Position numbers and translations under genes: made by a program
Shown: positions 1-36,348 of the stretch, one piece after another
Position numbering within the stretch: position 1 is the stretch's first letter
How the letters are laid out: the number at the start of each line of letters is the position of its first letter
Notes under the pieces: generated by a model
The model's input: only the letters and a program-made list of their open reading frames with translations
The model's database searches: none
What the model was told of the DNA's origin: nothing
IMG/VR virus record: IMGVR_UViG_3300020050_017826
Coordinates: 1-36,348 of that record
Length of the DNA stretch: 36,348 nt
Source of the DNA: a virus
Reading direction: 5' to 3' (one strand)

Positions 1-121
1 CATACAGGAAGACTGTGGGTGGCCCGGAAGTACAAAGCTCCATCAACAGCTTGCTGGAAAAAGCAACATCCTTCCAAGGTGGGAAGTACGCAGCTCTTTT
101 GGATGCTGCTACGAAGAGTGG
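1..121. repeat. Terminal direct overlap, left copy (identical to 36228..36348)
   Basis: The 121 nt at the left end recur exactly at the right end. This is the signature of a circular or circularly permuted genome written as a linear contig. Unique length is 36227 bp. Confidence 0.95.
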
Positions 122-200
122 GAGTGTTCAAGCTCTCTTGGGTGCTCTTTTCAAACGTGACCCGGAATTTGGAGCATACCTTCAAGGCGAGGGACAGTAA
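1..200 (+). CDS. 3' end of the junction-spanning internal virion/ejection protein gene (continues 34997..36348; only 122..200 is unique sequence)
   Basis: Once the 121-nt overlap is superposed, the frame of ORF 15..200 is the same frame that runs open off the right end. TAA at 198..200. Confidence 0.6.
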   Translation, partial: YRKTVGGPEVQSSINSLLEKATSFQGGKYAALLDAATKSGSVQALLGALFKRDPEFGAYLQGEGQ

Positions 201-202
201 AA

Positions 203-439
203 ATGGAAGATTTTCGAGATTACAAGCTTCTCATATTGAAAGAGCTGGAGAACATAAACAACAGTATGCATGAGATTAAGGTTCTCCTGAGTCGCCACGA
301 CAAGCGCCATGAGGAAACAGATGTGCGCATCACGAAGATTGAGCATGACTTTAAGTGGACCACAAAGCTCGTGGGGTTCGTATACACTCTTCTTGCGGGT
401 GTGACGGCGTTTTTTGCCTCGAAGCTTCTCAAGGGGTGA
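203..439 (+). CDS. Small tail-anchored membrane protein, first gene of the lysis block (holin/antiholin candidate)
   Basis: 78 aa with ATG preceded by GAGGGA. Charged helical N-terminal two thirds and a single C-terminal TM helix (LVGFVYTLLAGVTAFFASKLL). Lies two genes upstream of the endolysin. Confidence 0.45.
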   Translation: MEDFRDYKLLILKELENINNSMHEIKVLLSRHDKRHEETDVRITKIEHDFKWTTKLVGFVYTLLAGVTAFFASKLLKG

Positions 440-447
440 TCATAAGT

Positions 448-882
448 ATGATCAAACAACATTACAAAAAAGTGCTTTTAGTCCTGGTGCTGTGTGCTGC
501 TAGCTTTAGCGCGGGAAAGTTCTTTTCACACCCTTCTAGCGTAAAGGAGCAAAGTAAGGTTGATGCGAAGAAGGAAGAAAAAAAGAACATCGCGAGAGTT
601 GTGGTGAGAGAGAAAGTTACTCTTCCATCAGGTGAGGTAAGGGAAAAAGTGGTGGAAACACTAGATGTGAAGAGTGAAGCCAAGAGTGAAGTGAAGGAAG
701 AAAAACTCAAGGTGGTGAAGTATGACGCTCCTCGGAATTTCATCTTTGGTGGAGTGAGTCAAAGAGGATCTTATGGGGTGGGATACTCACGCAGAGTGTT
801 AGGTCCATTAGATTTAGGTGTTTTTATATCACACTCCCCGCGAGAGAATCTTGCGGTGGGCTTCGTGGGGTTGCGGTTCTAA
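448..882 (+). CDS. Envelope protein with N-terminal signal/anchor, Lys/Glu-rich linker and C-terminal beta-rich region ending in Phe (spanin-like candidate)
   Basis: Internal ATG at 448 of ORF 355..882 gives MIKQHYKKVLLVLVLCAASFSAGKFF (signal or TM). The middle is KEEKK/EVKEEK-rich. The C-terminus ...ENLAVGFVGLRF shows the alternating hydrophobic pattern with terminal Phe typical of OM beta-barrel beta-signals. Confidence 0.45.
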   Translation: MIKQHYKKVLLVLVLCAASFSAGKFFSHPSSVKEQSKVDAKKEEKKNIARVVVREKVTLPSGEVREKVVETLDVKSEAKSEVKEEKLKVVKYDAPRNFIFGGVSQRGSYGVGYSRRVLGPLDLGVFISHSPRENLAVGFVGLRF

Positions 883-899
883 GCAACATCGCATATAAT
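871..899 (+). promoter_or_regulatory. sigma70-like promoter TTGCGG-N17-TATAAT ending 7 nt before ATG 907 (leaderless endolysin mRNA candidate)
   Basis: TTGCGG at 871..876, 17-nt spacer, TATAAT at 894..899, then ctaagtc and the ATG. There is no Shine-Dalgarno before 907. Confidence 0.45.
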
Positions 900-906
900 C
901 TAAGTC

Positions 907-1323
907 ATGAAGAAAATTTTCACCCCCGAGAGCTTTTTGAAGGGTATTGCGCTAAACCGCCTTCCCGCAGCGACTCAAGAAAACCTCCTTTACCTTGCTA
1001 GCAAGTGCAATCTCCTGGAAATCGCCTTCGAGCATGACCTCACCATTACGAGTGGGTATCGCTCTCCAGAGGACCAATACCGCATATATCGCGAGAAAGG
1101 TGTGACGGATACAAGCAAAGTGCCGATGGGCTCATCTCATCTTAAAGGCCTGGCGTGTGATTTTGCAGACACGCATGGTTTGCTTGATCTCTTCCTTTCT
1201 CGAAACAACGGGGAGATGCTGGTGAAGTTAGGACTATACCTCGAACACCCAGATAGCACCCCAGGGTGGACTCACATCCAGCTCAACGCACCCAAGAGTG
1301 GTAAGAGGATATTCTATCCGTAG
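907..1323 (+). CDS. Endolysin, peptidase M15 family (zinc D-Ala-D-Ala carboxypeptidase-like / L-Ala-D-Glu peptidase fold)
   Basis: 138 aa. Motifs SGYRSPEDQ, SSHLKGLACDF (SxHxxGxAxD) and C-terminal GWTHIQL match the M15 (Peptidase_M15_3-type) zinc-binding H/D/H pattern. Confidence 0.8.
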   Translation: MKKIFTPESFLKGIALNRLPAATQENLLYLASKCNLLEIAFEHDLTITSGYRSPEDQYRIYREKGVTDTSKVPMGSSHLKGLACDFADTHGLLDLFLSRNNGEMLVKLGLYLEHPDSTPGWTHIQLNAPKSGKRIFYP

Positions 1324-1335
1324 GAGTAACTCGCG

Positions 1336-1635
1336 CTAGCTGTTGAGGTCAATCTTGCCTTTAGACCACCCAAGACCAAAAGCTCTTTTTGGTGTGAGAG
1401 GTTTCGGATTGCGCTTCATTTTTGCATTCACCCACTCACGTACAAAAGTTTTTAAACTCACTTTGAACGTGGAGTGATCGCTTTCCAGCGTAATTTGGTT
1501 CTTAGCTGTACTCACAACAAGAGCACGAATGCTGGTGTTTTTGCGAGCGTAGAACCATTCTCCTACGATGCTAGGAGAGCTTTGAGAATGCTTCTTCCCA
1601 AGAAGTGGGATTACTAGCGGCTTTTTCTTTCTCAT
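1336..1635 (-). CDS. Hypothetical basic protein
   Basis: 99-aa ORF with ATG at 1635, very basic. Its 5' end overlaps the 3' end of the upstream gene by 65 nt in another frame. No recognisable motif. Confidence 0.35.
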   Translation of the reverse strand: MRKKKPLVIPLLGKKHSQSSPSIVGEWFYARKNTSIRALVVSTAKNQITLESDHSTFKVSLKTFVREWVNAKMKRNPKPLTPKRAFGLGWSKGKIDLNS

Positions 1636-2446
1636 TCTTCTCTTTCTGTCCAGCTGGGGTGGTTGGAAGCTTTGTACCCTTCATCAAGTGTTCTTTGATT
1701 TTCACCATCACGGCATCATCTAGGACGACCCCAAGTTCTTCCGGGGAGAGATCCAGCAAGTAGTCCTTCACGTTTGAAACGAACTTCTTGGAGTACTCAT
1801 CGTGGTATGGGATGAGGGAAGGGCTGTCTTCACCATCACCGTCATACTCAGCGTGGTCCTGGAGGAAGGACTTTAAAAACTCTTCCTTCACCTTGGGTTT
1901 TTCTAGACGTTTGTTCTTTTTTAAGAGTTCCGCAAGCTCGATATCATACTTAGCTTTAAGCTTAGCCACACGCTCATCATACTTACGCTGGTCTTCACGT
2001 TGTTTGTAGGTTAGGTTTTCTTCTTCCAGAGCTTTTAGGCGCTTGGCCTCGGGGGAGAGTTGGCTATACTCGAATTGCTCCACAACATACTTCGAGGCAG
2101 CTTCGTAGGGGTCCATACCAGCTTCCTTCAAAGCATCCCATGGTTTGCTCTTTAATTTATTCAAAACACTCTCGCTTTTGCTTTTGATCTCATTCGCTTC
2201 TTTTAAACGTTTGTCCGCAGCTAGGGCCTTTTGAAGCCGTGCATGTACTTCATTGTCATCGAACTCATACTCTTGTGCTTGGCCGTCTACCTCGAACTTG
2301 AACTTGCGCTTCTGTGCTGGAGTGAGGTTTTGCTCTTGTCCTCCTTTTGGAGCTTGAGTACCAGAAGAGTCATTTACGATGGAACCATTTTCACCACTTG
2401 AGGTGGGTGAAGAACCGTTAGAATTTTCCGACATACTTGAGATCAT
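1571..2446 (-). CDS. Scaffolding-like protein (acidic, coiled-coil)
   Basis: ORF 1571..2494. ATG 2494 lies about 4 nt from the predicted transcription start, so ATG 2446 (MISSMSENS...) or 2434 is more likely. Ser/Gly-rich N-terminus followed by long K/E-rich helical segments and an acidic patch. Divergent from and adjacent to the capsid gene. Confidence 0.4.
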   Translation of the reverse strand: MISSMSENSNGSSPTSSGENGSIVNDSSGTQAPKGGQEQNLTPAQKRKFKFEVDGQAQEYEFDDNEVHARLQKALAADKRLKEANEIKSKSESVLNKLKSKPWDALKEAGMDPYEAASKYVVEQFEYSQLSPEAKRLKALEEENLTYKQREDQRKYDERVAKLKAKYDIELAELLKKNKRLEKPKVKEEFLKSFLQDHAEYDGDGEDSPSLIPYHDEYSKKFVSNVKDYLLDLSPEELGVVLDDAVMVKIKEHLMKGTKLPTTPAGQKEKNEKEKAASNPTSWEEAFSKLS

Positions 2447-2480
2447 AGGGGGATTTCTTCGCGTGGTCAAGCAAAAAGCG

Positions 2481-2497
2481 CCATACCATACCATACA
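2481..2497. repeat. Tandem CCATA x3 (ccataccataccataca) in the 5' leader of the scaffold-like gene
   Basis: Read directly. It contains the 8-mer ACCATACA, which recurs at 28806, 29261 and 29296 in non-coding DNA. Confidence 0.8.
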
Positions 2498-2508
2498 ATA
2501 CGCTTGAC

Positions 2509-2524
2509 TGCAAACTCTGTGCCA
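2509..2524 (-). promoter_or_regulatory. sigma54-type -24/-12 promoter TGGCAC-AGAGT-TTGCA for the scaffold-like gene
   Basis: The reverse complement of 2509..2524 is an exact match to TGGCAC-N5-TTGCA. It is intergenic, 63 nt upstream of ATG 2446. An alternative sigma70 reading is TTGCAG-N17-TATGGT. Confidence 0.5.
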
Positions 2525-2540
2525 TGCTACTCTTCGTGTG

Positions 2541-2556
2541 TGGCACTACTTTTGCG
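2541..2556 (+). promoter_or_regulatory. sigma54-type -24/-12 promoter TGGCAC-TACTT-TTGCG for the major capsid gene
   Basis: Exact TGGCAC-N5-TTGC match, 77 nt upstream of ATG 2633. Only 16 bp separate its -24 box from that of the divergent promoter. A weaker sigma70 alternative is TTGACT(2504)-N18-TACTCT. Confidence 0.5.
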
Positions 2557-2632
2557 TGTCTCTGGGACGAGTGGCTCTATCCCTAAAGTGATTTACCCTT
2601 AACATTGAAAAAGAAAATGGAGTACCAGTAAA

Positions 2633-3895
2633 ATGGCACAAGATAATACCCCAGATGCAATAAATAGCATCGCTAAACCGGTGTTCGCACAGAGCATTGT
2701 GGACTTAACCCCGGAAATCAACTTTTTGCTCAAAAACGTACCTTTCGTGGCTAGTGAAAAGCAGCTTGGAAGATACTATGAACAACCCACTATTTTGACC
2801 GAAGACCAAGGCTTCACGTATGCAGATGAAGATGATGGTATTTATGATCTAAATGACTCCATCGCGATGACGATTAAAAGCGCCATTGCGGTTGGTCAAC
2901 AGATCACCGGCAAGAGTGTGGTGTCGTACAAAGAAGCCGCTGTAGCTGTGAGTGCGGGAAAGATTGCATACAAGAGTTCAATTCAAGTCCGAATGGAAAG
3001 CTTGGGCAATACTGCGGCGAAACGTATGGAAATCGCCATGATCTACGGAAGAGCCGCTACCGGCTTGGGTCGAAGCGTGACCGGAACGACTTTGAGCTCG
3101 ACTCAGTTTCGGTTTGTGCTTCCAACCTCCCAATGGAGTGACCACATCTGGGCAGTTTCCCAGAATGCTGAGTTGATTGGGTACAATGACACCGGTTCGG
3201 CAATTAACGCCACCCCAGTGTCGGTGTATGATGTCGATGGTGTGAACTTTTACGTCAAAGTGAGTGGCTCCACGACCGCTATCACTGCAATCAACTCCGG
3301 CATCGCGGCTGGGATCAACCTGTTCTTCCGCAGTGCGTATGGCAAGGAAATGTATGGTTTGGATGCAATGGCGAGTGCAACTGGCACGCTTTTTGGCATT
3401 GACACCTCGCTTTACCCACTGTGGAGAGGAAACGTTGTCGCTACTTCTGGTGCGATGACGCTAGCAAAGTTGCTAAAGCTAATCATCCCAGCCCTTGTAA
3501 AAGGTATGTCTGGGGAGTGTTATGCTCTGGTGAACTATGGCACGTTTGCCAATTTGGCTAACGACGAAAGTGCCTTGGTTCGCTATGGTGCTAGCTTGGA
3601 CGACAAAAACGCCGAACGTGGTTCAAAGACCATCACCTTCCGCTACCAAAGGGGTTTGATTAAGATCGTCTCCCACCCAGTGGTGAAGAACGGTGAAATG
3701 TTCGTGTGTCAGGCTGACACGCTTTCTCGTGTAGGTGCGACCGACTTGACGTTTGGACGCCCTGGCAAAGAAGGTGTTGTATTTACGGACTTGGAGAGCA
3801 AAAACGGCTTCCAGTTCCGTGTGTATGCTGACCAAGCGATTTTCTGCTCACGCCTTGGTGTGATCACGAAAGTCACTGGCATCGTGAATGCGTAA
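2633..3895 (+). CDS. Major capsid protein (HK97-fold inferred)
   Basis: 420 aa with GGAG upstream. It is the only capsid-sized candidate gene in the genome. It has its own promoter and is followed by the strongest terminator in the window. A scaffold-like gene is adjacent. Assigned by position, size and composition, not by a diagnostic motif. Confidence 0.6.
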   Translation: MAQDNTPDAINSIAKPVFAQSIVDLTPEINFLLKNVPFVASEKQLGRYYEQPTILTEDQGFTYADEDDGIYDLNDSIAMTIKSAIAVGQQITGKSVVSYKEAAVAVSAGKIAYKSSIQVRMESLGNTAAKRMEIAMIYGRAATGLGRSVTGTTLSSTQFRFVLPTSQWSDHIWAVSQNAELIGYNDTGSAINATPVSVYDVDGVNFYVKVSGSTTAITAINSGIAAGINLFFRSAYGKEMYGLDAMASATGTLFGIDTSLYPLWRGNVVATSGAMTLAKLLKLIIPALVKGMSGECYALVNYGTFANLANDESALVRYGASLDDKNAERGSKTITFRYQRGLIKIVSHPVVKNGEMFVCQADTLSRVGATDLTFGRPGKEGVVFTDLESKNGFQFRVYADQAIFCSRLGVITKVTGIVNA

Positions 3896-3924
3896 GTAGG
3901 ATTTTTCTCAAAAGTCCCACCTTG

Positions 3925-3969
3925 AGGGGGTCTTTCTGGTTAACTCTAGAAAGACCCCCTTTCTTTTTC
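3925..3969 (+). terminator. Rho-independent terminator after the capsid gene
   Basis: Perfect 13-bp stem AGGGGGTCTTTCT (3925..3937) / AGAAAGACCCCCT (3948..3960) with a 10-nt loop, followed by TTCTTTTTC. Confidence 0.85.
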
Positions 3970-3976
3970 ACTTTCA

Positions 3977-4006
3977 TTGCAACCTCTGTGCCAAGTGTGA
4001 TAAAAT
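3977..4006 (+). promoter_or_regulatory. sigma70-like promoter TTGCAA-N18-(TGa)TAAAAT ending 6 nt before ATG 4013 (leaderless candidate)
   Basis: TTGCAA at 3977..3982, extended -10 TGATAAAAT at 3998..4006, then cacgaa and the ATG. There is no Shine-Dalgarno. The gene needs its own promoter because it follows the terminator. Confidence 0.45.
3978..3993 (-). promoter_or_regulatory. sigma54-type match TGGCAC-AGAGG-TTGCA on the minus strand, antisense to the capsid gene
   Basis: The reverse complement is an exact TGGCAC-N5-TTGCA match. It overlaps the plus-strand promoter candidate above, and no minus-strand gene lies downstream of it. Confidence 0.3.
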
Positions 4007-4012
4007 CACGAA

Positions 4013-5158
4013 ATGGCAGTCACACTCACAGTCAATGGTAGCTCTTTCTCGTACCCCTCGCTTGAAACGGATACTTTTTGGGGAGCTGCGGCAACTGGGT
4101 GGGCTCAGGCTGTTACGAATGGGATGCTCCAGAAGGCCGGAGGAAGCTTCACCCTTACCGCGAATGTGGACTTTGGCGCATCGTTTGGTCTGAAGTCGCT
4201 GCACTTTTCCTCCCGCACATCTAACCCTTCAAGTGCCGGTCTGATTCGCCTTGCAAATGTTGATACCTTTGGGTTTCGCAACGCCGCAAACTCTGCGGAT
4301 CTTCTTTTCAGCATCAACCCCGCGAATGATCACCTTCTTTTTAACGGCATAGACCTAAGCGCTTCTTCTTCTAGTGGTAATGTTGTGGGACCAGTTAGTT
4401 CTACGGACAATGCGTTGGTTCGATTTGATGGCATAACGGGTCAGATTATTCAGAATTCCTCAGTAGTTGTATCTGATGCGGGAGAAATAACTGGCGTTAC
4501 AACGATAAATGCAGCTGGAACTACGACTTTTGGTGCAACAGTAGCAACAGGAACAGCGGCTGCAAATGCGCTAACGTCGGCAACCACGGCAGTTTTAGGC
4601 ACAGGCGTTTCAACCACAACCACCCCCGACATGACCATTAACGCCAACACGGGTGACGCGACGATTCGCTTGCAGGTAAACAATGCTGCGGCAAACGCTT
4701 GGGATATCAGAAACGACAATTCAGATGCAGATGCATATTGTTTAGAGTACAATGCTATTCAACGATATAATTTCAAAGCCACAGGTTTGACGGCGATTAA
4801 ATTTGACAGCACTAATATCAGTTCCAGTTCAACCCCTGTGTCTAACACAATATACCCAAACACGCTAATCAAAGCCTGGGCGAATACAACTTCAGCAGGA
4901 GTTATATTGGATGCAAATAATTTAACGTGCTCCAGCGGTTCCACTGGCCAATATACTTATACATTTAAGGTTCCTATGGCAAGCACTAATTATGCTGTAA
5001 TTGTTACTGTAGAGGACACAGCTACGGGCTATATTGCGTCTGTCGCGACCACTACATTTTCAGGAAAAACAGTTAATTCATTTCTTGTAAATGTGGTGAC
5101 TAATTCTAATGCATTTGTGAATGCGCGGCATTCCGTGATGGTTATCGGTCAGCAGTAA
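4013..5158 (+). CDS. Tail fibre-like protein
   Basis: 381 aa. The N-terminus (TVNGSSFSYPS..TFWGAAATGWAQAVTNG) resembles conserved phage fibre N-termini as I recall them. The remainder is Thr/Ser/Ala/Asn-rich beta-type sequence. Confidence 0.5.
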   Translation: MAVTLTVNGSSFSYPSLETDTFWGAAATGWAQAVTNGMLQKAGGSFTLTANVDFGASFGLKSLHFSSRTSNPSSAGLIRLANVDTFGFRNAANSADLLFSINPANDHLLFNGIDLSASSSSGNVVGPVSSTDNALVRFDGITGQIIQNSSVVVSDAGEITGVTTINAAGTTTFGATVATGTAAANALTSATTAVLGTGVSTTTTPDMTINANTGDATIRLQVNNAAANAWDIRNDNSDADAYCLEYNAIQRYNFKATGLTAIKFDSTNISSSSTPVSNTIYPNTLIKAWANTTSAGVILDANNLTCSSGSTGQYTYTFKVPMASTNYAVIVTVEDTATGYIASVATTTFSGKTVNSFLVNVVTNSNAFVNARHSVMVIGQQ

Positions 5159-5175
5159 CTAGTCGCCTACGAACT

Positions 5176-5727
5176 CTAACGCTTAGAAGCTAAAATCCTA
5201 GCTCGCAGCTCAAGGTTTTCGGGAAAAGAGTATACTTCCTCAAGAAACTCATCCTGCATGCTTCTGATCATAAGATACTCCACCAAAGCAGCTTCGTTGT
5301 CGGGCATGTAGAAGTATCCCTCATCAGGACTGAGGAAGATGATGTTCTTCTCATCTTCTTCATGCACCATGATGATGAAGCCGTTTGGAGCTTGACGCAC
5401 AAGCATTAAGCCTTCATGTAACACAAGGTCATTCTGGCGATGTTGGTAGAATCCCGTAGCGACTTTGCCTTTGATAAAAATCGGACCAAGCAAAGTGGAT
5501 GCTCCTATGTTCGCGCTTGGGCCAACATACACTTCTCCGTCACTAGCATCCAAGCATGTGATGGCTGGGGCACGGAAAGTTGCTCGAGGGTCGATAAAAA
5601 TATGCTTCTCATTCACCAAAATGAGATGTGGCTTTACGAAGAGCCTGAAGTACACCCATGCTTTGAAGTAGATCGCATTTTCACGCAGAAGTTTAATCTT
5701 AGCTTTGAGTTTGTACTTGAGCTGCAT
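5176..5727 (-). CDS. Hypothetical protein
   Basis: 183 aa with ATG 5727 preceded by GGAGG. It is the last gene of the leftward train and converges on the fibre gene. Confidence 0.6.
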   Translation of the reverse strand: MQLKYKLKAKIKLLRENAIYFKAWVYFRLFVKPHLILVNEKHIFIDPRATFRAPAITCLDASDGEVYVGPSANIGASTLLGPIFIKGKVATGFYQHRQNDLVLHEGLMLVRQAPNGFIIMVHEEDEKNIIFLSPDEGYFYMPDNEAALVEYLMIRSMQDEFLEEVYSFPENLELRARILASKR

Positions 5728-5923
5728 TTTGAACCTCCTTTAAAATTTCCTTGAAACGTTTGTCAAGTATAACCGTCGCTGCGCTTTTCGTGCTAATGAA
5801 CAAAACCTGACCTTCAGCGGTGTGGATTTGCCAGTAGCCATTTTCAAGCGTATGTGCAATGGCATTGTACTTTCTAAAGTCAGTTTCGTTCCTGTATACG
5901 ATTATTGCGTATGAATTTTCCAT
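5699..5923 (-). CDS. Hypothetical protein
   Basis: 74 aa with ATG preceded by AGGAGA. Confidence 0.55.
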   Translation of the reverse strand: MENSYAIIVYRNETDFRKYNAIAHTLENGYWQIHTAEGQVLFISTKSAATVILDKRFKEILKEVQNAAQVQTQS

Positions 5924-5934
5924 TTTTTCTCTCC

Positions 5935-6243
5935 TTAGTGTAGCGTTCCTGTGTTTTGATCTAAGTGCGGGTCAAGTTCCATGTAGACTTCATAAAAAGG
6001 CTGACCCAAGCTTTGGCCCTTCAACTTGCTCACCAAACTCAAGATGTACACTAGCTTCTTCGTGTCTACTTTGGAGAAGTTCTGTGAAGGAATACTAACA
6101 TACACTTCTTGCACGAAGTCATTCAAAAGCGCACTCACTTCCAGCGTAATTTCACCCACGCTTGTTTTGGTGTGGTATTCTTCTAAGATCAAATCCTGAA
6201 TTGTTTCTAAATCCACCGGCCCACTTGGTTCTAGTTTTTTCAT
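5935..6243 (-). CDS. Hypothetical protein
   Basis: 102 aa. Its ATG overlaps the upstream stop (ATGA). Confidence 0.55.
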   Translation of the reverse strand: MKKLEPSGPVDLETIQDLILEEYHTKTSVGEITLEVSALLNDFVQEVYVSIPSQNFSKVDTKKLVYILSLVSKLKGQSLGQPFYEVYMELDPHLDQNTGTLH

Positions 6244-7202
6244 CCAACTCGCTCGCTTTCTTCACTTTTAGGTTCTACTTCTTCTTCCACTTGCGCTACT
6301 TCATCCACATTCACATCACTCAGTATGATCTTCTCCTCCTCTTCAAAGTATGTTGGTAGGTTTTCTTCCGTCAGAAGTCCACTTTGAAGTTTGCTCAAGA
6401 GCTTATCTAGAGTTGGATTTTCTCTAGGCTTAGACGCAATCTGCTGGAAAACATGCTTCCCAACGTGCCCAGGGCGTACACTTTGAGGCCACCAAGTATG
6501 CTCACCCACGGTTTGAGCCAGGCGACAAAAAAATACATCTTCCGTGCCCATGTGTCCTAACTTTGTAGCTCCACATTGGAAAAACTCAAAAATTTTGCTT
6601 TCAGGTTGGTTTGGTTCGCGTTCAACTTCGATATCAGGGTGAGCGCTGGCAATTTTGCCGAACACTTCACGATGAACGAAGAGTAGTCCGGCTCCTAGCG
6701 AATCCACACGCACGCACTCTTTTTGGTCTTCATGGAAGTTCTCGCCAGTGTCGTCGATTAAGGGTATACCGTTCATCCTAGAAGCATAAAACGGAAGCTC
6801 ATCACTACTCACTCCACTCCTTGCAGCAGTTCGTATTAGAGCCCAATCCAGCTTCTTGAAAGAGTAATTCCCACCGCACACACGTTTGCCTTGGATCATC
6901 CACGTCCAAAGGGTAAGTACATCTTGCGGCGTAAAAGCCATATCCGAGTCAACATAAAGAACCGCTTGGTATGTGGGATCTTCCATCACAATCTTGGCGG
7001 CTTTGTTTCGAGCATGGGTGATGAACTCATTCGCGGTCACGGCGAGCTCAAATTTTACCGGCCAGTGTTGGGATGCTGCCGCCAACATCGCGATGGAGTT
7101 CATGGTTTGGTAGTGAACTTCGCCATTGTACGCGGCCATACTTAAAAGAACTTTAAACCTGGGTTGCTTTTCCTTGCGTCGTACCTTTTCTTTACTTCTC
7201 AT
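6240..7202 (-). CDS. Glycosyltransferase (GT-A fold, DxD type) with acidic C-terminal tail
   Basis: 320 aa. N-terminal KVLLSMAAYNG, DxD motif in LYVDSDMAF and a downstream TEDVFFC motif, as in family-2-like glycosyltransferases. The C-terminus is EEEE/VEEEVE-rich. Confidence 0.55.
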   Translation of the reverse strand: MRSKEKVRRKEKQPRFKVLLSMAAYNGEVHYQTMNSIAMLAAASQHWPVKFELAVTANEFITHARNKAAKIVMEDPTYQAVLYVDSDMAFTPQDVLTLWTWMIQGKRVCGGNYSFKKLDWALIRTAARSGVSSDELPFYASRMNGIPLIDDTGENFHEDQKECVRVDSLGAGLLFVHREVFGKIASAHPDIEVEREPNQPESKIFEFFQCGATKLGHMGTEDVFFCRLAQTVGEHTWWPQSVRPGHVGKHVFQQIASKPRENPTLDKLLSKLQSGLLTEENLPTYFEEEEKIILSDVNVDEVAQVEEEVEPKSEESERVG

Positions 7203-7524
7203 GTTTTTTGCTCCTTTTTCCTTTTGTGCTTTTCTCTACGTTTTTAAAAATAGTTCGGCTTTTGGTGTAGTACTTTGTCCACTTTGCAAGGTTTCGATAC
7301 CCTAGGACTTTGGAACCTAGAAAAAACATAGTTGACTTTGGGATGGAAATGTTGCTGGGGAGTCTCTCGCGGGGATCGACCATGAAGTATTCAATCTGGT
7401 TTTTCACCAAATCTATACGCTCCCCAGTGGGGGTCATGATCAAACTCAATCCTTCCGTAGCGAGAAAATCCAAACACTCAAAACTCATGCGTGAGCCACT
7501 TTTAAAAACAACTTCAATTTGCAT
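7192..7524 (-). CDS. Hypothetical protein
   Basis: 110 aa with ATG preceded by GGAGG. Confidence 0.55.
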   Translation of the reverse strand: MQIEVVFKSGSRMSFECLDFLATEGLSLIMTPTGERIDLVKNQIEYFMVDPRERLPSNISIPKSTMFFLGSKVLGYRNLAKWTKYYTKSRTIFKNVEKSTKGKRSKKHEK

Positions 7525-7560
7525 CTATGCCTCCATCTTAACTTATGATCACCTGAAAAT

Positions 7561-8757
7561 CTAAACCTTTTTCACCAAACGTACGAAAATCTTCTCCCCC
7601 TCCGTGAAACGTTCAAGAACTATGCCAATTGCACTCATCACTAGCTTTGTAGCCACGCTGAAGTCTGGGAAGAAATTACGCTGCACACTTTCCTCAATCA
7701 AAATCTTGAGTTCTACTTTCTCTCTCCCACGCATAAGTCTGGGAAGAATGTTGAAATCCTTTGTAGGAAAAAGATTCATCACACTGCGCTTCAAATCACT
7801 CACCATCGCATACGCTTCCTCAACGTCTTGGGGTAAGATTTCCATCCTTCCTTTTGAAAGCGCAAGGATCATGCTCACCTTCACCACGTGGGGAAATTTT
7901 CGTGCCAAAAACTCACTCTCGAAAAGTCGATTTTCCGTCTCAGTTTCTTCTGCGATGAGATCGAACTTTTCTTCCAAAACCTTGTCCGCGCTTGGGTGGA
8001 TTTTTACTTCACCCCTGAGGGAAGCTATCCACTGAAGCCTAGGAAGCATTTTATTCACAAGTATGGTGTCAAGCTCTGGACGTTTGTACACTCCCCTTAC
8101 GGAAGTATCGCGGAAAACAGGTAAAAAACGGCTCAAGAAGCCGGTGTTGCCGACTTGGAGTAGCTTTGTTTCCATCAAAGCATCTCGAGTGGTACACCCA
8201 AGCACTGTCACGGCCGGATTGGGGATGGTGATGTGACCTCCACTTATGGTGTGCTTCTCGAATGGCTCTCCCGGAAGGCGAGTGTCGTAAAGGGCCAGGA
8301 GAAGATCCAAAGGCGACCCACCTCCGATGTCACGCAAAATCGTGATGAACTCTTTCACTAGCATAAAAATCGGAGTCTGAAGCTTGTCGGTGCTTCCATC
8401 AGAATATTTCAAAAGCGACACCAACCACGCAGCAGGAGTCATGATGTCTGGGCTCAAGTTCAACTCATGGTGTAGGAGTTTGGAGAAAATTGAAACCGGA
8501 GCCTTGGCTACGGAGCTTTTCTTGGAAGCTGGAGGTCCCACGAACATGATGTAAAGTGTGGGGTACTCATATTCCATCCCACTTTTCGCAAAAACCCGTC
8601 TTCCCAAAAGCGCACCCAGGAATGCAATGAAACTCCACCGTACAAAGTCTTCATCCCACTTTTCTCTCTTCACCAGCTCAACATACTGACTTAAGAGAGA
8701 AATTTCACTATGATTTTGATTAGGAGTATTATCCACATTCACCCCAATTGGTGCCAC
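7561..8757 (-). CDS. DUF3987-like P-loop protein (replicative helicase candidate)
   Basis: 398 aa with a GTG start. P-loop-like FVGPPASKKSS and a later GFLSRFLPVF motif recall the DUF3987 / primase-helicase C-terminal family (from memory). Lies immediately downstream of the polymerase gene. Confidence 0.5.
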   Translation of the reverse strand: MAPIGVNVDNTPNQNHSEISLLSQYVELVKREKWDEDFVRWSFIAFLGALLGRRVFAKSGMEYEYPTLYIMFVGPPASKKSSVAKAPVSIFSKLLHHELNLSPDIMTPAAWLVSLLKYSDGSTDKLQTPIFMLVKEFITILRDIGGGSPLDLLLALYDTRLPGEPFEKHTISGGHITIPNPAVTVLGCTTRDALMETKLLQVGNTGFLSRFLPVFRDTSVRGVYKRPELDTILVNKMLPRLQWIASLRGEVKIHPSADKVLEEKFDLIAEETETENRLFESEFLARKFPHVVKVSMILALSKGRMEILPQDVEEAYAMVSDLKRSVMNLFPTKDFNILPRLMRGREKVELKILIEESVQRNFFPDFSVATKLVMSAIGIVLERFTEGEKIFVRLVKKV

Positions 8758-11029
8758 TCTTCACTTCCCATTTGATTGATATTTTACCCCTAGGATACTC
8801 CAAGATGACACTGCTGGCTACTTCTAAGAAAAGTCGCTTCAAGTCATCCAGATATTCCGGTAAGACTTCATACAAAACAGAATCATGACCCATGTGGAGA
8901 AGTTGCGTTTGCCATTTTGCGGGAACTTCATTCCAAAGCACCTCAAGGACCTTATTCGTCACATCCGGAATGGTGCTTTGAGGTTCCCATGCAAGCCATT
9001 CATTCAGGTTCATCACGTTTCGATCCTGAGGGACGTAGTGTCGCCCAAAGGGGTTCTTCAGTCCAACCCCAGTCACACACGCAATCCTCACTCGCTCGTG
9101 CCATTTTCTCACGGCTGGGAAAAGCGTATGCCAGCTTTCAAGCAAAAGCTTGCTCTTAGCAAGAGTGACGATTTCACCAGTAGAGGTGAACAGAAGATCC
9201 TGGAGCATCTTCTCAAAAAGCCCATAACTTCCTCCGTGTGTAACACTTTTGTACGCTTGGCGGATGCGCTTCTTTTCAGCTTTGTCTGTGATGGAATCAA
9301 ATTCCAATCCAGTCACCAAGGGGTGAAGATGACGAGCAACCAGGGTGTGTACGTCAGGTTCAGCTTTAGTCACTTCCGCGAGCAATCTTTCGTCCCCACT
9401 CAAAAACCCCACCGCAACACTCTCAGCGCTGCTTTGGTCAGCGGCCAGGAGCATCTTCCCCGGCGAAGGGATGATGCACTTTCTGAATGCCCCACGAGGA
9501 AAGGTATGCACATTTATCCCTTCCCCGGTGATGTGGATGCTGGAGCTAGGACGGCCGGTTTTAGTGCCTTCAATCTTGTATGAGTACAAAACAGGGTTCT
9601 TCAAGCGAGAGAAGGAACTGAGCTTTTTCTTCTCCTTGGAATACTTAACCAAATTCCCCACAAGCTCACTTTGGGGGTGAGTTGGATTCTTGTACATCCA
9701 CTTCAAAAGTGCCAAGGAAGACGCGCTTTCTTTGTCTTTAGTCTTATGATTACGCGGAAGGGTGATGTTGAGTTGTTTTAGGACTTGGAGCACTTGGGAG
9801 GGGCTGGATGGGTTGAAGTTTTGAGTCACTTTTGAGCTCTCATGCTTCCATCCTTTTTCATAAATCTTGCCGGTCTTTTTGTCCACCCTGGTGTTCTTGC
9901 CTTCTTCCATCACCTCGACATCTAGCTCCTTTGCACGTTTCTTTTTCTTCACGTTCTTCATTGTGAGGAAACCAGCGAAGGAGGGTAAAAGCGCTTCTAG
10001 CTTCATCTTGGCTTCCGTGCACCACGCTTTGTGAGCGGCTTCATCCAAAGGCACACCACGGTGGATCATACTCTGGATAGCCGGAAAGAGAGCTGGGCGG
10101 TTTTTCATCCAATACTCGTAAGACCCACTAAGCTTTAAGCGTCGTTCAAGTTCGAGAAAAATCTCCCCAGTATGCACAACATCCAGCACGTTGTACTTGA
10201 TGCGATCAAACTCTCCGCCCACGTTTGTGCGCTTCCACGCGTATGTGCTTAGGTATATTTGCCCAAGAAACTCTAGGTCTTTCACGATGTCTGGGTTTAG
10301 AATGTTCGCCATGTGGATGGTGTCATACACCTTACACCGAGTTTCAATCTTGAATTGATTCCAAAGCGCCCAAGAGTCAAACGTGAAGTTCTGACCCACT
10401 ACAATGCTGGATGGATTACCCAAGAGTGAGCGAAGAGCACTTATACCACCATTCCATGTATCGAATGGTTGTATGTCGTGGCTAAAGATCCAAGGATTGC
10501 TAAGGTCATCCAACCGTGCCACACTGAAGCGCTCGAGGTCGCACTTAGGTCCGCTGGTTTCGATGTCACACACGAGGGGTACTTGAAGGGATGGCCAAAG
10601 CTCAAAATCCCTAGGATCATAGTTATAATTAATAGCGCGCTCAGGCTCGAATTTTCCTCCAATTTTCTCGAGCGCGCTTTGGAGTAGGGCCGGATACTCT
10701 TTGGCTTTGAAGATGTACGCCGGGTGAACGGTGAACATGGTCGGAACATCACACCCCCGCATCCAATAATTACACCCCTCGTCAAACTTACCCATGTATG
10801 TGGGTGGTGCCCCTAACCAAAGCACACGATCAAAAGTTGTGAAGGAAGTGGAAAACTCTACGCCGGGGATTTGAGATAGGATGTTGAAAAACCCTCTCGT
10901 ATACGGACCACTCAAAGGAGTTTTTTCTAGGTGTGTTTTTACATTTGTACGTAAGAGTACGCGCATCATGGTCCTTTGTTCATGAGTAGAATCAAAAAAG
11001 TGGTGGGGTACATCCCAATACCCCACCAT
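8729..11029 (-). CDS. Family A DNA polymerase with 3'-5' exonuclease domain and N-terminal UDG-like domain
   Basis: 766 aa. Exo I CDIETSG and Exo II QNFTFDSWAL. Pol motif A LLAADQSSAESVAV, motif B RQAYKSVTHGGSYG, motif C HMGHDSVLYE. The N-terminus has LGAPPTYMGKFDEG and VHPAYIFK, resembling family-4 UDG motifs. Confidence 0.9.
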   Translation of the reverse strand: MVGYWDVPHHFFDSTHEQRTMMRVLLRTNVKTHLEKTPLSGPYTRGFFNILSQIPGVEFSTSFTTFDRVLWLGAPPTYMGKFDEGCNYWMRGCDVPTMFTVHPAYIFKAKEYPALLQSALEKIGGKFEPERAINYNYDPRDFELWPSLQVPLVCDIETSGPKCDLERFSVARLDDLSNPWIFSHDIQPFDTWNGGISALRSLLGNPSSIVVGQNFTFDSWALWNQFKIETRCKVYDTIHMANILNPDIVKDLEFLGQIYLSTYAWKRTNVGGEFDRIKYNVLDVVHTGEIFLELERRLKLSGSYEYWMKNRPALFPAIQSMIHRGVPLDEAAHKAWCTEAKMKLEALLPSFAGFLTMKNVKKKKRAKELDVEVMEEGKNTRVDKKTGKIYEKGWKHESSKVTQNFNPSSPSQVLQVLKQLNITLPRNHKTKDKESASSLALLKWMYKNPTHPQSELVGNLVKYSKEKKKLSSFSRLKNPVLYSYKIEGTKTGRPSSSIHITGEGINVHTFPRGAFRKCIIPSPGKMLLAADQSSAESVAVGFLSGDERLLAEVTKAEPDVHTLVARHLHPLVTGLEFDSITDKAEKKRIRQAYKSVTHGGSYGLFEKMLQDLLFTSTGEIVTLAKSKLLLESWHTLFPAVRKWHERVRIACVTGVGLKNPFGRHYVPQDRNVMNLNEWLAWEPQSTIPDVTNKVLEVLWNEVPAKWQTQLLHMGHDSVLYEVLPEYLDDLKRLFLEVASSVILEYPRGKISIKWEVKSGTNWGECG

Positions 11030-11039
11030 CTCGAGCCGG

Positions 11040-11486
11040 TTACTTCGCTTTAGGTTTGTAAACCTTCACGTTCGTAAACCCAGCTTCGTTCTTTTTGACT
11101 TTGATGTCCACCGTAGCAGCTTCTTCAAACTCAAAAATCTCACCACTTTCAGTCGCTTTTGCGGCTTGGTCCATGATGTATTGAACTTGGCTAGCTGCCA
11201 AACCCGTACGCAGCAACGTCTTAATCGTCTCCGCTTGGTTGTCGATCTTGCTTCCATTCTCAAACTCATACCCACCACTGATACGAAGAAAGGCGCTTAC
11301 GGGATTATACCCTTCAAATCCTTCCTTTGTGGCTTTAAAGTTCAAGATGACTGACGTTGGTTTTCCATCCGCAACATACGTACGCACAGTTTTACCCACC
11401 GTAGCGCTGTAGTTACCATCTGGTAGTTCTTGTCCTTCTTTCTCAACCTCACCTGCTAAATCATTGATCAATGTGCTAATGTCCAT
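11040..11486 (-). CDS. ssDNA-binding protein-like (DUF669-type)
   Basis: The ORF opens at a GTG (11534), but ATG 11486 has a good SD (GGAAAG). 148 aa starting MDISTL...LPDGNYSATV. Size, pattern and position next to a RecA-like ATPase match phage DUF669 proteins (from memory). Confidence 0.5.
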   Translation of the reverse strand: MDISTLINDLAGEVEKEGQELPDGNYSATVGKTVRTYVADGKPTSVILNFKATKEGFEGYNPVSAFLRISGGYEFENGSKIDNQAETIKTLLRTGLAASQVQYIMDQAAKATESGEIFEFEEAATVDIKVKKNEAGFTNVKVYKPKAK

Positions 11487-11545
11487 TTTACTTTCCTTCT
11501 TTTTTGTTTTGTTGTTATGTTGCTCTAGTGTCACTCTAGAGCTGC

Positions 11546-11568
11546 TTTTGATTCACCACGAATCAAAA
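11546..11568. repeat. Perfect 9-bp inverted repeat TTTTGATTC-ACCAC-GAATCAAAA in an intergenic gap
   Basis: Read directly. It lies between the ATPase gene stop (11589) and the SSB-like gene start. No U-tract follows on the transcribed strand. Confidence 0.7.
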
Positions 11569-11588
11569 CTGGTTTAAATCATGCTTGC

Positions 11589-12365
11589 CTAGAATTTCTC
11601 TGTTTTGAAAACCGGCGGCACTTTCACCTCTGGGTCCTTCTTGGCTATAGCGTCAAACGCGTTCCAGTACTTTGATGCAGCTATGACTCCAGCGTTGTCG
11701 GCGAGGTCAATGCGGGAAGACTTTAACCCATCTTCATTGCAAACTTTGATCTTAAGGGAATCACTCTGAGCGAAGGATAATCTTACTTTCTCCGCAAACA
11801 CAGTAGTCCAAAGGTCTGTAGCACTCCCCACTCCCACGATTTTGTATGATCCCTGTGCAAACTCCTCATGCACATTCACGATCACATTGAATGGAAGTTG
11901 TTTGAGTGCCATCATGATTGCGAGCAAAGTGTCGCGGATCCAACCAAACTTGGCCATCGTGTACTTTGGATCTTGATACTCTTTTTTCAAATCCGCAGTG
12001 TCGTTCACAAGTACAGTGAGACTCGAATACGTATCAAGCACCACCGTTTGAATTGGTAAATCCTTAGCACTCTTGAGCATCTCAATGGTTTTTAGAAACA
12101 CTTCAAGCCGCGCTCGACTTACTTCTTTGCCTTGCAAACCAATAAGGTCTGGTGGTGTGCAATCTTCCACAAGTACTTTCTCTTGAAACTCTGCTGGTAC
12201 CATAGCCAACAGTGAAGAGAAGTTTTGATCTAGGTCTAGTATAAGAACCCCACCCCAACGTAACGCTAGTCGCAACGACGCTCTACTTTTGTATGACCCG
12301 CTTGCTCCTCTTTGTAAAAGAGCCAACTTAGATGATGCTGCTACGAAATCCTTGGCATTTTTCAT
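11589..12365 (-). CDS. RecA-like ATPase (AAA_24 / Sak4-like) with degenerate Walker A
   Basis: 258 aa. Walker A-like RGASGSYKS, Walker B-like TVVLDTYSSL and a later NVIVNVHEE. Its ATG overlaps the upstream stop (ATGA). Confidence 0.5.
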   Translation of the reverse strand: MKNAKDFVAASSKLALLQRGASGSYKSRASLRLALRWGGVLILDLDQNFSSLLAMVPAEFQEKVLVEDCTPPDLIGLQGKEVSRARLEVFLKTIEMLKSAKDLPIQTVVLDTYSSLTVLVNDTADLKKEYQDPKYTMAKFGWIRDTLLAIMMALKQLPFNVIVNVHEEFAQGSYKIVGVGSATDLWTTVFAEKVRLSFAQSDSLKIKVCNEDGLKSSRIDLADNAGVIAASKYWNAFDAIAKKDPEVKVPPVFKTEKF

Positions 12366-13042
12366 TCAATCTCCTTTAATCTCAAGTTGTCGAATTTTAC
12401 ATTTTGAAGTTCAAAGCCCATGAGTGAGTTCCATTCTAGCATTCTGTATACCTCTAGTGCTGCTACGAAGGAATTCCACACCCCCGTAATGCGCTTTACG
12501 TCATAAAGTTTTGGCTCCTTGCCGGGAGGTGCCCAAATGTGAACTACCTCGAAGTCACCGGAAATTTTGCCCATTCGCTCAAGTGCCTTACCATACGCCA
12601 CTGCTTGCAACATCGCAGTAGAGCTATAATTTCGGCCAGTCTTGAGTTCCCCTACCACATCCTTACCGTTACGTTTGCCAATGATGTCACACGTTCCAGC
12701 ATACCCAGCAACATCATGATGTACTGGAACTTCTACTTCACTCACCACGATGTTGTTTGCAGCAAGCAAGTTCAACACTGCCACACCATGTTCGCTAGGA
12801 TTATCACTAAAGAGTTGCTCATGAAGTGCGCTTCCTAGGGTTGCTCGTGAGGAAGAGCGTAGTTCAATTTCCTCTGGCGGTGTGCGCTTGAACCATTCCA
12901 TGAGTTGCTTAGGCACAAAGCAACCTAGTACTTCGGTTACGCTCACTAGCTTCATCTCCCCTAGCGTATAGTGTCGTCCTTTTTTCTTATCATTAACTTG
13001 AACCAAAACTGCATCGCTACTTTTAATCATAATATCGTCCAT
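12362..13042 (-). CDS. PD-(D/E)XK nuclease (RecB/Cas4-like exonuclease)
   Basis: 226 aa. Motifs D (TCDIIG), ExK (VGELKTG) and QxxxY (LQAVAYGKAL). Confidence 0.65.
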   Translation of the reverse strand: MDDIMIKSSDAVLVQVNDKKKGRHYTLGEMKLVSVTEVLGCFVPKQLMEWFKRTPPEEIELRSSSRATLGSALHEQLFSDNPSEHGVAVLNLLAANNIVVSEVEVPVHHDVAGYAGTCDIIGKRNGKDVVGELKTGRNYSSTAMLQAVAYGKALERMGKISGDFEVVHIWAPPGKEPKLYDVKRITGVWNSFVAALEVYRMLEWNSLMGFELQNVKFDNLRLKEIE

Positions 13043-13119
13043 GTGTCTAGTTACTCTAAAGAGTTCTCAAGGAAGAATCAAGAGGGGGATGAAAAATACA
13101 TGGCATGGTTTTTGAACAT

Positions 13120-13135
13120 AGCAAACGCTATGCCG
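13120..13135 (-). promoter_or_regulatory. Weak sigma54-like site CGGCAT-AGCGT-TTGCT ahead of the replication module
   Basis: Correct GG-N10-GC spacing and a good -12 box, but a degenerate -24 box. It lies in the 85-nt gap before ATG 13042. Confidence 0.2.
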
Positions 13136-13394
13136 TGAAGTAACTCAAGAGGGAAGCGAAGAACCCTTGAGCTTTGGTGATTTCAATCTCCTTGCCCTCG
13201 CAAACTTGAATATCAGGAAGAGGAAGCTTTGCGCTGGTGAGCAACTTTTCTACAACTTCAAAATCCTCATCACATTCCAAACGGAGTTGTGCATTCTCCC
13301 CATCAAATGTGATGGAGACTTTTTCGAGGTCTTTCGAAATTGCAACCACACGCGCAAAACGTTTCTCCGCTTTCCATATGTAAGTGTTTTTCAT
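13128..13394 (-). CDS. Hypothetical protein
   Basis: 88 aa. Its ATG abuts the upstream stop. Confidence 0.5.
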   Translation of the reverse strand: MKNTYIWKAEKRFARVVAISKDLEKVSITFDGENAQLRLECDEDFEVVEKLLTSAKLPLPDIQVCEGKEIEITKAQGFFASLLSYFTA

Positions 13395-14189
13395 CTAGCC
13401 TCCACCTGGTCCACCGCTGTTGTTCCTGGCATTCCCACTCACCCTAAGCTCAAACATAGTCGCACAAAGCGTGTTCAGTCCAGATGTCGTAACCGCTAGC
13501 GCATGAAGTTGTGATGCGGGAAAGTTCTTCCCAACCACTGCACCCATGGAACCACTAAGCTGAAGTACACCGTCAATATAGTACTGAGCATCCCCAGCGC
13601 GATCGAGGACGATTCGATGTTTGTGAATCTTCATGTCCGTGAATGGGTTGGTTGCGATGTTGCCGGCTAGGTAAAAGAGTGTCCCGTCCTTAGCTTTGAG
13701 GTACATCTCAAACCTGCACGTAGCACTCTGACAGTTATCATAATAAAAATACAACCCTTGCTCGATGGAGTTGTTCACCGTGCTGAAAATTGCCCCAGTA
13801 CTTTGAAGGTTGTTTTTGTTCACATACTGCGCAATCCATTCAATCGTAAAGTCTCCGGTCCCAGGAGCTAAGGTCGTATCCGAACTTTCCAGGTAGTACC
13901 CATTTGAAACGCGGCTCAAAAAGAAAATCCCAGGGCTGACTTTTTCCAACGTAGGGTCACTATACCCAATTGGTACGCTGTAACTTAACCCAGCACTCCC
14001 TACCACTGTGGGTTTGAGGTCCACACTCCCAGCTTGGTCAAGTATGACCCCGGAAGCTTCGTTGAAAATCCACTGGGCAAGCACGTCTGGCTCAACCCCT
14101 CCTCCATTCCCAGCCGGATAACCATAATCATACACAATAGGTGCTGACCCACCTTGAGATCCAAAAATTTTCCAAATCACCCCAGCCAT
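13395..14189 (-). CDS. Virion protein with LamG/ConA-like jelly-roll domain (receptor-binding candidate)
   Basis: 264 aa. AQWIFNEASGVILDQAGSVDL resembles the start of Laminin_G_3 domains. It shares the N-terminus MAGVI..G..GG with the upstream gene. Confidence 0.45.
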   Translation of the reverse strand: MAGVIWKIFGSQGGSAPIVYDYGYPAGNGGGVEPDVLAQWIFNEASGVILDQAGSVDLKPTVVGSAGLSYSVPIGYSDPTLEKVSPGIFFLSRVSNGYYLESSDTTLAPGTGDFTIEWIAQYVNKNNLQSTGAIFSTVNNSIEQGLYFYYDNCQSATCRFEMYLKAKDGTLFYLAGNIATNPFTDMKIHKHRIVLDRAGDAQYYIDGVLQLSGSMGAVVGKNFPASQLHALAVTTSGLNTLCATMFELRVSGNARNNSGGPGGG

Positions 14190-14196
14190 AGTGCCC

Positions 14197-14682
14197 TTAT
14201 GCGAACTGTGTGACTTTCATCTCGATCAAATCCGTCGCAGTACCTTCTCCGACTCGTCTGGCAAGAGCTGGGGTTCCAGATGCTTTCGAGGCAGTTATTT
14301 TTATCTCGTACTCCCCAGGCGCACCGGTTACGGTAATAAACTGACTTATTGCGAAAGGAGAAGTTCGGTTTGCTGCTGAATTAAAATACGACAACGCTAC
14401 TGGGGTTTCTGAATCTATCTGGTATCCCAGCGCAAACGAAGAAGCACTAGCATTCTCAACCAGCTCCGCTAGGTACTCTAAATGTACAATTTCATCCGTT
14501 CGAGTTGTGGTGATGGTGCACGAAAGCCCAGTCACAGCCGTACTCCCAGCCCCAGGAGCATCTGAAAATGTTCCCGTAATCGTAAAGTTACTAGCAAGAG
14601 ATGCTTTGGTTATGGTGCTAGGGTATCCACCACCTCCCCCGCCACCACTCACACCAAGGAGATCATAAATCACGCCAGCCAT
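14197..14682 (-). CDS. Virion protein sharing the MAGVI N-terminal module
   Basis: 161 aa. MAGVIYDLLGVSGGGGGGGYP followed by Thr/Ser/Ala-rich beta-type sequence. Confidence 0.45.
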   Translation of the reverse strand: MAGVIYDLLGVSGGGGGGGYPSTITKASLASNFTITGTFSDAPGAGSTAVTGLSCTITTTRTDEIVHLEYLAELVENASASSFALGYQIDSETPVALSYFNSAANRTSPFAISQFITVTGAPGEYEIKITASKASGTPALARRVGEGTATDLIEMKVTQFA

Positions 14683-14683
14683 T

Positions 14684-15010
14684 TTAGAGATCCTTGGAGG
14701 TTACGAAAATGCCACTTATGACTGCATCTCCAGTGGTCACAACTCTCACAAGAGGGAGATCTGTTGAAACTTCCCACCCATCCGCAACCGGGCTGCCACT
14801 CACCGTAAGGTCCTTCTCACTGGATTCCAGCTTGGCCCAAAGTGTAGCCGCACCGCTCTTGGCTTCTAAGTAAAACGTCCCGCCACCCCCATCATGCTCC
14901 ACACTCACTGTGAAGCGCTTTATGTTCGCAACATCAATCGCTGCACTCGTAATAGCGGCAGCGTTCGGACTTTCCACGAGCAAATCCTTGCTCACCATAT
15001 ACTTGTTCAT
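14684..15010 (-). CDS. Small virion-associated protein (hypothetical)
   Basis: 108 aa, tightly coupled downstream of the portal gene. Confidence 0.45.
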   Translation of the reverse strand: MNKYMVSKDLLVESPNAAAITSAAIDVANIKRFTVSVEHDGGGGTFYLEAKSGAATLWAKLESSEKDLTVSGSPVADGWEVSTDLPLVRVVTTGDAVISGIFVTSKDL

Positions 15011-15011
15011 C

Positions 15012-16943
15012 TTAGTTTTCTCCTTCTTTTTTTACTTCCACTTTTTTCTCACCACTCGAACCCTTTTGAACCTCAGCCTCTGTGCCAGGTGGTAAAGGTG
15101 GTGGTATCCCCCTCATCATGCTTATGAGTGGAGGAAGATTTTGAGCACTGGTGAGATGTTTTTCAATGTGCATGTTTATGAGTTGAACCAGGGCGGGATT
15201 ATTCCTCACGGTAGGGTCATCAAGTAAGCCCATGTGTTGGGGGATGTGGGTCAAGTGATTATCAGTGCCGAGCACGATCATCTCCATTCCCTTCCGCATT
15301 TGTTCATTCTCGAACCTAATCAAAATTTCACTATTCTGGACATCCTCGGTGGCGCTTCCCACACTCCCCGTCGTAAACACCTCTGCAAGCTCATCCACAC
15401 TTTTGACCAAACCTTGGTTCACAATAGTCGTAGCCAGCTCATAGTTCCCGTCAAGCTGGTTCAAAAGTGGGTTGCCTGGTTGGACTTGAACACGGCCAAT
15501 ATTTTTTAGATCATTAGAAGAAAACACAAGTTGTACGTCTTGCTCTGGAGTTCCAGTGAGCTCAGCCACTCTAGGGCTTGTGGCGTATGTTTGAAGAAAC
15601 GCCAAGAGTGAATTACCCATGTTTTCTTGAACTCTAAAAATGTTTTCCTGCAAGTTTGATGAAAACTGAAGATCAATAGACTGCAAAATCGCCAATGCTT
15701 GACCAGATGCTTTGATCGCACTCTGGCCAGCACCTTGCAACACCCCAAGACCAAGCAAGTTTTCCATGTATGCTTTGAGTGAGCTTATGAGTGAGTATGT
15801 CTCTGGTGCACTCTTTGTGAGCTGAAGTGTGCTGGGAATCTTATCCCCTTTGTATCGAATTGCCGCTAAGCCGGTTTCCAGCGCAGTCTCACTTATGTTT
15901 GCTCCATCCGGCAAAAGCAAAATTTGAAGTCCGCTAGCCGCGTTGTTCGTGCTCACGATTGACATCAGCTTGTCGATCAAGCTTTGGAGTGGAAGTGTGT
16001 CCCAAGCGTAAGAAGTCGGCAAAGGGAACTCACAATTCTCATCCATGATGATGCGGTACACAGGAAAGTCTCCAGCTGCTAAGGTCATGTCCACGAGTGC
16101 AGTACCATCTTGAAGGAAAAGCACCTTGCGTCCTTGAGGGCACTCCGGGGATGGCCGTGCGATGAACATGAAAACCCCAGCATAGTCCTCAAGTGCTGCT
16201 GGTTGGACGCGCAAAAACTGATTCTCCCGATAGTTGAATATCTTAGCACTCTCATCAATAGCGCTCGAATTGTTAATCTCACTCTCGAACGCGGGGAAAC
16301 ATTTCTTCAAATCACTCTTCAGCATGCGACGAAACACCCGAACCCACGGGAGGTTGTAGTCTTTCACCAAAGGGCGAACCACTTCTAGTGGCGTGGCTTC
16401 AAAAAATTCCGGCTCGCCACTCATCACCACTGCGCCATCTAGGTTTACAAAAAGCGGCTCACCCTTCATAAAGTTCCAATCCCCGATGATAAAGGAATCC
16501 GCATCTAAGAATGCATTCCTCGTAGCCTTGTACATCACACGTTGAGCTTCAGTACGGGAGGTGTAATAACTCAAGACCGAACGCGCGATCATGCTTTGCT
16601 TCTGTGACTCCGCACTGTAGTTCACTGTGCGCACAACATAGGAAAGCTTAGTCTTGAGCAACTGTGAAACTGCGTGTTGAACTAAGTTTCGGTATACGTT
16701 TACGCTTACGTCTAGATATTGACTTTTGTCTCCAAACCTCAACACCTGCCCCATATGGAAGAGTGGGCGAAAAAATGAGTTCCGAGAATTGTCTATCGCA
16801 TTCACGTATCGCGTTTGAGTCAAATACTGATAGTATTGCGCGGCTCGATCCTGGAGTTTGTCGAAAAGCTCTTGAGGTGGCCCTGAGCACTCTAAGGAGT
16901 CATTTTGAGATTCTGAGTTAAGTTCGTTTTTTACCATAAGCAT
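15012..16943 (-). CDS. Portal protein
   Basis: 643 aa, immediately downstream of and overlapping the large terminase gene. Size and position are typical. No diagnostic motif was read. Confidence 0.65.
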   Translation of the reverse strand: MLMVKNELNSESQNDSLECSGPPQELFDKLQDRAAQYYQYLTQTRYVNAIDNSRNSFFRPLFHMGQVLRFGDKSQYLDVSVNVYRNLVQHAVSQLLKTKLSYVVRTVNYSAESQKQSMIARSVLSYYTSRTEAQRVMYKATRNAFLDADSFIIGDWNFMKGEPLFVNLDGAVVMSGEPEFFEATPLEVVRPLVKDYNLPWVRVFRRMLKSDLKKCFPAFESEINNSSAIDESAKIFNYRENQFLRVQPAALEDYAGVFMFIARPSPECPQGRKVLFLQDGTALVDMTLAAGDFPVYRIIMDENCEFPLPTSYAWDTLPLQSLIDKLMSIVSTNNAASGLQILLLPDGANISETALETGLAAIRYKGDKIPSTLQLTKSAPETYSLISSLKAYMENLLGLGVLQGAGQSAIKASGQALAILQSIDLQFSSNLQENIFRVQENMGNSLLAFLQTYATSPRVAELTGTPEQDVQLVFSSNDLKNIGRVQVQPGNPLLNQLDGNYELATTIVNQGLVKSVDELAEVFTTGSVGSATEDVQNSEILIRFENEQMRKGMEMIVLGTDNHLTHIPQHMGLLDDPTVRNNPALVQLINMHIEKHLTSAQNLPPLISMMRGIPPPLPPGTEAEVQKGSSGEKKVEVKKEGEN

Positions 16944-18351
16944 TCCAAGGATTCAAGACCTGCAATACACTGGGTTTCTTTGGTGCAGACCTTCCAGCTA
17001 TGTTATCAGGACTACGGGTGTCTGTAAATGCTAGACTTTCATCATGGGTTTGGTCGATGTTGCGGATGAGGTACATCAGGGCTGCGAGGTGATCATAGTG
17101 TCCGTAAACCTTGCTATAATCCCACTTAGAGCGGTTTTTGTCCCAGCACCCGTATTTGAGTGACCCCAGAGTAAAGGGACATGCATTTTCGTCTACCACC
17201 AAGCGTCGGTTTTGAATAAACTCCCGCATGTTGTTCACCATAGCCACAAGAGTGCGCTCCTTTGTGGTGGCCATAAAGTAGAGATCATGCAAAATGTTAA
17301 GATCCTGCAAAAGCAAGGCGTTGTTATTATCTGCTACTCTAAGATGAACCTTTGCGTCCCCCCAAAGCTCTTTTTCGCGACTTTTGACCAAATCTAAGAT
17401 GACCTTGGTGGTGAGCTTAGGGCCGGTCACTTGTTCCTCCCCCTCGAGCACAAACCACTCCTTTACTGGGTCCCAGTAGCCAAAGAGAATGGCCGTAAGA
17501 TCACGCTTCGTACCTAAGTCCATCGCCACATACTTCGGACATAGCTCAAAGTAAGGTGGGCGCTCAATCTTTCTTGTAATTATGCCTTTTTGCTCACTTG
17601 GCAACACTATGGCTAAATCCTCGTCCGCCACGATTTGGTTGTAGTATTCCCTCGCCCTGGTCGTTTCATCCAAGCATGCCTTGAGGAGCCGGTCACGTTC
17701 TGCGGGTGAAATATGCGGTGCGTCAAAAATATTCAAATCCACAAAGCTGTTCGTTTCCATCGCAAGGGGGGTAAAAATGGAGTGGAAGCTATGCGCCGCA
17801 CTATGGGGGGCACTGCTTGAAAAAATGACCTGAACCCCAGGCCGATTTGCAGTCATAGGTGATATCACACTTTGCCACAAGTAACGAAGAAGCTCACTCT
17901 CAACGTTCCTTGCCTCATCTATGCCATAGAAGTCCACATACGCACCCCTACCACCATCGGGGTTACGGTCTAGACCATACAGCGCCAGCTCCCCACCATT
18001 CGCGTGGTTTAAGATTTTGTGCTCACTCTTCACGTACTCTAGGGGAAGGTCGCTAGGTGCACTCTCGAGGATGATCTGGAGCACTGGCAAGATAAACTCC
18101 TTCAAATCTTTGAGCGTCTTGGTGGCTAACTTTACACGTGGAAACTTGTTCTTACAATTCAGCAACACTTCGAGCGCTTTAGTGACTAGCCAGAAGGTCT
18201 TTCCAAACCTGCGTGAGCATCTTAGGACGAAGAAATTTCCGGTGTGTGAGCGAAAAATCTTGTCTATCTTATGTTGGCCATTGTGGTACAGAAACCGCAA
18301 CTCTCCGCGTCGCCAAAGCTCGTGTTGAATTTCAGTCTTGCTGAGCTTCAT
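16918..18351 (-). CDS. terL: Terminase large subunit
   Basis: 477 aa. Walker A CSRRFGKT, Walker B VDFYGIDEA, and nuclease-domain motif AMDLGTKRDLTAI. Confidence 0.85.
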   Translation of the reverse strand: MKLSKTEIQHELWRRGELRFLYHNGQHKIDKIFRSHTGNFFVLRCSRRFGKTFWLVTKALEVLLNCKNKFPRVKLATKTLKDLKEFILPVLQIILESAPSDLPLEYVKSEHKILNHANGGELALYGLDRNPDGGRGAYVDFYGIDEARNVESELLRYLWQSVISPMTANRPGVQVIFSSSAPHSAAHSFHSIFTPLAMETNSFVDLNIFDAPHISPAERDRLLKACLDETTRAREYYNQIVADEDLAIVLPSEQKGIITRKIERPPYFELCPKYVAMDLGTKRDLTAILFGYWDPVKEWFVLEGEEQVTGPKLTTKVILDLVKSREKELWGDAKVHLRVADNNNALLLQDLNILHDLYFMATTKERTLVAMVNNMREFIQNRRLVVDENACPFTLGSLKYGCWDKNRSKWDYSKVYGHYDHLAALMYLIRNIDQTHDESLAFTDTRSPDNIAGRSAPKKPSVLQVLNPWNAYGKKRT

Positions 18352-18616
18352 CTTCGCTCGCTTCGGCTTCTTCGGGATCCTCTAAGCTCTTAAGAAGAAA
18401 CTCACTAGAATTCTTCAACCTCTTGAGTGGGCTCTTGTCACTCTTCGTCATCTTGGCTTCTAAGTCCACCACAGCTTTGAGGACATCCAGCTCTTCTGGT
18501 GTCATGAGCCGTCCTTCAAATTGAATCGCCACTATGAGCTCGAGTTGGTGTTCAAGAACTTCTTGCACCTTCTCCGTGGTGCTTTTCTTTTCTACCTTGG
18601 TTTTTCCTCGAGCCAC
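18332..18616 (-). CDS. Possible small terminase subunit
   Basis: 94 aa with a GTG start. Basic N-terminus and acidic C-terminus. Overlaps the terL start by 20 nt. Called on position only. Confidence 0.3.
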   Translation of the reverse strand: MARGKTKVEKKSTTEKVQEVLEHQLELIVAIQFEGRLMTPEELDVLKAVVDLEAKMTKSDKSPLKRLKNSSEFLLKSLEDPEEAEASEDEAQQD

Positions 18617-18622
18617 TCTACG

Positions 18623-18934
18623 CTATCCCCGTGATTGAAGTACGTTTCGGAGCTTAAGTGACTCCACCTCGGCTTGAAGTTGCTCTAGAGCTTGAGCTGG
18701 AGTCTTCTCCTTGAACGCCTTTCGCTGTTGCTGGCGCTTAAAGCCATACAGACTTAGGACCAAAAACGTATTCGCAATATCCAGGATACCGGTACTAGGT
18801 GCCAAAGCCATCTTCACAATCACCACCCACGCAGCTACGTTTGTAGCGCTGAGTGCGTTGTCTCGATTTAAAAGTGAGAGGAATATGAAAACCTTGAAAA
18901 ATCCTTCTTTGATCTTAAGTGCGAATGCGTCCAT
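18623..18934 (-). CDS. Holin-like membrane protein (three hydrophobic segments plus charged tail)
   Basis: 103 aa. Hydrophobic stretches FFKVFIFLSLL, VAAWVVIVKMALA and ILDIANTFLVLSLYGF, followed by a basic coiled tail. The order holin-like, small terminase, terL resembles T7. Confidence 0.4.
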   Translation of the reverse strand: MDAFALKIKEGFFKVFIFLSLLNRDNALSATNVAAWVVIVKMALAPSTGILDIANTFLVLSLYGFKRQQQRKAFKEKTPAQALEQLQAEVESLKLRNVLQSRG

Positions 18935-19448
18935 TTTTTTGCTCCTGTTTCGTCATTATAGCTTGTTTTCTAAATATGTCCAACGCGGTATACCAGGACG
19001 GCACACTGTACTTCCCAGCGCGCTCTAGCTCGTACGCTTTTGTATCATACTCCTTGAGTGATGTGGAGTATTGTCGCAGTTCCCTGGCATTCAACCTCAG
19101 CGGGGTGTACTTTAAAAGAAGCGCACATAGGAGTTCATACTCCAAAGCTTTGAAATCTTGCAAGCTTTTCTTGAGGGGTGAAGGCAAGTCCCCTAAAAAG
19201 ACCTCAGCCATATCATGCCACAGCGCGAAGAGTCTGAAGCGCTCAAAAACCCCAGCGGGCATCAAGTTCCACACCATCAAAGAGTGGTCTAAGATACTAA
19301 TGCTAGATGTTCCACAATTCCTGTACACCCCATCGGCTAAGCGTAGGAATGATTCTAAGCTTAGGGATGGGTTGAAAGGATCTAGTGTGCGTAACTTTCC
19401 ATCCACAAAGATCTCTATACTAACACTTTTCTTCATAGTACACCCCAT
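18915..19448 (-). CDS. HD-domain phosphohydrolase (YfbR-like 5'-deoxynucleotidase type)
   Basis: 177 aa. HSLMV ... FALWHDMAEVFLGDLPSPLKK (H..HD..D pattern). Confidence 0.7.
   Translation of the reverse strand: MGCTMKKSVSIEIFVDGKLRTLDPFNPSLSLESFLRLADGVYRNCGTSSISILDHSLMVWNLMPAGVFERFRLFALWHDMAEVFLGDLPSPLKKSLQDFKALEYELLCALLLKYTPLRLNARELRQYSTSLKEYDTKAYELERAGKYSVPSWYTALDIFRKQAIMTKQEQKNGRIRT
18955..18983 (-). promoter_or_regulatory. sigma70-like promoter TTGGAC-N17-TATAAT for the holin-like/terminase/portal genes
   Basis: On the minus strand: TTGGAC (18983..18978), a 17-nt spacer and TATAAT (18960..18955). GGAG and ATG 18934 follow. It lies inside the 3' end of the HD gene. Confidence 0.45.
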
Positions 19449-20232
19449 TCACAAAGGTACTGACTTTGCCATCGCTTTCGATAATAGGAACGGCTTGAAG
19501 GAAGCAAAACCCATCAGCCATAAACCCAACACAAAACCCAAGTTGCCACTGAGTCGTTTTAATCGCTGGAAGGTATTTCACGTACTGCACATCCACAAGG
19601 TGACCAGCATTCGCCGTGAACCGCGTGCCATGCTCCACATCCCCATCATACGCAACACCAAGGCGATGAGTGTGGCCAAAGATCAAATTTGATCCGAACA
19701 CCTTGCCACCTTGAAGAAGTGCCCCGGCTCCAGCCGAACCAAAATCATGCGTCACATACACACGGTCGAAAAGCTTGATGTGACTTCTGTATGGCACAAA
19801 ATCCCACTTCTTCCCTAGCTCTAGGATGTGCCGGATGGAAAAGTTATCCGCTCTTGAGCGCATCTGAGGGTGGTTTTGTCGAATCAACCTAGGTAATCTT
19901 TCCTCGTGGTTTCCCTCGAGGTATATCATCTTCTTTGCCCCCACACTCTCTAGCTCATCAATCCCAAGCCGTGCTGCTGCAATCTCCTCTTCTAGTGATG
20001 CAAAGTTTGATTCGTGCACAGCATGTGTGCTTGCAAACGCACAGTCCACAAAATCCCCCAGCACCACGATCATGGTCACCTTGAGTGCGCGAGCCACTTT
20101 GATCATGAGCCTGAACGCTCCATCGTGGTGGTATGGAAAGTGTGCGTCCGGCACATAAAGCACCACTTCACTTCCACTCACCCTTGGCGCTACTCTTACT
20201 TTCTTTTGAATTTTCTTTTTCATTTTACTCAT
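19420..20232 (-). CDS. Calcineurin-like metallophosphoesterase
   Basis: 270 aa. Motifs PDAHFP (DxH), LGDFVD (GD), EGNHEE (GNHE) and FGHTH (GH). Confidence 0.8.
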   Translation of the reverse strand: MSKMKKKIQKKVRVAPRVSGSEVVLYVPDAHFPYHHDGAFRLMIKVARALKVTMIVVLGDFVDCAFASTHAVHESNFASLEEEIAAARLGIDELESVGAKKMIYLEGNHEERLPRLIRQNHPQMRSRADNFSIRHILELGKKWDFVPYRSHIKLFDRVYVTHDFGSAGAGALLQGGKVFGSNLIFGHTHRLGVAYDGDVEHGTRFTANAGHLVDVQYVKYLPAIKTTQWQLGFCVGFMADGFCFLQAVPIIESDGKVSTFVNGVYYEEKC

Positions 20233-20840
20233 ACCGCTACTTTACCCTTTCGTTTTTCGGAGTTGTTTAACTTTAAAATCGCTATGTGATCCTGCCATGT
20301 CACCCAGCGTATGTTACCCACCACATACCCATCCCCCTTGTCTTTTCTTTGAACTGTGGGTAAGAGAGCATGGAAAAACTTAGCTCTCACCCAAGCATTC
20401 CACATCCTTAGGAATGTTTTGTCGTTCCGAAAAGCCTGGATAAAATCTTCCTTAGTGCTCACCCTCAGACCTTTTAAATTTTTAGAATATATATTCCTCC
20501 CATTCACATACCCACACATTCTATTCCACTTTTTACGCAAAAAAGTGTTGAGGTCGGACTTTTCTCCAAGCATCTCACATACTCGACATATAATCCTCAA
20601 CACCCCGGCCATCCTTCTAAAATACACTTCATTTCGTGGCTTCTTTTCTGCACACTTTTTGCATTCAAAGAGAGCAAAAACCTTCTTAGCATCCACTTCC
20701 TCTCGCTGAAAAGTTTTACGTGGAATTCCTAGCTTCCTTCTGCGTCTCGCTCTATAGCGAATGACCTTTTGAACCTCATCCAAAGAGCTAAGGAAACTCT
20801 TATTCACCTTGCGACACCAACACTCTGAGCTTCTCTTCAT
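20229..20840 (-). CDS. HNH-like homing endonuclease-related protein
   Basis: The ORF opens at a TTG (20855); the first ATG is 20840. CxxC pairs (CKKC, CRVC). The C-terminal module WNRMCGY...QRKDKGDGYVVGNIRWVT is paralogous to 23720..24334. Confidence 0.4.
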   Translation of the reverse strand: MKRSSECWCRKVNKSFLSSLDEVQKVIRYRARRRRKLGIPRKTFQREEVDAKKVFALFECKKCAEKKPRNEVYFRRMAGVLRIICRVCEMLGEKSDLNTFLRKKWNRMCGYVNGRNIYSKNLKGLRVSTKEDFIQAFRNDKTFLRMWNAWVRAKFFHALLPTVQRKDKGDGYVVGNIRWVTWQDHIAILKLNNSEKRKGKVAV

Positions 20841-21387
20841 CCTCACACTGCTCAATCACACTTTGGATTGGACCATCGAATGGCTTCCCCTCAGGGTGCT
20901 TCATCCCAGCCACATGAAGCATCTCGTGCATGAGGTAAACTCTAAGCACCAGTGGACATTCTTTTTTACTCTTCCCCTCACCCCACGCAACACTGTTCAC
21001 CAACACTACTTCGTGGGGTGCTCCACTTGCGACTTCCTTCGCACTCATGTGAAACGTGACTGCACAAAACGGAGCGTCTTCAGGTTTAGTGTCAAACGCC
21101 CCGGCAAAGTCTTCTTGAGTGTGAAAAAAGAAGAACCTCACATTTCGCTCACTTTCTATGATCTTAAATGTTGCTGGGAATTTGTCTTCCAGATAATTAC
21201 ACTTCGCGAGAATGGTGTACGCATCCTTCACTTCCGCTGCCACAGCCTTAGTCTTGGCGTGCATCTCACCGAAATCATACTTTGTGTTGGAAGGCGGGAT
21301 GACTATGCTAGCCCCAGTCCAGTACTCCTGCGCACTCACACTCAAGCTCCCACTCAAAATCACACCCATGATGAAACTTCTAATCAT
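20800..21387 (-). CDS. Secreted zinc metalloprotease with metzincin-type HExxHxxGxxH motif
   Basis: 195 aa. Signal peptide MIRSFIMGVILSGSLSVSAQ and motif YLMHEMLHVAGMKHPEG. Confidence 0.6.
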   Translation of the reverse strand: MIRSFIMGVILSGSLSVSAQEYWTGASIVIPPSNTKYDFGEMHAKTKAVAAEVKDAYTILAKCNYLEDKFPATFKIIESERNVRFFFFHTQEDFAGAFDTKPEDAPFCAVTFHMSAKEVASGAPHEVVLVNSVAWGEGKSKKECPLVLRVYLMHEMLHVAGMKHPEGKPFDGPIQSVIEQCEDEEKLRVLVSQGE

Positions 21388-21938
21388 ACCCCTATGTCCT
21401 TTCTTTTAAAACTAACCCACTTCTTTCGTCTGACCACGAGCACCGGCATCACAAATGCAAACCCCACACCAGCAAGAGTTGTATTGTGGCTACTGCTAAG
21501 ATTATGAGTAAGATTAAAACCCGCTCGTGCACTTTGGTATTTTAGCATACTTTTGCGAAAACTCTCCATCACTCTTGTGACCTTAGCTCGATACACCTTT
21601 GCTTTTGATGGGGTTTTGCTGTGGTACTGAGTCCAGGTGCGTTTCATCCCTAGGTATGTGCATAGCGGTAAAACGCTAGAGCGATCTAGCTTTGTGATTC
21701 TCAGTTCTTGGAGCGCTAGAGGCGAAAGTTGTCCAACCCCGATGTCCCCAGTGGGTGACTCTACTTTAGCTCTAAAACTACTTTCCACACTCACCATACT
21801 TAAAATCAAAAGCGGATCATACCTCTGGCATTGTGGTGAGCTGAGTTCCCCCACTATTTTCAAAACCACCTCACGCTTTGCGCTTGGGTGATACGCACTC
21901 ACCATCGCGACCATGGCTATAACAGCGGACACCATCAT
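21384..21938 (-). CDS. Lytic transglycosylase (SLT domain) with N-terminal anchor
   Basis: Internal ATG 21938 overlaps the upstream TGA (ATGA). The protein starts MMVSAVIAMVAMVSAY. SLT motif VESSFRAKVESPTGDIGVGQL. Confidence 0.75.
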   Translation of the reverse strand: MMVSAVIAMVAMVSAYHPSAKREVVLKIVGELSSPQCQRYDPLLILSMVSVESSFRAKVESPTGDIGVGQLSPLALQELRITKLDRSSVLPLCTYLGMKRTWTQYHSKTPSKAKVYRAKVTRVMESFRKSMLKYQSARAGFNLTHNLSSSHNTTLAGVGFAFVMPVLVVRRKKWVSFKRKDIGV

Positions 21939-22123
21939 ACGCTCAAGTACCCTAGGGTGAGTACACCCAAACCCATCATTATAACCCCAACGCGAGCAAA
22001 GTAGCCTAGCGTAAAGTACCATCGCGCAAAGCTCCCCGCCGTGGTGATTATGCCACCCAGGACGTAGAGTGCCGCTATTATTCCTACCCAAAGAACTGCT
22101 AAGTACGCTGCGAATGTGATCAT
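21935..22123 (-). CDS. Small two-TM membrane protein (holin/pinholin-like)
   Basis: 62 aa, almost entirely hydrophobic (two TM helices). ATGA-coupled to both neighbouring genes. Confidence 0.5.
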   Translation of the reverse strand: MITFAAYLAVLWVGIIAALYVLGGIITTAGSFARWYFTLGYFARVGVIMMGLGVLTLGYLSV

Positions 22124-22554
22124 TTTTTTCTCTCCTTTGATGGCAACTCTAGGGTGGACCTGTCATCAAACTTTCCACCATCGTACCCTAAGATGTTGTA
22201 TGTAATTGCAAAGAGAATGTTGCAAGCCGCATGCCAAGAATGCGGCAACCCACTTTCACGGTCTAAGTTTTCTTCATCCACCATGTGACGAAACCAGCTG
22301 TTGAAAACTCTGCTATAGCTCATCCCCTTAGCATAGTTCAAAGACGCATACTTTCGCGCTCCAAAGTCCAACACCTTGAACATACCTTCGTTTGCGATCA
22401 AGGTCTTGAGCGTACTTTGCGGGATGTCTTTGCGATAAAAGTACCACTGCACCATTTCCTCACAAAGTACCCATGAGCCAAAGCATGATCTAAGCACGCT
22501 TGGGTGGATGTGGTGAAAAGTGTGTTTTCCAGCATCATCCCTCTTGGCACTCAC
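22120..22554 (-). CDS. dATP/dGTP diphosphohydrolase N-terminal-domain-like protein (DUF5664-type)
   Basis: 144 aa with a GTG start. KRDDAGK ... DFGARKYASLNYAKG ... FRHM ... LDRESGLPHSWHAACNILF matches my recollection of that phage family. Confidence 0.55.
   Translation of the reverse strand: MSAKRDDAGKHTFHHIHPSVLRSCFGSWVLCEEMVQWYFYRKDIPQSTLKTLIANEGMFKVLDFGARKYASLNYAKGMSYSRVFNSWFRHMVDEENLDRESGLPHSWHAACNILFAITYNILGYDGGKFDDRSTLELPSKERKK
22221..22236 (-). promoter_or_regulatory. sigma54-type match TGGCAT-GCGGC-TTGCA, internal to the upstream gene and about 100 nt before the membrane-protein gene
   Basis: The reverse complement reads TTGGCATGCGGCTTGCA, with correct GG-N10-GC spacing and a perfect -12 box. 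Confidence 0.35.
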
Positions 22555-22715
22555 TTGACTACATCCTTCAAGAACGCTTCCACCTTCTCAAGCACCGTCT
22601 TGGCATCATACCCCAAGCCCTTGAGTTGCGTGATGTACTCTCCAAGCGCACCAAAGCTTTGAGTTTGAAAATCCTTCAAAATCTTTGAATTAAAATCCTC
22701 AGTTTCCTTCATCAT
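22551..22715 (-). CDS. Hypothetical small protein
   Basis: ATG 22715 (MMKETEDF...) has SD GGAAGGA. The longer alternative starts at ATG 22787. Confidence 0.4.
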   Translation of the reverse strand: MMKETEDFNSKILKDFQTQSFGALGEYITQLKGLGYDAKTVLEKVEAFLKDVVK

Positions 22716-22825
22716 AAATTTTAGTCCTTCCGTAAAGCCTCTATGATGCAAATCACACCCAAGAGTAACGCCCCTATGAGTATGCATACCACTATTTCTA
22801 CACTTCCACTCTTGAACATCTTCAT

Positions 22826-22854
22826 ATCTTAGCTTCCGGCAAAGATGATTTCAA
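22826..22854 (-). promoter_or_regulatory. sigma70-like promoter TTGAAA-N17-TAAGAT
   Basis: Read on the minus strand in the 160-nt gap downstream of the MazG-like gene. Confidence 0.3.
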
Positions 22855-22876
22855 GAATGTCAAAAAGTGTGCCATC

Positions 22877-23191
22877 CTAACGATCATCACCCTTCCCCTT
22901 GATCATGCCTCTCGCTCTTCTGTCACTAAGCTTGTCCAAGTTCATCAGTGCAATCTCTTCAAGATCCGTGCCAAGCTGCACACTAAGGTCACTCACAAAC
23001 CAAATTATATCGCCCAACTCTTTTTTCAAACCTTCCATGTCTAACTCACCATCACCTCTCAACGCACGCTTATACTTTCCCATGAGCTCTCCCACTTCTT
23101 CTACCAACCCACAAAGCGCATGACTCTCCCTGCGCTCCTCGTCCACCACATTAAACTCCCGTGCTAGCTTTGAGTATTCCTTAAGCGTCAT
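22877..23191 (-). CDS. mazG: MazG-like nucleotide pyrophosphohydrolase
   Basis: 104 aa. LVEEVGELMGKY, ELGDIIWFVSDL and NLDKLSDRRARG form the classic MazG EExxE / ExxD pattern. Confidence 0.8.
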   Translation of the reverse strand: MTLKEYSKLAREFNVVDEERRESHALCGLVEEVGELMGKYKRALRGDGELDMEGLKKELGDIIWFVSDLSVQLGTDLEEIALMNLDKLSDRRARGMIKGKGDDR

Positions 23192-23514
23192 TCTTCTACC
23201 TCTCTCATTTTCTTATACTCGCATACGTTATGAGTTGATGCCAAATATCTTACTGCAATTTCGCACCTACTAAATTCACTACCCATAACAATAGCTCTTT
23301 GCGACCCATGAACTGTACAATAATCAATCTCCAGCGGCTCTGGGATGTCTTTGAGCATCCCGGCGGCGTCCATTTCTTCCAGAATTGGAGCCCAATTAAA
23401 GTTTGCGGCTGATTGGGCTCTAGCCAACTTGGATGCCTCCGCTCTACCGTACTCTACCGCACCGTTTAGATGTTTACTTATCAACGCAACCCATTCTGAT
23501 GGCCACTTTTTCAT
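23188..23514 (-). CDS. Hypothetical protein
   Basis: 108 aa, ATGA-coupled. Confidence 0.5.
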   Translation of the reverse strand: MKKWPSEWVALISKHLNGAVEYGRAEASKLARAQSAANFNWAPILEEMDAAGMLKDIPEPLEIDYCTVHGSQRAIVMGSEFSRCEIAVRYLASTHNVCEYKKMREVEE

Positions 23515-23723
23515 TCCACTTCCTCCAAGAGCTTGCCTAGTTTTTTGTGGAAGGATTTGAGTTCTTCGATTGTGTAGTACGGCGAGTCTATTCTAAAACG
23601 TGTAACACCGAAAGAGGGCGATCCCATGATTGGACGAATGGCGTGGTCCGGTCCAAAACAATAAGCACCCGTATCATCTTCAATAACTAACTGCTCCAAC
23701 CTAGTTTGTTTCTTCTTTTTCAC
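23511..23723 (-). CDS. Hypothetical protein
   Basis: 70 aa. GTG start overlapping the upstream TGA. Confidence 0.45.
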   Translation of the reverse strand: MKKKKQTRLEQLVIEDDTGAYCFGPDHAIRPIMGSPSFGVTRFRIDSPYYTIEELKSFHKKLGKLLEEVE

Positions 23724-24334
23724 TTCTCACCTTCCTTACTTATTTTATTGTTGATATATCTTTTTTTAGACCTAGCATTTGAACAGGGTTTGCACAATTT
23801 ACGTTTCCCAGACATGTAGGTCGTTTCAGGTTTCCAGGGATGCAAATTTTTGCAGGTTTTACCTAAATCAACACCAAATCTATTTAACGTATTCTCACGC
23901 TTCGTAACCCACCTACAATTAGAGGGGCTATAACCTTCGCCGCCATCAATGCGATCAATAGTTAGTCCTTCTTTGTAGCCATTTTCCTCCGCCCATTTAT
24001 GGAAAACAACAAAATCATTCCAAGTATTTGTAAGTTTTACGCCCTTTCCACCATAAAAACTAAAGTATGCGCTGCGTGGATTATTGCATCTATCTTTCAT
24101 GCTCGCCCAGATCCGGTATAGTTTGGTCTTACTTAGTTTATAATTATTCCTCTTGTAACAGAGCTTACAACCTTTTCTATTTGAATATTGCAAATTTGAT
24201 TCAGAAACCAACACCACGCCTCCACACACGCACACACAATCAAAGACGCGTTTCTTCCATTTGTCTCGATGCGATAACGACCTTAGGGTTAAGGTCCCAA
24301 ATACTGAGCCTATTTCAAATTTATTTTTCATCAT
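23720..24334 (-). CDS. HNH-like homing endonuclease-related protein
   Basis: The ORF opens at a TTG (24385); the first ATG is 24334. Cys cluster CVCVCGG...CKLC. Module YRIWASMKDRCNNP...YGGKGV...TIDRIDGGEGYSPSNCRWVTKRENTLNR is common in phage proteins annotated as HNH endonucleases. Confidence 0.55.
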   Translation of the reverse strand: MMKNKFEIGSVFGTLTLRSLSHRDKWKKRVFDCVCVCGGVVLVSESNLQYSNRKGCKLCYKRNNYKLSKTKLYRIWASMKDRCNNPRSAYFSFYGGKGVKLTNTWNDFVVFHKWAEENGYKEGLTIDRIDGGEGYSPSNCRWVTKRENTLNRFGVDLGKTCKNLHPWKPETTYMSGKRKLCKPCSNARSKKRYINNKISKEGEK

Positions 24335-24572
24335 TTTTTCGTATGAATCTGTTAAGCCATTCTTCAACTTCAAGAGGGTATTCAATTTTTATTTTCATAT
24401 GGCTATCTAAATAGCTCTCTCCAGTGTTAGTTTCTATCAAATCTTTGGCCTCCTCTACCAGCTCGATTAGGTCGGGAACGCTATCGGCAAGGAAATCAAC
24501 ATTTCCACCAAAACCTTGCTTATAATCTTCGTGTAGGCTTTTGAGCCTCTCCAAATCAATCTTTGGTTTCAT
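24321..24572 (-). CDS. Small early protein, PIDLEKLKSL family (paralog of 25656..25883)
   Basis: ATG 24572 has SD GAGGAAG. MKPKIDLERLKSLHEDYKQGFGGNVDFL... and a C-terminal EEWLNRF. Confidence 0.5.
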   Translation of the reverse strand: MKPKIDLERLKSLHEDYKQGFGGNVDFLADSVPDLIELVEEAKDLIETNTGESYLDSHMKIKIEYPLEVEEWLNRFIRKNDEK

Positions 24573-24783
24573 TTTTGTCTTCCTCTTCATACATAGCTAA
24601 AGCAAGCCTTTCAGCTTCAAACGGTGATATGCATCTAATACACTCGATGTACTCTTTTCCTGGAAATCCATCGGAGCTGTCGTCCTCTTGAATATGAAAC
24701 TGACCTTTAGTTGTGAATTTTCCACATACGTCGCATTTTACTGGCTTGGTCATTTTTTTCTCTAGGTCTATGGGGGCTTTCAT
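24556..24783 (-). CDS. Small zinc-ribbon protein with a PIDLEK N-terminus
   Basis: ATG 24783 has SD GGAGG. MKAPIDLEKK, CDVCGK ... CIRC. Confidence 0.5.
   Translation of the reverse strand: MKAPIDLEKKMTKPVKCDVCGKFTTKGQFHIQEDDSSDGFPGKEYIECIRCISPFEAERLALAMYEEEDKNETKD
24765..24780. repeat. 16-nt string GGTCTATGGGGGCTTT at a gene start (identical copy at 25037..25052)
   Basis: Read directly. Both copies encode the KAPID N-terminus of adjacent genes. TTCTCTAGGTCTAT at 24758..24771 is also identical to 25858..25871. Confidence 0.85.
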
Positions 24784-25058
24784 TTTGGCCTCCAATTATT
24801 ATCGTATGCTTCCTGTGCAAAGCATCCGAGTGTTTTTTGATGGTATCCGTGTCCGGGCATAGATTGTTCTAGGTCTAATGATGCCCGATAGTCGCATCGA
24901 GCTGAACACACATATCCACCGTAATGGTTTTTCTTCACTCGTTCTTTGGTGACCGGATGATACGCCTCACCACCAAAACGATAGTCTCTACCTTCAAGAA
25001 CGAGCCCACAGTTGCGACAAGTTGCAATATCTTTTGGGTCTATGGGGGCTTTGGTCAT
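24780..25058 (-). CDS. Small zinc-ribbon protein with a KAPID N-terminus
   Basis: 92 aa. MTKAPIDPKD, CRNCG ... CSARC. Confidence 0.5.
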   Translation of the reverse strand: MTKAPIDPKDIATCRNCGLVLEGRDYRFGGEAYHPVTKERVKKNHYGGYVCSARCDYRASLDLEQSMPGHGYHQKTLGCFAQEAYDNNWRPK

Positions 25059-25336
25059 TTAATGGCCTCGTACTTCTTTTGAAATACCTCATCTTTGCAT
25101 GGGTAAAATTCTCCGATAAGACCTTTGATGATCCAGTCGCCTACATTGGCCCGCATCACGCCTTCAAGTGTTTCGATATTAATATAGGCTTCTTGCAAGG
25201 TCTTAAGAGTTTGATTCCATGATCCTGTGATATACAGTCCGAATGGGCCGCTTCTTTGGTTCAGTAGGCAGTCTAACGCAAGCTCTTCGGTAAATTTAAT
25301 AGCTTCAATCTCTACTGGCTTTGATTTGTATTTCAT
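25055..25336 (-). CDS. Conserved phage hypothetical protein (KPVEIEAIKF ... GDWIIKG..GEFYPCK type)
   Basis: ATG 25336 has SD GAGGAG. The pattern recurs in many phage genomes with unknown function (from memory). Confidence 0.5.
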   Translation of the reverse strand: MKYKSKPVEIEAIKFTEELALDCLLNQRSGPFGLYITGSWNQTLKTLQEAYINIETLEGVMRANVGDWIIKGLIGEFYPCKDEVFQKKYEAIK

Positions 25337-25659
25337 TTCTTCCACTCCTCATCCAGCGCGGCGAGCCATTCATTGGCCCTACTAACACATCCAGGACATG
25401 GTTTTTCTCCGTCACAGTCAAGAAACTCGGGAACTAACCCCTTAGCTCCCTCCAAAAGCTTCTCTTGGCGGGCGAGTTTAGTGGTTGCTTCCAGAAGTTT
25501 TGCGGCAAGTAATTCTTTTTCCACGTAACTAACTTTATATCTGTGAATATCTTCCGCTTGCGCTTCTAGGGTGGAGATGATTTCCATGATTTCGCCTCGT
25601 TTTAAAGTTGCGTATGTTCCGTCTTCCAATACTTTCAACCGTTCGATGAGGGATTTCAT
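25333..25659 (-). CDS. Small coiled-coil protein, distant member of the same family (LIERLKVL ... NEWLAAL)
   Basis: ATG 25659 overlaps the upstream TGA. Confidence 0.5.
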   Translation of the reverse strand: MKSLIERLKVLEDGTYATLKRGEIMEIISTLEAQAEDIHRYKVSYVEKELLAAKLLEATTKLARQEKLLEGAKGLVPEFLDCDGEKPCPGCVSRANEWLAALDEEWKK

Positions 25660-25883
25660 TCTTGCTCCTTGAAGTTGGCTAACCATTCATCACAAAGTAG
25701 ATCACAATCATGATCAATATAAGGATCTTCTTTTAGGTACCCGTTTATTATAGTCTGGGCCTGCTCTAGGAGGGAGCATAGCTCCGGTACAGTGCGCACC
25801 AAGAAATCTGCATTACCGTCAAAGCCTTCGATGTAATCAGTTGCTAAAGATTTCAACTTCTCTAGGTCTATTGGTTTTTTCAT
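25656..25883 (-). CDS. Small early protein, PIDLEKLKSL family
   Basis: 75 aa. MKKPIDLEKLKSLATDYIEGFDGNADFL ... DEWLANF. About 55 percent identical to 24321..24572 over the first 47 residues. Confidence 0.5.
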   Translation of the reverse strand: MKKPIDLEKLKSLATDYIEGFDGNADFLVRTVPELCSLLEQAQTIINGYLKEDPYIDHDCDLLCDEWLANFKEQE

Positions 25884-25884
25884 C

Positions 25885-26421
25885 TTAGTAATGCTCGTTG
25901 AAAAGTTGATTGTTCACGTCGACGCTAAAGAAACATCCACTACCATCAGTAGTTTGAAAATTATTTCCCGCAAGCAAAATTGAGAACCTTGTGTAGTCAC
26001 CATTAAAATTATTAGAAAAAGAGGCGAGTAGTCTATCATCAGCAAGACGAATCAAAACTTCGTCATGTACGCCCGGAAAATCCGAACACGGATCCACAAT
26101 CACTAAAATACCGCTAGGGCCTACCGCGCCATTGCTCCCAGCTACGCCATTGCACACATCTACCAAAGAGTAGTTCTTATCCGTACTGTCTATGAGGCCA
26201 TTGGAATTGGAATCCGTCGCCGTTAGTAAACTATACCCACCCGCAACGCACGATACTGCTAATGGCAGTACTTCGATAAGAGCGTCATGTCCATCAAATC
26301 CAGCTTCACCCTGTGGTCCCTCCACAACACACTCTTCACACGCAAAAGTGAAAGTTGCTTTTTCCTCACACGCACTCACCCACACACTCAACACCAAACC
26401 TAATATGATTTTAGTTTTCAT
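25885..26421 (-). CDS. Lipoprotein with short collagen-like GXY runs
   Basis: ATG 26421 has SD GGAG. MKTKIILGLVLSVWVSAC carries a lipobox (VSAC). GPQGEAGFDG and GSNGAVGPSG repeats, several Cys residues. Confidence 0.6.
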   Translation of the reverse strand: MKTKIILGLVLSVWVSACEEKATFTFACEECVVEGPQGEAGFDGHDALIEVLPLAVSCVAGGYSLLTATDSNSNGLIDSTDKNYSLVDVCNGVAGSNGAVGPSGILVIVDPCSDFPGVHDEVLIRLADDRLLASFSNNFNGDYTRFSILLAGNNFQTTDGSGCFFSVDVNNQLFNEHY

Positions 26422-26452
26422 TTTATGCTCCATTTTCCGGTCAACCATGATC

Positions 26453-27106
26453 TTACCTCAAGCTAAGCTCTATGCCAAGGAAGTCCGCGCCTAAGTTCTC
26501 ACTCGACCCACTTCCATTGCTAAAGTGTGCACCAAATATGCCAAGTTTTGCGCCCAAGCCCTTGCTCACCACTCCAAAAGCCACTCGATTCTCAACCTGA
26601 AGGTGAGTCGCAATTCCAGTGGTGCGTTTGTCAAAAACCGCAACTCCTACGGATGCACTAGCATAGAGGATATCGTTTTCCGCCAAAGCCTCCGTACCCA
26701 CACTCACAAAAGTGTTCCAGTTTTGCGTGAGAAAGTTCACATGATTTATACCACCCACACTCCCATACAGATGAAACACACTCACAACCCTTTCACGTGC
26801 CGTGATGCTGAGGTACTTTTGGTTTTGAACGTACTTTTGACCTAGCCCGGTTCTTAGCGTAAGTTCAGTTGCACTCACATTCAGTGTCAAACCCACGATG
26901 AAAGTTACGAGTATGGCTTTGAGATGTTTTAAGGTCACTTTTAATTGAAACACGCTAGGAGTAGTGTAGGATGACATGTATTTTTTATGAAACTTGATGT
27001 ACGCGAATGCTTTCTTTTTGTTTGTGTACCTCGCACCATCCAAGAGAAGGTCCGTCAACTTGTCATCATACTTTCCGATAATGTATATGTTTTGCTTACG
27101 TTTCAT
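26453..27106 (-). CDS. PagL-like outer-membrane beta-barrel (lipid A 3-O-deacylase / acyloxyacyl hydrolase family candidate)
   Basis: 217 aa. Internal signal-like LKHLKAILVTFIVGLTLNVSA (alternative start ATG 26977), then amphipathic beta strands. The C-terminal ...LGIFGAHFSNGSGSSENLGADFLGIELSL resembles the HxSN catalytic region of PagL (IHYSNAG...NDGIES in P. aeruginosa, from memory). Confidence 0.55.
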   Translation of the reverse strand: MKRKQNIYIIGKYDDKLTDLLLDGARYTNKKKAFAYIKFHKKYMSSYTTPSVFQLKVTLKHLKAILVTFIVGLTLNVSATELTLRTGLGQKYVQNQKYLSITARERVVSVFHLYGSVGGINHVNFLTQNWNTFVSVGTEALAENDILYASASVGVAVFDKRTTGIATHLQVENRVAFGVVSKGLGAKLGIFGAHFSNGSGSSENLGADFLGIELSLR

Positions 27107-27141
27107 GTTTTTACTCTTTTTCTTTGTTGTTTTTTTTTATG

Positions 27142-27513
27142 TTACTTTGCGAATGGATGCAGATTCTTCCCACATACTTTACATATCACCCATCCGTCAA
27201 GTGGATATGACCCTGGAGTGCAGGTGTGTTCATCTCTAGTGCTAGCTCGCTTTGGATCTTGAAAGAACAAACCACGTTGTATTTCTTCCTCTTGGGTAAG
27301 TCCATTTGGTGTAGCCGTCGGATGACACGATACACAATTTGGATCTAAGCAAGACCCCACACTTCTTTGGTCCATTATGGTTTTAGCTCCATAAGCTTTT
27401 GTACACACCCAACACACATTACTTCTGCAAGTGTCCACTCCATAGGTAAAACCCAAACTCACACAACATATTCCACACTTACACGCCAAACTACCATCAC
27501 AACCTTTAGTCAT
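27142..27513 (-). CDS. Cysteine-rich hypothetical protein (14 Cys, several CxxC)
   Basis: 123 aa with CKCGICC, CWVC, CVSC and CKVC. Confidence 0.5.
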   Translation of the reverse strand: MTKGCDGSLACKCGICCVSLGFTYGVDTCRSNVCWVCTKAYGAKTIMDQRSVGSCLDPNCVSCHPTATPNGLTQEEEIQRGLFFQDPKRASTRDEHTCTPGSYPLDGWVICKVCGKNLHPFAK

Positions 27514-27739
27514 GAGTATCCTTTTTTAGGAGTGATTTGAAGTGCGCAATACTCTCAAGTGCACTTGCTTGGAAATCTTCATCTAGTGTTTGCATCATGA
27601 GTACACGAGTGGCGATTATAGCGGCTTCCGGCACAATATGAGATGCCATTACAGCCATTTCTAGAGATGTGAGATTCTCTCGAAGTGTACGAAGGCTTTT
27701 CTTAATGTGTGATCTAGGGTGTGATCTAGGGTCTGTCAT
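27506..27739 (-). CDS. Hypothetical early protein
   Basis: 77 aa with ATG preceded by AAGGA. It is the first gene after the tandem promoters. Confidence 0.5.
   Translation of the reverse strand: MTDPRSHPRSHIKKSLRTLRENLTSLEMAVMASHIVPEAAIIATRVLMMQTLDEDFQASALESIAHFKSLLKKDTHD
27707..27730. repeat. Exact tandem 12-mer GTGTGATCTAGG x2
   Basis: Read directly. It spans codons 4-11 of gene 27506..27739 and encodes PRSHPRSH. Confidence 0.9.
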
Positions 27740-27810
27740 GTTGTGCTGTCCTTTGCTGTTAAAGTTGTTGTATATCTTATTTTACCTTACGATGTAAACC
27801 TCGGGAAGAA

Positions 27811-27826
27811 CGCTATTTTCGTGCCA
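27811..27826 (-). promoter_or_regulatory. sigma54-type match TGGCAC-GAAAA-TAGCG
   Basis: The reverse complement has a perfect -24 box and GC at -12 with correct spacing. It is intergenic, 72 nt before ATG 27739. No sigma70 -10 box is found at the right distance. Confidence 0.35.
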
Positions 27827-27833
27827 AGTTGAG

Positions 27834-27863
27834 ATTATAGCGGTGGTGCAATCTGTGTGCCAA
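27834..27863 (-). promoter_or_regulatory. Promoter readable two ways: sigma70 TTGGCA-N18-TATAAT, and an exact sigma54 TGGCAC-ACAGA-TTGCA (27847..27862)
   Basis: Both readings come directly from the minus strand. The element is 15/17 identical to the promoter at 28308..28324, which has TTGAA instead of TTGCA. Confidence 0.5.
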
Positions 27864-27879
27864 GCTGTGATTATCCTTG

Positions 27880-28242
27880 CTACCGGACCATTTTGAACCG
27901 TGGATGACGTGAGATGTCGCGAACATTGCTGGTGCCATCTTGAGCTAGCCAGTTTGATACTTCCATGAGGAAGGCTTCGTATACCTTAGGCTTGAACACC
28001 CTAGTGGTGAACATGGCTAGGAGCACATCCAGCACATCTTCATCTTGGGTGGTTCCAGCGCTTCCTGTGAGCTTGAGGGTGAAGGCTATGTCCTCCAAGA
28101 TGGCCAGAGTACGAACCTTGCCTAGGTCTAAGTATGATTTCTCCAGGGCTTGGATTGGACTTAAGAACGAAAGCTGGTCATGCCAGTAGCGTTCCATGGT
28201 CTGAGTGGGGTTTAAGTCTTCATCTAAGTGGGAGTTTTCCAT
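27880..28242 (-). CDS. Hypothetical early protein
   Basis: The ORF opens at a TTG (28260). ATG 28242 (MENSHLDED...) has SD AAGGA. It is the first gene of the leftward train. Confidence 0.5.
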   Translation of the reverse strand: MENSHLDEDLNPTQTMERYWHDQLSFLSPIQALEKSYLDLGKVRTLAILEDIAFTLKLTGSAGTTQDEDVLDVLLAMFTTRVFKPKVYEAFLMEVSNWLAQDGTSNVRDISRHPRFKMVR

Positions 28243-28262
28243 TTTGAGTGTTCCTTTCAAGG

Positions 28263-28301
28263 ATGGTCATGCTCATGGTCATACCCATGCGTATGATCAT
28301 A
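28263..28301. repeat. Three copies of the ATGGTCAT / TATGATCATA motif overlapping the -10 box and early transcribed region of the leftward early promoter
   Basis: ATGGTCAT at 28263..28270, ATGGTCATA at 28275..28283, TATGATCATA at 28292..28301. Confidence 0.8.
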
Positions 28302-28324
28302 CTGTGATTCAAGCTGTGTGCCAA
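28296..28324 (-). promoter_or_regulatory. sigma70-like early promoter TTGGCA-N17-TATGAT
   Basis: On the minus strand: -35 box at 28324..28319 and -10 box at 28301..28296, about 50 nt upstream of ATG 28242. Confidence 0.55.
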
Positions 28325-28453
28325 GTTTGGTGGGAAAGTATGATTGAAGAGTGGGATTGTGATTATACTCTTTATACTGGTGAAAATGAGTGATTTGAAG
28401 CATGGGTATGAGTTTAAACATGATTTAAATCGAGATGAGCATTCTAAGTTTTT

Positions 28454-28471
28454 AGAAAGTTCAGAAAGTTC
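28454..28471. repeat. Tandem 9-mer AGAAAGTTC x2
   Basis: Read directly. AAGTTC is the complement of the GAACTT half-site of the next repeat family. Confidence 0.85.
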
Positions 28472-28506
28472 GTGGACTTGATCACCATGGCCATGTGTGT
28501 CACAAA

Positions 28507-28605
28507 GAGAACTTAAGTTTGCACTTCGCTATGTGTGTGGTTTTGATCATGATTTTGACCAAAAATGGGAACTAAAGTTTACAGTTGGGGGAACTGGAGT
28601 TACAC
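28507..28605. repeat. Three direct copies of a 17-18-nt element with a palindromic core (GAGAACTTAAGTTTGCAC, GGGAACTAAAGTTTACAG, GGGAACTGGAGTTACAC)
   Basis: Copies at 28507..28524, 28567..28584 and 28589..28605. Core is AACT-NN-AGTT. Confidence 0.75.
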
Positions 28606-28784
28606 CAGGGCTAGAAGTCAAGCGCATGGCTAAGATGCGAACGATGAACACTTTGGGGTGATTAGGGCGTGTAGATGTGTGTGTGTTTTCCTCACTAATG
28701 TAAAAAAGCAGGGTGGGGGGTGTCCAAGTGCTTGGTTGGCTTGGTTTTTCTCACCCTTTAGAGTTTTGTATGGGTACGTTTTTA

Positions 28785-28799
28785 ATTATTATTATTATT
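28785..28799. repeat. (ATT)5 microsatellite within an AT-rich tract
   Basis: Read directly. Confidence 0.9.
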
Positions 28800-28981
28800 T
28801 ATACTACCATACAGAGAACGTTATACACTGAAAGACTAACCCATACGGGGACTTATGGCCAGGGGGTCGAACTTTTTCACACAGGTGAGGATTTTGGTTT
28901 GCTCAGATCGTTTAAAATCAACTTAGGACTTTTTTACCACCAAATCCTGAAAGTTGGCTCAAGCCTTGCATACTCCAAGGT

Positions 28982-29242
28982 ATGAGCATGAAAGAATATC
29001 TCAAAACTGCAAAGTTACTTTCCCGGCTTGGGGAAGCTGACATAGATTTCCTAAAACTTGTACCTAGGACTTTGGACCAAGTGATGAGGGAGTACGCTAG
29101 AAGCTACCTCATCATGAAGGCCGGGTCGTATGAAGTCGCGGCCAAAGAGCTAGGAGTGTCGGAAGCCACTCTTTACCGCTTGGTTCCTTCAAAAACCATA
29201 AAAAGAAGCGCGAAGAGGGTGAAGCATGTTCCGGAGGACTGA
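28982..29242 (+). CDS. Stand-alone Fis/NtrC-type helix-turn-helix (HTH_8-like) DNA-binding protein
   Basis: 86 aa. MREYARSYLIMKAGSYEVAAKELGVSEATLYRLV resembles the C-terminal DNA-binding domain of Fis and NtrC-family activators. An excisionase-type HTH_17 fold cannot be excluded. Confidence 0.6.
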   Translation: MSMKEYLKTAKLLSRLGEADIDFLKLVPRTLDQVMREYARSYLIMKAGSYEVAAKELGVSEATLYRLVPSKTIKRSAKRVKHVPED

Positions 29243-29257
29243 GGTTTAGATCACGGT

Positions 29258-29335
29258 ATGACCATACACATGGTGGTCATATACCACCATTCATGACCAT
29301 ACATTACACTACACGATGGGAAGCCGTGACCATAA
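29258..29335. repeat. Cluster of ATGACCATA(CA) motifs plus an 8-bp-arm palindrome downstream of the HTH gene
   Basis: ATGACCATACA at 29258..29268 and 29293..29303, TGACCATAA at 29327..29335. ATGGTGGT (29270..29277) pairs with ACCACCAT (29283..29290) and encloses an inverted TGGTCATAT. Confidence 0.8.
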
Positions 29336-29518
29336 TCACCATACCCCCCTCCCCCCAAAGAAAAAACCACACCCCCTCTGTCACGCTGCATCACAGTGTA
29401 CACACAAAGACCCTCTTTTTTTTTTCTTTCTTCTAATTCCAAATGACACATAGCAACATGGTAAGCATACTCACACTCCAGGAAGTGTAGCGCTTAGAAT
29501 CCCGCGGGAGAGAAACTT

Positions 29519-30328
29519 TTAGAACCCTCTGATACCCCTGAAATGCGGCCCTGGAGCCATGGTGGCTGGTTGAGTCGCAACAGGTGGGCTGATGATGGTC
29601 ACAAGGCGCTCTAGTGATCTCAAGGCACGCTCACGGCGATTCTGGGCATCCTCTTTGTCACCCCAGGAGTCAAGCAAAGTGGCCACAGCTACATCCACAA
29701 GAACGGCTTGGAGATCAAAGGGGAGTGGAAGAGCGCTGGCAGTTTCCGGCTCAGCAACATACCCACCTTCGACGGCACTTGTGGAGTCAATCGTAATGGT
29801 GGTTGTGCCCGAGCCACTCAAAACGCTCACACTAGCGTCAATCAACTTTCCATTCGAGTCTAGGAGGTCAACTTCGCTCCCAGTGAACGCTGCACTCAGG
29901 CCTAGGACATTTGAAGCCACACTTTCCACGACATACTCGTCTTCAACCAAAGAAGGTAATCGCAGGTAATACTTCACCGCGAAGTCATTCGAGAGGGAGT
30001 TGAAGCTCACCACGCTGTTGCCTTGGGTGTAGCCAAGCATTGGGGTGTACTGGGTTTGGCTCGAGGTATTACCTTGAGATCGCACATACACGCCCTCTAG
30101 GCGCTCACCAATGGCACGTTCCGGGATAGGGAACTCCAGCAACCCATTCTCCACTTCCTTTGCCACCACCAGGCCGCTCCAAGCATTATCCAAGAGTGCG
30201 GGGACAATTTCGGTTTGCACACAGTGGTTTACGGCGTCGAGGATGATATCATTCGTGCCCTCTGGGAGACTCTGAGGGAGCATAGCACTGGTTTTTACTT
30301 TTGCGAGCAAGCTTGAGGTTTTAATCAT
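29519..30328 (-). CDS. Virion structural protein candidate (adaptor / tail tubular A-sized)
   Basis: ORF 29519..30424 with three possible ATGs (30424, 30382, 30328). 30328 avoids head-to-head overlap with the divergent gene and sits 7 nt after a TATAAT. No motif recognised. Confidence 0.35.
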   Translation of the reverse strand: MIKTSSLLAKVKTSAMLPQSLPEGTNDIILDAVNHCVQTEIVPALLDNAWSGLVVAKEVENGLLEFPIPERAIGERLEGVYVRSQGNTSSQTQYTPMLGYTQGNSVVSFNSLSNDFAVKYYLRLPSLVEDEYVVESVASNVLGLSAAFTGSEVDLLDSNGKLIDASVSVLSGSGTTTITIDSTSAVEGGYVAEPETASALPLPFDLQAVLVDVAVATLLDSWGDKEDAQNRRERALRSLERLVTIISPPVATQPATMAPGPHFRGIRGF

Positions 30329-30334
30329 GATTGA

Positions 30335-30349
30335 GATTATACTATAATC
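30335..30349. promoter_or_regulatory. Perfect palindrome GATTATA-C-TATAATC, giving a TATAAT on both strands of a divergent intergenic region
   Basis: Read directly. The minus-strand TATAAT (30341..30336) ends 7 nt before ATG 30328. Confidence 0.5.
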
Positions 30350-30399
30350 AATAGGGGTAGCTCCAGTGCTTTTTGCTCCCATTTTACCCCAACCCACGT

Positions 30400-30405
30400 T
30401 ATACT
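30400..30405 (+). promoter_or_regulatory. -10-like TATACT 6 nt before ATG 30412
   Basis: Read directly. There is no Shine-Dalgarno and no convincing -35 box. Confidence 0.3.
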
Positions 30406-30411
30406 CTTGGG

Positions 30412-32745
30412 ATGCAATACGCATTCCCCAAACTCCGAGGTTTGATTACAAACGCGAATACGCTAGAGACGGATCAGATTGGACTTAGCGATGCGAAGAA
30501 TTTAGTCTTTTCGCGACCGAATCTTGTGAGCGGGTGTCGGGGGTTTAAGCAACTCGCGGGGACCACTTCAGCGGGAAAGCAGCTCTTCACAAATGGGGAA
30601 GATCGATGGTTGCTAAACTCCACCGGCCTAGCGCTTTACGCCGGAAGTGATTGGGGCAGCGTGGCAGCGTGTGTACCTCCTAGTGGAAGCCTCATGACAG
30701 CTTCCTTTAGTGGAGATCGTAACTTTTTCACCACTTCCACAGGAGTAAAGGCTTGGGAAAATGGTGCTCTTTTGCCTGCTGGTGTGCCTCCAGCTCTGGA
30801 TATCGCGACTAGTGTGACTGGGACTTCGGGATTTTTGGCAAATGGGAACAAAGTAAGCTACACATATGTTTTTAGTCGGCAGACATCGGTACGACTTTTA
30901 GTTGGCTCTCCAGCATTTGGCATTGAGCTCACAAACTCGAGTGGAGGGACGCGAAATGTTGCTCTCACCATGACCATTCCCAGCAGCATCACGACTTCAC
31001 ACCAAGTTCAAGTATACAGGACAGTTCAAAGTACAGCTTCAAACGCGGAGTACTATTACGTCAAATCACTCAGCATTGCGGCTGGGGACATCACAGCAGG
31101 ATTTCTCTCCTTCACCGACACCATCTTGGACACCCAGCTAGGGGCTGCGCTTTACACAAACGCAAGTCAAGAAGGGATTTTGGCTCAAAATGAACCTCCT
31201 CCAGCGTGCAAGGTGCTAGGGTCATTCCAGGGCACAACTTTTTTTGCGAATGTGAGCCGCCCTGCGGAGAAGTTGCTCAAACTTCTTCTTACCCCTAGCG
31301 TAAATGACACCATAGCCATAGCTGGGGTGACATTCACTGCAAAGGCGGCTGAAACCATAGCCAGTGGGTTTTTTGATCAAAGTGGCACCTTGGAAAACAC
31401 CGCACGCTCACTTTGCAGGGTGATAAATCAATATGCATCTAGCACTAGTGTCTATGCGAGATACCTTGGTGCTGGGTTGATTTTCCTTCAAGGTCGCGCT
31501 CTCACAGTCACAAGTCTCACCATCACCCCAAGTGTAGCTGCGACGTGGGACATACAGGATGGCCGGCCAATCGAAGAAAAGAATAAAGTATATTGCTCCA
31601 AGCCTGGGGAGCCGGATGCGGTGCCGTCTCAGAATTTTGCTACCATAGCGGGAGTGGCGGCTGAGGTCACAGCGATGGTCTTCACTCCGGTTCATATTTT
31701 CATTTGCACGAGCGAGGGGATTTTTGGCTCGAGCGAACCATACTTACCAACAGCTCAGATTGTGGTCATAGATGCTACTCTTGTGGTGCCGAATCCGTTC
31801 TTGGTGAGTCCTGCGGAGGCTGGGGCGTACGTGCTTAGCCGAGAGGGGTTATTTAAAGTGACTCCTCAAGGTTCAGAGCGATTAGATTACTTTTTAAAGA
31901 ACTACGAAGACATTCTTGATTTCGATGCGCTTAGCGTGAGGGGTTTCATGCTCAACTACACTGTGGATAGAAATCTCATTGTAGCTTTGCCTCAAACGGA
32001 TGATGCGGAGAGTGATCTTACTTGGTGGGTTTTTTCCACCTTAGTTCAAGAGTGGACGTACATGGACCGCATAGACCATAGCGCAATTTTCTACCAAGGT
32101 AAGCTGAATTCCCTTCAAAGCGATCAGACATTTGTGGAGCGAAAAGAACGTAACCGGAGTGATTTTGCTAATCGTGAGTATGCGGTGGTGATTTCGAGTG
32201 TGGCTGATGATGTGGTAGAGCTGGTAGATGCGAGTGAAGCTATAGAAGGTTACTCTCTTGTGCAAGGTTCGTATGAAGGTCAGATTTTAAGCATAGATGG
32301 GAACTTCCTCACCTTAGATGTTAGCTTTCCGTGGGACTTGAGTACGGCCACTTTGCTTGAGCCCCTGGAGTATCGGCTAGAAACGACTGAAATTACGGTG
32401 GGTGATGCGACTTTGCTCAAAAAGTTTACCGAACAAACAGTTTTGATGCAGGATGCAGCATTTAGCAACATACGGATGGACTGGAAGAGTGATCGCTCGC
32501 AACTTTTTCAGGAAGTAAATGCGGTTGGGGGAACGGCGAGTGGATGGGGGCTGCCAGCATGGGGGATTTTCCCGTGGGGTGGGTTTCCTGGGGGACCTCG
32601 CCCAATTAGAGTCTTAATCCCGCTGAACATGCAGCGTGGGATGTGGTTGCAGTGTGGAGTGCGGCTCAAGGTAGCAAAGCAGTATTTTAGTTTTGCCGGG
32701 CTACACTTGAATGTGTACCAAACCACTACGAAGATCAAAACATAA
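30412..32745 (+). CDS. Large tail protein (nozzle / tail tubular B-sized)
   Basis: The ORF opens at a TTG (30373); the first ATG is 30412. 777 aa, Ser/Thr/Gly-rich beta-type sequence. It is the first gene of the rightward structural block. Called on size and position only. Confidence 0.4.
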   Translation: MQYAFPKLRGLITNANTLETDQIGLSDAKNLVFSRPNLVSGCRGFKQLAGTTSAGKQLFTNGEDRWLLNSTGLALYAGSDWGSVAACVPPSGSLMTASFSGDRNFFTTSTGVKAWENGALLPAGVPPALDIATSVTGTSGFLANGNKVSYTYVFSRQTSVRLLVGSPAFGIELTNSSGGTRNVALTMTIPSSITTSHQVQVYRTVQSTASNAEYYYVKSLSIAAGDITAGFLSFTDTILDTQLGAALYTNASQEGILAQNEPPPACKVLGSFQGTTFFANVSRPAEKLLKLLLTPSVNDTIAIAGVTFTAKAAETIASGFFDQSGTLENTARSLCRVINQYASSTSVYARYLGAGLIFLQGRALTVTSLTITPSVAATWDIQDGRPIEEKNKVYCSKPGEPDAVPSQNFATIAGVAAEVTAMVFTPVHIFICTSEGIFGSSEPYLPTAQIVVIDATLVVPNPFLVSPAEAGAYVLSREGLFKVTPQGSERLDYFLKNYEDILDFDALSVRGFMLNYTVDRNLIVALPQTDDAESDLTWWVFSTLVQEWTYMDRIDHSAIFYQGKLNSLQSDQTFVERKERNRSDFANREYAVVISSVADDVVELVDASEAIEGYSLVQGSYEGQILSIDGNFLTLDVSFPWDLSTATLLEPLEYRLETTEITVGDATLLKKFTEQTVLMQDAAFSNIRMDWKSDRSQLFQEVNAVGGTASGWGLPAWGIFPWGGFPGGPRPIRVLIPLNMQRGMWLQCGVRLKVAKQYFSFAGLHLNVYQTTTKIKT

Positions 32746-32747
32746 CG

Positions 32748-32756
32748 TGGTATGAT
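32748..32756 (+). promoter_or_regulatory. Extended -10 TGgTATGAT ending 6 nt before ATG 32763
   Basis: Read directly. There is no Shine-Dalgarno before 32763. Confidence 0.35.
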
Positions 32757-32762
32757 GACGAA

Positions 32763-33101
32763 ATGAAGCATATTTCTAAGCCTAGTACGAGTCAAACCGC
32801 GAATTGGATAGATTTGATCCTGGACGGTCTAAATGGAAACTTGAGTCTCCAAGACAACACGGTTCATCAATTTCTCGACATCACATTCAATACCTCAGCC
32901 ACATACTCGACCGGGGATTGGACGGTTTTGAAATTAAAGGTTGATCCTGTGCGTAAAGTGCGTGGGGTATTGGTGTTGCAGTGTTTCCCGGTGGCTCAGA
33001 TTGCTCTGGATTGGACTCAGGTGGGCGGGGAAGTGGTCTTAGCGCGACCCTTGGGGTTGAGCAACTCCACATCATACAAACTGAGTCTTTTCATCATTTA
33101 A
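32763..33101 (+). CDS. Hypothetical virion protein
   Basis: 112 aa, within the structural block. Confidence 0.45.
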   Translation: MKHISKPSTSQTANWIDLILDGLNGNLSLQDNTVHQFLDITFNTSATYSTGDWTVLKLKVDPVRKVRGVLVLQCFPVAQIALDWTQVGGEVVLARPLGLSNSTSYKLSLFII

Positions 33102-33129
33102 ACTAGTGTGATTTAAAGTTGCACGAATA

Positions 33130-33159
33130 TTGCATACCCATCATGGGATGTGCTAGAAT
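33130..33159 (+). promoter_or_regulatory. sigma70-like promoter TTGCAT-N18-(TGc)TAGAAT ending 8 nt before ATG 33168
   Basis: Same architecture as the promoter at 3977..4006. There is no Shine-Dalgarno. Confidence 0.4.
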
Positions 33160-33167
33160 CTTCCAAT

Positions 33168-33830
33168 ATGGGTTGGCTTGGAAAAATCGGTAACGCGTTA
33201 GGGTTTGGTACGCAAGGTGTGGATGCTGCTAAGAGCGCAGCACAACAGTATGACAACATAAACCCTCTTCAGCAAACATGGCAAAACGTCTCAGGATCAC
33301 AGTACGGTCAAAACGCGCTCAGAAGTGCAATCGGTGGGCTCAAGGACATGAGCAAGACCGGGTATAGTGACAGTGACCGTGCGCGCCAAGAGCAACTTTT
33401 GATGGAAACCAATCGCCAAGCATCTAGCGTGCGAGGGGCAGCGTTGAATGATCTTGCTCGTAAGGGGAATTTAAATGGTGGTGGGGCTGTGAGTGCAGCA
33501 CTCCTGGGGTCCCAGCAAGCATCGAATAATGCTGCGGAGCAAGAAAGAGCGATCAGGGCTGAAGGAGAAGCAAGGAAGCTTCAAGTTCTCGGCCAGCTTG
33601 GTGTGCAAGGACAAAATTTAGATCAAAATGTGTTTCAGCAAAACTCATACAACCAAGAAGGAAGTATGAGTACACAGAATCAAAACTACCAGCGACTCCT
33701 AGAGTTACAGCAACTCCGCTCAAACGCACTTTTGGGAGTTGGAAATGCTTACGAGAGTCGAAATAATCGCATGACTGGTTTGATCGGAGCTGGTCTGGGT
33801 GCGGCTGGAAAATTGTTCGGAATAGGATAA
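33168..33830 (+). CDS. Internal virion protein (Gly/Gln/Asn-rich)
   Basis: The ORF opens at a GTG (33150); ATG is at 33168. MGWLGKIGNALGFG... Low-complexity Q/N/G/A-rich sequence with a Gly-rich hydrophobic C-terminus. Confidence 0.5.
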   Translation: MGWLGKIGNALGFGTQGVDAAKSAAQQYDNINPLQQTWQNVSGSQYGQNALRSAIGGLKDMSKTGYSDSDRARQEQLLMETNRQASSVRGAALNDLARKGNLNGGGAVSAALLGSQQASNNAAEQERAIRAEGEARKLQVLGQLGVQGQNLDQNVFQQNSYNQEGSMSTQNQNYQRLLELQQLRSNALLGVGNAYESRNNRMTGLIGAGLGAAGKLFGIG

Positions 33831-33836
33831 AAACGT

Positions 33837-34997
33837 ATGATGACCTGGGAAGAACTTTTAGCTCAAGACGAAGAAGATCAAAAAGTAAATCAAAGCATGC
33901 TCGCGCAAGAACCAAGCTTAGACCAAAAGTTGACGGAAAGCGAACCTAGCGCGAGCAAACCTTCAAGCCCTAGTGTACCGGATTCGTTTTTGAGTGACTT
34001 GATCAAGCTGGAGAGTCAGCGCAAGAAGGATGCGCTGGAGAGTACGAGTGGCACGAGTGGCAAGCAACTTTTTGGCAACATCTTGGCTGGCCTAGGGGAT
34101 ACACTAAACCGTGGACAAAGTAACTTCCTGGACACAAACCTCCAGAGTCAAAGTGCAGCTCGTGATACGAAACGTAAGGTTGCTTTTGCCGATGCTGAGC
34201 GGGACACGAATTTAGGTTTACAAGAGCAAAAAATCCAAGAGCAATTTAAAGCGAAGAACGAAGCGGATCGCGCGAAGAAGGAAAATGAAGACCCCAACAG
34301 TGCGGTTTCAATCTTGAAGAGAAAACGCTACGCTCAAAGTCTTGGGATGCCAGAGCTCGAGAACAAACCCATAAGCGCGAGTGAGCTTGAGAAGGTCATT
34401 GCGCTTCAAAATGGCCAAGATCAAGCTAATCGTCAAGACAGACGCTTGGAGTTGAGTGACAAAAAGGGAAATGATGCGAACATGAGACAAGACAAGCAGC
34501 TTGTGAGTGCAAGCATCAGTCGATTTAACTCCGTCACCAAAGATCTTCGTGACTCTCTTCGCCAAGCGGACAAGTTCGGCGCAAACGTGGATCAAGCACT
34601 CACGAATCCGGTCGCAAAGGCTGGACTTGGATTCACAGCCGCTCGTATTTCAGGATCAAATTCCCAGCTCAGTGATGCTGAACGTCAAATTTTCCAACGC
34701 TTTGGTCTGGCAAACCCAGACACCGCAGACCAAATGATCCGAGACGTGACTAACGGAACTTTAAATCCAAAGTACAAAGACTTCTACAAAGCCTGGGCAG
34801 GGGAGCTTAGCAAAAAAGCAAAAGCACAACTAGCTCAAGAGCGAGACAATGCCATCATTCAAACTCGAGCCATTATTTCCCCTGAAAGTGCGTTGGATCT
34901 TAATAGTGCATTTGCACTTCCAGAGTACACCGCAGCTCAGGATGATGTTAAGATGCAACGGCTTGAAGAACTTCGCAAAAAGAAAGCAGGAAGATAA
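33837..34997 (+). CDS. Internal virion / ejection protein (charged, coiled-coil)
   Basis: 386 aa, acidic N-terminus, K/E/Q-rich. Confidence 0.5.
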   Translation: MMTWEELLAQDEEDQKVNQSMLAQEPSLDQKLTESEPSASKPSSPSVPDSFLSDLIKLESQRKKDALESTSGTSGKQLFGNILAGLGDTLNRGQSNFLDTNLQSQSAARDTKRKVAFADAERDTNLGLQEQKIQEQFKAKNEADRAKKENEDPNSAVSILKRKRYAQSLGMPELENKPISASELEKVIALQNGQDQANRQDRRLELSDKKGNDANMRQDKQLVSASISRFNSVTKDLRDSLRQADKFGANVDQALTNPVAKAGLGFTAARISGSNSQLSDAERQIFQRFGLANPDTADQMIRDVTNGTLNPKYKDFYKAWAGELSKKAKAQLAQERDNAIIQTRAIISPESALDLNSAFALPEYTAAQDDVKMQRLEELRKKKAGR

Positions 34998-36348
34998 TGG
35001 CTCTTACACGAGAAGAAGAAGAAGAACTCGCAGCACTAGAGGCTGAGCTTGGGTCATCTCAGGAGCAAAGCCCAGATCGCAGCATGATGAAATACAGTGC
35101 GGACAACGTTGGGAAAGTTGAGGGGTTTGCACGGGGGTTCGAGAGTGCCACCGGAGTTGGAGATGAAAGTGCCGGCTTAGGAGCTGGGTTGTACGAAGTT
35201 CTGAACCGTGAACCAGATGACACGCGAAGTGTTGGGGAGAGATTTAAGGCCGGTTTTAGCGGTGGACGCCAAGATGAAGTGAAACAGATGGATCATGCGT
35301 ATGATGTCCAGCCTGATGCGTATGCGCTGGGAAAAGGTGCGGGGATTGTAAGCCAAGCCGTGATCACCCCCGCGAGCGTAGGTGCTCAAAGCGCACTGGG
35401 AGCTGCTCAAGGGTTTGCATCTGGGGAGAGTTTACCGGGACGACTTGGCGCGGCGGTGGTTGGCGCTTTGGTGCCGGTGGGGTTGCGTGGTTTGGGTAAA
35501 AGTGCTGGAGAAGCATCGGATGAGCTGAGCCAGCGTGTGGTGCAAAGTACTCTGAACATCCCAAAAGGTGAGCGGGATGCTATTATTCGTGATTATGGTC
35601 CGGAAGGTTTAATCGCTGTGGGCGAGGAGTTACGTAAAAGAGGGATTGGAAACGAGGCTGGGCAGAGTGCACCTGAGATTTTGAGTATGCTCAAAAGTAA
35701 CCTTACGAAAGAGGGCCAAGCCATAGAGAGTGGCGTAGCTAAGATTGCAACTCCTATTGAAACTCCAATCACCCCTGTGGCTGGTGGGTTGGAAGAGCAA
35801 CTTTTTGCGAAAGGCACGAATGAAATTGTGCGTAATGACGCAGCTATTCCGATGTCTCAGGTGAGAGCGGAGTTTCTTGATCCAATCTTGAAGAGTGGTA
35901 AGGATCCTGCTTTTGTGGGTAAAGCAGCTAGGGACGTGGAGAACATCTTAAAGCAATATGGAGATGAAATGTCCTTCCCTCAGCTTCAAGAGTTTCAGCA
36001 AACTTTGGCTGAGAGAGCAAACGCATACGCCAACTCCCCTCTCAAGGGAACTGCAAAGTACCTTAGTGATATTGCGAGTAGTGTGAGATCGACTCTTGGG
36101 GAACTTAGCCCGGAAGTAGCTAGCGCTCAACGTAACTACGCTGTGATGAAGAGTGGTGTGCAAGGAGCACTGAACCCGGTGAGTGATGAGTTTGCACGCA
36201 TGTCACCTGTTTCAAGTATAGCCAGTGCATACAGGAAGACTGTGGGTGGCCCGGAAGTACAAAGCTCCATCAACAGCTTGCTGGAAAAAGCAACATCCTT
36301 CCAAGGTGGGAAGTACGCAGCTCTTTTGGATGCTGCTACGAAGAGTGG
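34997..36348 (+). CDS. Internal virion / ejection protein, 5' part of the junction-spanning gene (476 aa when joined to 122..200)
   Basis: ATG 34997 overlaps the upstream TAA (TAATG). I translated the frame by eye and found no stop before the window end. Contains Gly/Ala-rich hydrophobic segments (GAGIVSQAVITPASVG, LGAAVVGALVPVGL). Confidence 0.6.
   Translation, partial: MALTREEEEELAALEAELGSSQEQSPDRSMMKYSADNVGKVEGFARGFESATGVGDESAGLGAGLYEVLNREPDDTRSVGERFKAGFSGGRQDEVKQMDHAYDVQPDAYALGKGAGIVSQAVITPASVGAQSALGAAQGFASGESLPGRLGAAVVGALVPVGLRGLGKSAGEASDELSQRVVQSTLNIPKGERDAIIRDYGPEGLIAVGEELRKRGIGNEAGQSAPEILSMLKSNLTKEGQAIESGVAKIATPIETPITPVAGGLEEQLFAKGTNEIVRNDAAIPMSQVRAEFLDPILKSGKDPAFVGKAARDVENILKQYGDEMSFPQLQEFQQTLAERANAYANSPLKGTAKYLSDIASSVRSTLGELSPEVASAQRNYAVMKSGVQGALNPVSDEFARMSPVSSIASAYRKTVGGPEVQSSINSLLEKATSFQGGKYAALLDAATKS
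36228..36348. repeat. Terminal direct overlap, right copy (identical to 1..121)
   Basis: See the left copy. Confidence 0.95.

Follow-up and report, generated by a model that had tools for sequence, protein, structure and literature searches.

Does an uncultured phage place the promoters of virion and lysis genes so close to their start codons that the mRNAs begin at the AUG itself? The question is raised by IMG/VR record IMGVR_UViG_3300020050_017826, here analyzed over its positions 1 to 36,348 (the window, the whole stretch of DNA studied), in which a host-type −10 hexamer ends 6–8 nt upstream of the ATG at seven virion or lysis genes of a 36-kb uncultured phage. RNA polymerase usually initiates 7–9 nt downstream of the −10 element, with a preference for purines, and the 5′ ends predicted from this spacing therefore fall at the A of the AUG or 1–2 nt from it. 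Leaderless expression through AUG-abutting promoters is already known and uncommon, with examples in Deinococcus-Thermus, Actinobacteria and the Thermus phage phiYS40. In the so-called TA-led bacterial genes, a TANNNT motif about 10–12 bp upstream of the start codon marks leaderless genes (Zheng et al. 2011, PMC3160421), and experiments in Deinococcus radiodurans have confirmed such genes (Zhong et al. 2025, PMC12340547). They have no Shine–Dalgarno (SD) sequence and a specific spacing to the open reading frame (ORF), and an added −35 raises their expression (PMC3160421, PMC12340547).

The earlier note on this DNA had listed six genes with this geometry. On re-reading the sequence, all six quoted strings were found where the note had placed them, but the total fell short, given that a seventh site on the minus strand (ATG 2434) had been overlooked (Table 1). 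The layout is of sigma-70 type (TTGnnn and TAnnnT at 16–18 nt, or a TGn-extended −10): four sites only (907, 2434, 4013 and 33168) have a good −35 (TTG(C/A)nn, N17–18), and TGn lies directly upstream of the hexamer at sites 2, 4 and 5. The overlooked site 7 scores 10/12 against consensus. A −35 is missing at 30412, 32763 and 30328, the first of which also has no TG extension, and at sites 3 and 6 the hexamer alone is present in the window. Sites 2, 4 and 5 resemble extended −10 (TGn) sigma-70 promoters, for which the missing −35 of site 4 is typical, a comparison that covers promoter type only and is silent on the absence of a leader. A purine precedes the ATG at all three sites with a 6-nt gap, hence a leader of 1–3 nt is equally probable there as a true +1 AUG.

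Table 1 Coordinates of the predicted promoters, the terminator and the genes behind the seven sites.
Feature	Position	Strand	Description
Predicted promoter, site 1 (endolysin)	871..909	+	TTGCGG 871-876, N17, TATAAT 894-899, 7 nt, ATG 907
Predicted promoter, site 7 (scaffold-like gene; overlooked earlier)	2432..2470	-	TTGACC 2470-2465, N17, TATGAT 2447-2442, 7 nt, ATG 2434
Predicted promoter, site 2 (tail fibre)	3977..4015	+	TTGCAA 3977-3982, N18 ending TGa, TAAAAT 4001-4006, 6 nt, ATG 4013
Predicted promoter, site 6 (adaptor)	30326..30341	-	TATAAT 30341-30336, 7 nt, ATG 30328; no good −35
Predicted promoter, site 3 (777-aa tail protein)	30400..30414	+	TATACT 30400-30405, 6 nt, ATG 30412; no −35, no TG
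Predicted promoter, site 4 (112-aa protein)	32748..32765	+	extended −10 TGgTATGAT, hexamer 32751-32756, 6 nt, ATG 32763
Predicted promoter, site 5 (220-aa protein)	33130..33170	+	TTGCAT 33130-33135, N18 ending TGc, TAGAAT 33154-33159, 8 nt, ATG 33168
Intrinsic terminator	3924..3961	+	16-bp stem and T-run, between the capsid gene and the site 2 promoter
Predicted conventional promoter	18934..18982	-	TGGACA-N16-TATAAT (18982-18955), then GACGAAAcAGGAGcaaaaaaATG (18934); leader and SD, 11/12 to consensus, SD dG −6.6
Predicted conventional leftward promoter	27739..27863	-	TTGGCA-N18-TATAAT (27863-27834), leader of about 90 nt to SD-led ATG 27739; 11/12
Gene	907-1323	+	endolysin, M15/VanY-type peptidase; endolysin matches in homology searches
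Gene	1571-2434	-	scaffold-like protein, divergent from the capsid gene
Gene	4013-5158	+	tail fibre
Gene	29519-30328	-	SU10-adaptor-like protein; orientation opposite to that in most relatives
Gene	30412-32745	+	777-aa tail protein; in relatives, encoded downstream of the adaptor
Gene	32763-33101	+	112 aa
Gene	33168-33830	+	220 aa; heads the run 33837-34997, 34997-200, 203-439, 448-882

The pattern was defined as a TAnnnT hexamer with at least a 5/6 match to TATAAT that ends 6–8 nt upstream of an ATG, and candidate starts as the 102 in-frame ATGs within the first 45 codons of 58 ORFs. It occurs at 15 of 1,314 ATGs on both strands, with 7 of the 102 candidate starts carrying it versus 8 of 1,212 others (Fisher p = 5e-5), and at 5 of 56 starts when first ATGs only are used (p = 2.5e-4). 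The histogram of gaps has its maximum at 6–8 nt, where 7 hits compare with roughly 0.4 per gap at other distances. When the 40 nt before each candidate were dinucleotide-shuffled 2,000 times, the average was 0.71 hits, the highest count was 5, and no shuffle reached the observed 7. The enrichment at the start-proximal offset that the earlier note had predicted is thus seen both over other ATGs and over shuffles. A generic −35/−10 consensus scan of the whole genome found no excess over shuffles (18 versus 20.0 expected and 26 versus 21.1 expected), and hence does not discriminate here. No difference from other genes was seen in the opening energy at the predicted 5′ ends (p = 0.61).

The absence of an SD, claimed for the original six ATGs, holds for these and likewise for the seventh, with anti-SD hybridization dG from −2.8 to +1.2 kcal/mol (907, −0.1; 2434, +0.6; 4013, −0.2; 30328, +0.7; 30412, +1.2; 32763, −2.8; 33168, +0.2). 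The median is −5.6 for the 51 other genes, and the seven sites are weaker (Mann–Whitney p = 2e-4). The contrast drawn with the remaining genes is a tendency and not a rule, given that 12 of these 51 have a weak SD or none.

The argument also depends on the start codons, and at all seven genes the AUG is supported as the true N-terminus by homolog N-termini or ORF structure. ATG 907 is the first start codon of its ORF and ATG 32763 the sole one. Scaffold-like homologs begin MSE..., which aligns to Met-21 of the long ORF and points to ATG 2434; residue 1 of the fibre aligns with residue 1 of three homologs (ATG 4013); and ATG 30412 is fixed by about 40 homolog N-termini of the form M(S)QxLxLKxKGLxTxxN. 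ATG 33168 is backed by a conservation boundary exactly at the ATG, with an in-frame GTG at 33150 as a possible alternative, and the label ‘internal virion protein’ earlier attached to its gene found no support in homology searches. For the adaptor, ATG 30328 is backed by the relative L011, in which an in-frame stop three codons upstream of the conserved ATG excludes a longer N-terminus in that relative; the starts 30382 and 30424 were dropped in view of this stop and of a 19-nt indel just upstream in L011. Compared with distant homologs the adaptor N-terminus is ambiguous, with ‘PIDYS’ upstream of Met-33 resembling the homologs’ ‘xIDYT’. Gene callers misplace starts here, putting that of the tail protein at TTG 30442 and that of the scaffold-like protein at ATG 2446.

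Relatives were reached via a large protein database, and those with 72–80% DNA identity were used for the footprint. Megablast of 12 kb against deposited phages gave no match, nor did two IMG/VR scans with tail and capsid proteins, and contig L001 was set aside because its 99.93% identity to the window makes it useless for footprinting. In the footprint relatives each of the seven sites retains the layout, including those with replaced sequence. Identity is 83% for the −10, 86% for the −35, 43% for the spacer, 63% for the discriminator and 87% for the first 30 nt of the coding sequence, and the difference in conservation between hexamers and spacer is highly significant (p = 4e-12). Positions A2 and T6 of the hexamer do not vary among the relatives, and TGn is conserved or newly gained. 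The same enrichment test gave 6/31 versus 2/543 in L011 (p = 4e-7) and 1/109 versus 21/1795 in three distant relatives with the virion genes in one coupled operon (p = 0.73).

At site 1, L011 has TTGCGT-N17-TATACT-6-ATG and L009 has TTGCGT-N17-TATAAT-7-ATG, with diverged spacers. At site 2 the L011 elements are identical (TTGCAA-N18-TGaTAAAAT-6-ATG), with substitutions in the spacer and discriminator, and L011 also has an element similar to the terminator; the fibre gene of the distant L010 has an SD instead. L011 retains TATACT-cgtggg-ATG at site 3, where the region further upstream has diverged, and has TGcTATACT-7-ATG at site 4, that is, another hexamer and gap than here (TGgTATGAT-6) in an unchanged layout; the 112-aa gene of distant relatives is coupled and overlaps the stop codon of the tail gene. 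At site 5, L005 and L011 share TTGCAC-N18-TGcTAAAAT-8-ATG; their spacer is unrelated, a 14-nt indel lies upstream, and high conservation sets in exactly at the ATG. At site 6, L011 differs by the 19-nt indel and other sequence, yet has TGcTAAAAT-6-ATG (here TATAAT-7). The site 7 layout is present in all sampled relatives in which the scaffold and capsid genes are divergent, as far as 51% capsid identity: TTGAC(T/G)-N17-CATAAT-7-ATG in L011 and L009, TTGACA-N17-CATGAT-6 in L013, TTGTTT-N18-CATGAT-6 in L014 and TTGACA-N17-CATGCT-6 in L010. In L015 (43% capsid identity) a different block-first gene has the same geometry. On this comparative evidence, purifying selection acts on the hexamers and on the hexamer-to-ATG distance.

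Could the same arrangement serve translation without any promoters? The genes might be translated by SD-independent internal initiation on polycistronic mRNAs, with the TAnnnT motifs acting as unstructured S1-binding enhancers, or by termination–reinitiation. A coupling layout (start within about 20–30 nt of a co-directional stop) is present at sites 4 and 1, where the stops lie 17 nt (the tail-gene stop) and 24 nt before the ATG, and reinitiation may therefore contribute there; the same genes are translationally coupled in distant relatives, three sites have no −35, and 12 other genes have neither a clear SD nor the −10 layout. The coupling layout is absent at sites 2, 3, 5, 6 and 7. Sites 7, 6 and 3 stand at the head of divergent blocks whose intergenic regions could not accommodate leaders, and site 2 follows the terminator, so there is no upstream cistron to feed ribosomes to these genes; site 5 is separated from its upstream gene by a 66-nt gap. 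The terminator, which is strong and ends 16 nt upstream of the site 2 −35, also means that the fibre gene needs its own promoter. Moreover, an enhancer needs nothing like the −35 elements that four sites keep at a conserved 17–18 nt across diverged spacers, and both the invariance of A2 and T6 and the persistence of the 6–8 nt distance when the hexamer is replaced speak against it. Overall, we regard translation of this kind without promoters as unlikely.

It is likewise improbable that the promoters are real but yield short leaders or downstream starts, with the spacing a by-product of compactness and transcripts initiated further upstream as the main templates for translation. The phage has a compact genome, the purine at −1 in the gap-6 sites permits starts 1–3 nt upstream, and promoters nested within operons are common in phages. 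However, the 6–8 nt spacing is kept across lineages despite indels, equally compact distant relatives show no enrichment, and a 1–3-nt leader remains functionally leaderless because it has no room for an SD. A chance pattern, with hexamers and starts freely chosen by the reader behind the earlier note, is hardly credible and was rejected on the enrichment, the shuffles, L011 and the footprint: three of the note’s starts do differ from the longest-ORF start, the hexamers are variable and the generic promoter scan shows no enrichment, but the tests that allow start choice remain significant (p = 5e-5; 0/2000 shuffles reach 7), the result is replicated in L011, the distant-relative control is negative, conservation is element-specific, and 72–80% identity speaks against the relatives being assembly chimeras of the same genome.

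The position of the hexamers, the lack of an SD, the start codons, the footprint and the replication in L011 all fit a promoter abutting the AUG, and so lend support to the leaderless class that the earlier note had proposed. We consider it likely that host sigma-70-type promoters abut the AUG and would give leaderless or near-leaderless mRNAs for 7 of the 13 genes in the virion/lysis module. If these promoters are active, the predicted transcripts would start with the A of the AUG or 1–2 nt away from it. Such transcripts would have neither leader nor SD, and 70S ribosomes would bind their 5′-terminal AUG directly, with later cistrons of the same units using ordinary SD sites or coupling. Among the large ORFs, none stood out as a candidate phage RNA polymerase.

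All seven sites fall within the virion/lysis module (7/13 versus 0/45 elsewhere, p = 6e-6), which agrees with the earlier statement that the class is confined to structural and lysis genes. Some structural genes are nevertheless excluded: the SD of the capsid gene, GGAG, is conserved, and the portal and terminase genes belong to the leftward train and are SD-led or coupled. The two best conventional promoters of the genome share −10/discriminator cores with the AUG-abutting sites. The one at 18934..18982 has the core of sites 2 and 4 (TAnnnT-SACGAAA, 3 times versus 0.14 expected), and the one at 27739..27863 has the TATAAT-CTCA core common to sites 1, 6 and 7 (TATRAT-CTMA, 5 times versus 0.25 expected), both motifs having been defined after the sites had been seen. 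A further minus-strand ATG at 28288, which follows TTGGCA-N17-TATGAT-7, was rejected as a member of the class; it opens just a 22-codon ORF, and most probably it is a chance ATG where an early transcript with a leader begins.

As in TA-led genes, a TANNNT motif stands a few bp before the ORF with no SD and a specific spacing, and gene callers misplace the starts. Unlike the Deinococcus-Thermus and actinobacterial chromosomes in which TA-led genes occur, the present case is a phage with 46% GC and an apparently Gram-negative host (it carries a PagL homolog), and concerns 7 of about 58 genes in one functional module, predicted here from the sequence. For phiYS40, the summary in PMC3594737 describes most middle and late transcripts as leaderless and a shift in the host IF2/IF3 balance on infection. 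Both phages would thus have a temporal or functional gene class including virion genes on leaderless mRNAs made by host RNA polymerase, a class that is predicted in the present case. phiYS40 is a large myovirus of a thermophile with frequently leaderless genes of its own, whereas in the present phage the leaderless type covers just about half of the virion/lysis module and the remaining genome uses strong SDs. The classic leaderless phage mRNA, discussed in PMC9031893, is lambda cI from PRM. It too has a sigma-70 promoter set for a transcript start at the AUG, and the 70S translation found in lambda is proposed here; however, lambda cI is one weakly expressed regulatory gene of a temperate phage, compared with seven virion and lysis genes here.

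Several observations touch on the host, each a weak basis for host inference. One of the relative contigs belongs to a MAG labelled ‘Spirochaetes bacterium’, a 33%-identical capsid is found on a 91-kb contig of a Bdellovibrionales MAG, and the sole capsid match among deposited phages is a Silvanigrella phage. A literature search on leaderless genes in Bdellovibrio found nothing specific.

The layout probably arose in this clade as an ancestral single coupled virion operon was split by inversions and internal promoters. More speculatively, and with considerable doubt on our part, the phage may deliberately divide its genes between two regimes, in which early, replication and packaging genes are SD-led and roughly half of the virion and lysis genes leaderless. 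It may exploit or induce a late change in host initiation, for example a drop in the IF3/IF2 ratio or a larger pool of free 70S ribosomes, along the lines proposed for phiYS40, which would set the timing or raise the level of late protein synthesis; repeated promoter gain and turnover in this clade would then represent selection for the regime and more than promoter insertion following rearrangement. We know of no description of such control in Gram-negative, possibly Bdellovibrionota, hosts.

If the AUG-abutting reading is true, this phage provides a well-supported, sequence-only leaderless gene class outside the Thermus and actinobacterial systems, with comparative data that indicate selection on the promoter-to-AUG distance itself. 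The seven concrete promoter–AUG junctions are amenable to in vitro tests without culture of the host. Given that standard callers mis-start such genes, leaderless-aware start prediction would improve the annotation of metagenomic phages. The comparison suggests an evolutionary route from a coupled, SD-led virion operon, as in the distant relatives, to several short units with AUG-abutting promoters.

The earlier note had described six genes in which a -10 hexamer ends 6–8 nt before an ATG that has no Shine-Dalgarno (SD) site, and all six promoter strings are present where it had placed them. A whole-genome scan of both strands for TAnnnT (at least 5 of 6 matches to TATAAT) followed by 6–8 nt and ATG finds the pattern at only 15 of 1314 ATGs, seven of which lie in frame among the first 45 codons of 58 plausible ORFs. 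These seven are the six already described plus ATG 2434, at the head of a scaffold-like gene. The excess at candidate starts is significant (7/102 vs 8/1212 other ATGs, Fisher p=5e-5) in a test that takes in alternative starts and so allows for free start-codon choice, as it is for the first ATG of each ORF only (5/56, p=2.5e-4). Hexamer-to-ATG gaps peak at 6–8 nt, with seven sites vs approximately 0.4 per gap elsewhere, and when the 40 nt before each candidate were shuffled with dinucleotides preserved, a type of control that the note had proposed, the mean was 0.71 and none of 2000 trials gave as many as 7. The absence of an SD extends to all seven sites (anti-SD hybridisation dG -2.8 to +1.2 kcal/mol, compared with a median of -5.6 kcal/mol over the 51 remaining genes; p=2e-4), although twelve of those 51 genes also have a weak SD or none. 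The class had been described as confined to structural and lysis genes: all seven sites do lie in the virion/lysis module (7/13 genes there vs 0/45 elsewhere, p=6e-6), but capsid, portal and terminase fall outside the class, and the GGAG SD of the capsid gene is retained in all relatives. The rest of the genome otherwise uses strong SD sites.

Start validation came from homologs and from ORF structure. Approximately 40 homologs of the 777-aa tail protein begin M(S)QxLxLKxKGLxTxxN, as does MQYAFPKLRGLITNAN from ATG 30412, which excludes both the TTG 30373 of the longest ORF and the gene caller's TTG 30442 (767 aa). At ATG 4013, residue 1 is aligned to residue 1 in three homologs. Homologs of the scaffold-like protein begin MSE(D/T), and the long ORF has MSENSNG from its codon 21, at ATG 2434; the caller's ATG 2446 (291 aa) falls within the -10 hexamer and is missing where the relatives' hexamer is CATAAT. 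ATG 907 and ATG 32763 are the first start codons of their ORFs. ATG 30328 was ambiguous at first but is supported by a near relative, L011, in which a 19-nt indel breaks the frame upstream and the conserved ATG is preceded, 3 codons earlier, by an in-frame stop. Strong conservation with L011 and another near relative, L005, starts exactly at ATG 33168; the 15 nt separating this ATG from the in-frame GTG 33150 hold 3 changes, 2 of them non-synonymous, and GTG 33150 may be an alternative start. SD-biased gene callers mis-start leaderless-type genes, as at 30442 and 2446.

Relatives were gathered by capsid search, giving a graded series. In the nearest contigs (L011/L006-8, L009 and L005, with 72–80% DNA identity to the window) the layout is kept at all seven junctions. 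Summed over sites, identity is 83% in the -10, 86% in the -35, 43% in the spacer, 63% in the discriminator and 87% in the first 30 coding nt; hexamer positions A2 and T6 are invariant across relatives. In this alignment, hexamers kept while spacers diverged (p=4e-12) are the footprint expected of promoters. At sites 4 and 6 the element is replaced at a kept distance, which shows that the -10-to-ATG distance itself is under selection. The enrichment test on L011 gave 6/31 vs 2/543 (p=4e-7).

AUG-abutting sites and best conventional promoters, written as -35, spacer length, -10 and nt to ATG (lower-case TGn, extended -10); relatives are those of 72–80% DNA identity unless named.
Feature	Position	Strand	Window	Relatives
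Site 1, endolysin	ATG 907	+	TTGCGG-N17-TATAAT-7	TTGCGT-N17-TATACT-6; TTGCGT-N17-TATAAT-7
Site 2, fibre	ATG 4013	+	TTGCAA-N18-TGaTAAAAT-6	elements unchanged
Site 3, 777-aa tail protein	ATG 30412	+	TATACT-6	TATACT-6
Site 4, 112-aa protein	ATG 32763	+	TGgTATGAT-6	TGcTATACT-7
Site 5, 220-aa protein	ATG 33168	+	TTGCAT-N18-TGcTAGAAT-8	TTGCAC-N18-TGcTAAAAT-8; spacer unrelated, 14-nt indel upstream
Site 6, SU10-adaptor-like	ATG 30328	-	TATAAT-7	TGcTAAAAT-6, after 19-nt indel
Site 7, scaffold-like	ATG 2434	-	TTGACC-N17-TATGAT-7	TTGAC(T/G)-N17-CATAAT-7
Scaffold-like junction, intermediate relatives				L013 TTGACA-N17-CATGAT-6; L014 TTGTTT-N18-CATGAT-6; L010 TTGACA-N17-CATGCT-6
Best conventional promoter	18982-18955	-	TGGACA-N16-TATAAT, then 20-nt leader with AGGAG	
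Best conventional promoter	27863-27834	-	TTGGCA-N18-TATAAT, then ~90-nt leader	

Promoters are required at several of these places, given that a terminator with a 16-bp stem sits 16 nt before the fibre -35, sites 3 and 6 form a divergent pair 83 nt apart, and site 7 stands at the start of a block that diverges from the capsid gene. In all relatives outside the window's clade, among them L002, L003, L004, L010 and L014, the adaptor gene immediately precedes the tail gene, shares its strand and is coupled to it; in the window's clade the adaptor gene is inverted (29519-30328, minus strand), which creates the divergent junction of sites 3 and 6. The two best conventional promoters in the genome and the leaderless-type sites have -10/discriminator cores in common, TAnnnT-SACGAAA (3 occurrences vs 0.14 expected) and TATRAT-CTMA (5 vs 0.25), which serve as supporting evidence only because the motifs were defined after the sites were seen. 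Separately, there are three plus-strand copies of TGCAA-N5-6-TGTGCCAAG (3974-3995, 27843-27864 and 28304-28325): two of these, read on the minus strand, provide the TTGGCA -35 of early-looking leftward promoters, and the third falls within the fibre promoter spacer. It may be the operator of a regulator linking early and fibre expression.

Each intermediate relative (L013, L014, L010 and L015; capsid identity 56–43%) has one to three AUG-abutting junctions. One is found at the scaffold-like gene in every lineage in which this gene is divergent from capsid, whereas L015 has TGtTACAAT-6 at another block-first gene. In three distant relatives (approximately 30% tail-protein identity) the virion genes form one co-directional, tightly coupled, SD-led operon, and no enrichment is seen there (1/109 vs 21/1795, p=0.73); hence the signal is not created by the method. 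In the lysis cassette, the gene of approximately 150 aa before the endolysin carries TGcTAnAAT-6-ATG in L010 (7042) and L013 (6573), whereas its window counterpart (448) is SD-led and the AUG-abutting promoter is on the endolysin (907) instead; the predicted promoter position has shifted within the cassette. An isolated leaderless-type start also occurs outside the window's clade, in the distant relative L004 (1823, minus strand); there the leftward early block begins with a gene for a 62-aa Zn-ribbon protein that lacks an SD and starts at gTGaTATAGT-6-ATG.

The window belongs to a contig from a JGI metagenome, and its ends overlap by 121 identical nt (1-121 and 36228-36348), so the assembly is circular, with a genome of 36,227 bp and one ORF (34997 to 200, 476 aa) spanning the junction. 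The genome encodes a family-A DNA polymerase, DUF3987 primase/helicase-like and AAA_24 proteins, and portal, large terminase, capsid, scaffold-like, SU10-adaptor-like, 777-aa tail, fibre and M15-type endolysin proteins. No phage RNA polymerase candidate was found by resemblance among the large ORFs, so the host enzyme presumably transcribes the whole genome. No close relative was found among deposited phages or IMG/VR contigs. The product of an unusual auxiliary gene at 26453-27106 (minus strand) is a PagL-like lipid A 3-O-deacylase (Pfam E=3e-9), which points to an outer-membrane, Gram-negative host. On a 91-kb contig (JBGSNU010000030.1) of the MAG Bdellovibrionales bacterium JTS-AC263, a capsid relative with 33% identity is accompanied by terminase, portal, adaptor and tail genes; this may be a prophage or a binned phage and, with a capsid match to a Silvanigrella phage, gives a weak hint of a Bdellovibrionota host. 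Small leftward genes at 24783, 25058, 25883 and possibly 25659 (minus strand; repeat family D2) have near-identical 5' ends encoding MK(A/K)PIDLEK and are apparently a small set of early-protein paralogs. Where the leftward train and the rightward small genes diverge, the control region holds a 33-nt imperfect inverted repeat (28267-28299 and 28391-28423) that is CAT/ATG-rich, with His codons on both strands; it is doubtful that the small ORFs lying at 28257-29451 are coding.

Transcription starts 7–9 nt downstream of a -10, preferably at a purine after a pyrimidine, and a pyrimidine occupies -1 in 4/7 sites. The best-supported reading, which we consider probable, is that the predicted promoters are active with host sigma-70 RNA polymerase, that the exact 5' ends would fall at the A of these AUGs or within 1–2 nt, and that translation of the mRNAs would follow the leaderless route, with a 5'-terminal AUG bound by 70S ribosomes (PMC9031893). 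Downstream cistrons (33837, 34997, 203 and 448) have SD sites or coupling. Sites 1 and 4 may in part be translated by reinitiation, and a phage-controlled switch of translational regime is unlikely. As far as sequence analysis goes, the proposed leaderless class is supported, with seven members instead of six.

TANNNT approximately 10–12 bp before the start is an accepted signature of bacterial leaderless genes, which are common in Deinococcus-Thermus and Actinobacteria and are detected at approximately 16% in some delta-proteobacteria (PMC3160421). Experiments in D. radiodurans confirmed it, including the spacing need, the -35 boost and mis-annotated starts (PMC12340547). Among phages, most middle and late mRNAs of Thermus phage phiYS40 are described as leaderless (PMC3594737), and lambda cI is presented as the classic single case (PMC9031893). 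Hence, the present case is a further example of modest novelty. What distinguishes this phage is that its leaderless-type genes cluster in the virion/lysis module of a genome otherwise relying on strong SD sites, and the graded series of relatives offers clear evidence that such putative AUG-abutting promoters were gained and turned over as a coupled operon broke up.

Follow-up and report, generated by a model that had tools for sequence, protein, structure and literature searches.

The capsid locus and its control elements

The window (the whole stretch of 36,348 nt that was analysed) represents a circular, podophage-like genome of about 36.2 kb. A divergent control region separates a scaffold-like gene on the minus strand from the major capsid protein gene on the plus strand and contains two motifs of the sigma-54 -24/-12 type, sites A and B. 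A third, site C, lies beyond the capsid gene. The features of this locus are listed below (L numbers denote other phage loci).

1571..2434, minus strand: scaffold-like gene, about 287 aa, charged and helical product; homologs at the same position in L001, L005, L006 and L007
2434..2470, minus strand: sigma-70-type promoter of the scaffold-like gene, TTGACC-N17-TATGAT-N7-ATG(2434), leaderless mRNA predicted
2504..2533, plus strand: candidate sigma-70-type extended -10 promoter of the capsid gene, TTGACT-N18-(TGc)TACTCT
2509..2524, minus strand: site A, TGGCACAGAGTTTGCA, exact sigma-54-type -24/-12 match facing the scaffold-like gene
2541..2556, plus strand: site B, TGGCACTACTTTTGCG, exact sigma-54-type match, the C of its -12 box 78 nt upstream of the capsid ATG
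2557..2588, plus strand: conserved block GTGTCTCTGGGACGAGTGGCTCTATCCCTAAA downstream of site B, near-invariant in close relatives
2633..3895, plus strand: major capsid protein gene (AlphaFold model, pLDDT 81.6; Foldseek; weak PHROG major head match)
3924..3961, plus strand: intrinsic terminator hairpin 3' of the capsid gene, a 16-bp stem followed by TCTTTTTCAC
3977..4015, plus strand: sigma-70-type promoter, TTGCAA-N18-(TGa)TAAAAT-N6-ATG(4013), from a sigma-70 scan with TG extension; leaderless mRNA predicted
3978..3993, minus strand: site C, TGGCACAGAGGTTGCA, exact match, antisense, facing the capsid terminator

The earlier note's assignment of 2633-3895 as the capsid gene was borne out: the AlphaFold model and Foldseek identify an HK97-fold major capsid protein, with the capsids of phages A-1(L) and SU10 as the best PDB matches (E 1e-10). 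A PDB sequence search with the capsid profile and an IMG/VR search with capsid peptide patterns returned no matches. The capsid matches just one Silvanigrella phage, at 22% identity, and is 33% identical to the capsid on a Bdellovibrionales MAG contig; these two are the only hints at the host. Megablast of the window region against INPHARED found no DNA match to any record, and a tRNA gene search found none. The scaffold-like protein had no family match in PHROG and Pfam searches, so its role was assigned from position and composition. The promoter at 3977..4015 serves a tail-fibre-like gene (4013-5158).

Site A had been placed 63 nt upstream of the scaffold-like gene. This distance was corrected to 75 nt, because the start of that gene is most likely ATG 2434 and not 2446; the 2446 ATG is absent in close relatives. 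The -24 boxes of A and B are separated by just 16 bp (2525-2540), as had been claimed, and this is all the room available there for an upstream activator.

Enrichment and placement of the boxes

The remaining sites lie elsewhere in the genome.

13120..13135, minus strand: site K (candidate), CGGCATAGCGTTTGCT, 12.3 bits in the scan described below, 79 nt from ATG 13042
22221..22236, minus strand: site H (doubtful), TGGCATGCGGCTTGCA, inside a dGTP diphosphohydrolase gene
22859..22874, minus strand: site G, TGGCACACTTTTTGAC, between genes in the gap 22820-22876; also kept in L018 and L019
27811..27826, minus strand: site E, TGGCACGAAAATAGCG, 36 nt downstream of D and 73 nt from ATG 27739
27847..27862, minus strand: site D, TGGCACACAGATTGCA, exact match
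28308..28323, minus strand: site F, TGGCACACAGCTTGAA, within a divergent control region spanning 28243-28496

The four exact TGGCAC-N5-TTGC matches that had been reported were all present on the two strands: 2510-2524(-), 2541-2555(+), 3979-3993(-) and 27848-27862(-). The mean in 100 dinucleotide-preserving shuffles was 0.06, and none of the 100 reached four. With one mismatch allowed, 14 matches were found against 2.9 expected. The variants listed earlier were likewise present, TGGCAT-N5-TTGCA at 22222-22236(-) and TGGCAC-N5-TAGC at 27812-27826(-). Comparison of a weight-matrix scan with shuffled controls had been named as a test that could refute the sigma-54 reading. Using a PSSM of 29 Salmonella sigma-54 ChIP sites (PMC3844500), 7 matches of at least 14 bits were found versus 0.62 in 300 shuffles (none with 7), so that the density is above that of shuffled DNA. 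At 12 bits or more, there were 13 matches versus 1.8 in shuffles. Site C scored best (19.2 bits) and is the only window site to reach the scores of the Salmonella training set, the lowest of which is 16.1.

With near-variants included, there are seven sites (A-G), all of them intergenic, while non-coding DNA makes up 3.6% of the genome. Only the N5 spacing occurs, with TTG at +11 in 8 of about 25 TGGCAC occurrences, and the variant sites keep GG and G(C/A). Six of the seven sites face the same way as the downstream genes, C being the exception. Measured from the -12 box, the start codon is 76 nt away for A, 78 for B, 73 for E, 67 for F and 79 for K. The A/B pair is spaced 32 bp and the D/E pair 36 bp, centre to centre; D and E form a 27-nt tandem duplication. 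The sequence GAACTTTCT is present twice in a conserved block about 110-160 nt upstream of F. The boxes had been described as driving late genes, a specificity that did not hold: D, E and F lie in a presumed early control region, and G lies upstream of nucleotide-metabolism genes. Site H lies inside a coding region, where it encodes W-H-A-A-C; members of the protein family share HAACN, so that coding constraint can explain the site.

Conservation and match to sigma-54 specificity

Relatives whose proteins are 79-98% identical were used for footprints. At sites A, B and D-G, these keep TGGCA(C/T) and TTGC, TTGA or TAGC at fixed spacing, while N5 and flanks change. The boxes of both A and B are kept in alignments with L009, L011 and L012. 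In these three relatives, the N5 of site A changes from AGAGT to ACGTT or ATGTT between unchanged boxes, and B is fully conserved. The segment 2589-2618 diverges in close relatives, unlike 2557-2588. L002, with a capsid identity of 43%, has TGGCACGGTTTTTGA 79 nt from its capsid ATG, matching the distance of site B; the more distant relatives L001, L003 and L005-L007 have no box upstream of the capsid gene. Site C reads TGGCGC...TTGCA in L009 and L011. In L014, D reads TGGCAT-AAAGG-TTGCA, E reads TGGCATGAAAATAGC, and F keeps its boxes around a changed N5. Homology with L018 and L019 begins exactly at site G, and the upstream gene differs. Site K straddles a gene end and the gap 13043-13127; its conservation is uninformative because it is identical in L018. 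Among relatives, the changes seen within the boxes are C-to-T at position 6 (D, E) and A-to-G at position 5 (C). The former is a classic tolerated variant of sigma-54 sites. Judged from these alignments, purifying selection preserves the boxes as a bipartite -24/-12 element, and they are non-random.

We compared 435 unique phage-contig sites from IMG/VR, retrieved by the core pattern with the compared positions left free, with the Salmonella ChIP sites. Position 7 was G in 68-69% and A in 25-30% of the IMG/VR sites (66% and 34% in Salmonella), and position 16 was A or T in 81-93% (93% in Salmonella). Degenerate copies in clusters vary almost solely by C-to-T at 6, A-to-T at 16, and at position 12, sparing GG and GC. 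The sites in the window are few; 9 of 10 have A or G at position 7, and B deviates with T at 7 and G at 16, both atypical for sigma-54 sites. TTGA, TTGT and TGGCGC variants are among the sites bound in vivo in Salmonella (PMC3844500), so that known variation covers F, G and the L009 form of C. The claim that the boxes match sigma-54 specificity thus extends beyond the core, as the phage motif class resembles the Salmonella ChIP profile. The presence of the motif, its enrichment, placement and conservation, and its match to sigma-54 specificity are direct observations; from them, the boxes are very probably sigma-54 recognition elements.

Sigma-70-type promoters beside the boxes

Conserved sigma-70-type promoters stand beside the boxes at 2470-2442, 3977-4006, 2504-2533, 22854-22826 and 33130-33159. 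The boxes have no dyad symmetry, and A-F fall on core promoter elements, four of them (A, C, D, F) on a -35 box or spacer and the other two (B, E) close to +1.

The scaffold-like gene has no Shine-Dalgarno sequence, and the promoter at 2470-2442 scores 10/12 in the sigma-70 scan. In L009 its counterpart is TTGACT-N17-CATAAT-N7-ATG with an unrelated spacer, and the -10-N6-ATG architecture also occurs in L001, L005, L006, L007 and L002. Site A had been proposed to drive this gene. This is unlikely, because the gene has its own sigma-70-type promoter, predicted to give a leaderless mRNA, with an architecture conserved in all relatives despite a wholly different spacer. More distant relatives have strings resembling sigma-54 sites at the scaffold gene (TGGCATGATGATTGCATG in L001, L005 and L006; TGGAAC...TTGCATG in L007), which were rejected as further sites. 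They end in the start codon, with TTGACA exactly 17 nt upstream of CATGAT, and are read as extended -10 sigma-70 promoters of putative leaderless mRNAs and not as sigma-54 promoters.

At the capsid gene, the sigma-70-type promoter keeps its -35, TG extension and -10 T1/A2/T4/T6 in L009, L011 and L012, where the -10 box is TAGTAT. Site A lies within its spacer, and its predicted start near 2540 coincides with site B. The claim that B drives the capsid gene stood in part: the box is conserved, but so is an extended -10 sigma-70-type promoter at the same place. An RNA-hairpin reading of the A/B inverted repeat was also rejected, since the N5 segments are neither complementary nor co-varying and there were no Rfam matches.

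Site C shares sequence with the promoter 3977-4006 on the plus strand, at its -35 box and spacer; both hexamers are kept in L009 and L011 with a variable spacer. Downstream of G lies TTGAAA-N17-TAAGAT-N6-ATG(22819), again predicted to give a leaderless mRNA. The string TTGCAC-N5-TTGCA at 33119-33134 was discarded as a site, since L009 keeps only TTGCA(T/C)-N18-TGcTA(G/A)AAT-N8-ATG, which marks a sigma-70 promoter.

It is very improbable that the boxes are themselves just portions of ordinary sigma-70 promoters (with TTGGCA or TTGCAA serving as -35, plus spacer) or chance resemblances: the best scan matches do overlap D (TTGGCA-N18-TATAAT, 11/12) and F (TTGGCA-N17-TATGAT), the gene 4013 promoter has TTGCAA of C as its -35 box, the similar-looking 33119-33134 is a sigma-70 promoter and H is explained by codons, but L014 loses the TATAAT at D and shifts the -10-like hexamer of F from 17 to 20 nt, so that the sigma-70 reading of F fails there, while the boxes stay; no suitable -10 box lies 16-18 nt from A, B or G, the TTGC box is conserved where a spacer should be free, the motif is enriched 4 to 0.06, and the sigma-70 scan has no overall excess.

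Phage-encoded factors

The absence of a phage RNA polymerase, sigma factor and GAFTGA AAA+ activator, noted earlier, was upheld: PHROGs and Pfam searches of all ORFs found no RNA polymerase or sigma factor, and a six-frame regex together with the same searches found no GAFTGA AAA+ activator. A 790-aa ORF was considered as an RNA polymerase and rejected; it has no polymerase signal and follows an adaptor-like gene in relatives, like the T7 nozzle protein. One further gene is relevant to regulation.

28982..29242, plus strand: 86-aa protein with a weak helix-turn-helix signal (sub-threshold Pfam HTH_17, HTH_22, HTH_23, HTH_28 and HTH_8)

This protein is the sole candidate for a phage DNA-binding regulator.

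The boxes in other phages

Back-to-back box pairs were found in 95 IMG/VR contigs versus 2 for a control pattern. Many IMG/VR contigs carry arrays of 7-13 boxes at a pitch of 21-28 bp, 250-760 nt from the nearest genes and facing both ways. The motif also occurs in unrelated phages of 32-67% GC, which favours recognition by a conserved host factor. No protein family was common to the window and the array-bearing loci, which are partial, and blastn of the L082 array against cultured phages gave no matches. The idea that arrays are origins of replication was weakened, as DnaA boxes occur in 7 of 64 arrays of the array family examined. From these distributions, many phage lineages seem to use the motif, often as arrays.

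Proposed mechanism and rival explanations

Sigma-54 is the one bacterial sigma factor unable to start transcription without an ATP-driven activator. We consider it moderately probable that the boxes are sigma-54 -24/-12 elements read by the host RNA polymerase-sigma-54 holoenzyme, most likely as activator-dependent promoters. The holoenzyme would bind boxes that occupy almost every larger control region, and at five of the six co-oriented sites the -12 box is 67-78 nt from a start codon, so that the mRNAs would have 5' leaders of about 55-66 nt. From site B, the capsid gene would obtain an mRNA with a leader and a Shine-Dalgarno sequence. Poor translation is expected of a transcript from A, because the scaffold-like gene has no Shine-Dalgarno sequence. 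The boxes are interleaved with sigma-70-type promoters, several of them predicted to give leaderless mRNAs, and this arrangement would give each operon two sigma inputs, probably mutually exclusive at the DNA. The AAA+ activator would have to be either a host enhancer-binding protein that needs no enhancer close by or a phage factor not yet recognised. Sigma-54 binding, initiation at the boxes and the mode of activation are inferred.

Several observations speak against this mechanism. The phage has no enhancer-binding protein, and the gap between A and B is too short for a classical upstream activator site. An activator-dependent promoter is odd in the presumed early region (D, E, F), and C faces the capsid terminator. 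The overlap with the -35 box or spacer (A, C, D, F) or with +1 (B, E) is typical of operators, and holoenzymes would be unable to fill arrays of 21-28 bp pitch simultaneously.

A broader proposal, which we hold only tentatively, is that many unrelated, mostly uncultivated phages appropriate host sigma-54 without a classical enhancer-binding protein, by an unrecognised mechanism, with consensus boxes distributed over their control regions as single sites, back-to-back pairs and dense arrays. A phage factor might let the sigma-54 holoenzyme fire without an AAA+ activator, making it an almost private polymerase. Alternatively, silent closed complexes might act as switches or polymerase traps over sigma-70 promoters.

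The boxes could also be operators or iterons of a small sequence-specific protein that switches the overlapping sigma-70-type promoters on and off, which we consider unlikely. The binder could be the 86-aa helix-turn-helix protein (28982-29242), whose presence favours this explanation, or a host protein other than sigma-54. The positions relative to -35, spacer and +1 fit operators, as do the pairing of A/B and D/E at 32 and 36 bp and the occurrence of both orientations relative to the overlapped promoter, with A and C inverted. Arrays of 7-13 copies at 21-28 bp pitch suit a small protein over a 450-kDa holoenzyme. However, an arbitrary regulator would have to share 10 sigma-54 core positions, the strict spacing and the tolerated variants. 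Phage operators normally co-vary with their repressors, and here the same motif recurs from 32 to 67% GC in phages without a detectable shared protein in the DNA retrieved; nor do the window and the array-bearing loci, which are partial, have a protein family in common. Moreover, the site is non-palindromic and its halves never swap.

Less likely still is that the sigma-54 holoenzyme binds mainly as a non-firing closed complex, serving as roadblock, competitor or timer at sigma-70 promoters and, in array-bearing phages, as a polymerase sink or landing pad instead of a productive promoter. This would account for the overlap geometry with sigma-70 promoters, for C having no gene to drive, for the presence of neither activator nor enhancer, and for arrays 250-760 nt from the nearest genes in both directions. 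It also agrees with the widespread non-promoter binding of sigma-54 in enterobacteria, where sites are often outside promoters and many are intragenic, going by the ChIP-chip list of PMC3844500 and the abstract of PMC4591121. Nevertheless, six of the seven sites face the same way as the genes downstream and keep a regular distance of 67-78 nt from start codons, an arrangement that a pure roadblock would not require; G lies upstream of the neighbouring sigma-70 promoter and not over it; and this use has no known phage precedent.

If the boxes are sigma-54 promoters, as we favour, a lytic phage with its capsid, early and metabolic operons on sigma-54 would need a host activator that is reliably active during infection, or else a novel means of firing or exploiting the closed complex. 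Confirmation would add a class of phage transcription strategy and provide a sequence signature that predicts rpoN in a phage's host. Since unrelated phages carry the boxes, the use of host sigma-54 by phages may exceed the single studied case.

Comparison with known systems

That case is Pseudomonas phage YuA, whose development depends on host sigma-54 (PMC5053324 and PMC10914365, both citing Ceyssens et al. 2008, J Bacteriol 190:1429) and whose -24/-12 promoters are annotated in AM749441. The earlier remark that phage sigma-54 dependence is rarely described was upheld, YuA (PMC5053324) being the only known precedent. Salmonella phages FelixO1 and Aji_GE were rejected as precedents, their rpoN phenotypes being metabolic or RpoS-mediated. 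Like the phage described here, YuA has no RNA polymerase of its own and no known phage enhancer-binding protein, and has sigma-54-type promoters in its particle-formation and lysis region alongside sigma-70 promoters. YuA is a 58.7-kb siphovirus of 65% GC whose rpoN dependence was tested by experiment; the present phage has no detectable similarity to YuA and is not a Yuavirus (no INPHARED DNA match). The three annotated YuA promoter fragments contain no TGGCA[CT]-N5-NTGC, with at best 8/11 core bases, and thus fit the consensus poorly; the present genome has sites that are consensus-perfect and evolutionarily footprinted. Unlike in YuA, boxes are also found in what is presumed to be the early region, two of them stand back to back with 16 bp between them, and there is overlap with sigma-70 promoters.

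The boxes resemble bacterial sigma-54 promoters (consensus YTGGCACGrNNNTTGCW in the Salmonella ChIP set, PMC3844500) in their core boxes, strict 10-nt GG-GC distance, tolerated variants and intergenic, co-oriented placement. They differ in that the phage has no recognisable enhancer or cognate activator. Their density is also different, at least 7 sites in 36 kb versus a few dozen in a 4.8-Mb bacterial genome, and back-to-back pairs (here) and arrays (other phages) are not features of bacterial regulons.

At glmY, sigma-54 and sigma-70 promoters use one common start site. In this phage the starts are predicted at different positions, and some boxes stand on the strand opposite the overlapped sigma-70 promoter. 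The likeness to the enterobacterial glmY/glmZ genes (PMC3045617) is that sigma-54 and sigma-70 compete for one control region, giving dual input.

The boxes also recall another phage system in which sites overlap core promoter elements. The C1 operators of phage P1 are asymmetric, non-palindromic sites of about 16 bp that occur at many promoters, singly or in pairs. They are specific to P1-like phages and their repressor, whereas the motif described here is that of a universal host sigma factor and recurs in unrelated phages.

Enrichment and placement of the boxes

The four exact TGGCAC-N5-TTGC matches reported in the earlier note (N5, the 5-nt spacer) were found, against 0.06 expected; as the consensus had been fixed beforehand, this fourfold exact match is in itself strong evidence for sigma-54. 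With one mismatch, 14 matches were found versus 2.9 expected. The window was also scanned, as the note had suggested, against shuffled sequence, using a PSSM of 29 Salmonella sigma-54 ChIP sites (PMC3844500). Seven matches of at least 14 bits were obtained, compared with 0.62 in 300 dinucleotide shuffles, and only site C scored within the range of the training sites. The seven good sites (A–G) are all intergenic, in a genome whose non-coding share is only 3.6%.

Sigma-54-type boxes in the window
2509-2524, minus strand, site A
2541-2556, plus strand, site B
3978-3993, minus strand, site C
27847-27862, minus strand, site D
27811-27826, minus strand, site E
28308-28323, minus strand, site F
22859-22874, minus strand, site G
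13120-13135, minus strand, site K (further candidate)

The -12 position lies 76 (A), 78 (B), 73 (E), 67 (F) and 79 nt (K) from the start codon, and a relative with 43% capsid identity (L002) also has a box 79 nt before its capsid gene. Look-alikes at 33119 (a sigma-70 -35 box) and 22221 (site H, encoded by a conserved W-H-A-A-C peptide) were rejected.

Conservation in relatives

Nineteen related loci were retrieved from metagenomes, and the close relatives L009-L012, L014-L016, L018 and L019 jointly cover sites A–G and K. Footprints were compared in relatives that share 79-98% protein identity with the window in the neighbouring genes. Both boxes and their spacing were kept despite heavy divergence of unconstrained intergenic DNA. 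At site A, the N5 changed from AGAGT to ACGTT or ATGTT with TGGCAC and TTGCA retained, while site B was invariant across the close relatives compared. In L014, site D reads TGGCAT-AAAGG-TTGCA, site E reads TGGCAT-GAAAA-TAGC, and site F has a new N5 between retained TGGCAC and TTGAA. Site G was kept in two relatives (L018, L019), which have a different upstream gene, so that homology begins precisely at the motif. Changes within boxes were limited to C-to-T at position 6 in D and E, the variant classically tolerated by sigma-54, and A-to-G at position 5 in C, the wrongly oriented site. Judged by their conservation, the boxes are functional DNA elements.

Two repeats lie near these sites. A block of ~60 nt in a divergent control region (28420-28475), almost identical in L014 between diverged flanks, holds two tandem copies of GAACTTTCT (28454-28471). 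This block lies ~110-160 nt upstream of F and could serve as an enhancer or as a promoter of the rightward genes. The 77-aa gene that follows D and E contains a perfect tandem 12-mer, two copies of GTGTGATCTAGG (27707-27730).

Interleaving with sigma-70-type promoters

The alternative that the boxes are sigma-70 elements, raised in the earlier note, is right in part, for neighbouring elements but not for the boxes. In L014, neither D nor F can still be read as sigma-70: TATAAT is lost at D and the distance at F grows from 17 nt to 20, with the boxes still in place. A clear class of sigma-70-type promoters, many of them carrying a TG extension, is present in the window phage and its relatives. 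Their -10 box is only 6-8 nt away from an ATG, so that the predicted mRNAs are leaderless or nearly so.

Sigma-70-type promoters in the window
2470-2442, minus strand, TTGACC-N17-TATGAT-N7-ATG2434, scaffold-like gene
3977-4006, plus strand, TTGCAA-N18-TGaTAAAAT-N6-ATG4013, tail-fibre-like gene
22854-22826, minus strand, TTGAAA-N17-TAAGAT-N6-ATG22819, conserved 32/34-aa membrane peptide
33130-33159, plus strand, TTGCAT-N18-TGcTAGAAT-N8-ATG33168, structural gene starting at 33168

In relatives, the promoter hexamers are retained and the spacers replaced, the classical signature of sigma-70-type promoters, and the leaderless architecture persists down to 43% capsid identity. The 32/34-aa hydrophobic peptide ORF (MKMFKSGSVEIVVCILIGALLLGVICIIEALRKD; 22718-22825, minus strand), absent from the ORF list because of its small size, is conserved in L018 and L019.

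These promoters qualify the proposal that the boxes drive the scaffold-like and capsid genes. Since the scaffold-like gene has its own conserved sigma-70-type promoter, it does not need site A; it also has no Shine-Dalgarno sequence, so that poor translation is likely for any leadered mRNA starting from A. The capsid gene likewise has a conserved promoter (TTGACT-N18-TGcTA(C/G)T(C/A)T, 2504-2533), with site A within the spacer and site B at the predicted +1.

Recurrence in other phages

IMG/VR was scanned for back-to-back boxes (GCAA-N5-GTGCCA-N10-25-TGGCAC-N5-TTGC) and for a control with the boxes reversed, of the same composition and symmetry. The pattern was found in 95 contigs versus 2 for the control. 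One family of podophage-like genomes without a close cultured relative (L082-like) accounts for 64/95; the other 31 are diverse, with a GC content of 32-67%. Apart from weak terminase similarity in four loci, the contigs are unrelated to the window, and within the DNA retrieved none encodes a protein with GAFTGA, the motif of sigma-54 activators. That unrelated phages differing widely in base composition share the identical motif argues for a host factor that is conserved.

A base profile was computed on 435 unique sites from these contigs, at the positions left free in the pattern. It reproduces the Salmonella sigma-54 profile.

Base frequencies at free positions
Position 7, G / A: L082-like family 68% / 30%; other loci 69% / 25%; Salmonella 66% / 34%
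Position 16, A or T: L082-like family 93%; other loci 81%; Salmonella 93%
Base before TGGCA, T: L082-like family 68%; other loci 49%

Degenerate copies in clusters were changed almost only at positions 6 (C-to-T in 54/58 changes), 12 and 16 (A-to-T), sparing G2, G3, T13, G14 and C15; background near-matches had a flat change profile. The window phage itself has the sequence traits by which sigma-54 promoters are defined; within the phage, the activator is missing.

Many of the 95 contigs carry arrays of 7-13 boxes within about 180-350 bp (median 7 copies, maximum 12-13). The boxes of an array alternate or run in tandem at 21-28 bp start-to-start, and the closest genes are 250-760 nt away.

Examples of array or pair loci
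L082:3411-3705
L043:30-228
L073:1778-2124
L109:3194-10556

In L109, 19 boxes are scattered across 7 kb of small genes. Only 7/64 main-family arrays contain DnaA boxes, so an origin function is not general. Adjacent array copies could not be occupied by holoenzymes simultaneously. In the literature searched, no description of such pairs or arrays was found, and this recurrence in many uncultivated phages is our most interesting and least explained result.

Gene content and host

The first and last 121 nt of the window (1-121, 36228-36348) are identical, and it was thus taken as a circular closed assembly. It is a complete genome of ~36,227 bp, circularly closed or terminally redundant, with 46% GC; a 478-aa ORF (34997 to about 206) spans the circular junction. 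Its genes include a family A DNA polymerase, primase/helicase, exonuclease, large terminase, portal, HK97-fold major capsid protein (2633-3895), PagL-like lipid A deacylase and several nucleotide-pool enzymes. As noted earlier from the sequence, no RNA polymerase, sigma factor or AAA+ enhancer-binding protein is encoded in the window. Its transcription must therefore depend entirely on host polymerase.

No close cultured relative was found; metagenomic capsid homologs are 26-98% identical to the window capsid. As to the host, there are only weak clues: a capsid with 33% identity encoded on a 91-kb Bdellovibrionales MAG contig (L013, JBGSNU010000030.1), a 22% identical Silvanigrella phage capsid, and a 6-kb relative binned with a Spirochaetes MAG. 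The L013 contig carries a terminase-portal-scaffold-capsid module, which may be a prophage and would then hint at the phylum that this group of phages infects. The PagL-like lipid A 3-O-deacylase gene (26453-27106, minus strand, presumed early region; Pfam E 3e-9), also found in L007, L014 and L016, suggests a Gram-negative host and remodelling of its LPS.

A minus-strand nucleotide-pool set (22120-22554, 22877-23191, 18915-19448, 19420-20232) comprises a PF18909 dATP/dGTP diphosphohydrolase (MazZ-like), MazG, an HD/YfbR-like dNTPase or 5'-nucleotidase and a metallophosphoesterase. In some phages, enzyme sets of this kind go together with non-canonical DNA bases; the window showed no PurZ-like gene. 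A 62-aa membrane protein gene with a strong Shine-Dalgarno (21935-22123, minus strand), followed by an SLT/transglycosylase-like gene (21384-21938, minus strand), is probably a lysis cassette, and a VanY/endolysin-like gene lies apart from it at 907-1323. A 301-aa ORF (29519-30424, minus strand) and a 790-aa nozzle-like gene (30446-32745, plus strand) diverge, ~20 nt apart. L001 and L006 have a plus-strand SU10-type adaptor gene at the position of the 301-aa ORF, which suggests a local inversion, replacement or mis-called strand.

Promoters, docking sites or operators

On balance, the sequence evidence leans towards conserved host sigma-54 recognition elements: host sigma-54 would recognise the boxes, whose most likely role is that of activator-dependent promoters set among sigma-70 promoters. 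The box observation of the earlier note was confirmed, and its interpretation supported in part only. Several features are at odds with the boxes being simple promoters. The window encodes no activator and no enhancer is evident, boxes are also present in the presumed early region, site C faces the capsid terminator, sites A, C, D and F overlie core elements of sigma-70 promoters, with B and E near their start sites, and in other phages the boxes form arrays. Except for the early-region boxes, these features speak for a rival, less likely explanation that we retain, in which docking of the sigma-54 holoenzyme serves competition or repression instead of initiation.

We also retain, as a second rival, the explanation that the boxes are operators for a small DNA-binding protein. 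Positions over a promoter core or near a start site, such as those of A–F, are typical of operators; the tight array pitch fits as well, and the window offers only one candidate binder, an 86-aa protein with a weak helix-turn-helix signal. However, a binder other than sigma-54 would have to share its free-position profile and tolerated variants, and the same motif occurs in unrelated phages.

Comparison with phage YuA

Dependence on host sigma-54 has been shown for only one phage, Pseudomonas phage YuA (Ceyssens 2008; PMC5053324, PMC10914365). In its three annotated -24/-12 promoter fragments, the fit to the consensus is poor (best, 8/11 core bases), and TGGCA[CT]-N5-NTGC is absent from its first 50 kb. 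The window phage is unrelated to YuA and, unlike it, carries consensus-grade boxes in at least seven places, among them a pair arranged back to back at a distance of 16 bp, and shows a systematic overlap of boxes with sigma-70 promoters.

Follow-up and report, generated by a model that had tools for sequence, protein, structure and literature searches.

Can a phage edit lipid A, the lipopolysaccharide (LPS) anchor in its host's outer membrane? Phages alter O-antigen and protein receptors, and in bacteria the enzyme PagL takes one fatty acid off LPS. The literature searched, PHROGs, and 50,697 GenBank phage records yielded no phage enzyme described as acting on lipid A. The question is raised by a gene in IMG/VR record IMGVR_UViG_3300020050_017826, of which we analyzed all 36,348 nucleotides (hereafter, the window). 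A preliminary description of this DNA had proposed, from its letters alone, that the gene encodes a PagL-like lipid A deacylase of phage origin.

The 36-kb metagenomic window is a complete phage genome. It has a perfect terminal repeat of 121 nt and encodes TerL, a portal protein, a family A DNA polymerase (PolA), a primase, and an endolysin, which bears out the phage origin assumed in the preliminary description. We detected no integrase among the genes scanned, no tRNA genes in the genome, and no nucleotide match between the genome and GenBank phages. Its TerL is ~27% identical to those of HTVC010P-type pelagiphages and a Silvanigrella phage, and its PolA is only ~23% identical to those of assorted phages.

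The open reading frame (ORF) in question is present on the minus strand with an ATG start and the C-terminal sequence that had been quoted for it. A second JGI contig, independently assembled, encodes an identical 217-aa protein. The parts of the ORF are as follows.

26453..27106, minus strand: PagL-like precursor, whole ORF, 217 aa plus stop, from ATG 27106 (ORF list and sequence)
26939..27106, minus strand: N-terminal extension, aa 1-56, in this phage only and missing from relatives
26870..26938, minus strand: putative Sec-type signal peptide, aa 57-79 (V/M-TLKHLKAILVTFIVGLTLNVSA), from the helix in models and the alignment to relatives
26456..26869, minus strand: predicted mature outer-membrane beta-barrel, aa 80-217, 138 aa, eight strands (AlphaFold, Foldseek)
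26483..26527, minus strand: predicted active-site segment, His194 to Asp208, including Gly206 (hmmsearch and hhalign alignment to PagL)
26525-26527, 26519-26521, 26495-26497, and 26483-26485, minus strand: codons of His194, Ser196, Asn204, and Asp208, respectively
26456..26476, minus strand: C-terminal strand G211-I-E-L-S-L-R217, last strand of the model

The 217-aa protein matches the Pfam PagL family, PF09411, with a score of 37.4 bits (gathering cutoff, 23; E = 3.2e-9). The match covers aa 135-217 of the protein and positions 49-136 of the 136 in the profile, and the N-terminal half of the protein has no match to the profile. No other Pfam family was returned at E values up to 10, and the families without a match include Ail/Lom, OmpA-like, opacity, and PF24653 (Phage_OMP). 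Searches of NCBIfam, PHROGs, and PADLOC gave no match. When a profile of the family was compared with the PDB, the sole match was PagL from Pseudomonas aeruginosa (2ERV; E = 5e-5), which a search with the single sequence missed. The hhalign comparison of the family with PagL gave a probability of 90%.

Structure prediction points to the same family. The AlphaFold model (pLDDT 89.7) has a helix at aa 59-78 followed by eight strands, with values mostly above 90 in the barrel; a signal-like segment followed by beta strands is what the preliminary description had expected. In a Foldseek search of the PDB with this predicted model, chains B and A of 2ERV rank first (E = 2.7e-5 and 5.2e-5; TM 0.56-0.65; 17% structural identity) and are the only matches at E ≤ 1e-3. 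The weaker matches include OprF-N, NspA, and OmpA (E = 7e-3 to 6e-2) and PagP (E = 0.042). The PagL-like reading of the ORF is thus supported by both sequence profiles and the modeled fold, the two computational checks that the preliminary description had suggested, while lipid A deacylase activity itself is a prediction. Since the Pfam match is partial and the structural identity to 2ERV is only 17%, the specificity could differ from that of PagL.

The predicted active site strengthens the family assignment. By hmmsearch and by hhalign, His194, Ser196, Asn204, Gly206, and Asp208 align with PagL His126, Ser128, Asn136, Gly138, and Glu140. The oxyanion Asn of P. aeruginosa PagL we take to be residue 136. 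PagL is an eight-stranded barrel with a Ser-His-Glu triad, and its oxyanion hole includes a conserved Asn (PMC4402001); our P. aeruginosa numbering follows this review and the 2ERV alignment. In Salmonella PagL, the His and Ser (His163 and Ser165) are essential (PMC4958258). This enzyme, from Salmonella enterica serovar Typhimurium, is a member of the family too, and the family alignment pairs its two residues with H194 and S196.

The preliminary description had read an HFSNG...GIE pattern as the PagL signature. The first half of this reading holds, as the H-F-S-N motif (H194, S196, and N197) aligns with PagL His126 and Ser128. The second half does not: gapless alignment, hmmsearch, and hhalign all place Asp208 opposite Glu140, while Glu213 of “GIE” lies 17 residues past the Ser, in the last strand, and is variable among relatives (G211, by comparison, is nearly invariant). 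Its likeness to P. aeruginosa “DGIES” is, by these alignments, a coincidence, and the probable triad acid is Asp208, an aligned position occupied by Asp rather than Glu. An acidic residue had been expected about 12 residues past the motif, and Asp208 lies 12 past the Ser (14 past the His).

Beyond this substitution, the phage protein and P. aeruginosa PagL (PA4661) share much of their architecture. Both are eight-stranded barrels (138 aa here when mature, against 150 aa) with a His-x-Ser-Asn motif at the end of strand 7. In both, Asn, Gly, and the acid follow the His by 10, 12, and 14 residues, respectively, and the acid begins strand 8. The phage protein differs in its low structural identity and the absence of a profile match in its N-terminal half, in its phage-borne gene (that of PagL is on a bacterial chromosome), and in having a precursor with a basic extension of 56 aa. 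Two other outer-membrane barrels, PagP (a palmitoyltransferase; 1THQ) and LpxR (a 3'-O-deacylase), likewise act on lipid A acyl chains, with active sites that face the outer leaflet. They belong to other families with other catalytic residues, and the PagL-like protein has no Pfam match to either.

All 19 relatives compared keep H194, S196, N204, and G206. Column 208, in contrast, holds D, E, or N, with Asn in 4 of 16, so the triad acid may be dispensable or the chemistry may differ in detail. Overall, membership in the PagL family with an intact active site is well supported by sequence and model.

It is against this background that the substrate has to be considered. A PagL-fold esterase with an intact active site might cleave something other than the 3-O-acyl chain of lipid A, such as another lipid A position, a stray phospholipid in the outer leaflet, the acyl chain of a lipoprotein, or another surface glycolipid. 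The distance of the clade from characterized PagLs is consistent with this, as seen in the single-sequence search that misses 2ERV, the 17% structural identity, the N-terminal half outside the profile, the D/E/N variation of the acid, and the rarity of relatives (15 representatives at E ≤ 0.001 among 1.84 billion proteins). Furthermore, alignment scans of genome contigs with the PagL-like protein and its neighboring lipoprotein gave no match that would point to a host, whose lipid A may or may not have a 3-O-acyl chain. However, every characterized member of PF09411 is, to our knowledge, a lipid A 3-O-deacylase, the His, Ser, oxyanion Asn, and neighboring Gly are at PagL spacing, and no other family offers a better match. 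We therefore regard a different substrate as unlikely.

Relatives of the gene are rare, and those with readable context come from phage-like DNA. All 16 aligned relatives match PF09411. Among the closest relatives, which we designate by locus number, the mature barrel is 96% (L001), 85% (L002), and 49% (L006) identical to that encoded here (tblastn). In the comparison with L002, neighboring genes are only 40-46% identical. The dN/dS of the gene is 0.06-0.20 (0.195 against L001), with synonymous sites near saturation against L002. By these estimates, the gene is under purifying selection.

All seven relatives with readable context (L001, L002, L006, L007, L008, L009, and L016) lie in phage-like contigs. 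We found no relatives in 50,697 GenBank phage records, PHROGs, or 185,579 species genomes; pattern scans of IMG/VR and metagenomes revealed no further ones, and tblastn searches of GenBank phages with two distant clade members gave no credible match. On this sequence evidence, the PagL-like clade is rare and so far known from phage-like contigs only. Because the closest relatives are also found in phage-like DNA, some phages probably edit the outer membrane of their host during infection.

The conservation of the clade also bears on whether the protein is an enzyme at all. Phages commonly encode small outer-membrane-like barrels, and many from uncultured and cultured phages in BFVD have a similar fold (TM 0.5-0.66). 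Like the PagL-like protein, these barrels (including lambda Lom of the Ail/Lom family, PF24653 of cyanophages, and BFVD entries from uncultured phages) are small, at ~150-190 aa and about eight strands, and belong to the host outer membrane. One distant clade member weakly matches the cyanophage family PF24653 (E = 9e-4). The protein might thus act by its mere presence, masking or binding a receptor in the manner proposed for Lom/Ail-type or other phage-encoded barrels, with its PagL-like residues as relics. Yet H194, S196, and N204 are invariant at 20-30% overall identity, which is hard to explain without catalysis. We know of no Ail/Lom or Phage_OMP barrel that is an enzyme or that has the His-x-Ser...Asn signature. 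Pfam assigns the protein to PagL and to none of these families, and the best profile and structure matches are to the enzyme PagL rather than to OmpA, Ail, or opacity proteins. A nonenzymatic barrel is therefore very improbable.

The N terminus is where this copy departs from its relatives. L001 and L002 begin at a signal peptide, MKKI..., 11 nt past the upstream gene. In this phage, ~165 extra nt precede the signal peptide, and the homologous position lacks an ATG. With ATG 27106 as the start, the result is the basic extension noted in the preliminary description, comprising aa 1-56 (net charge +9; 36% GC). It is missing from every relative and, by sequence comparison, is a lineage-specific insertion of low GC content, so that it was rejected as a feature of the family. 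We found no homologs of it in the fetched relative loci or elsewhere in the window, and it has no Pfam match. A separate gene was also rejected, as no stop codon intervenes. The extension looks coding from its codon usage: the in-frame score is 0.298, where genes average 0.268 and off-frame readings average -0.56. AlphaFold predicts low-confidence helices only (pLDDT 42-75). A weak Shine-Dalgarno-like motif, AAGAG, lies ahead of ATG 27106; the two possible internal starts, ATG 26977 and GTG 26938, have none.

Behind the extension, the hydrophobic helix at aa 59-78 and a VSA motif align with the signal peptides (MKKI...A(T/A/Q)E) at the N termini of the relatives. The -3/-1 rule predicts a signal peptidase I cut after VSA79. 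Outer-membrane proteins carry a C-terminal beta-signal that is recognized by the BAM insertion machinery, and the last strand here, with the pattern G-x-x-hydrophobic-x-hydrophobic (G-x-x-L-x-L), appears by analogy to resemble such a signal. With the start codon of the relatives missing and 56 aa ahead of the signal peptide, the export efficiency of this copy is uncertain.

The insertion could even have crippled the gene, having cost it its start codon and placed 56 basic residues ahead of the signal peptide, so that export is poor or no protein is made, leaving an incipient pseudogene. The extra low-GC DNA where relatives start with MKKI just past the upstream gene, the missing homologous ATG, the lack of a Shine-Dalgarno-like motif at either internal start, and the lack of a confident fold in the extension all fit such decay. 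However, the frame is open through 217 codons with codon usage in the extension that is normal for coding DNA, and ATG 27106 has its weak Shine-Dalgarno-like motif. The mature part is 96% identical to that of L001 at the low dN/dS given above, and two contigs assembled independently encode the same protein. Moreover, internal hydrophobic signals behind basic cytoplasmic segments can engage Sec and be cleaved. Decay is thus improbable.

The genes and sites around the ORF that bear on the timing and role of this protein are as follows.

25885..26448, minus strand: lipoprotein gene, directly downstream, probable start ATG 26421, lipobox VSAC
27142..27513, minus strand: Cys-rich 123-aa gene, the conserved upstream neighbor
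27834..27863, minus strand: sigma-70-like promoter match, TTGGCA-18-TATAAT (11/12; consensus scan), at the head of the leftward block with the PagL-like gene
28296..28324, minus strand: second sigma-70-like match, TTGGCA-17-TATGAT (10/12; consensus scan), beside a divergent regulatory region
28982-29242, strand opposite to the leftward block: gene for a helix-turn-helix (HTH) protein

The PagL-like gene is near the start of a long leftward block, past the sigma-70-like matches. As promoters, the two matches are only suggestive. The consensus scan gave no more sigma-70-like sites in this region than chance would, and early timing is therefore deduced from gene order only. The Cys-rich upstream gene is 100% identical to that of L001 (121 aligned residues) and 40% identical to that of L002 (tblastn), and has no Pfam or PADLOC match.

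The downstream lipoprotein belongs to a family in which 12 homologs keep the lipobox and have in common a conserved C-terminal domain as well as inserts of collagen-like or DUF7151-like type. The same family adjoins the PagL-like gene downstream in L001 and L002, and in L006 a different lipoprotein occupies this place. An obligate PagL-lipoprotein module was rejected, as two phage contigs, L012 and L014, also encode a member of the lipoprotein family but no PagL-like gene in the 12 kb read. Barrel genes of phages often adjoin a lipoprotein gene, as with lom and bor in lambda.

Considering the locus as a whole, the best explanation is a phage-borne outer-membrane serine esterase of the PagL family that is exported early and deacylates host lipid A. 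Sequence, model, and analogy together make this reading fairly probable. The gene would be expressed as part of the leftward, early-looking block, perhaps with host RNA polymerase acting at the sigma-70-like promoter matches. The precursor would be directed to the Sec translocon by the hydrophobic segment at aa 59-78 which, behind a basic cytoplasmic extension of 56 aa, may serve as a signal or anchor inside the chain. Cleavage past VSA79 by signal peptidase I would follow, and BAM would insert the mature protein of 138 aa into the host outer membrane as an eight-stranded barrel. There, the active site, predicted where strands 7 and 8 reach the outer leaflet, would cleave a primary acyl chain that lipid A carries in ester linkage. 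The PagL precedent suggests the 3-O-linked 3-hydroxyacyl chain as the target, and LPS acylation would be reduced in an infected cell that is still living.

Which molecule the enzyme cleaves is a prediction, and what it does for the phage, be it exclusion, vesiculation, or help in lysis, is speculative. The most likely benefit would be changed LPS packing or receptor properties, together with increased vesicle shedding. Either could mean that fewer rival phages, or fewer of its own progeny, adsorb to debris and to cells already infected. Expression of Salmonella PagL alone increases vesiculation ~4-fold (PMC4958258), which makes vesiculation a plausible phenotype for the phage copy. The Salmonella enzyme is encoded by a host gene under PhoPQ control and is latent in the membrane, whereas the phage copy is in an early-looking block with no sign of PhoPQ-type regulation.

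Other phage proteins are known to change the cell surface after entry. These include the Gtr O-antigen glucosyltransferases and the Oac acetyltransferase of temperate phages, and Llp of T5, an early-expressed lipoprotein that blocks FhuA. Such changes are thought to block superinfection and protect progeny. Gtr, Oac, and Llp act on O-antigen or a protein receptor, mostly in lysogens, whereas the PagL-like protein would target the lipid A anchor. There is also a likeness to Llp in that a lipoprotein gene comes after the PagL-like gene here.

Weakening of the outer membrane before lysis would be a secondary possibility. In this phage, the endolysin gene (907-1323) and membrane-protein genes (203-882) are ~10 kb from the PagL-like gene on the circular map. 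We rejected membership in the lysis cassette from this position, and we also rejected a spanin, as the protein is a barrel outside the lysis cassette and lacks spanin architecture, be it the pair of a lipoprotein o-spanin and a membrane-anchored i-spanin or a unimolecular spanin. The early-looking block and the distance from the lysis genes are mild evidence that this phage does not use the protein as a dedicated lysis factor. In the distant relatives L007 and L016, however, a gene for an M15 endolysin is 1-1.5 kb from the PagL homolog, so that a lysis-related role may still apply to some phages.

If the enzyme is active, lipid A acylation would be added to the host traits that viruses rewrite during infection. 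This would bear on outer-membrane permeability, vesicle production, and competition between phages, as well as on innate immune recognition of LPS in host-associated bacteria. The very small, divergent PagL variants (138 aa when mature) would also be of possible use in engineering detoxified LPS or vesicle vaccines.

A broader reading, which we offer only tentatively and consider somewhat doubtful, is that a phage-only PagL-like clade spans unrelated lineages and is deployed early by lytic phages to deacylate host lipid A, in some phages perhaps loosening the outer membrane before lysis. If true, the LPS anchor itself would be the target of superinfection exclusion and of progeny protection, by receptor destruction or vesicle decoys, and no earlier viral enzyme class would be known to edit lipid A. 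The lineages named in this reading are relatives of this HTVC010P-like phage, one phage whose portal is of P22 type, and one that has PolA and DnaB genes.

The PagL-like gene of the window encodes a precursor whose layout agrees with the preliminary description: a long basic N-terminal stretch, a hydrophobic signal-like segment, and then strands of alternating polarity.

26453-27106, minus strand: PagL-like ORF, 217 amino acids, from ATG 27106 to the stop codon at 26453-26455

The C-terminal sequence quoted in that description is identical in the ORF (...RVAFGVVSKGLGAKLGIFGAHFSNGSGSSENLGADFLGIELSLR). An AlphaFold2 model built on an alignment of relatives has an N-terminal helix followed by eight strands (mean pLDDT, 89.7; pTM, 0.78).

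Both database checks that had been proposed for a PagL assignment returned PagL. hmmscan against Pfam-A matched PF09411, the PagL family, with an E value of 3.2e-9 and 37.4 bits (curated cutoff, 23 bits), and this was the sole Pfam-A family returned even when E values up to 10 were allowed. The alignment spans residues 135-217 of the protein and positions 49-136 of the 136-position profile. Foldseek, queried with the predicted model, ranked chains B and A of 2ERV, the structure of Pseudomonas aeruginosa PagL, first in the PDB (E = 2.7e-5 and 5.2e-5; TM, 0.56-0.65). No other PDB match reached E ≤ 1e-3, and generic eight-stranded barrels (OprF N-domain, NspA, OmpA, and PagP) ranked lower, at 7e-3 or worse. 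A single-sequence search of PDB sequences returned nothing relevant, while a profile of 16 relatives matched one PDB entry, again 2ERV (E = 5e-5). hhalign against the mature PagL sequence gave 90% probability. NCBIfam, PHROGs, and PADLOC yielded no match.

The active site can be read from a family-profile alignment to 2ERV and from hhalign. His194, Ser196, Asn204, Gly206, and Asp208 of the window protein align with His126, Ser128, Asn136, Gly138, and Glu140 of P. aeruginosa PagL, respectively. The latter folds as an eight-stranded barrel, has a Ser-His-Glu triad, and forms its oxyanion hole with a conserved Asn (PMC4402001), and Salmonella PagL requires the corresponding residues His163 and Ser165 (PMC4958258). 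The window protein differs from P. aeruginosa PagL in having Asp rather than Glu at the acid position. The catalytic His and Ser proposed from motif reasoning in the preliminary description hold, but the candidate acid is Asp208, 12 residues past Ser196, and not the Glu of “GIE”. That residue (Glu213) is ruled out as the triad acid; it lies in the last strand and varies among relatives. The G-x-x-L-x-L pattern that contains it looks like a BAM beta-signal. Across a 19-sequence alignment of all relatives found, which includes some only 20 to 30% identical, the invariant columns are Q170, H194, S196, N204, and G206. Within the clade, the acid position is occupied by D, E, or N. Besides a Pfam score over the family cutoff, the protein has the predicted PagL fold, the paired His and Ser, and the Asn. 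It is very probably a PagL-family esterase with an intact active site. We regard it as a divergent PagL branch carried in phage-like DNA rather than as a novel protein type.

Relatives of this protein are scarce. Of 1.84 billion representative proteins searched exhaustively with phmmer, only 15 reached E ≤ 0.001, all of 138 to 185 amino acids except for one 93-residue sequence and one spurious 2074-residue repeat protein. The latter (P0013) matches query residues 117-147 in 11 separate stretches, probably through a repetitive, beta-hairpin-like composition, and was excluded from every alignment. Word-indexed searches added four further relatives. Every relative on a contig long enough to judge is set in phage-like DNA.

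Contigs and loci with relatives of the PagL-like gene
L001 and L002: syntenic with the window
L006: 25-kb contig sharing the window's nucleotide-metabolism genes
L007: M15 endolysin and small ORFs
L008: 41-kb contig with a P22-type portal and a beta-helix tailspike
L009: PagL-like gene between PolA and HNH/DnaB genes
L016: small-ORF array, 1.4 kb past an M15 endolysin

G+C content varies among these contigs, from 34% to 46%, and thus several hosts are probably involved. No relatives were found in GenBank phages (tblastn with three clade members), in IMG/VR and JGI metagenome records (pattern scans of limited sensitivity), or among 185,579 bacterial and archaeal species represented by one genome each. 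BFVD holds many phage barrels that fold similarly, but under generic outer-membrane protein names. A partial literature search found no description of a phage-encoded PagL or lipid A deacylase, which is not proof of novelty.

The window carries a perfect 121-nt direct repeat at its two ends (1-121 and 36228-36348). It is therefore a complete phage genome of ~36.2 kb (about 36,227 bp), either circularly assembled or terminally redundant. Recognizable genes encode a family A DNA polymerase, a DUF3987 primase, TerL, a portal, and a metallophosphoesterase; the matches to a major head protein and a tail fibre are weak. A Sak4-like protein, an M15/VanY-type endolysin, MazG, and a dATP/dGTP diphosphohydrolase domain are also encoded. 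No integrase was found among the proteins scanned. The genome has no nucleotide match among GenBank phages, and its TerL is ~27% identical to those of HTVC010P-type pelagiphages and of a Silvanigrella phage.

A cluster of nucleotide-pool enzymes lies at 18915-19448, 19420-20232, 22120-22554, and 22877-23191 (all minus strand). It comprises an HD/YfbR-like 5'-deoxynucleotidase (weak match), the metallophosphoesterase, the dATP/dGTP diphosphohydrolase N-domain (PF18909), and MazG. L006 carries the same set, and so does L012, a phage contig with a relative of the lipoprotein gene that neighbors the PagL-like gene. In other phages, such combinations go with modified-base genomes. Elsewhere, a weak, sub-cutoff match to a Cas4/DUF83-type nuclease adjoins the Sak4-like single-strand annealing protein (12362-13042 and 11589-12365, both minus strand); the pair is probably a recombination module.

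We find that the PagL-like gene is under purifying selection, as indicated by its low dN/dS (0.195 in the comparison with L001 and 0.07 in that with L002; synonymous sites are close to saturated). By tblastn, the mature part of the protein is 96%, 85%, and 49% identical to the L001, L002, and L006 copies, respectively. The flanking lipoprotein is 46% identical to its L002 copy, and the upstream gene 40%. Against L001, the PagL-like gene (26453-26938, minus strand) is 90% identical and the downstream lipoprotein just 53%, while the protein of the upstream Cys-rich gene (27142-27513, minus strand) is 100% identical over 121 aligned residues (all tblastn). Around the PagL-like gene, window and L001 are thus mosaic at the scale of single genes.

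The relatives lack the N-terminal extension and start at MKKI..., right at the signal peptide. In L001, 11 nt separate this start from the stop codon of the conserved gene upstream. The window has a low-GC insertion of ~165 nt exactly at this junction of the Cys-rich and PagL-like genes, and no ATG at the position homologous to the relatives' start. Residues 1-56 are encoded at 36% G+C, against 47% in the remainder of the gene, and carry a net charge of +9. Their codon usage in the ORF frame is typical of this phage's genes (0.298; phage gene mean, 0.268; off-frame mean, -0.56). ATG 27106 is preceded by a weak AAGAG motif, and nothing resembling a Shine-Dalgarno site lies upstream of ATG 26977 or GTG 26938; clear AGGAG-type sites are present at many genes of this phage. 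The extension has no homolog in any fetched locus, no second copy within the window, and no Pfam match, and AlphaFold gives it low-confidence helices only (pLDDT, 42 to 75). It is a lineage-specific insertion and is probably translated. The hydrophobic segment would then act as an internal signal, and cleavage at VSA79/T80 would still yield the normal mature barrel. That this copy is instead poorly exported is a minority reading, which we consider unlikely.

A block from ~28260 down to ~5200 has all of its genes on the minus strand, and the fourth of these is the PagL-like gene. It lies downstream of two sigma-70-like promoter matches (11/12 and 10/12) with no convincing terminator in between. 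Nucleotide-metabolism, packaging, and replication genes come after it, and a divergent HTH gene lies at 28982-29242. This order suggests early expression by host RNA polymerase, although the promoter count is not above chance. The next gene encodes a lipoprotein:

25885-26448, minus strand: lipoprotein with lipobox VSAC

Its homologs comprise database proteins P0022-P0033 and genes at L001:7056-7511, L002:5524-5967, L012:6001-6558, and L014:6001-6603 (L014 being another phage contig). In this phage lipoprotein family the lipobox Cys is conserved, as is a C-terminal domain that contains Cys (...DPCGD..HDEVL..LASFSNN.NGDYTRFS...TTDGSGCFFSVD...NEHY). Between them lies a variable segment, with a run of collagen-like G-X-Y repeats (PF01391) in some members and a DUF7151-like insert in others, including that of the window. 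A lipoprotein gene follows the PagL-like gene in L001, L002, and L006, although the L006 lipoprotein is a different protein. The two genes do not form an obligate pair, since members of the lipoprotein family also occur without a PagL neighbor.

Following Sec export and cleavage after VSA79, the barrel would be inserted into the outer membrane by BAM, where it may act on host lipid A of the outer leaflet by hydrolyzing the 3-O-linked primary acyl chain. Deacylation could alter LPS packing and increase vesicle shedding; Salmonella PagL expression increases shedding about 4-fold (PMC4958258). Because of its early-looking position and the adjacent lipoprotein gene, the role we favor is that the enzyme might stop competing or sibling phages from adsorbing to infected cells and debris. 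The T5 protein Llp is an early lipoprotein, and O-antigen-modifying phage genes offer a further analogy for an adsorption block. This explanation as a whole, with lipid A as the substrate, is moderately likely, the enzymatic activity being predicted from sequence and model. Weakening of the outer membrane ahead of lysis is also possible, since two distant homologs (in L007 and L016) are close to endolysin genes. At these loci (L016:116-586 and 2028-2558; L007:631-1122 and 2133-2732), 1 to 1.5 kb separate the PagL-like gene from an endolysin gene of the M15 family, and genes for small membrane proteins are close by. The corresponding distance to the lysis genes in the window is ~10 kb, and thus relative position is not conserved.

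Lysis region of the window
203-439, plus strand: 78-aa membrane protein
355-882, plus strand: second membrane protein, probable start MIKQHYKK...
907-1323, plus strand: M15/VanY-type endolysin

The second membrane protein has no credible match in Pfam, PHROG, or PADLOC. Its N-terminal segment (LVLVLCAAS) is of membrane or lipobox-like type, and a long linker rich in Lys and Glu connects this to a C-terminus rich in Gly and aromatic residues, whose end (...VGFVGLRF) resembles an outer-membrane beta-signal. An inner-membrane anchor and an outer-membrane beta segment in one protein would be an unusual spanin-like design.
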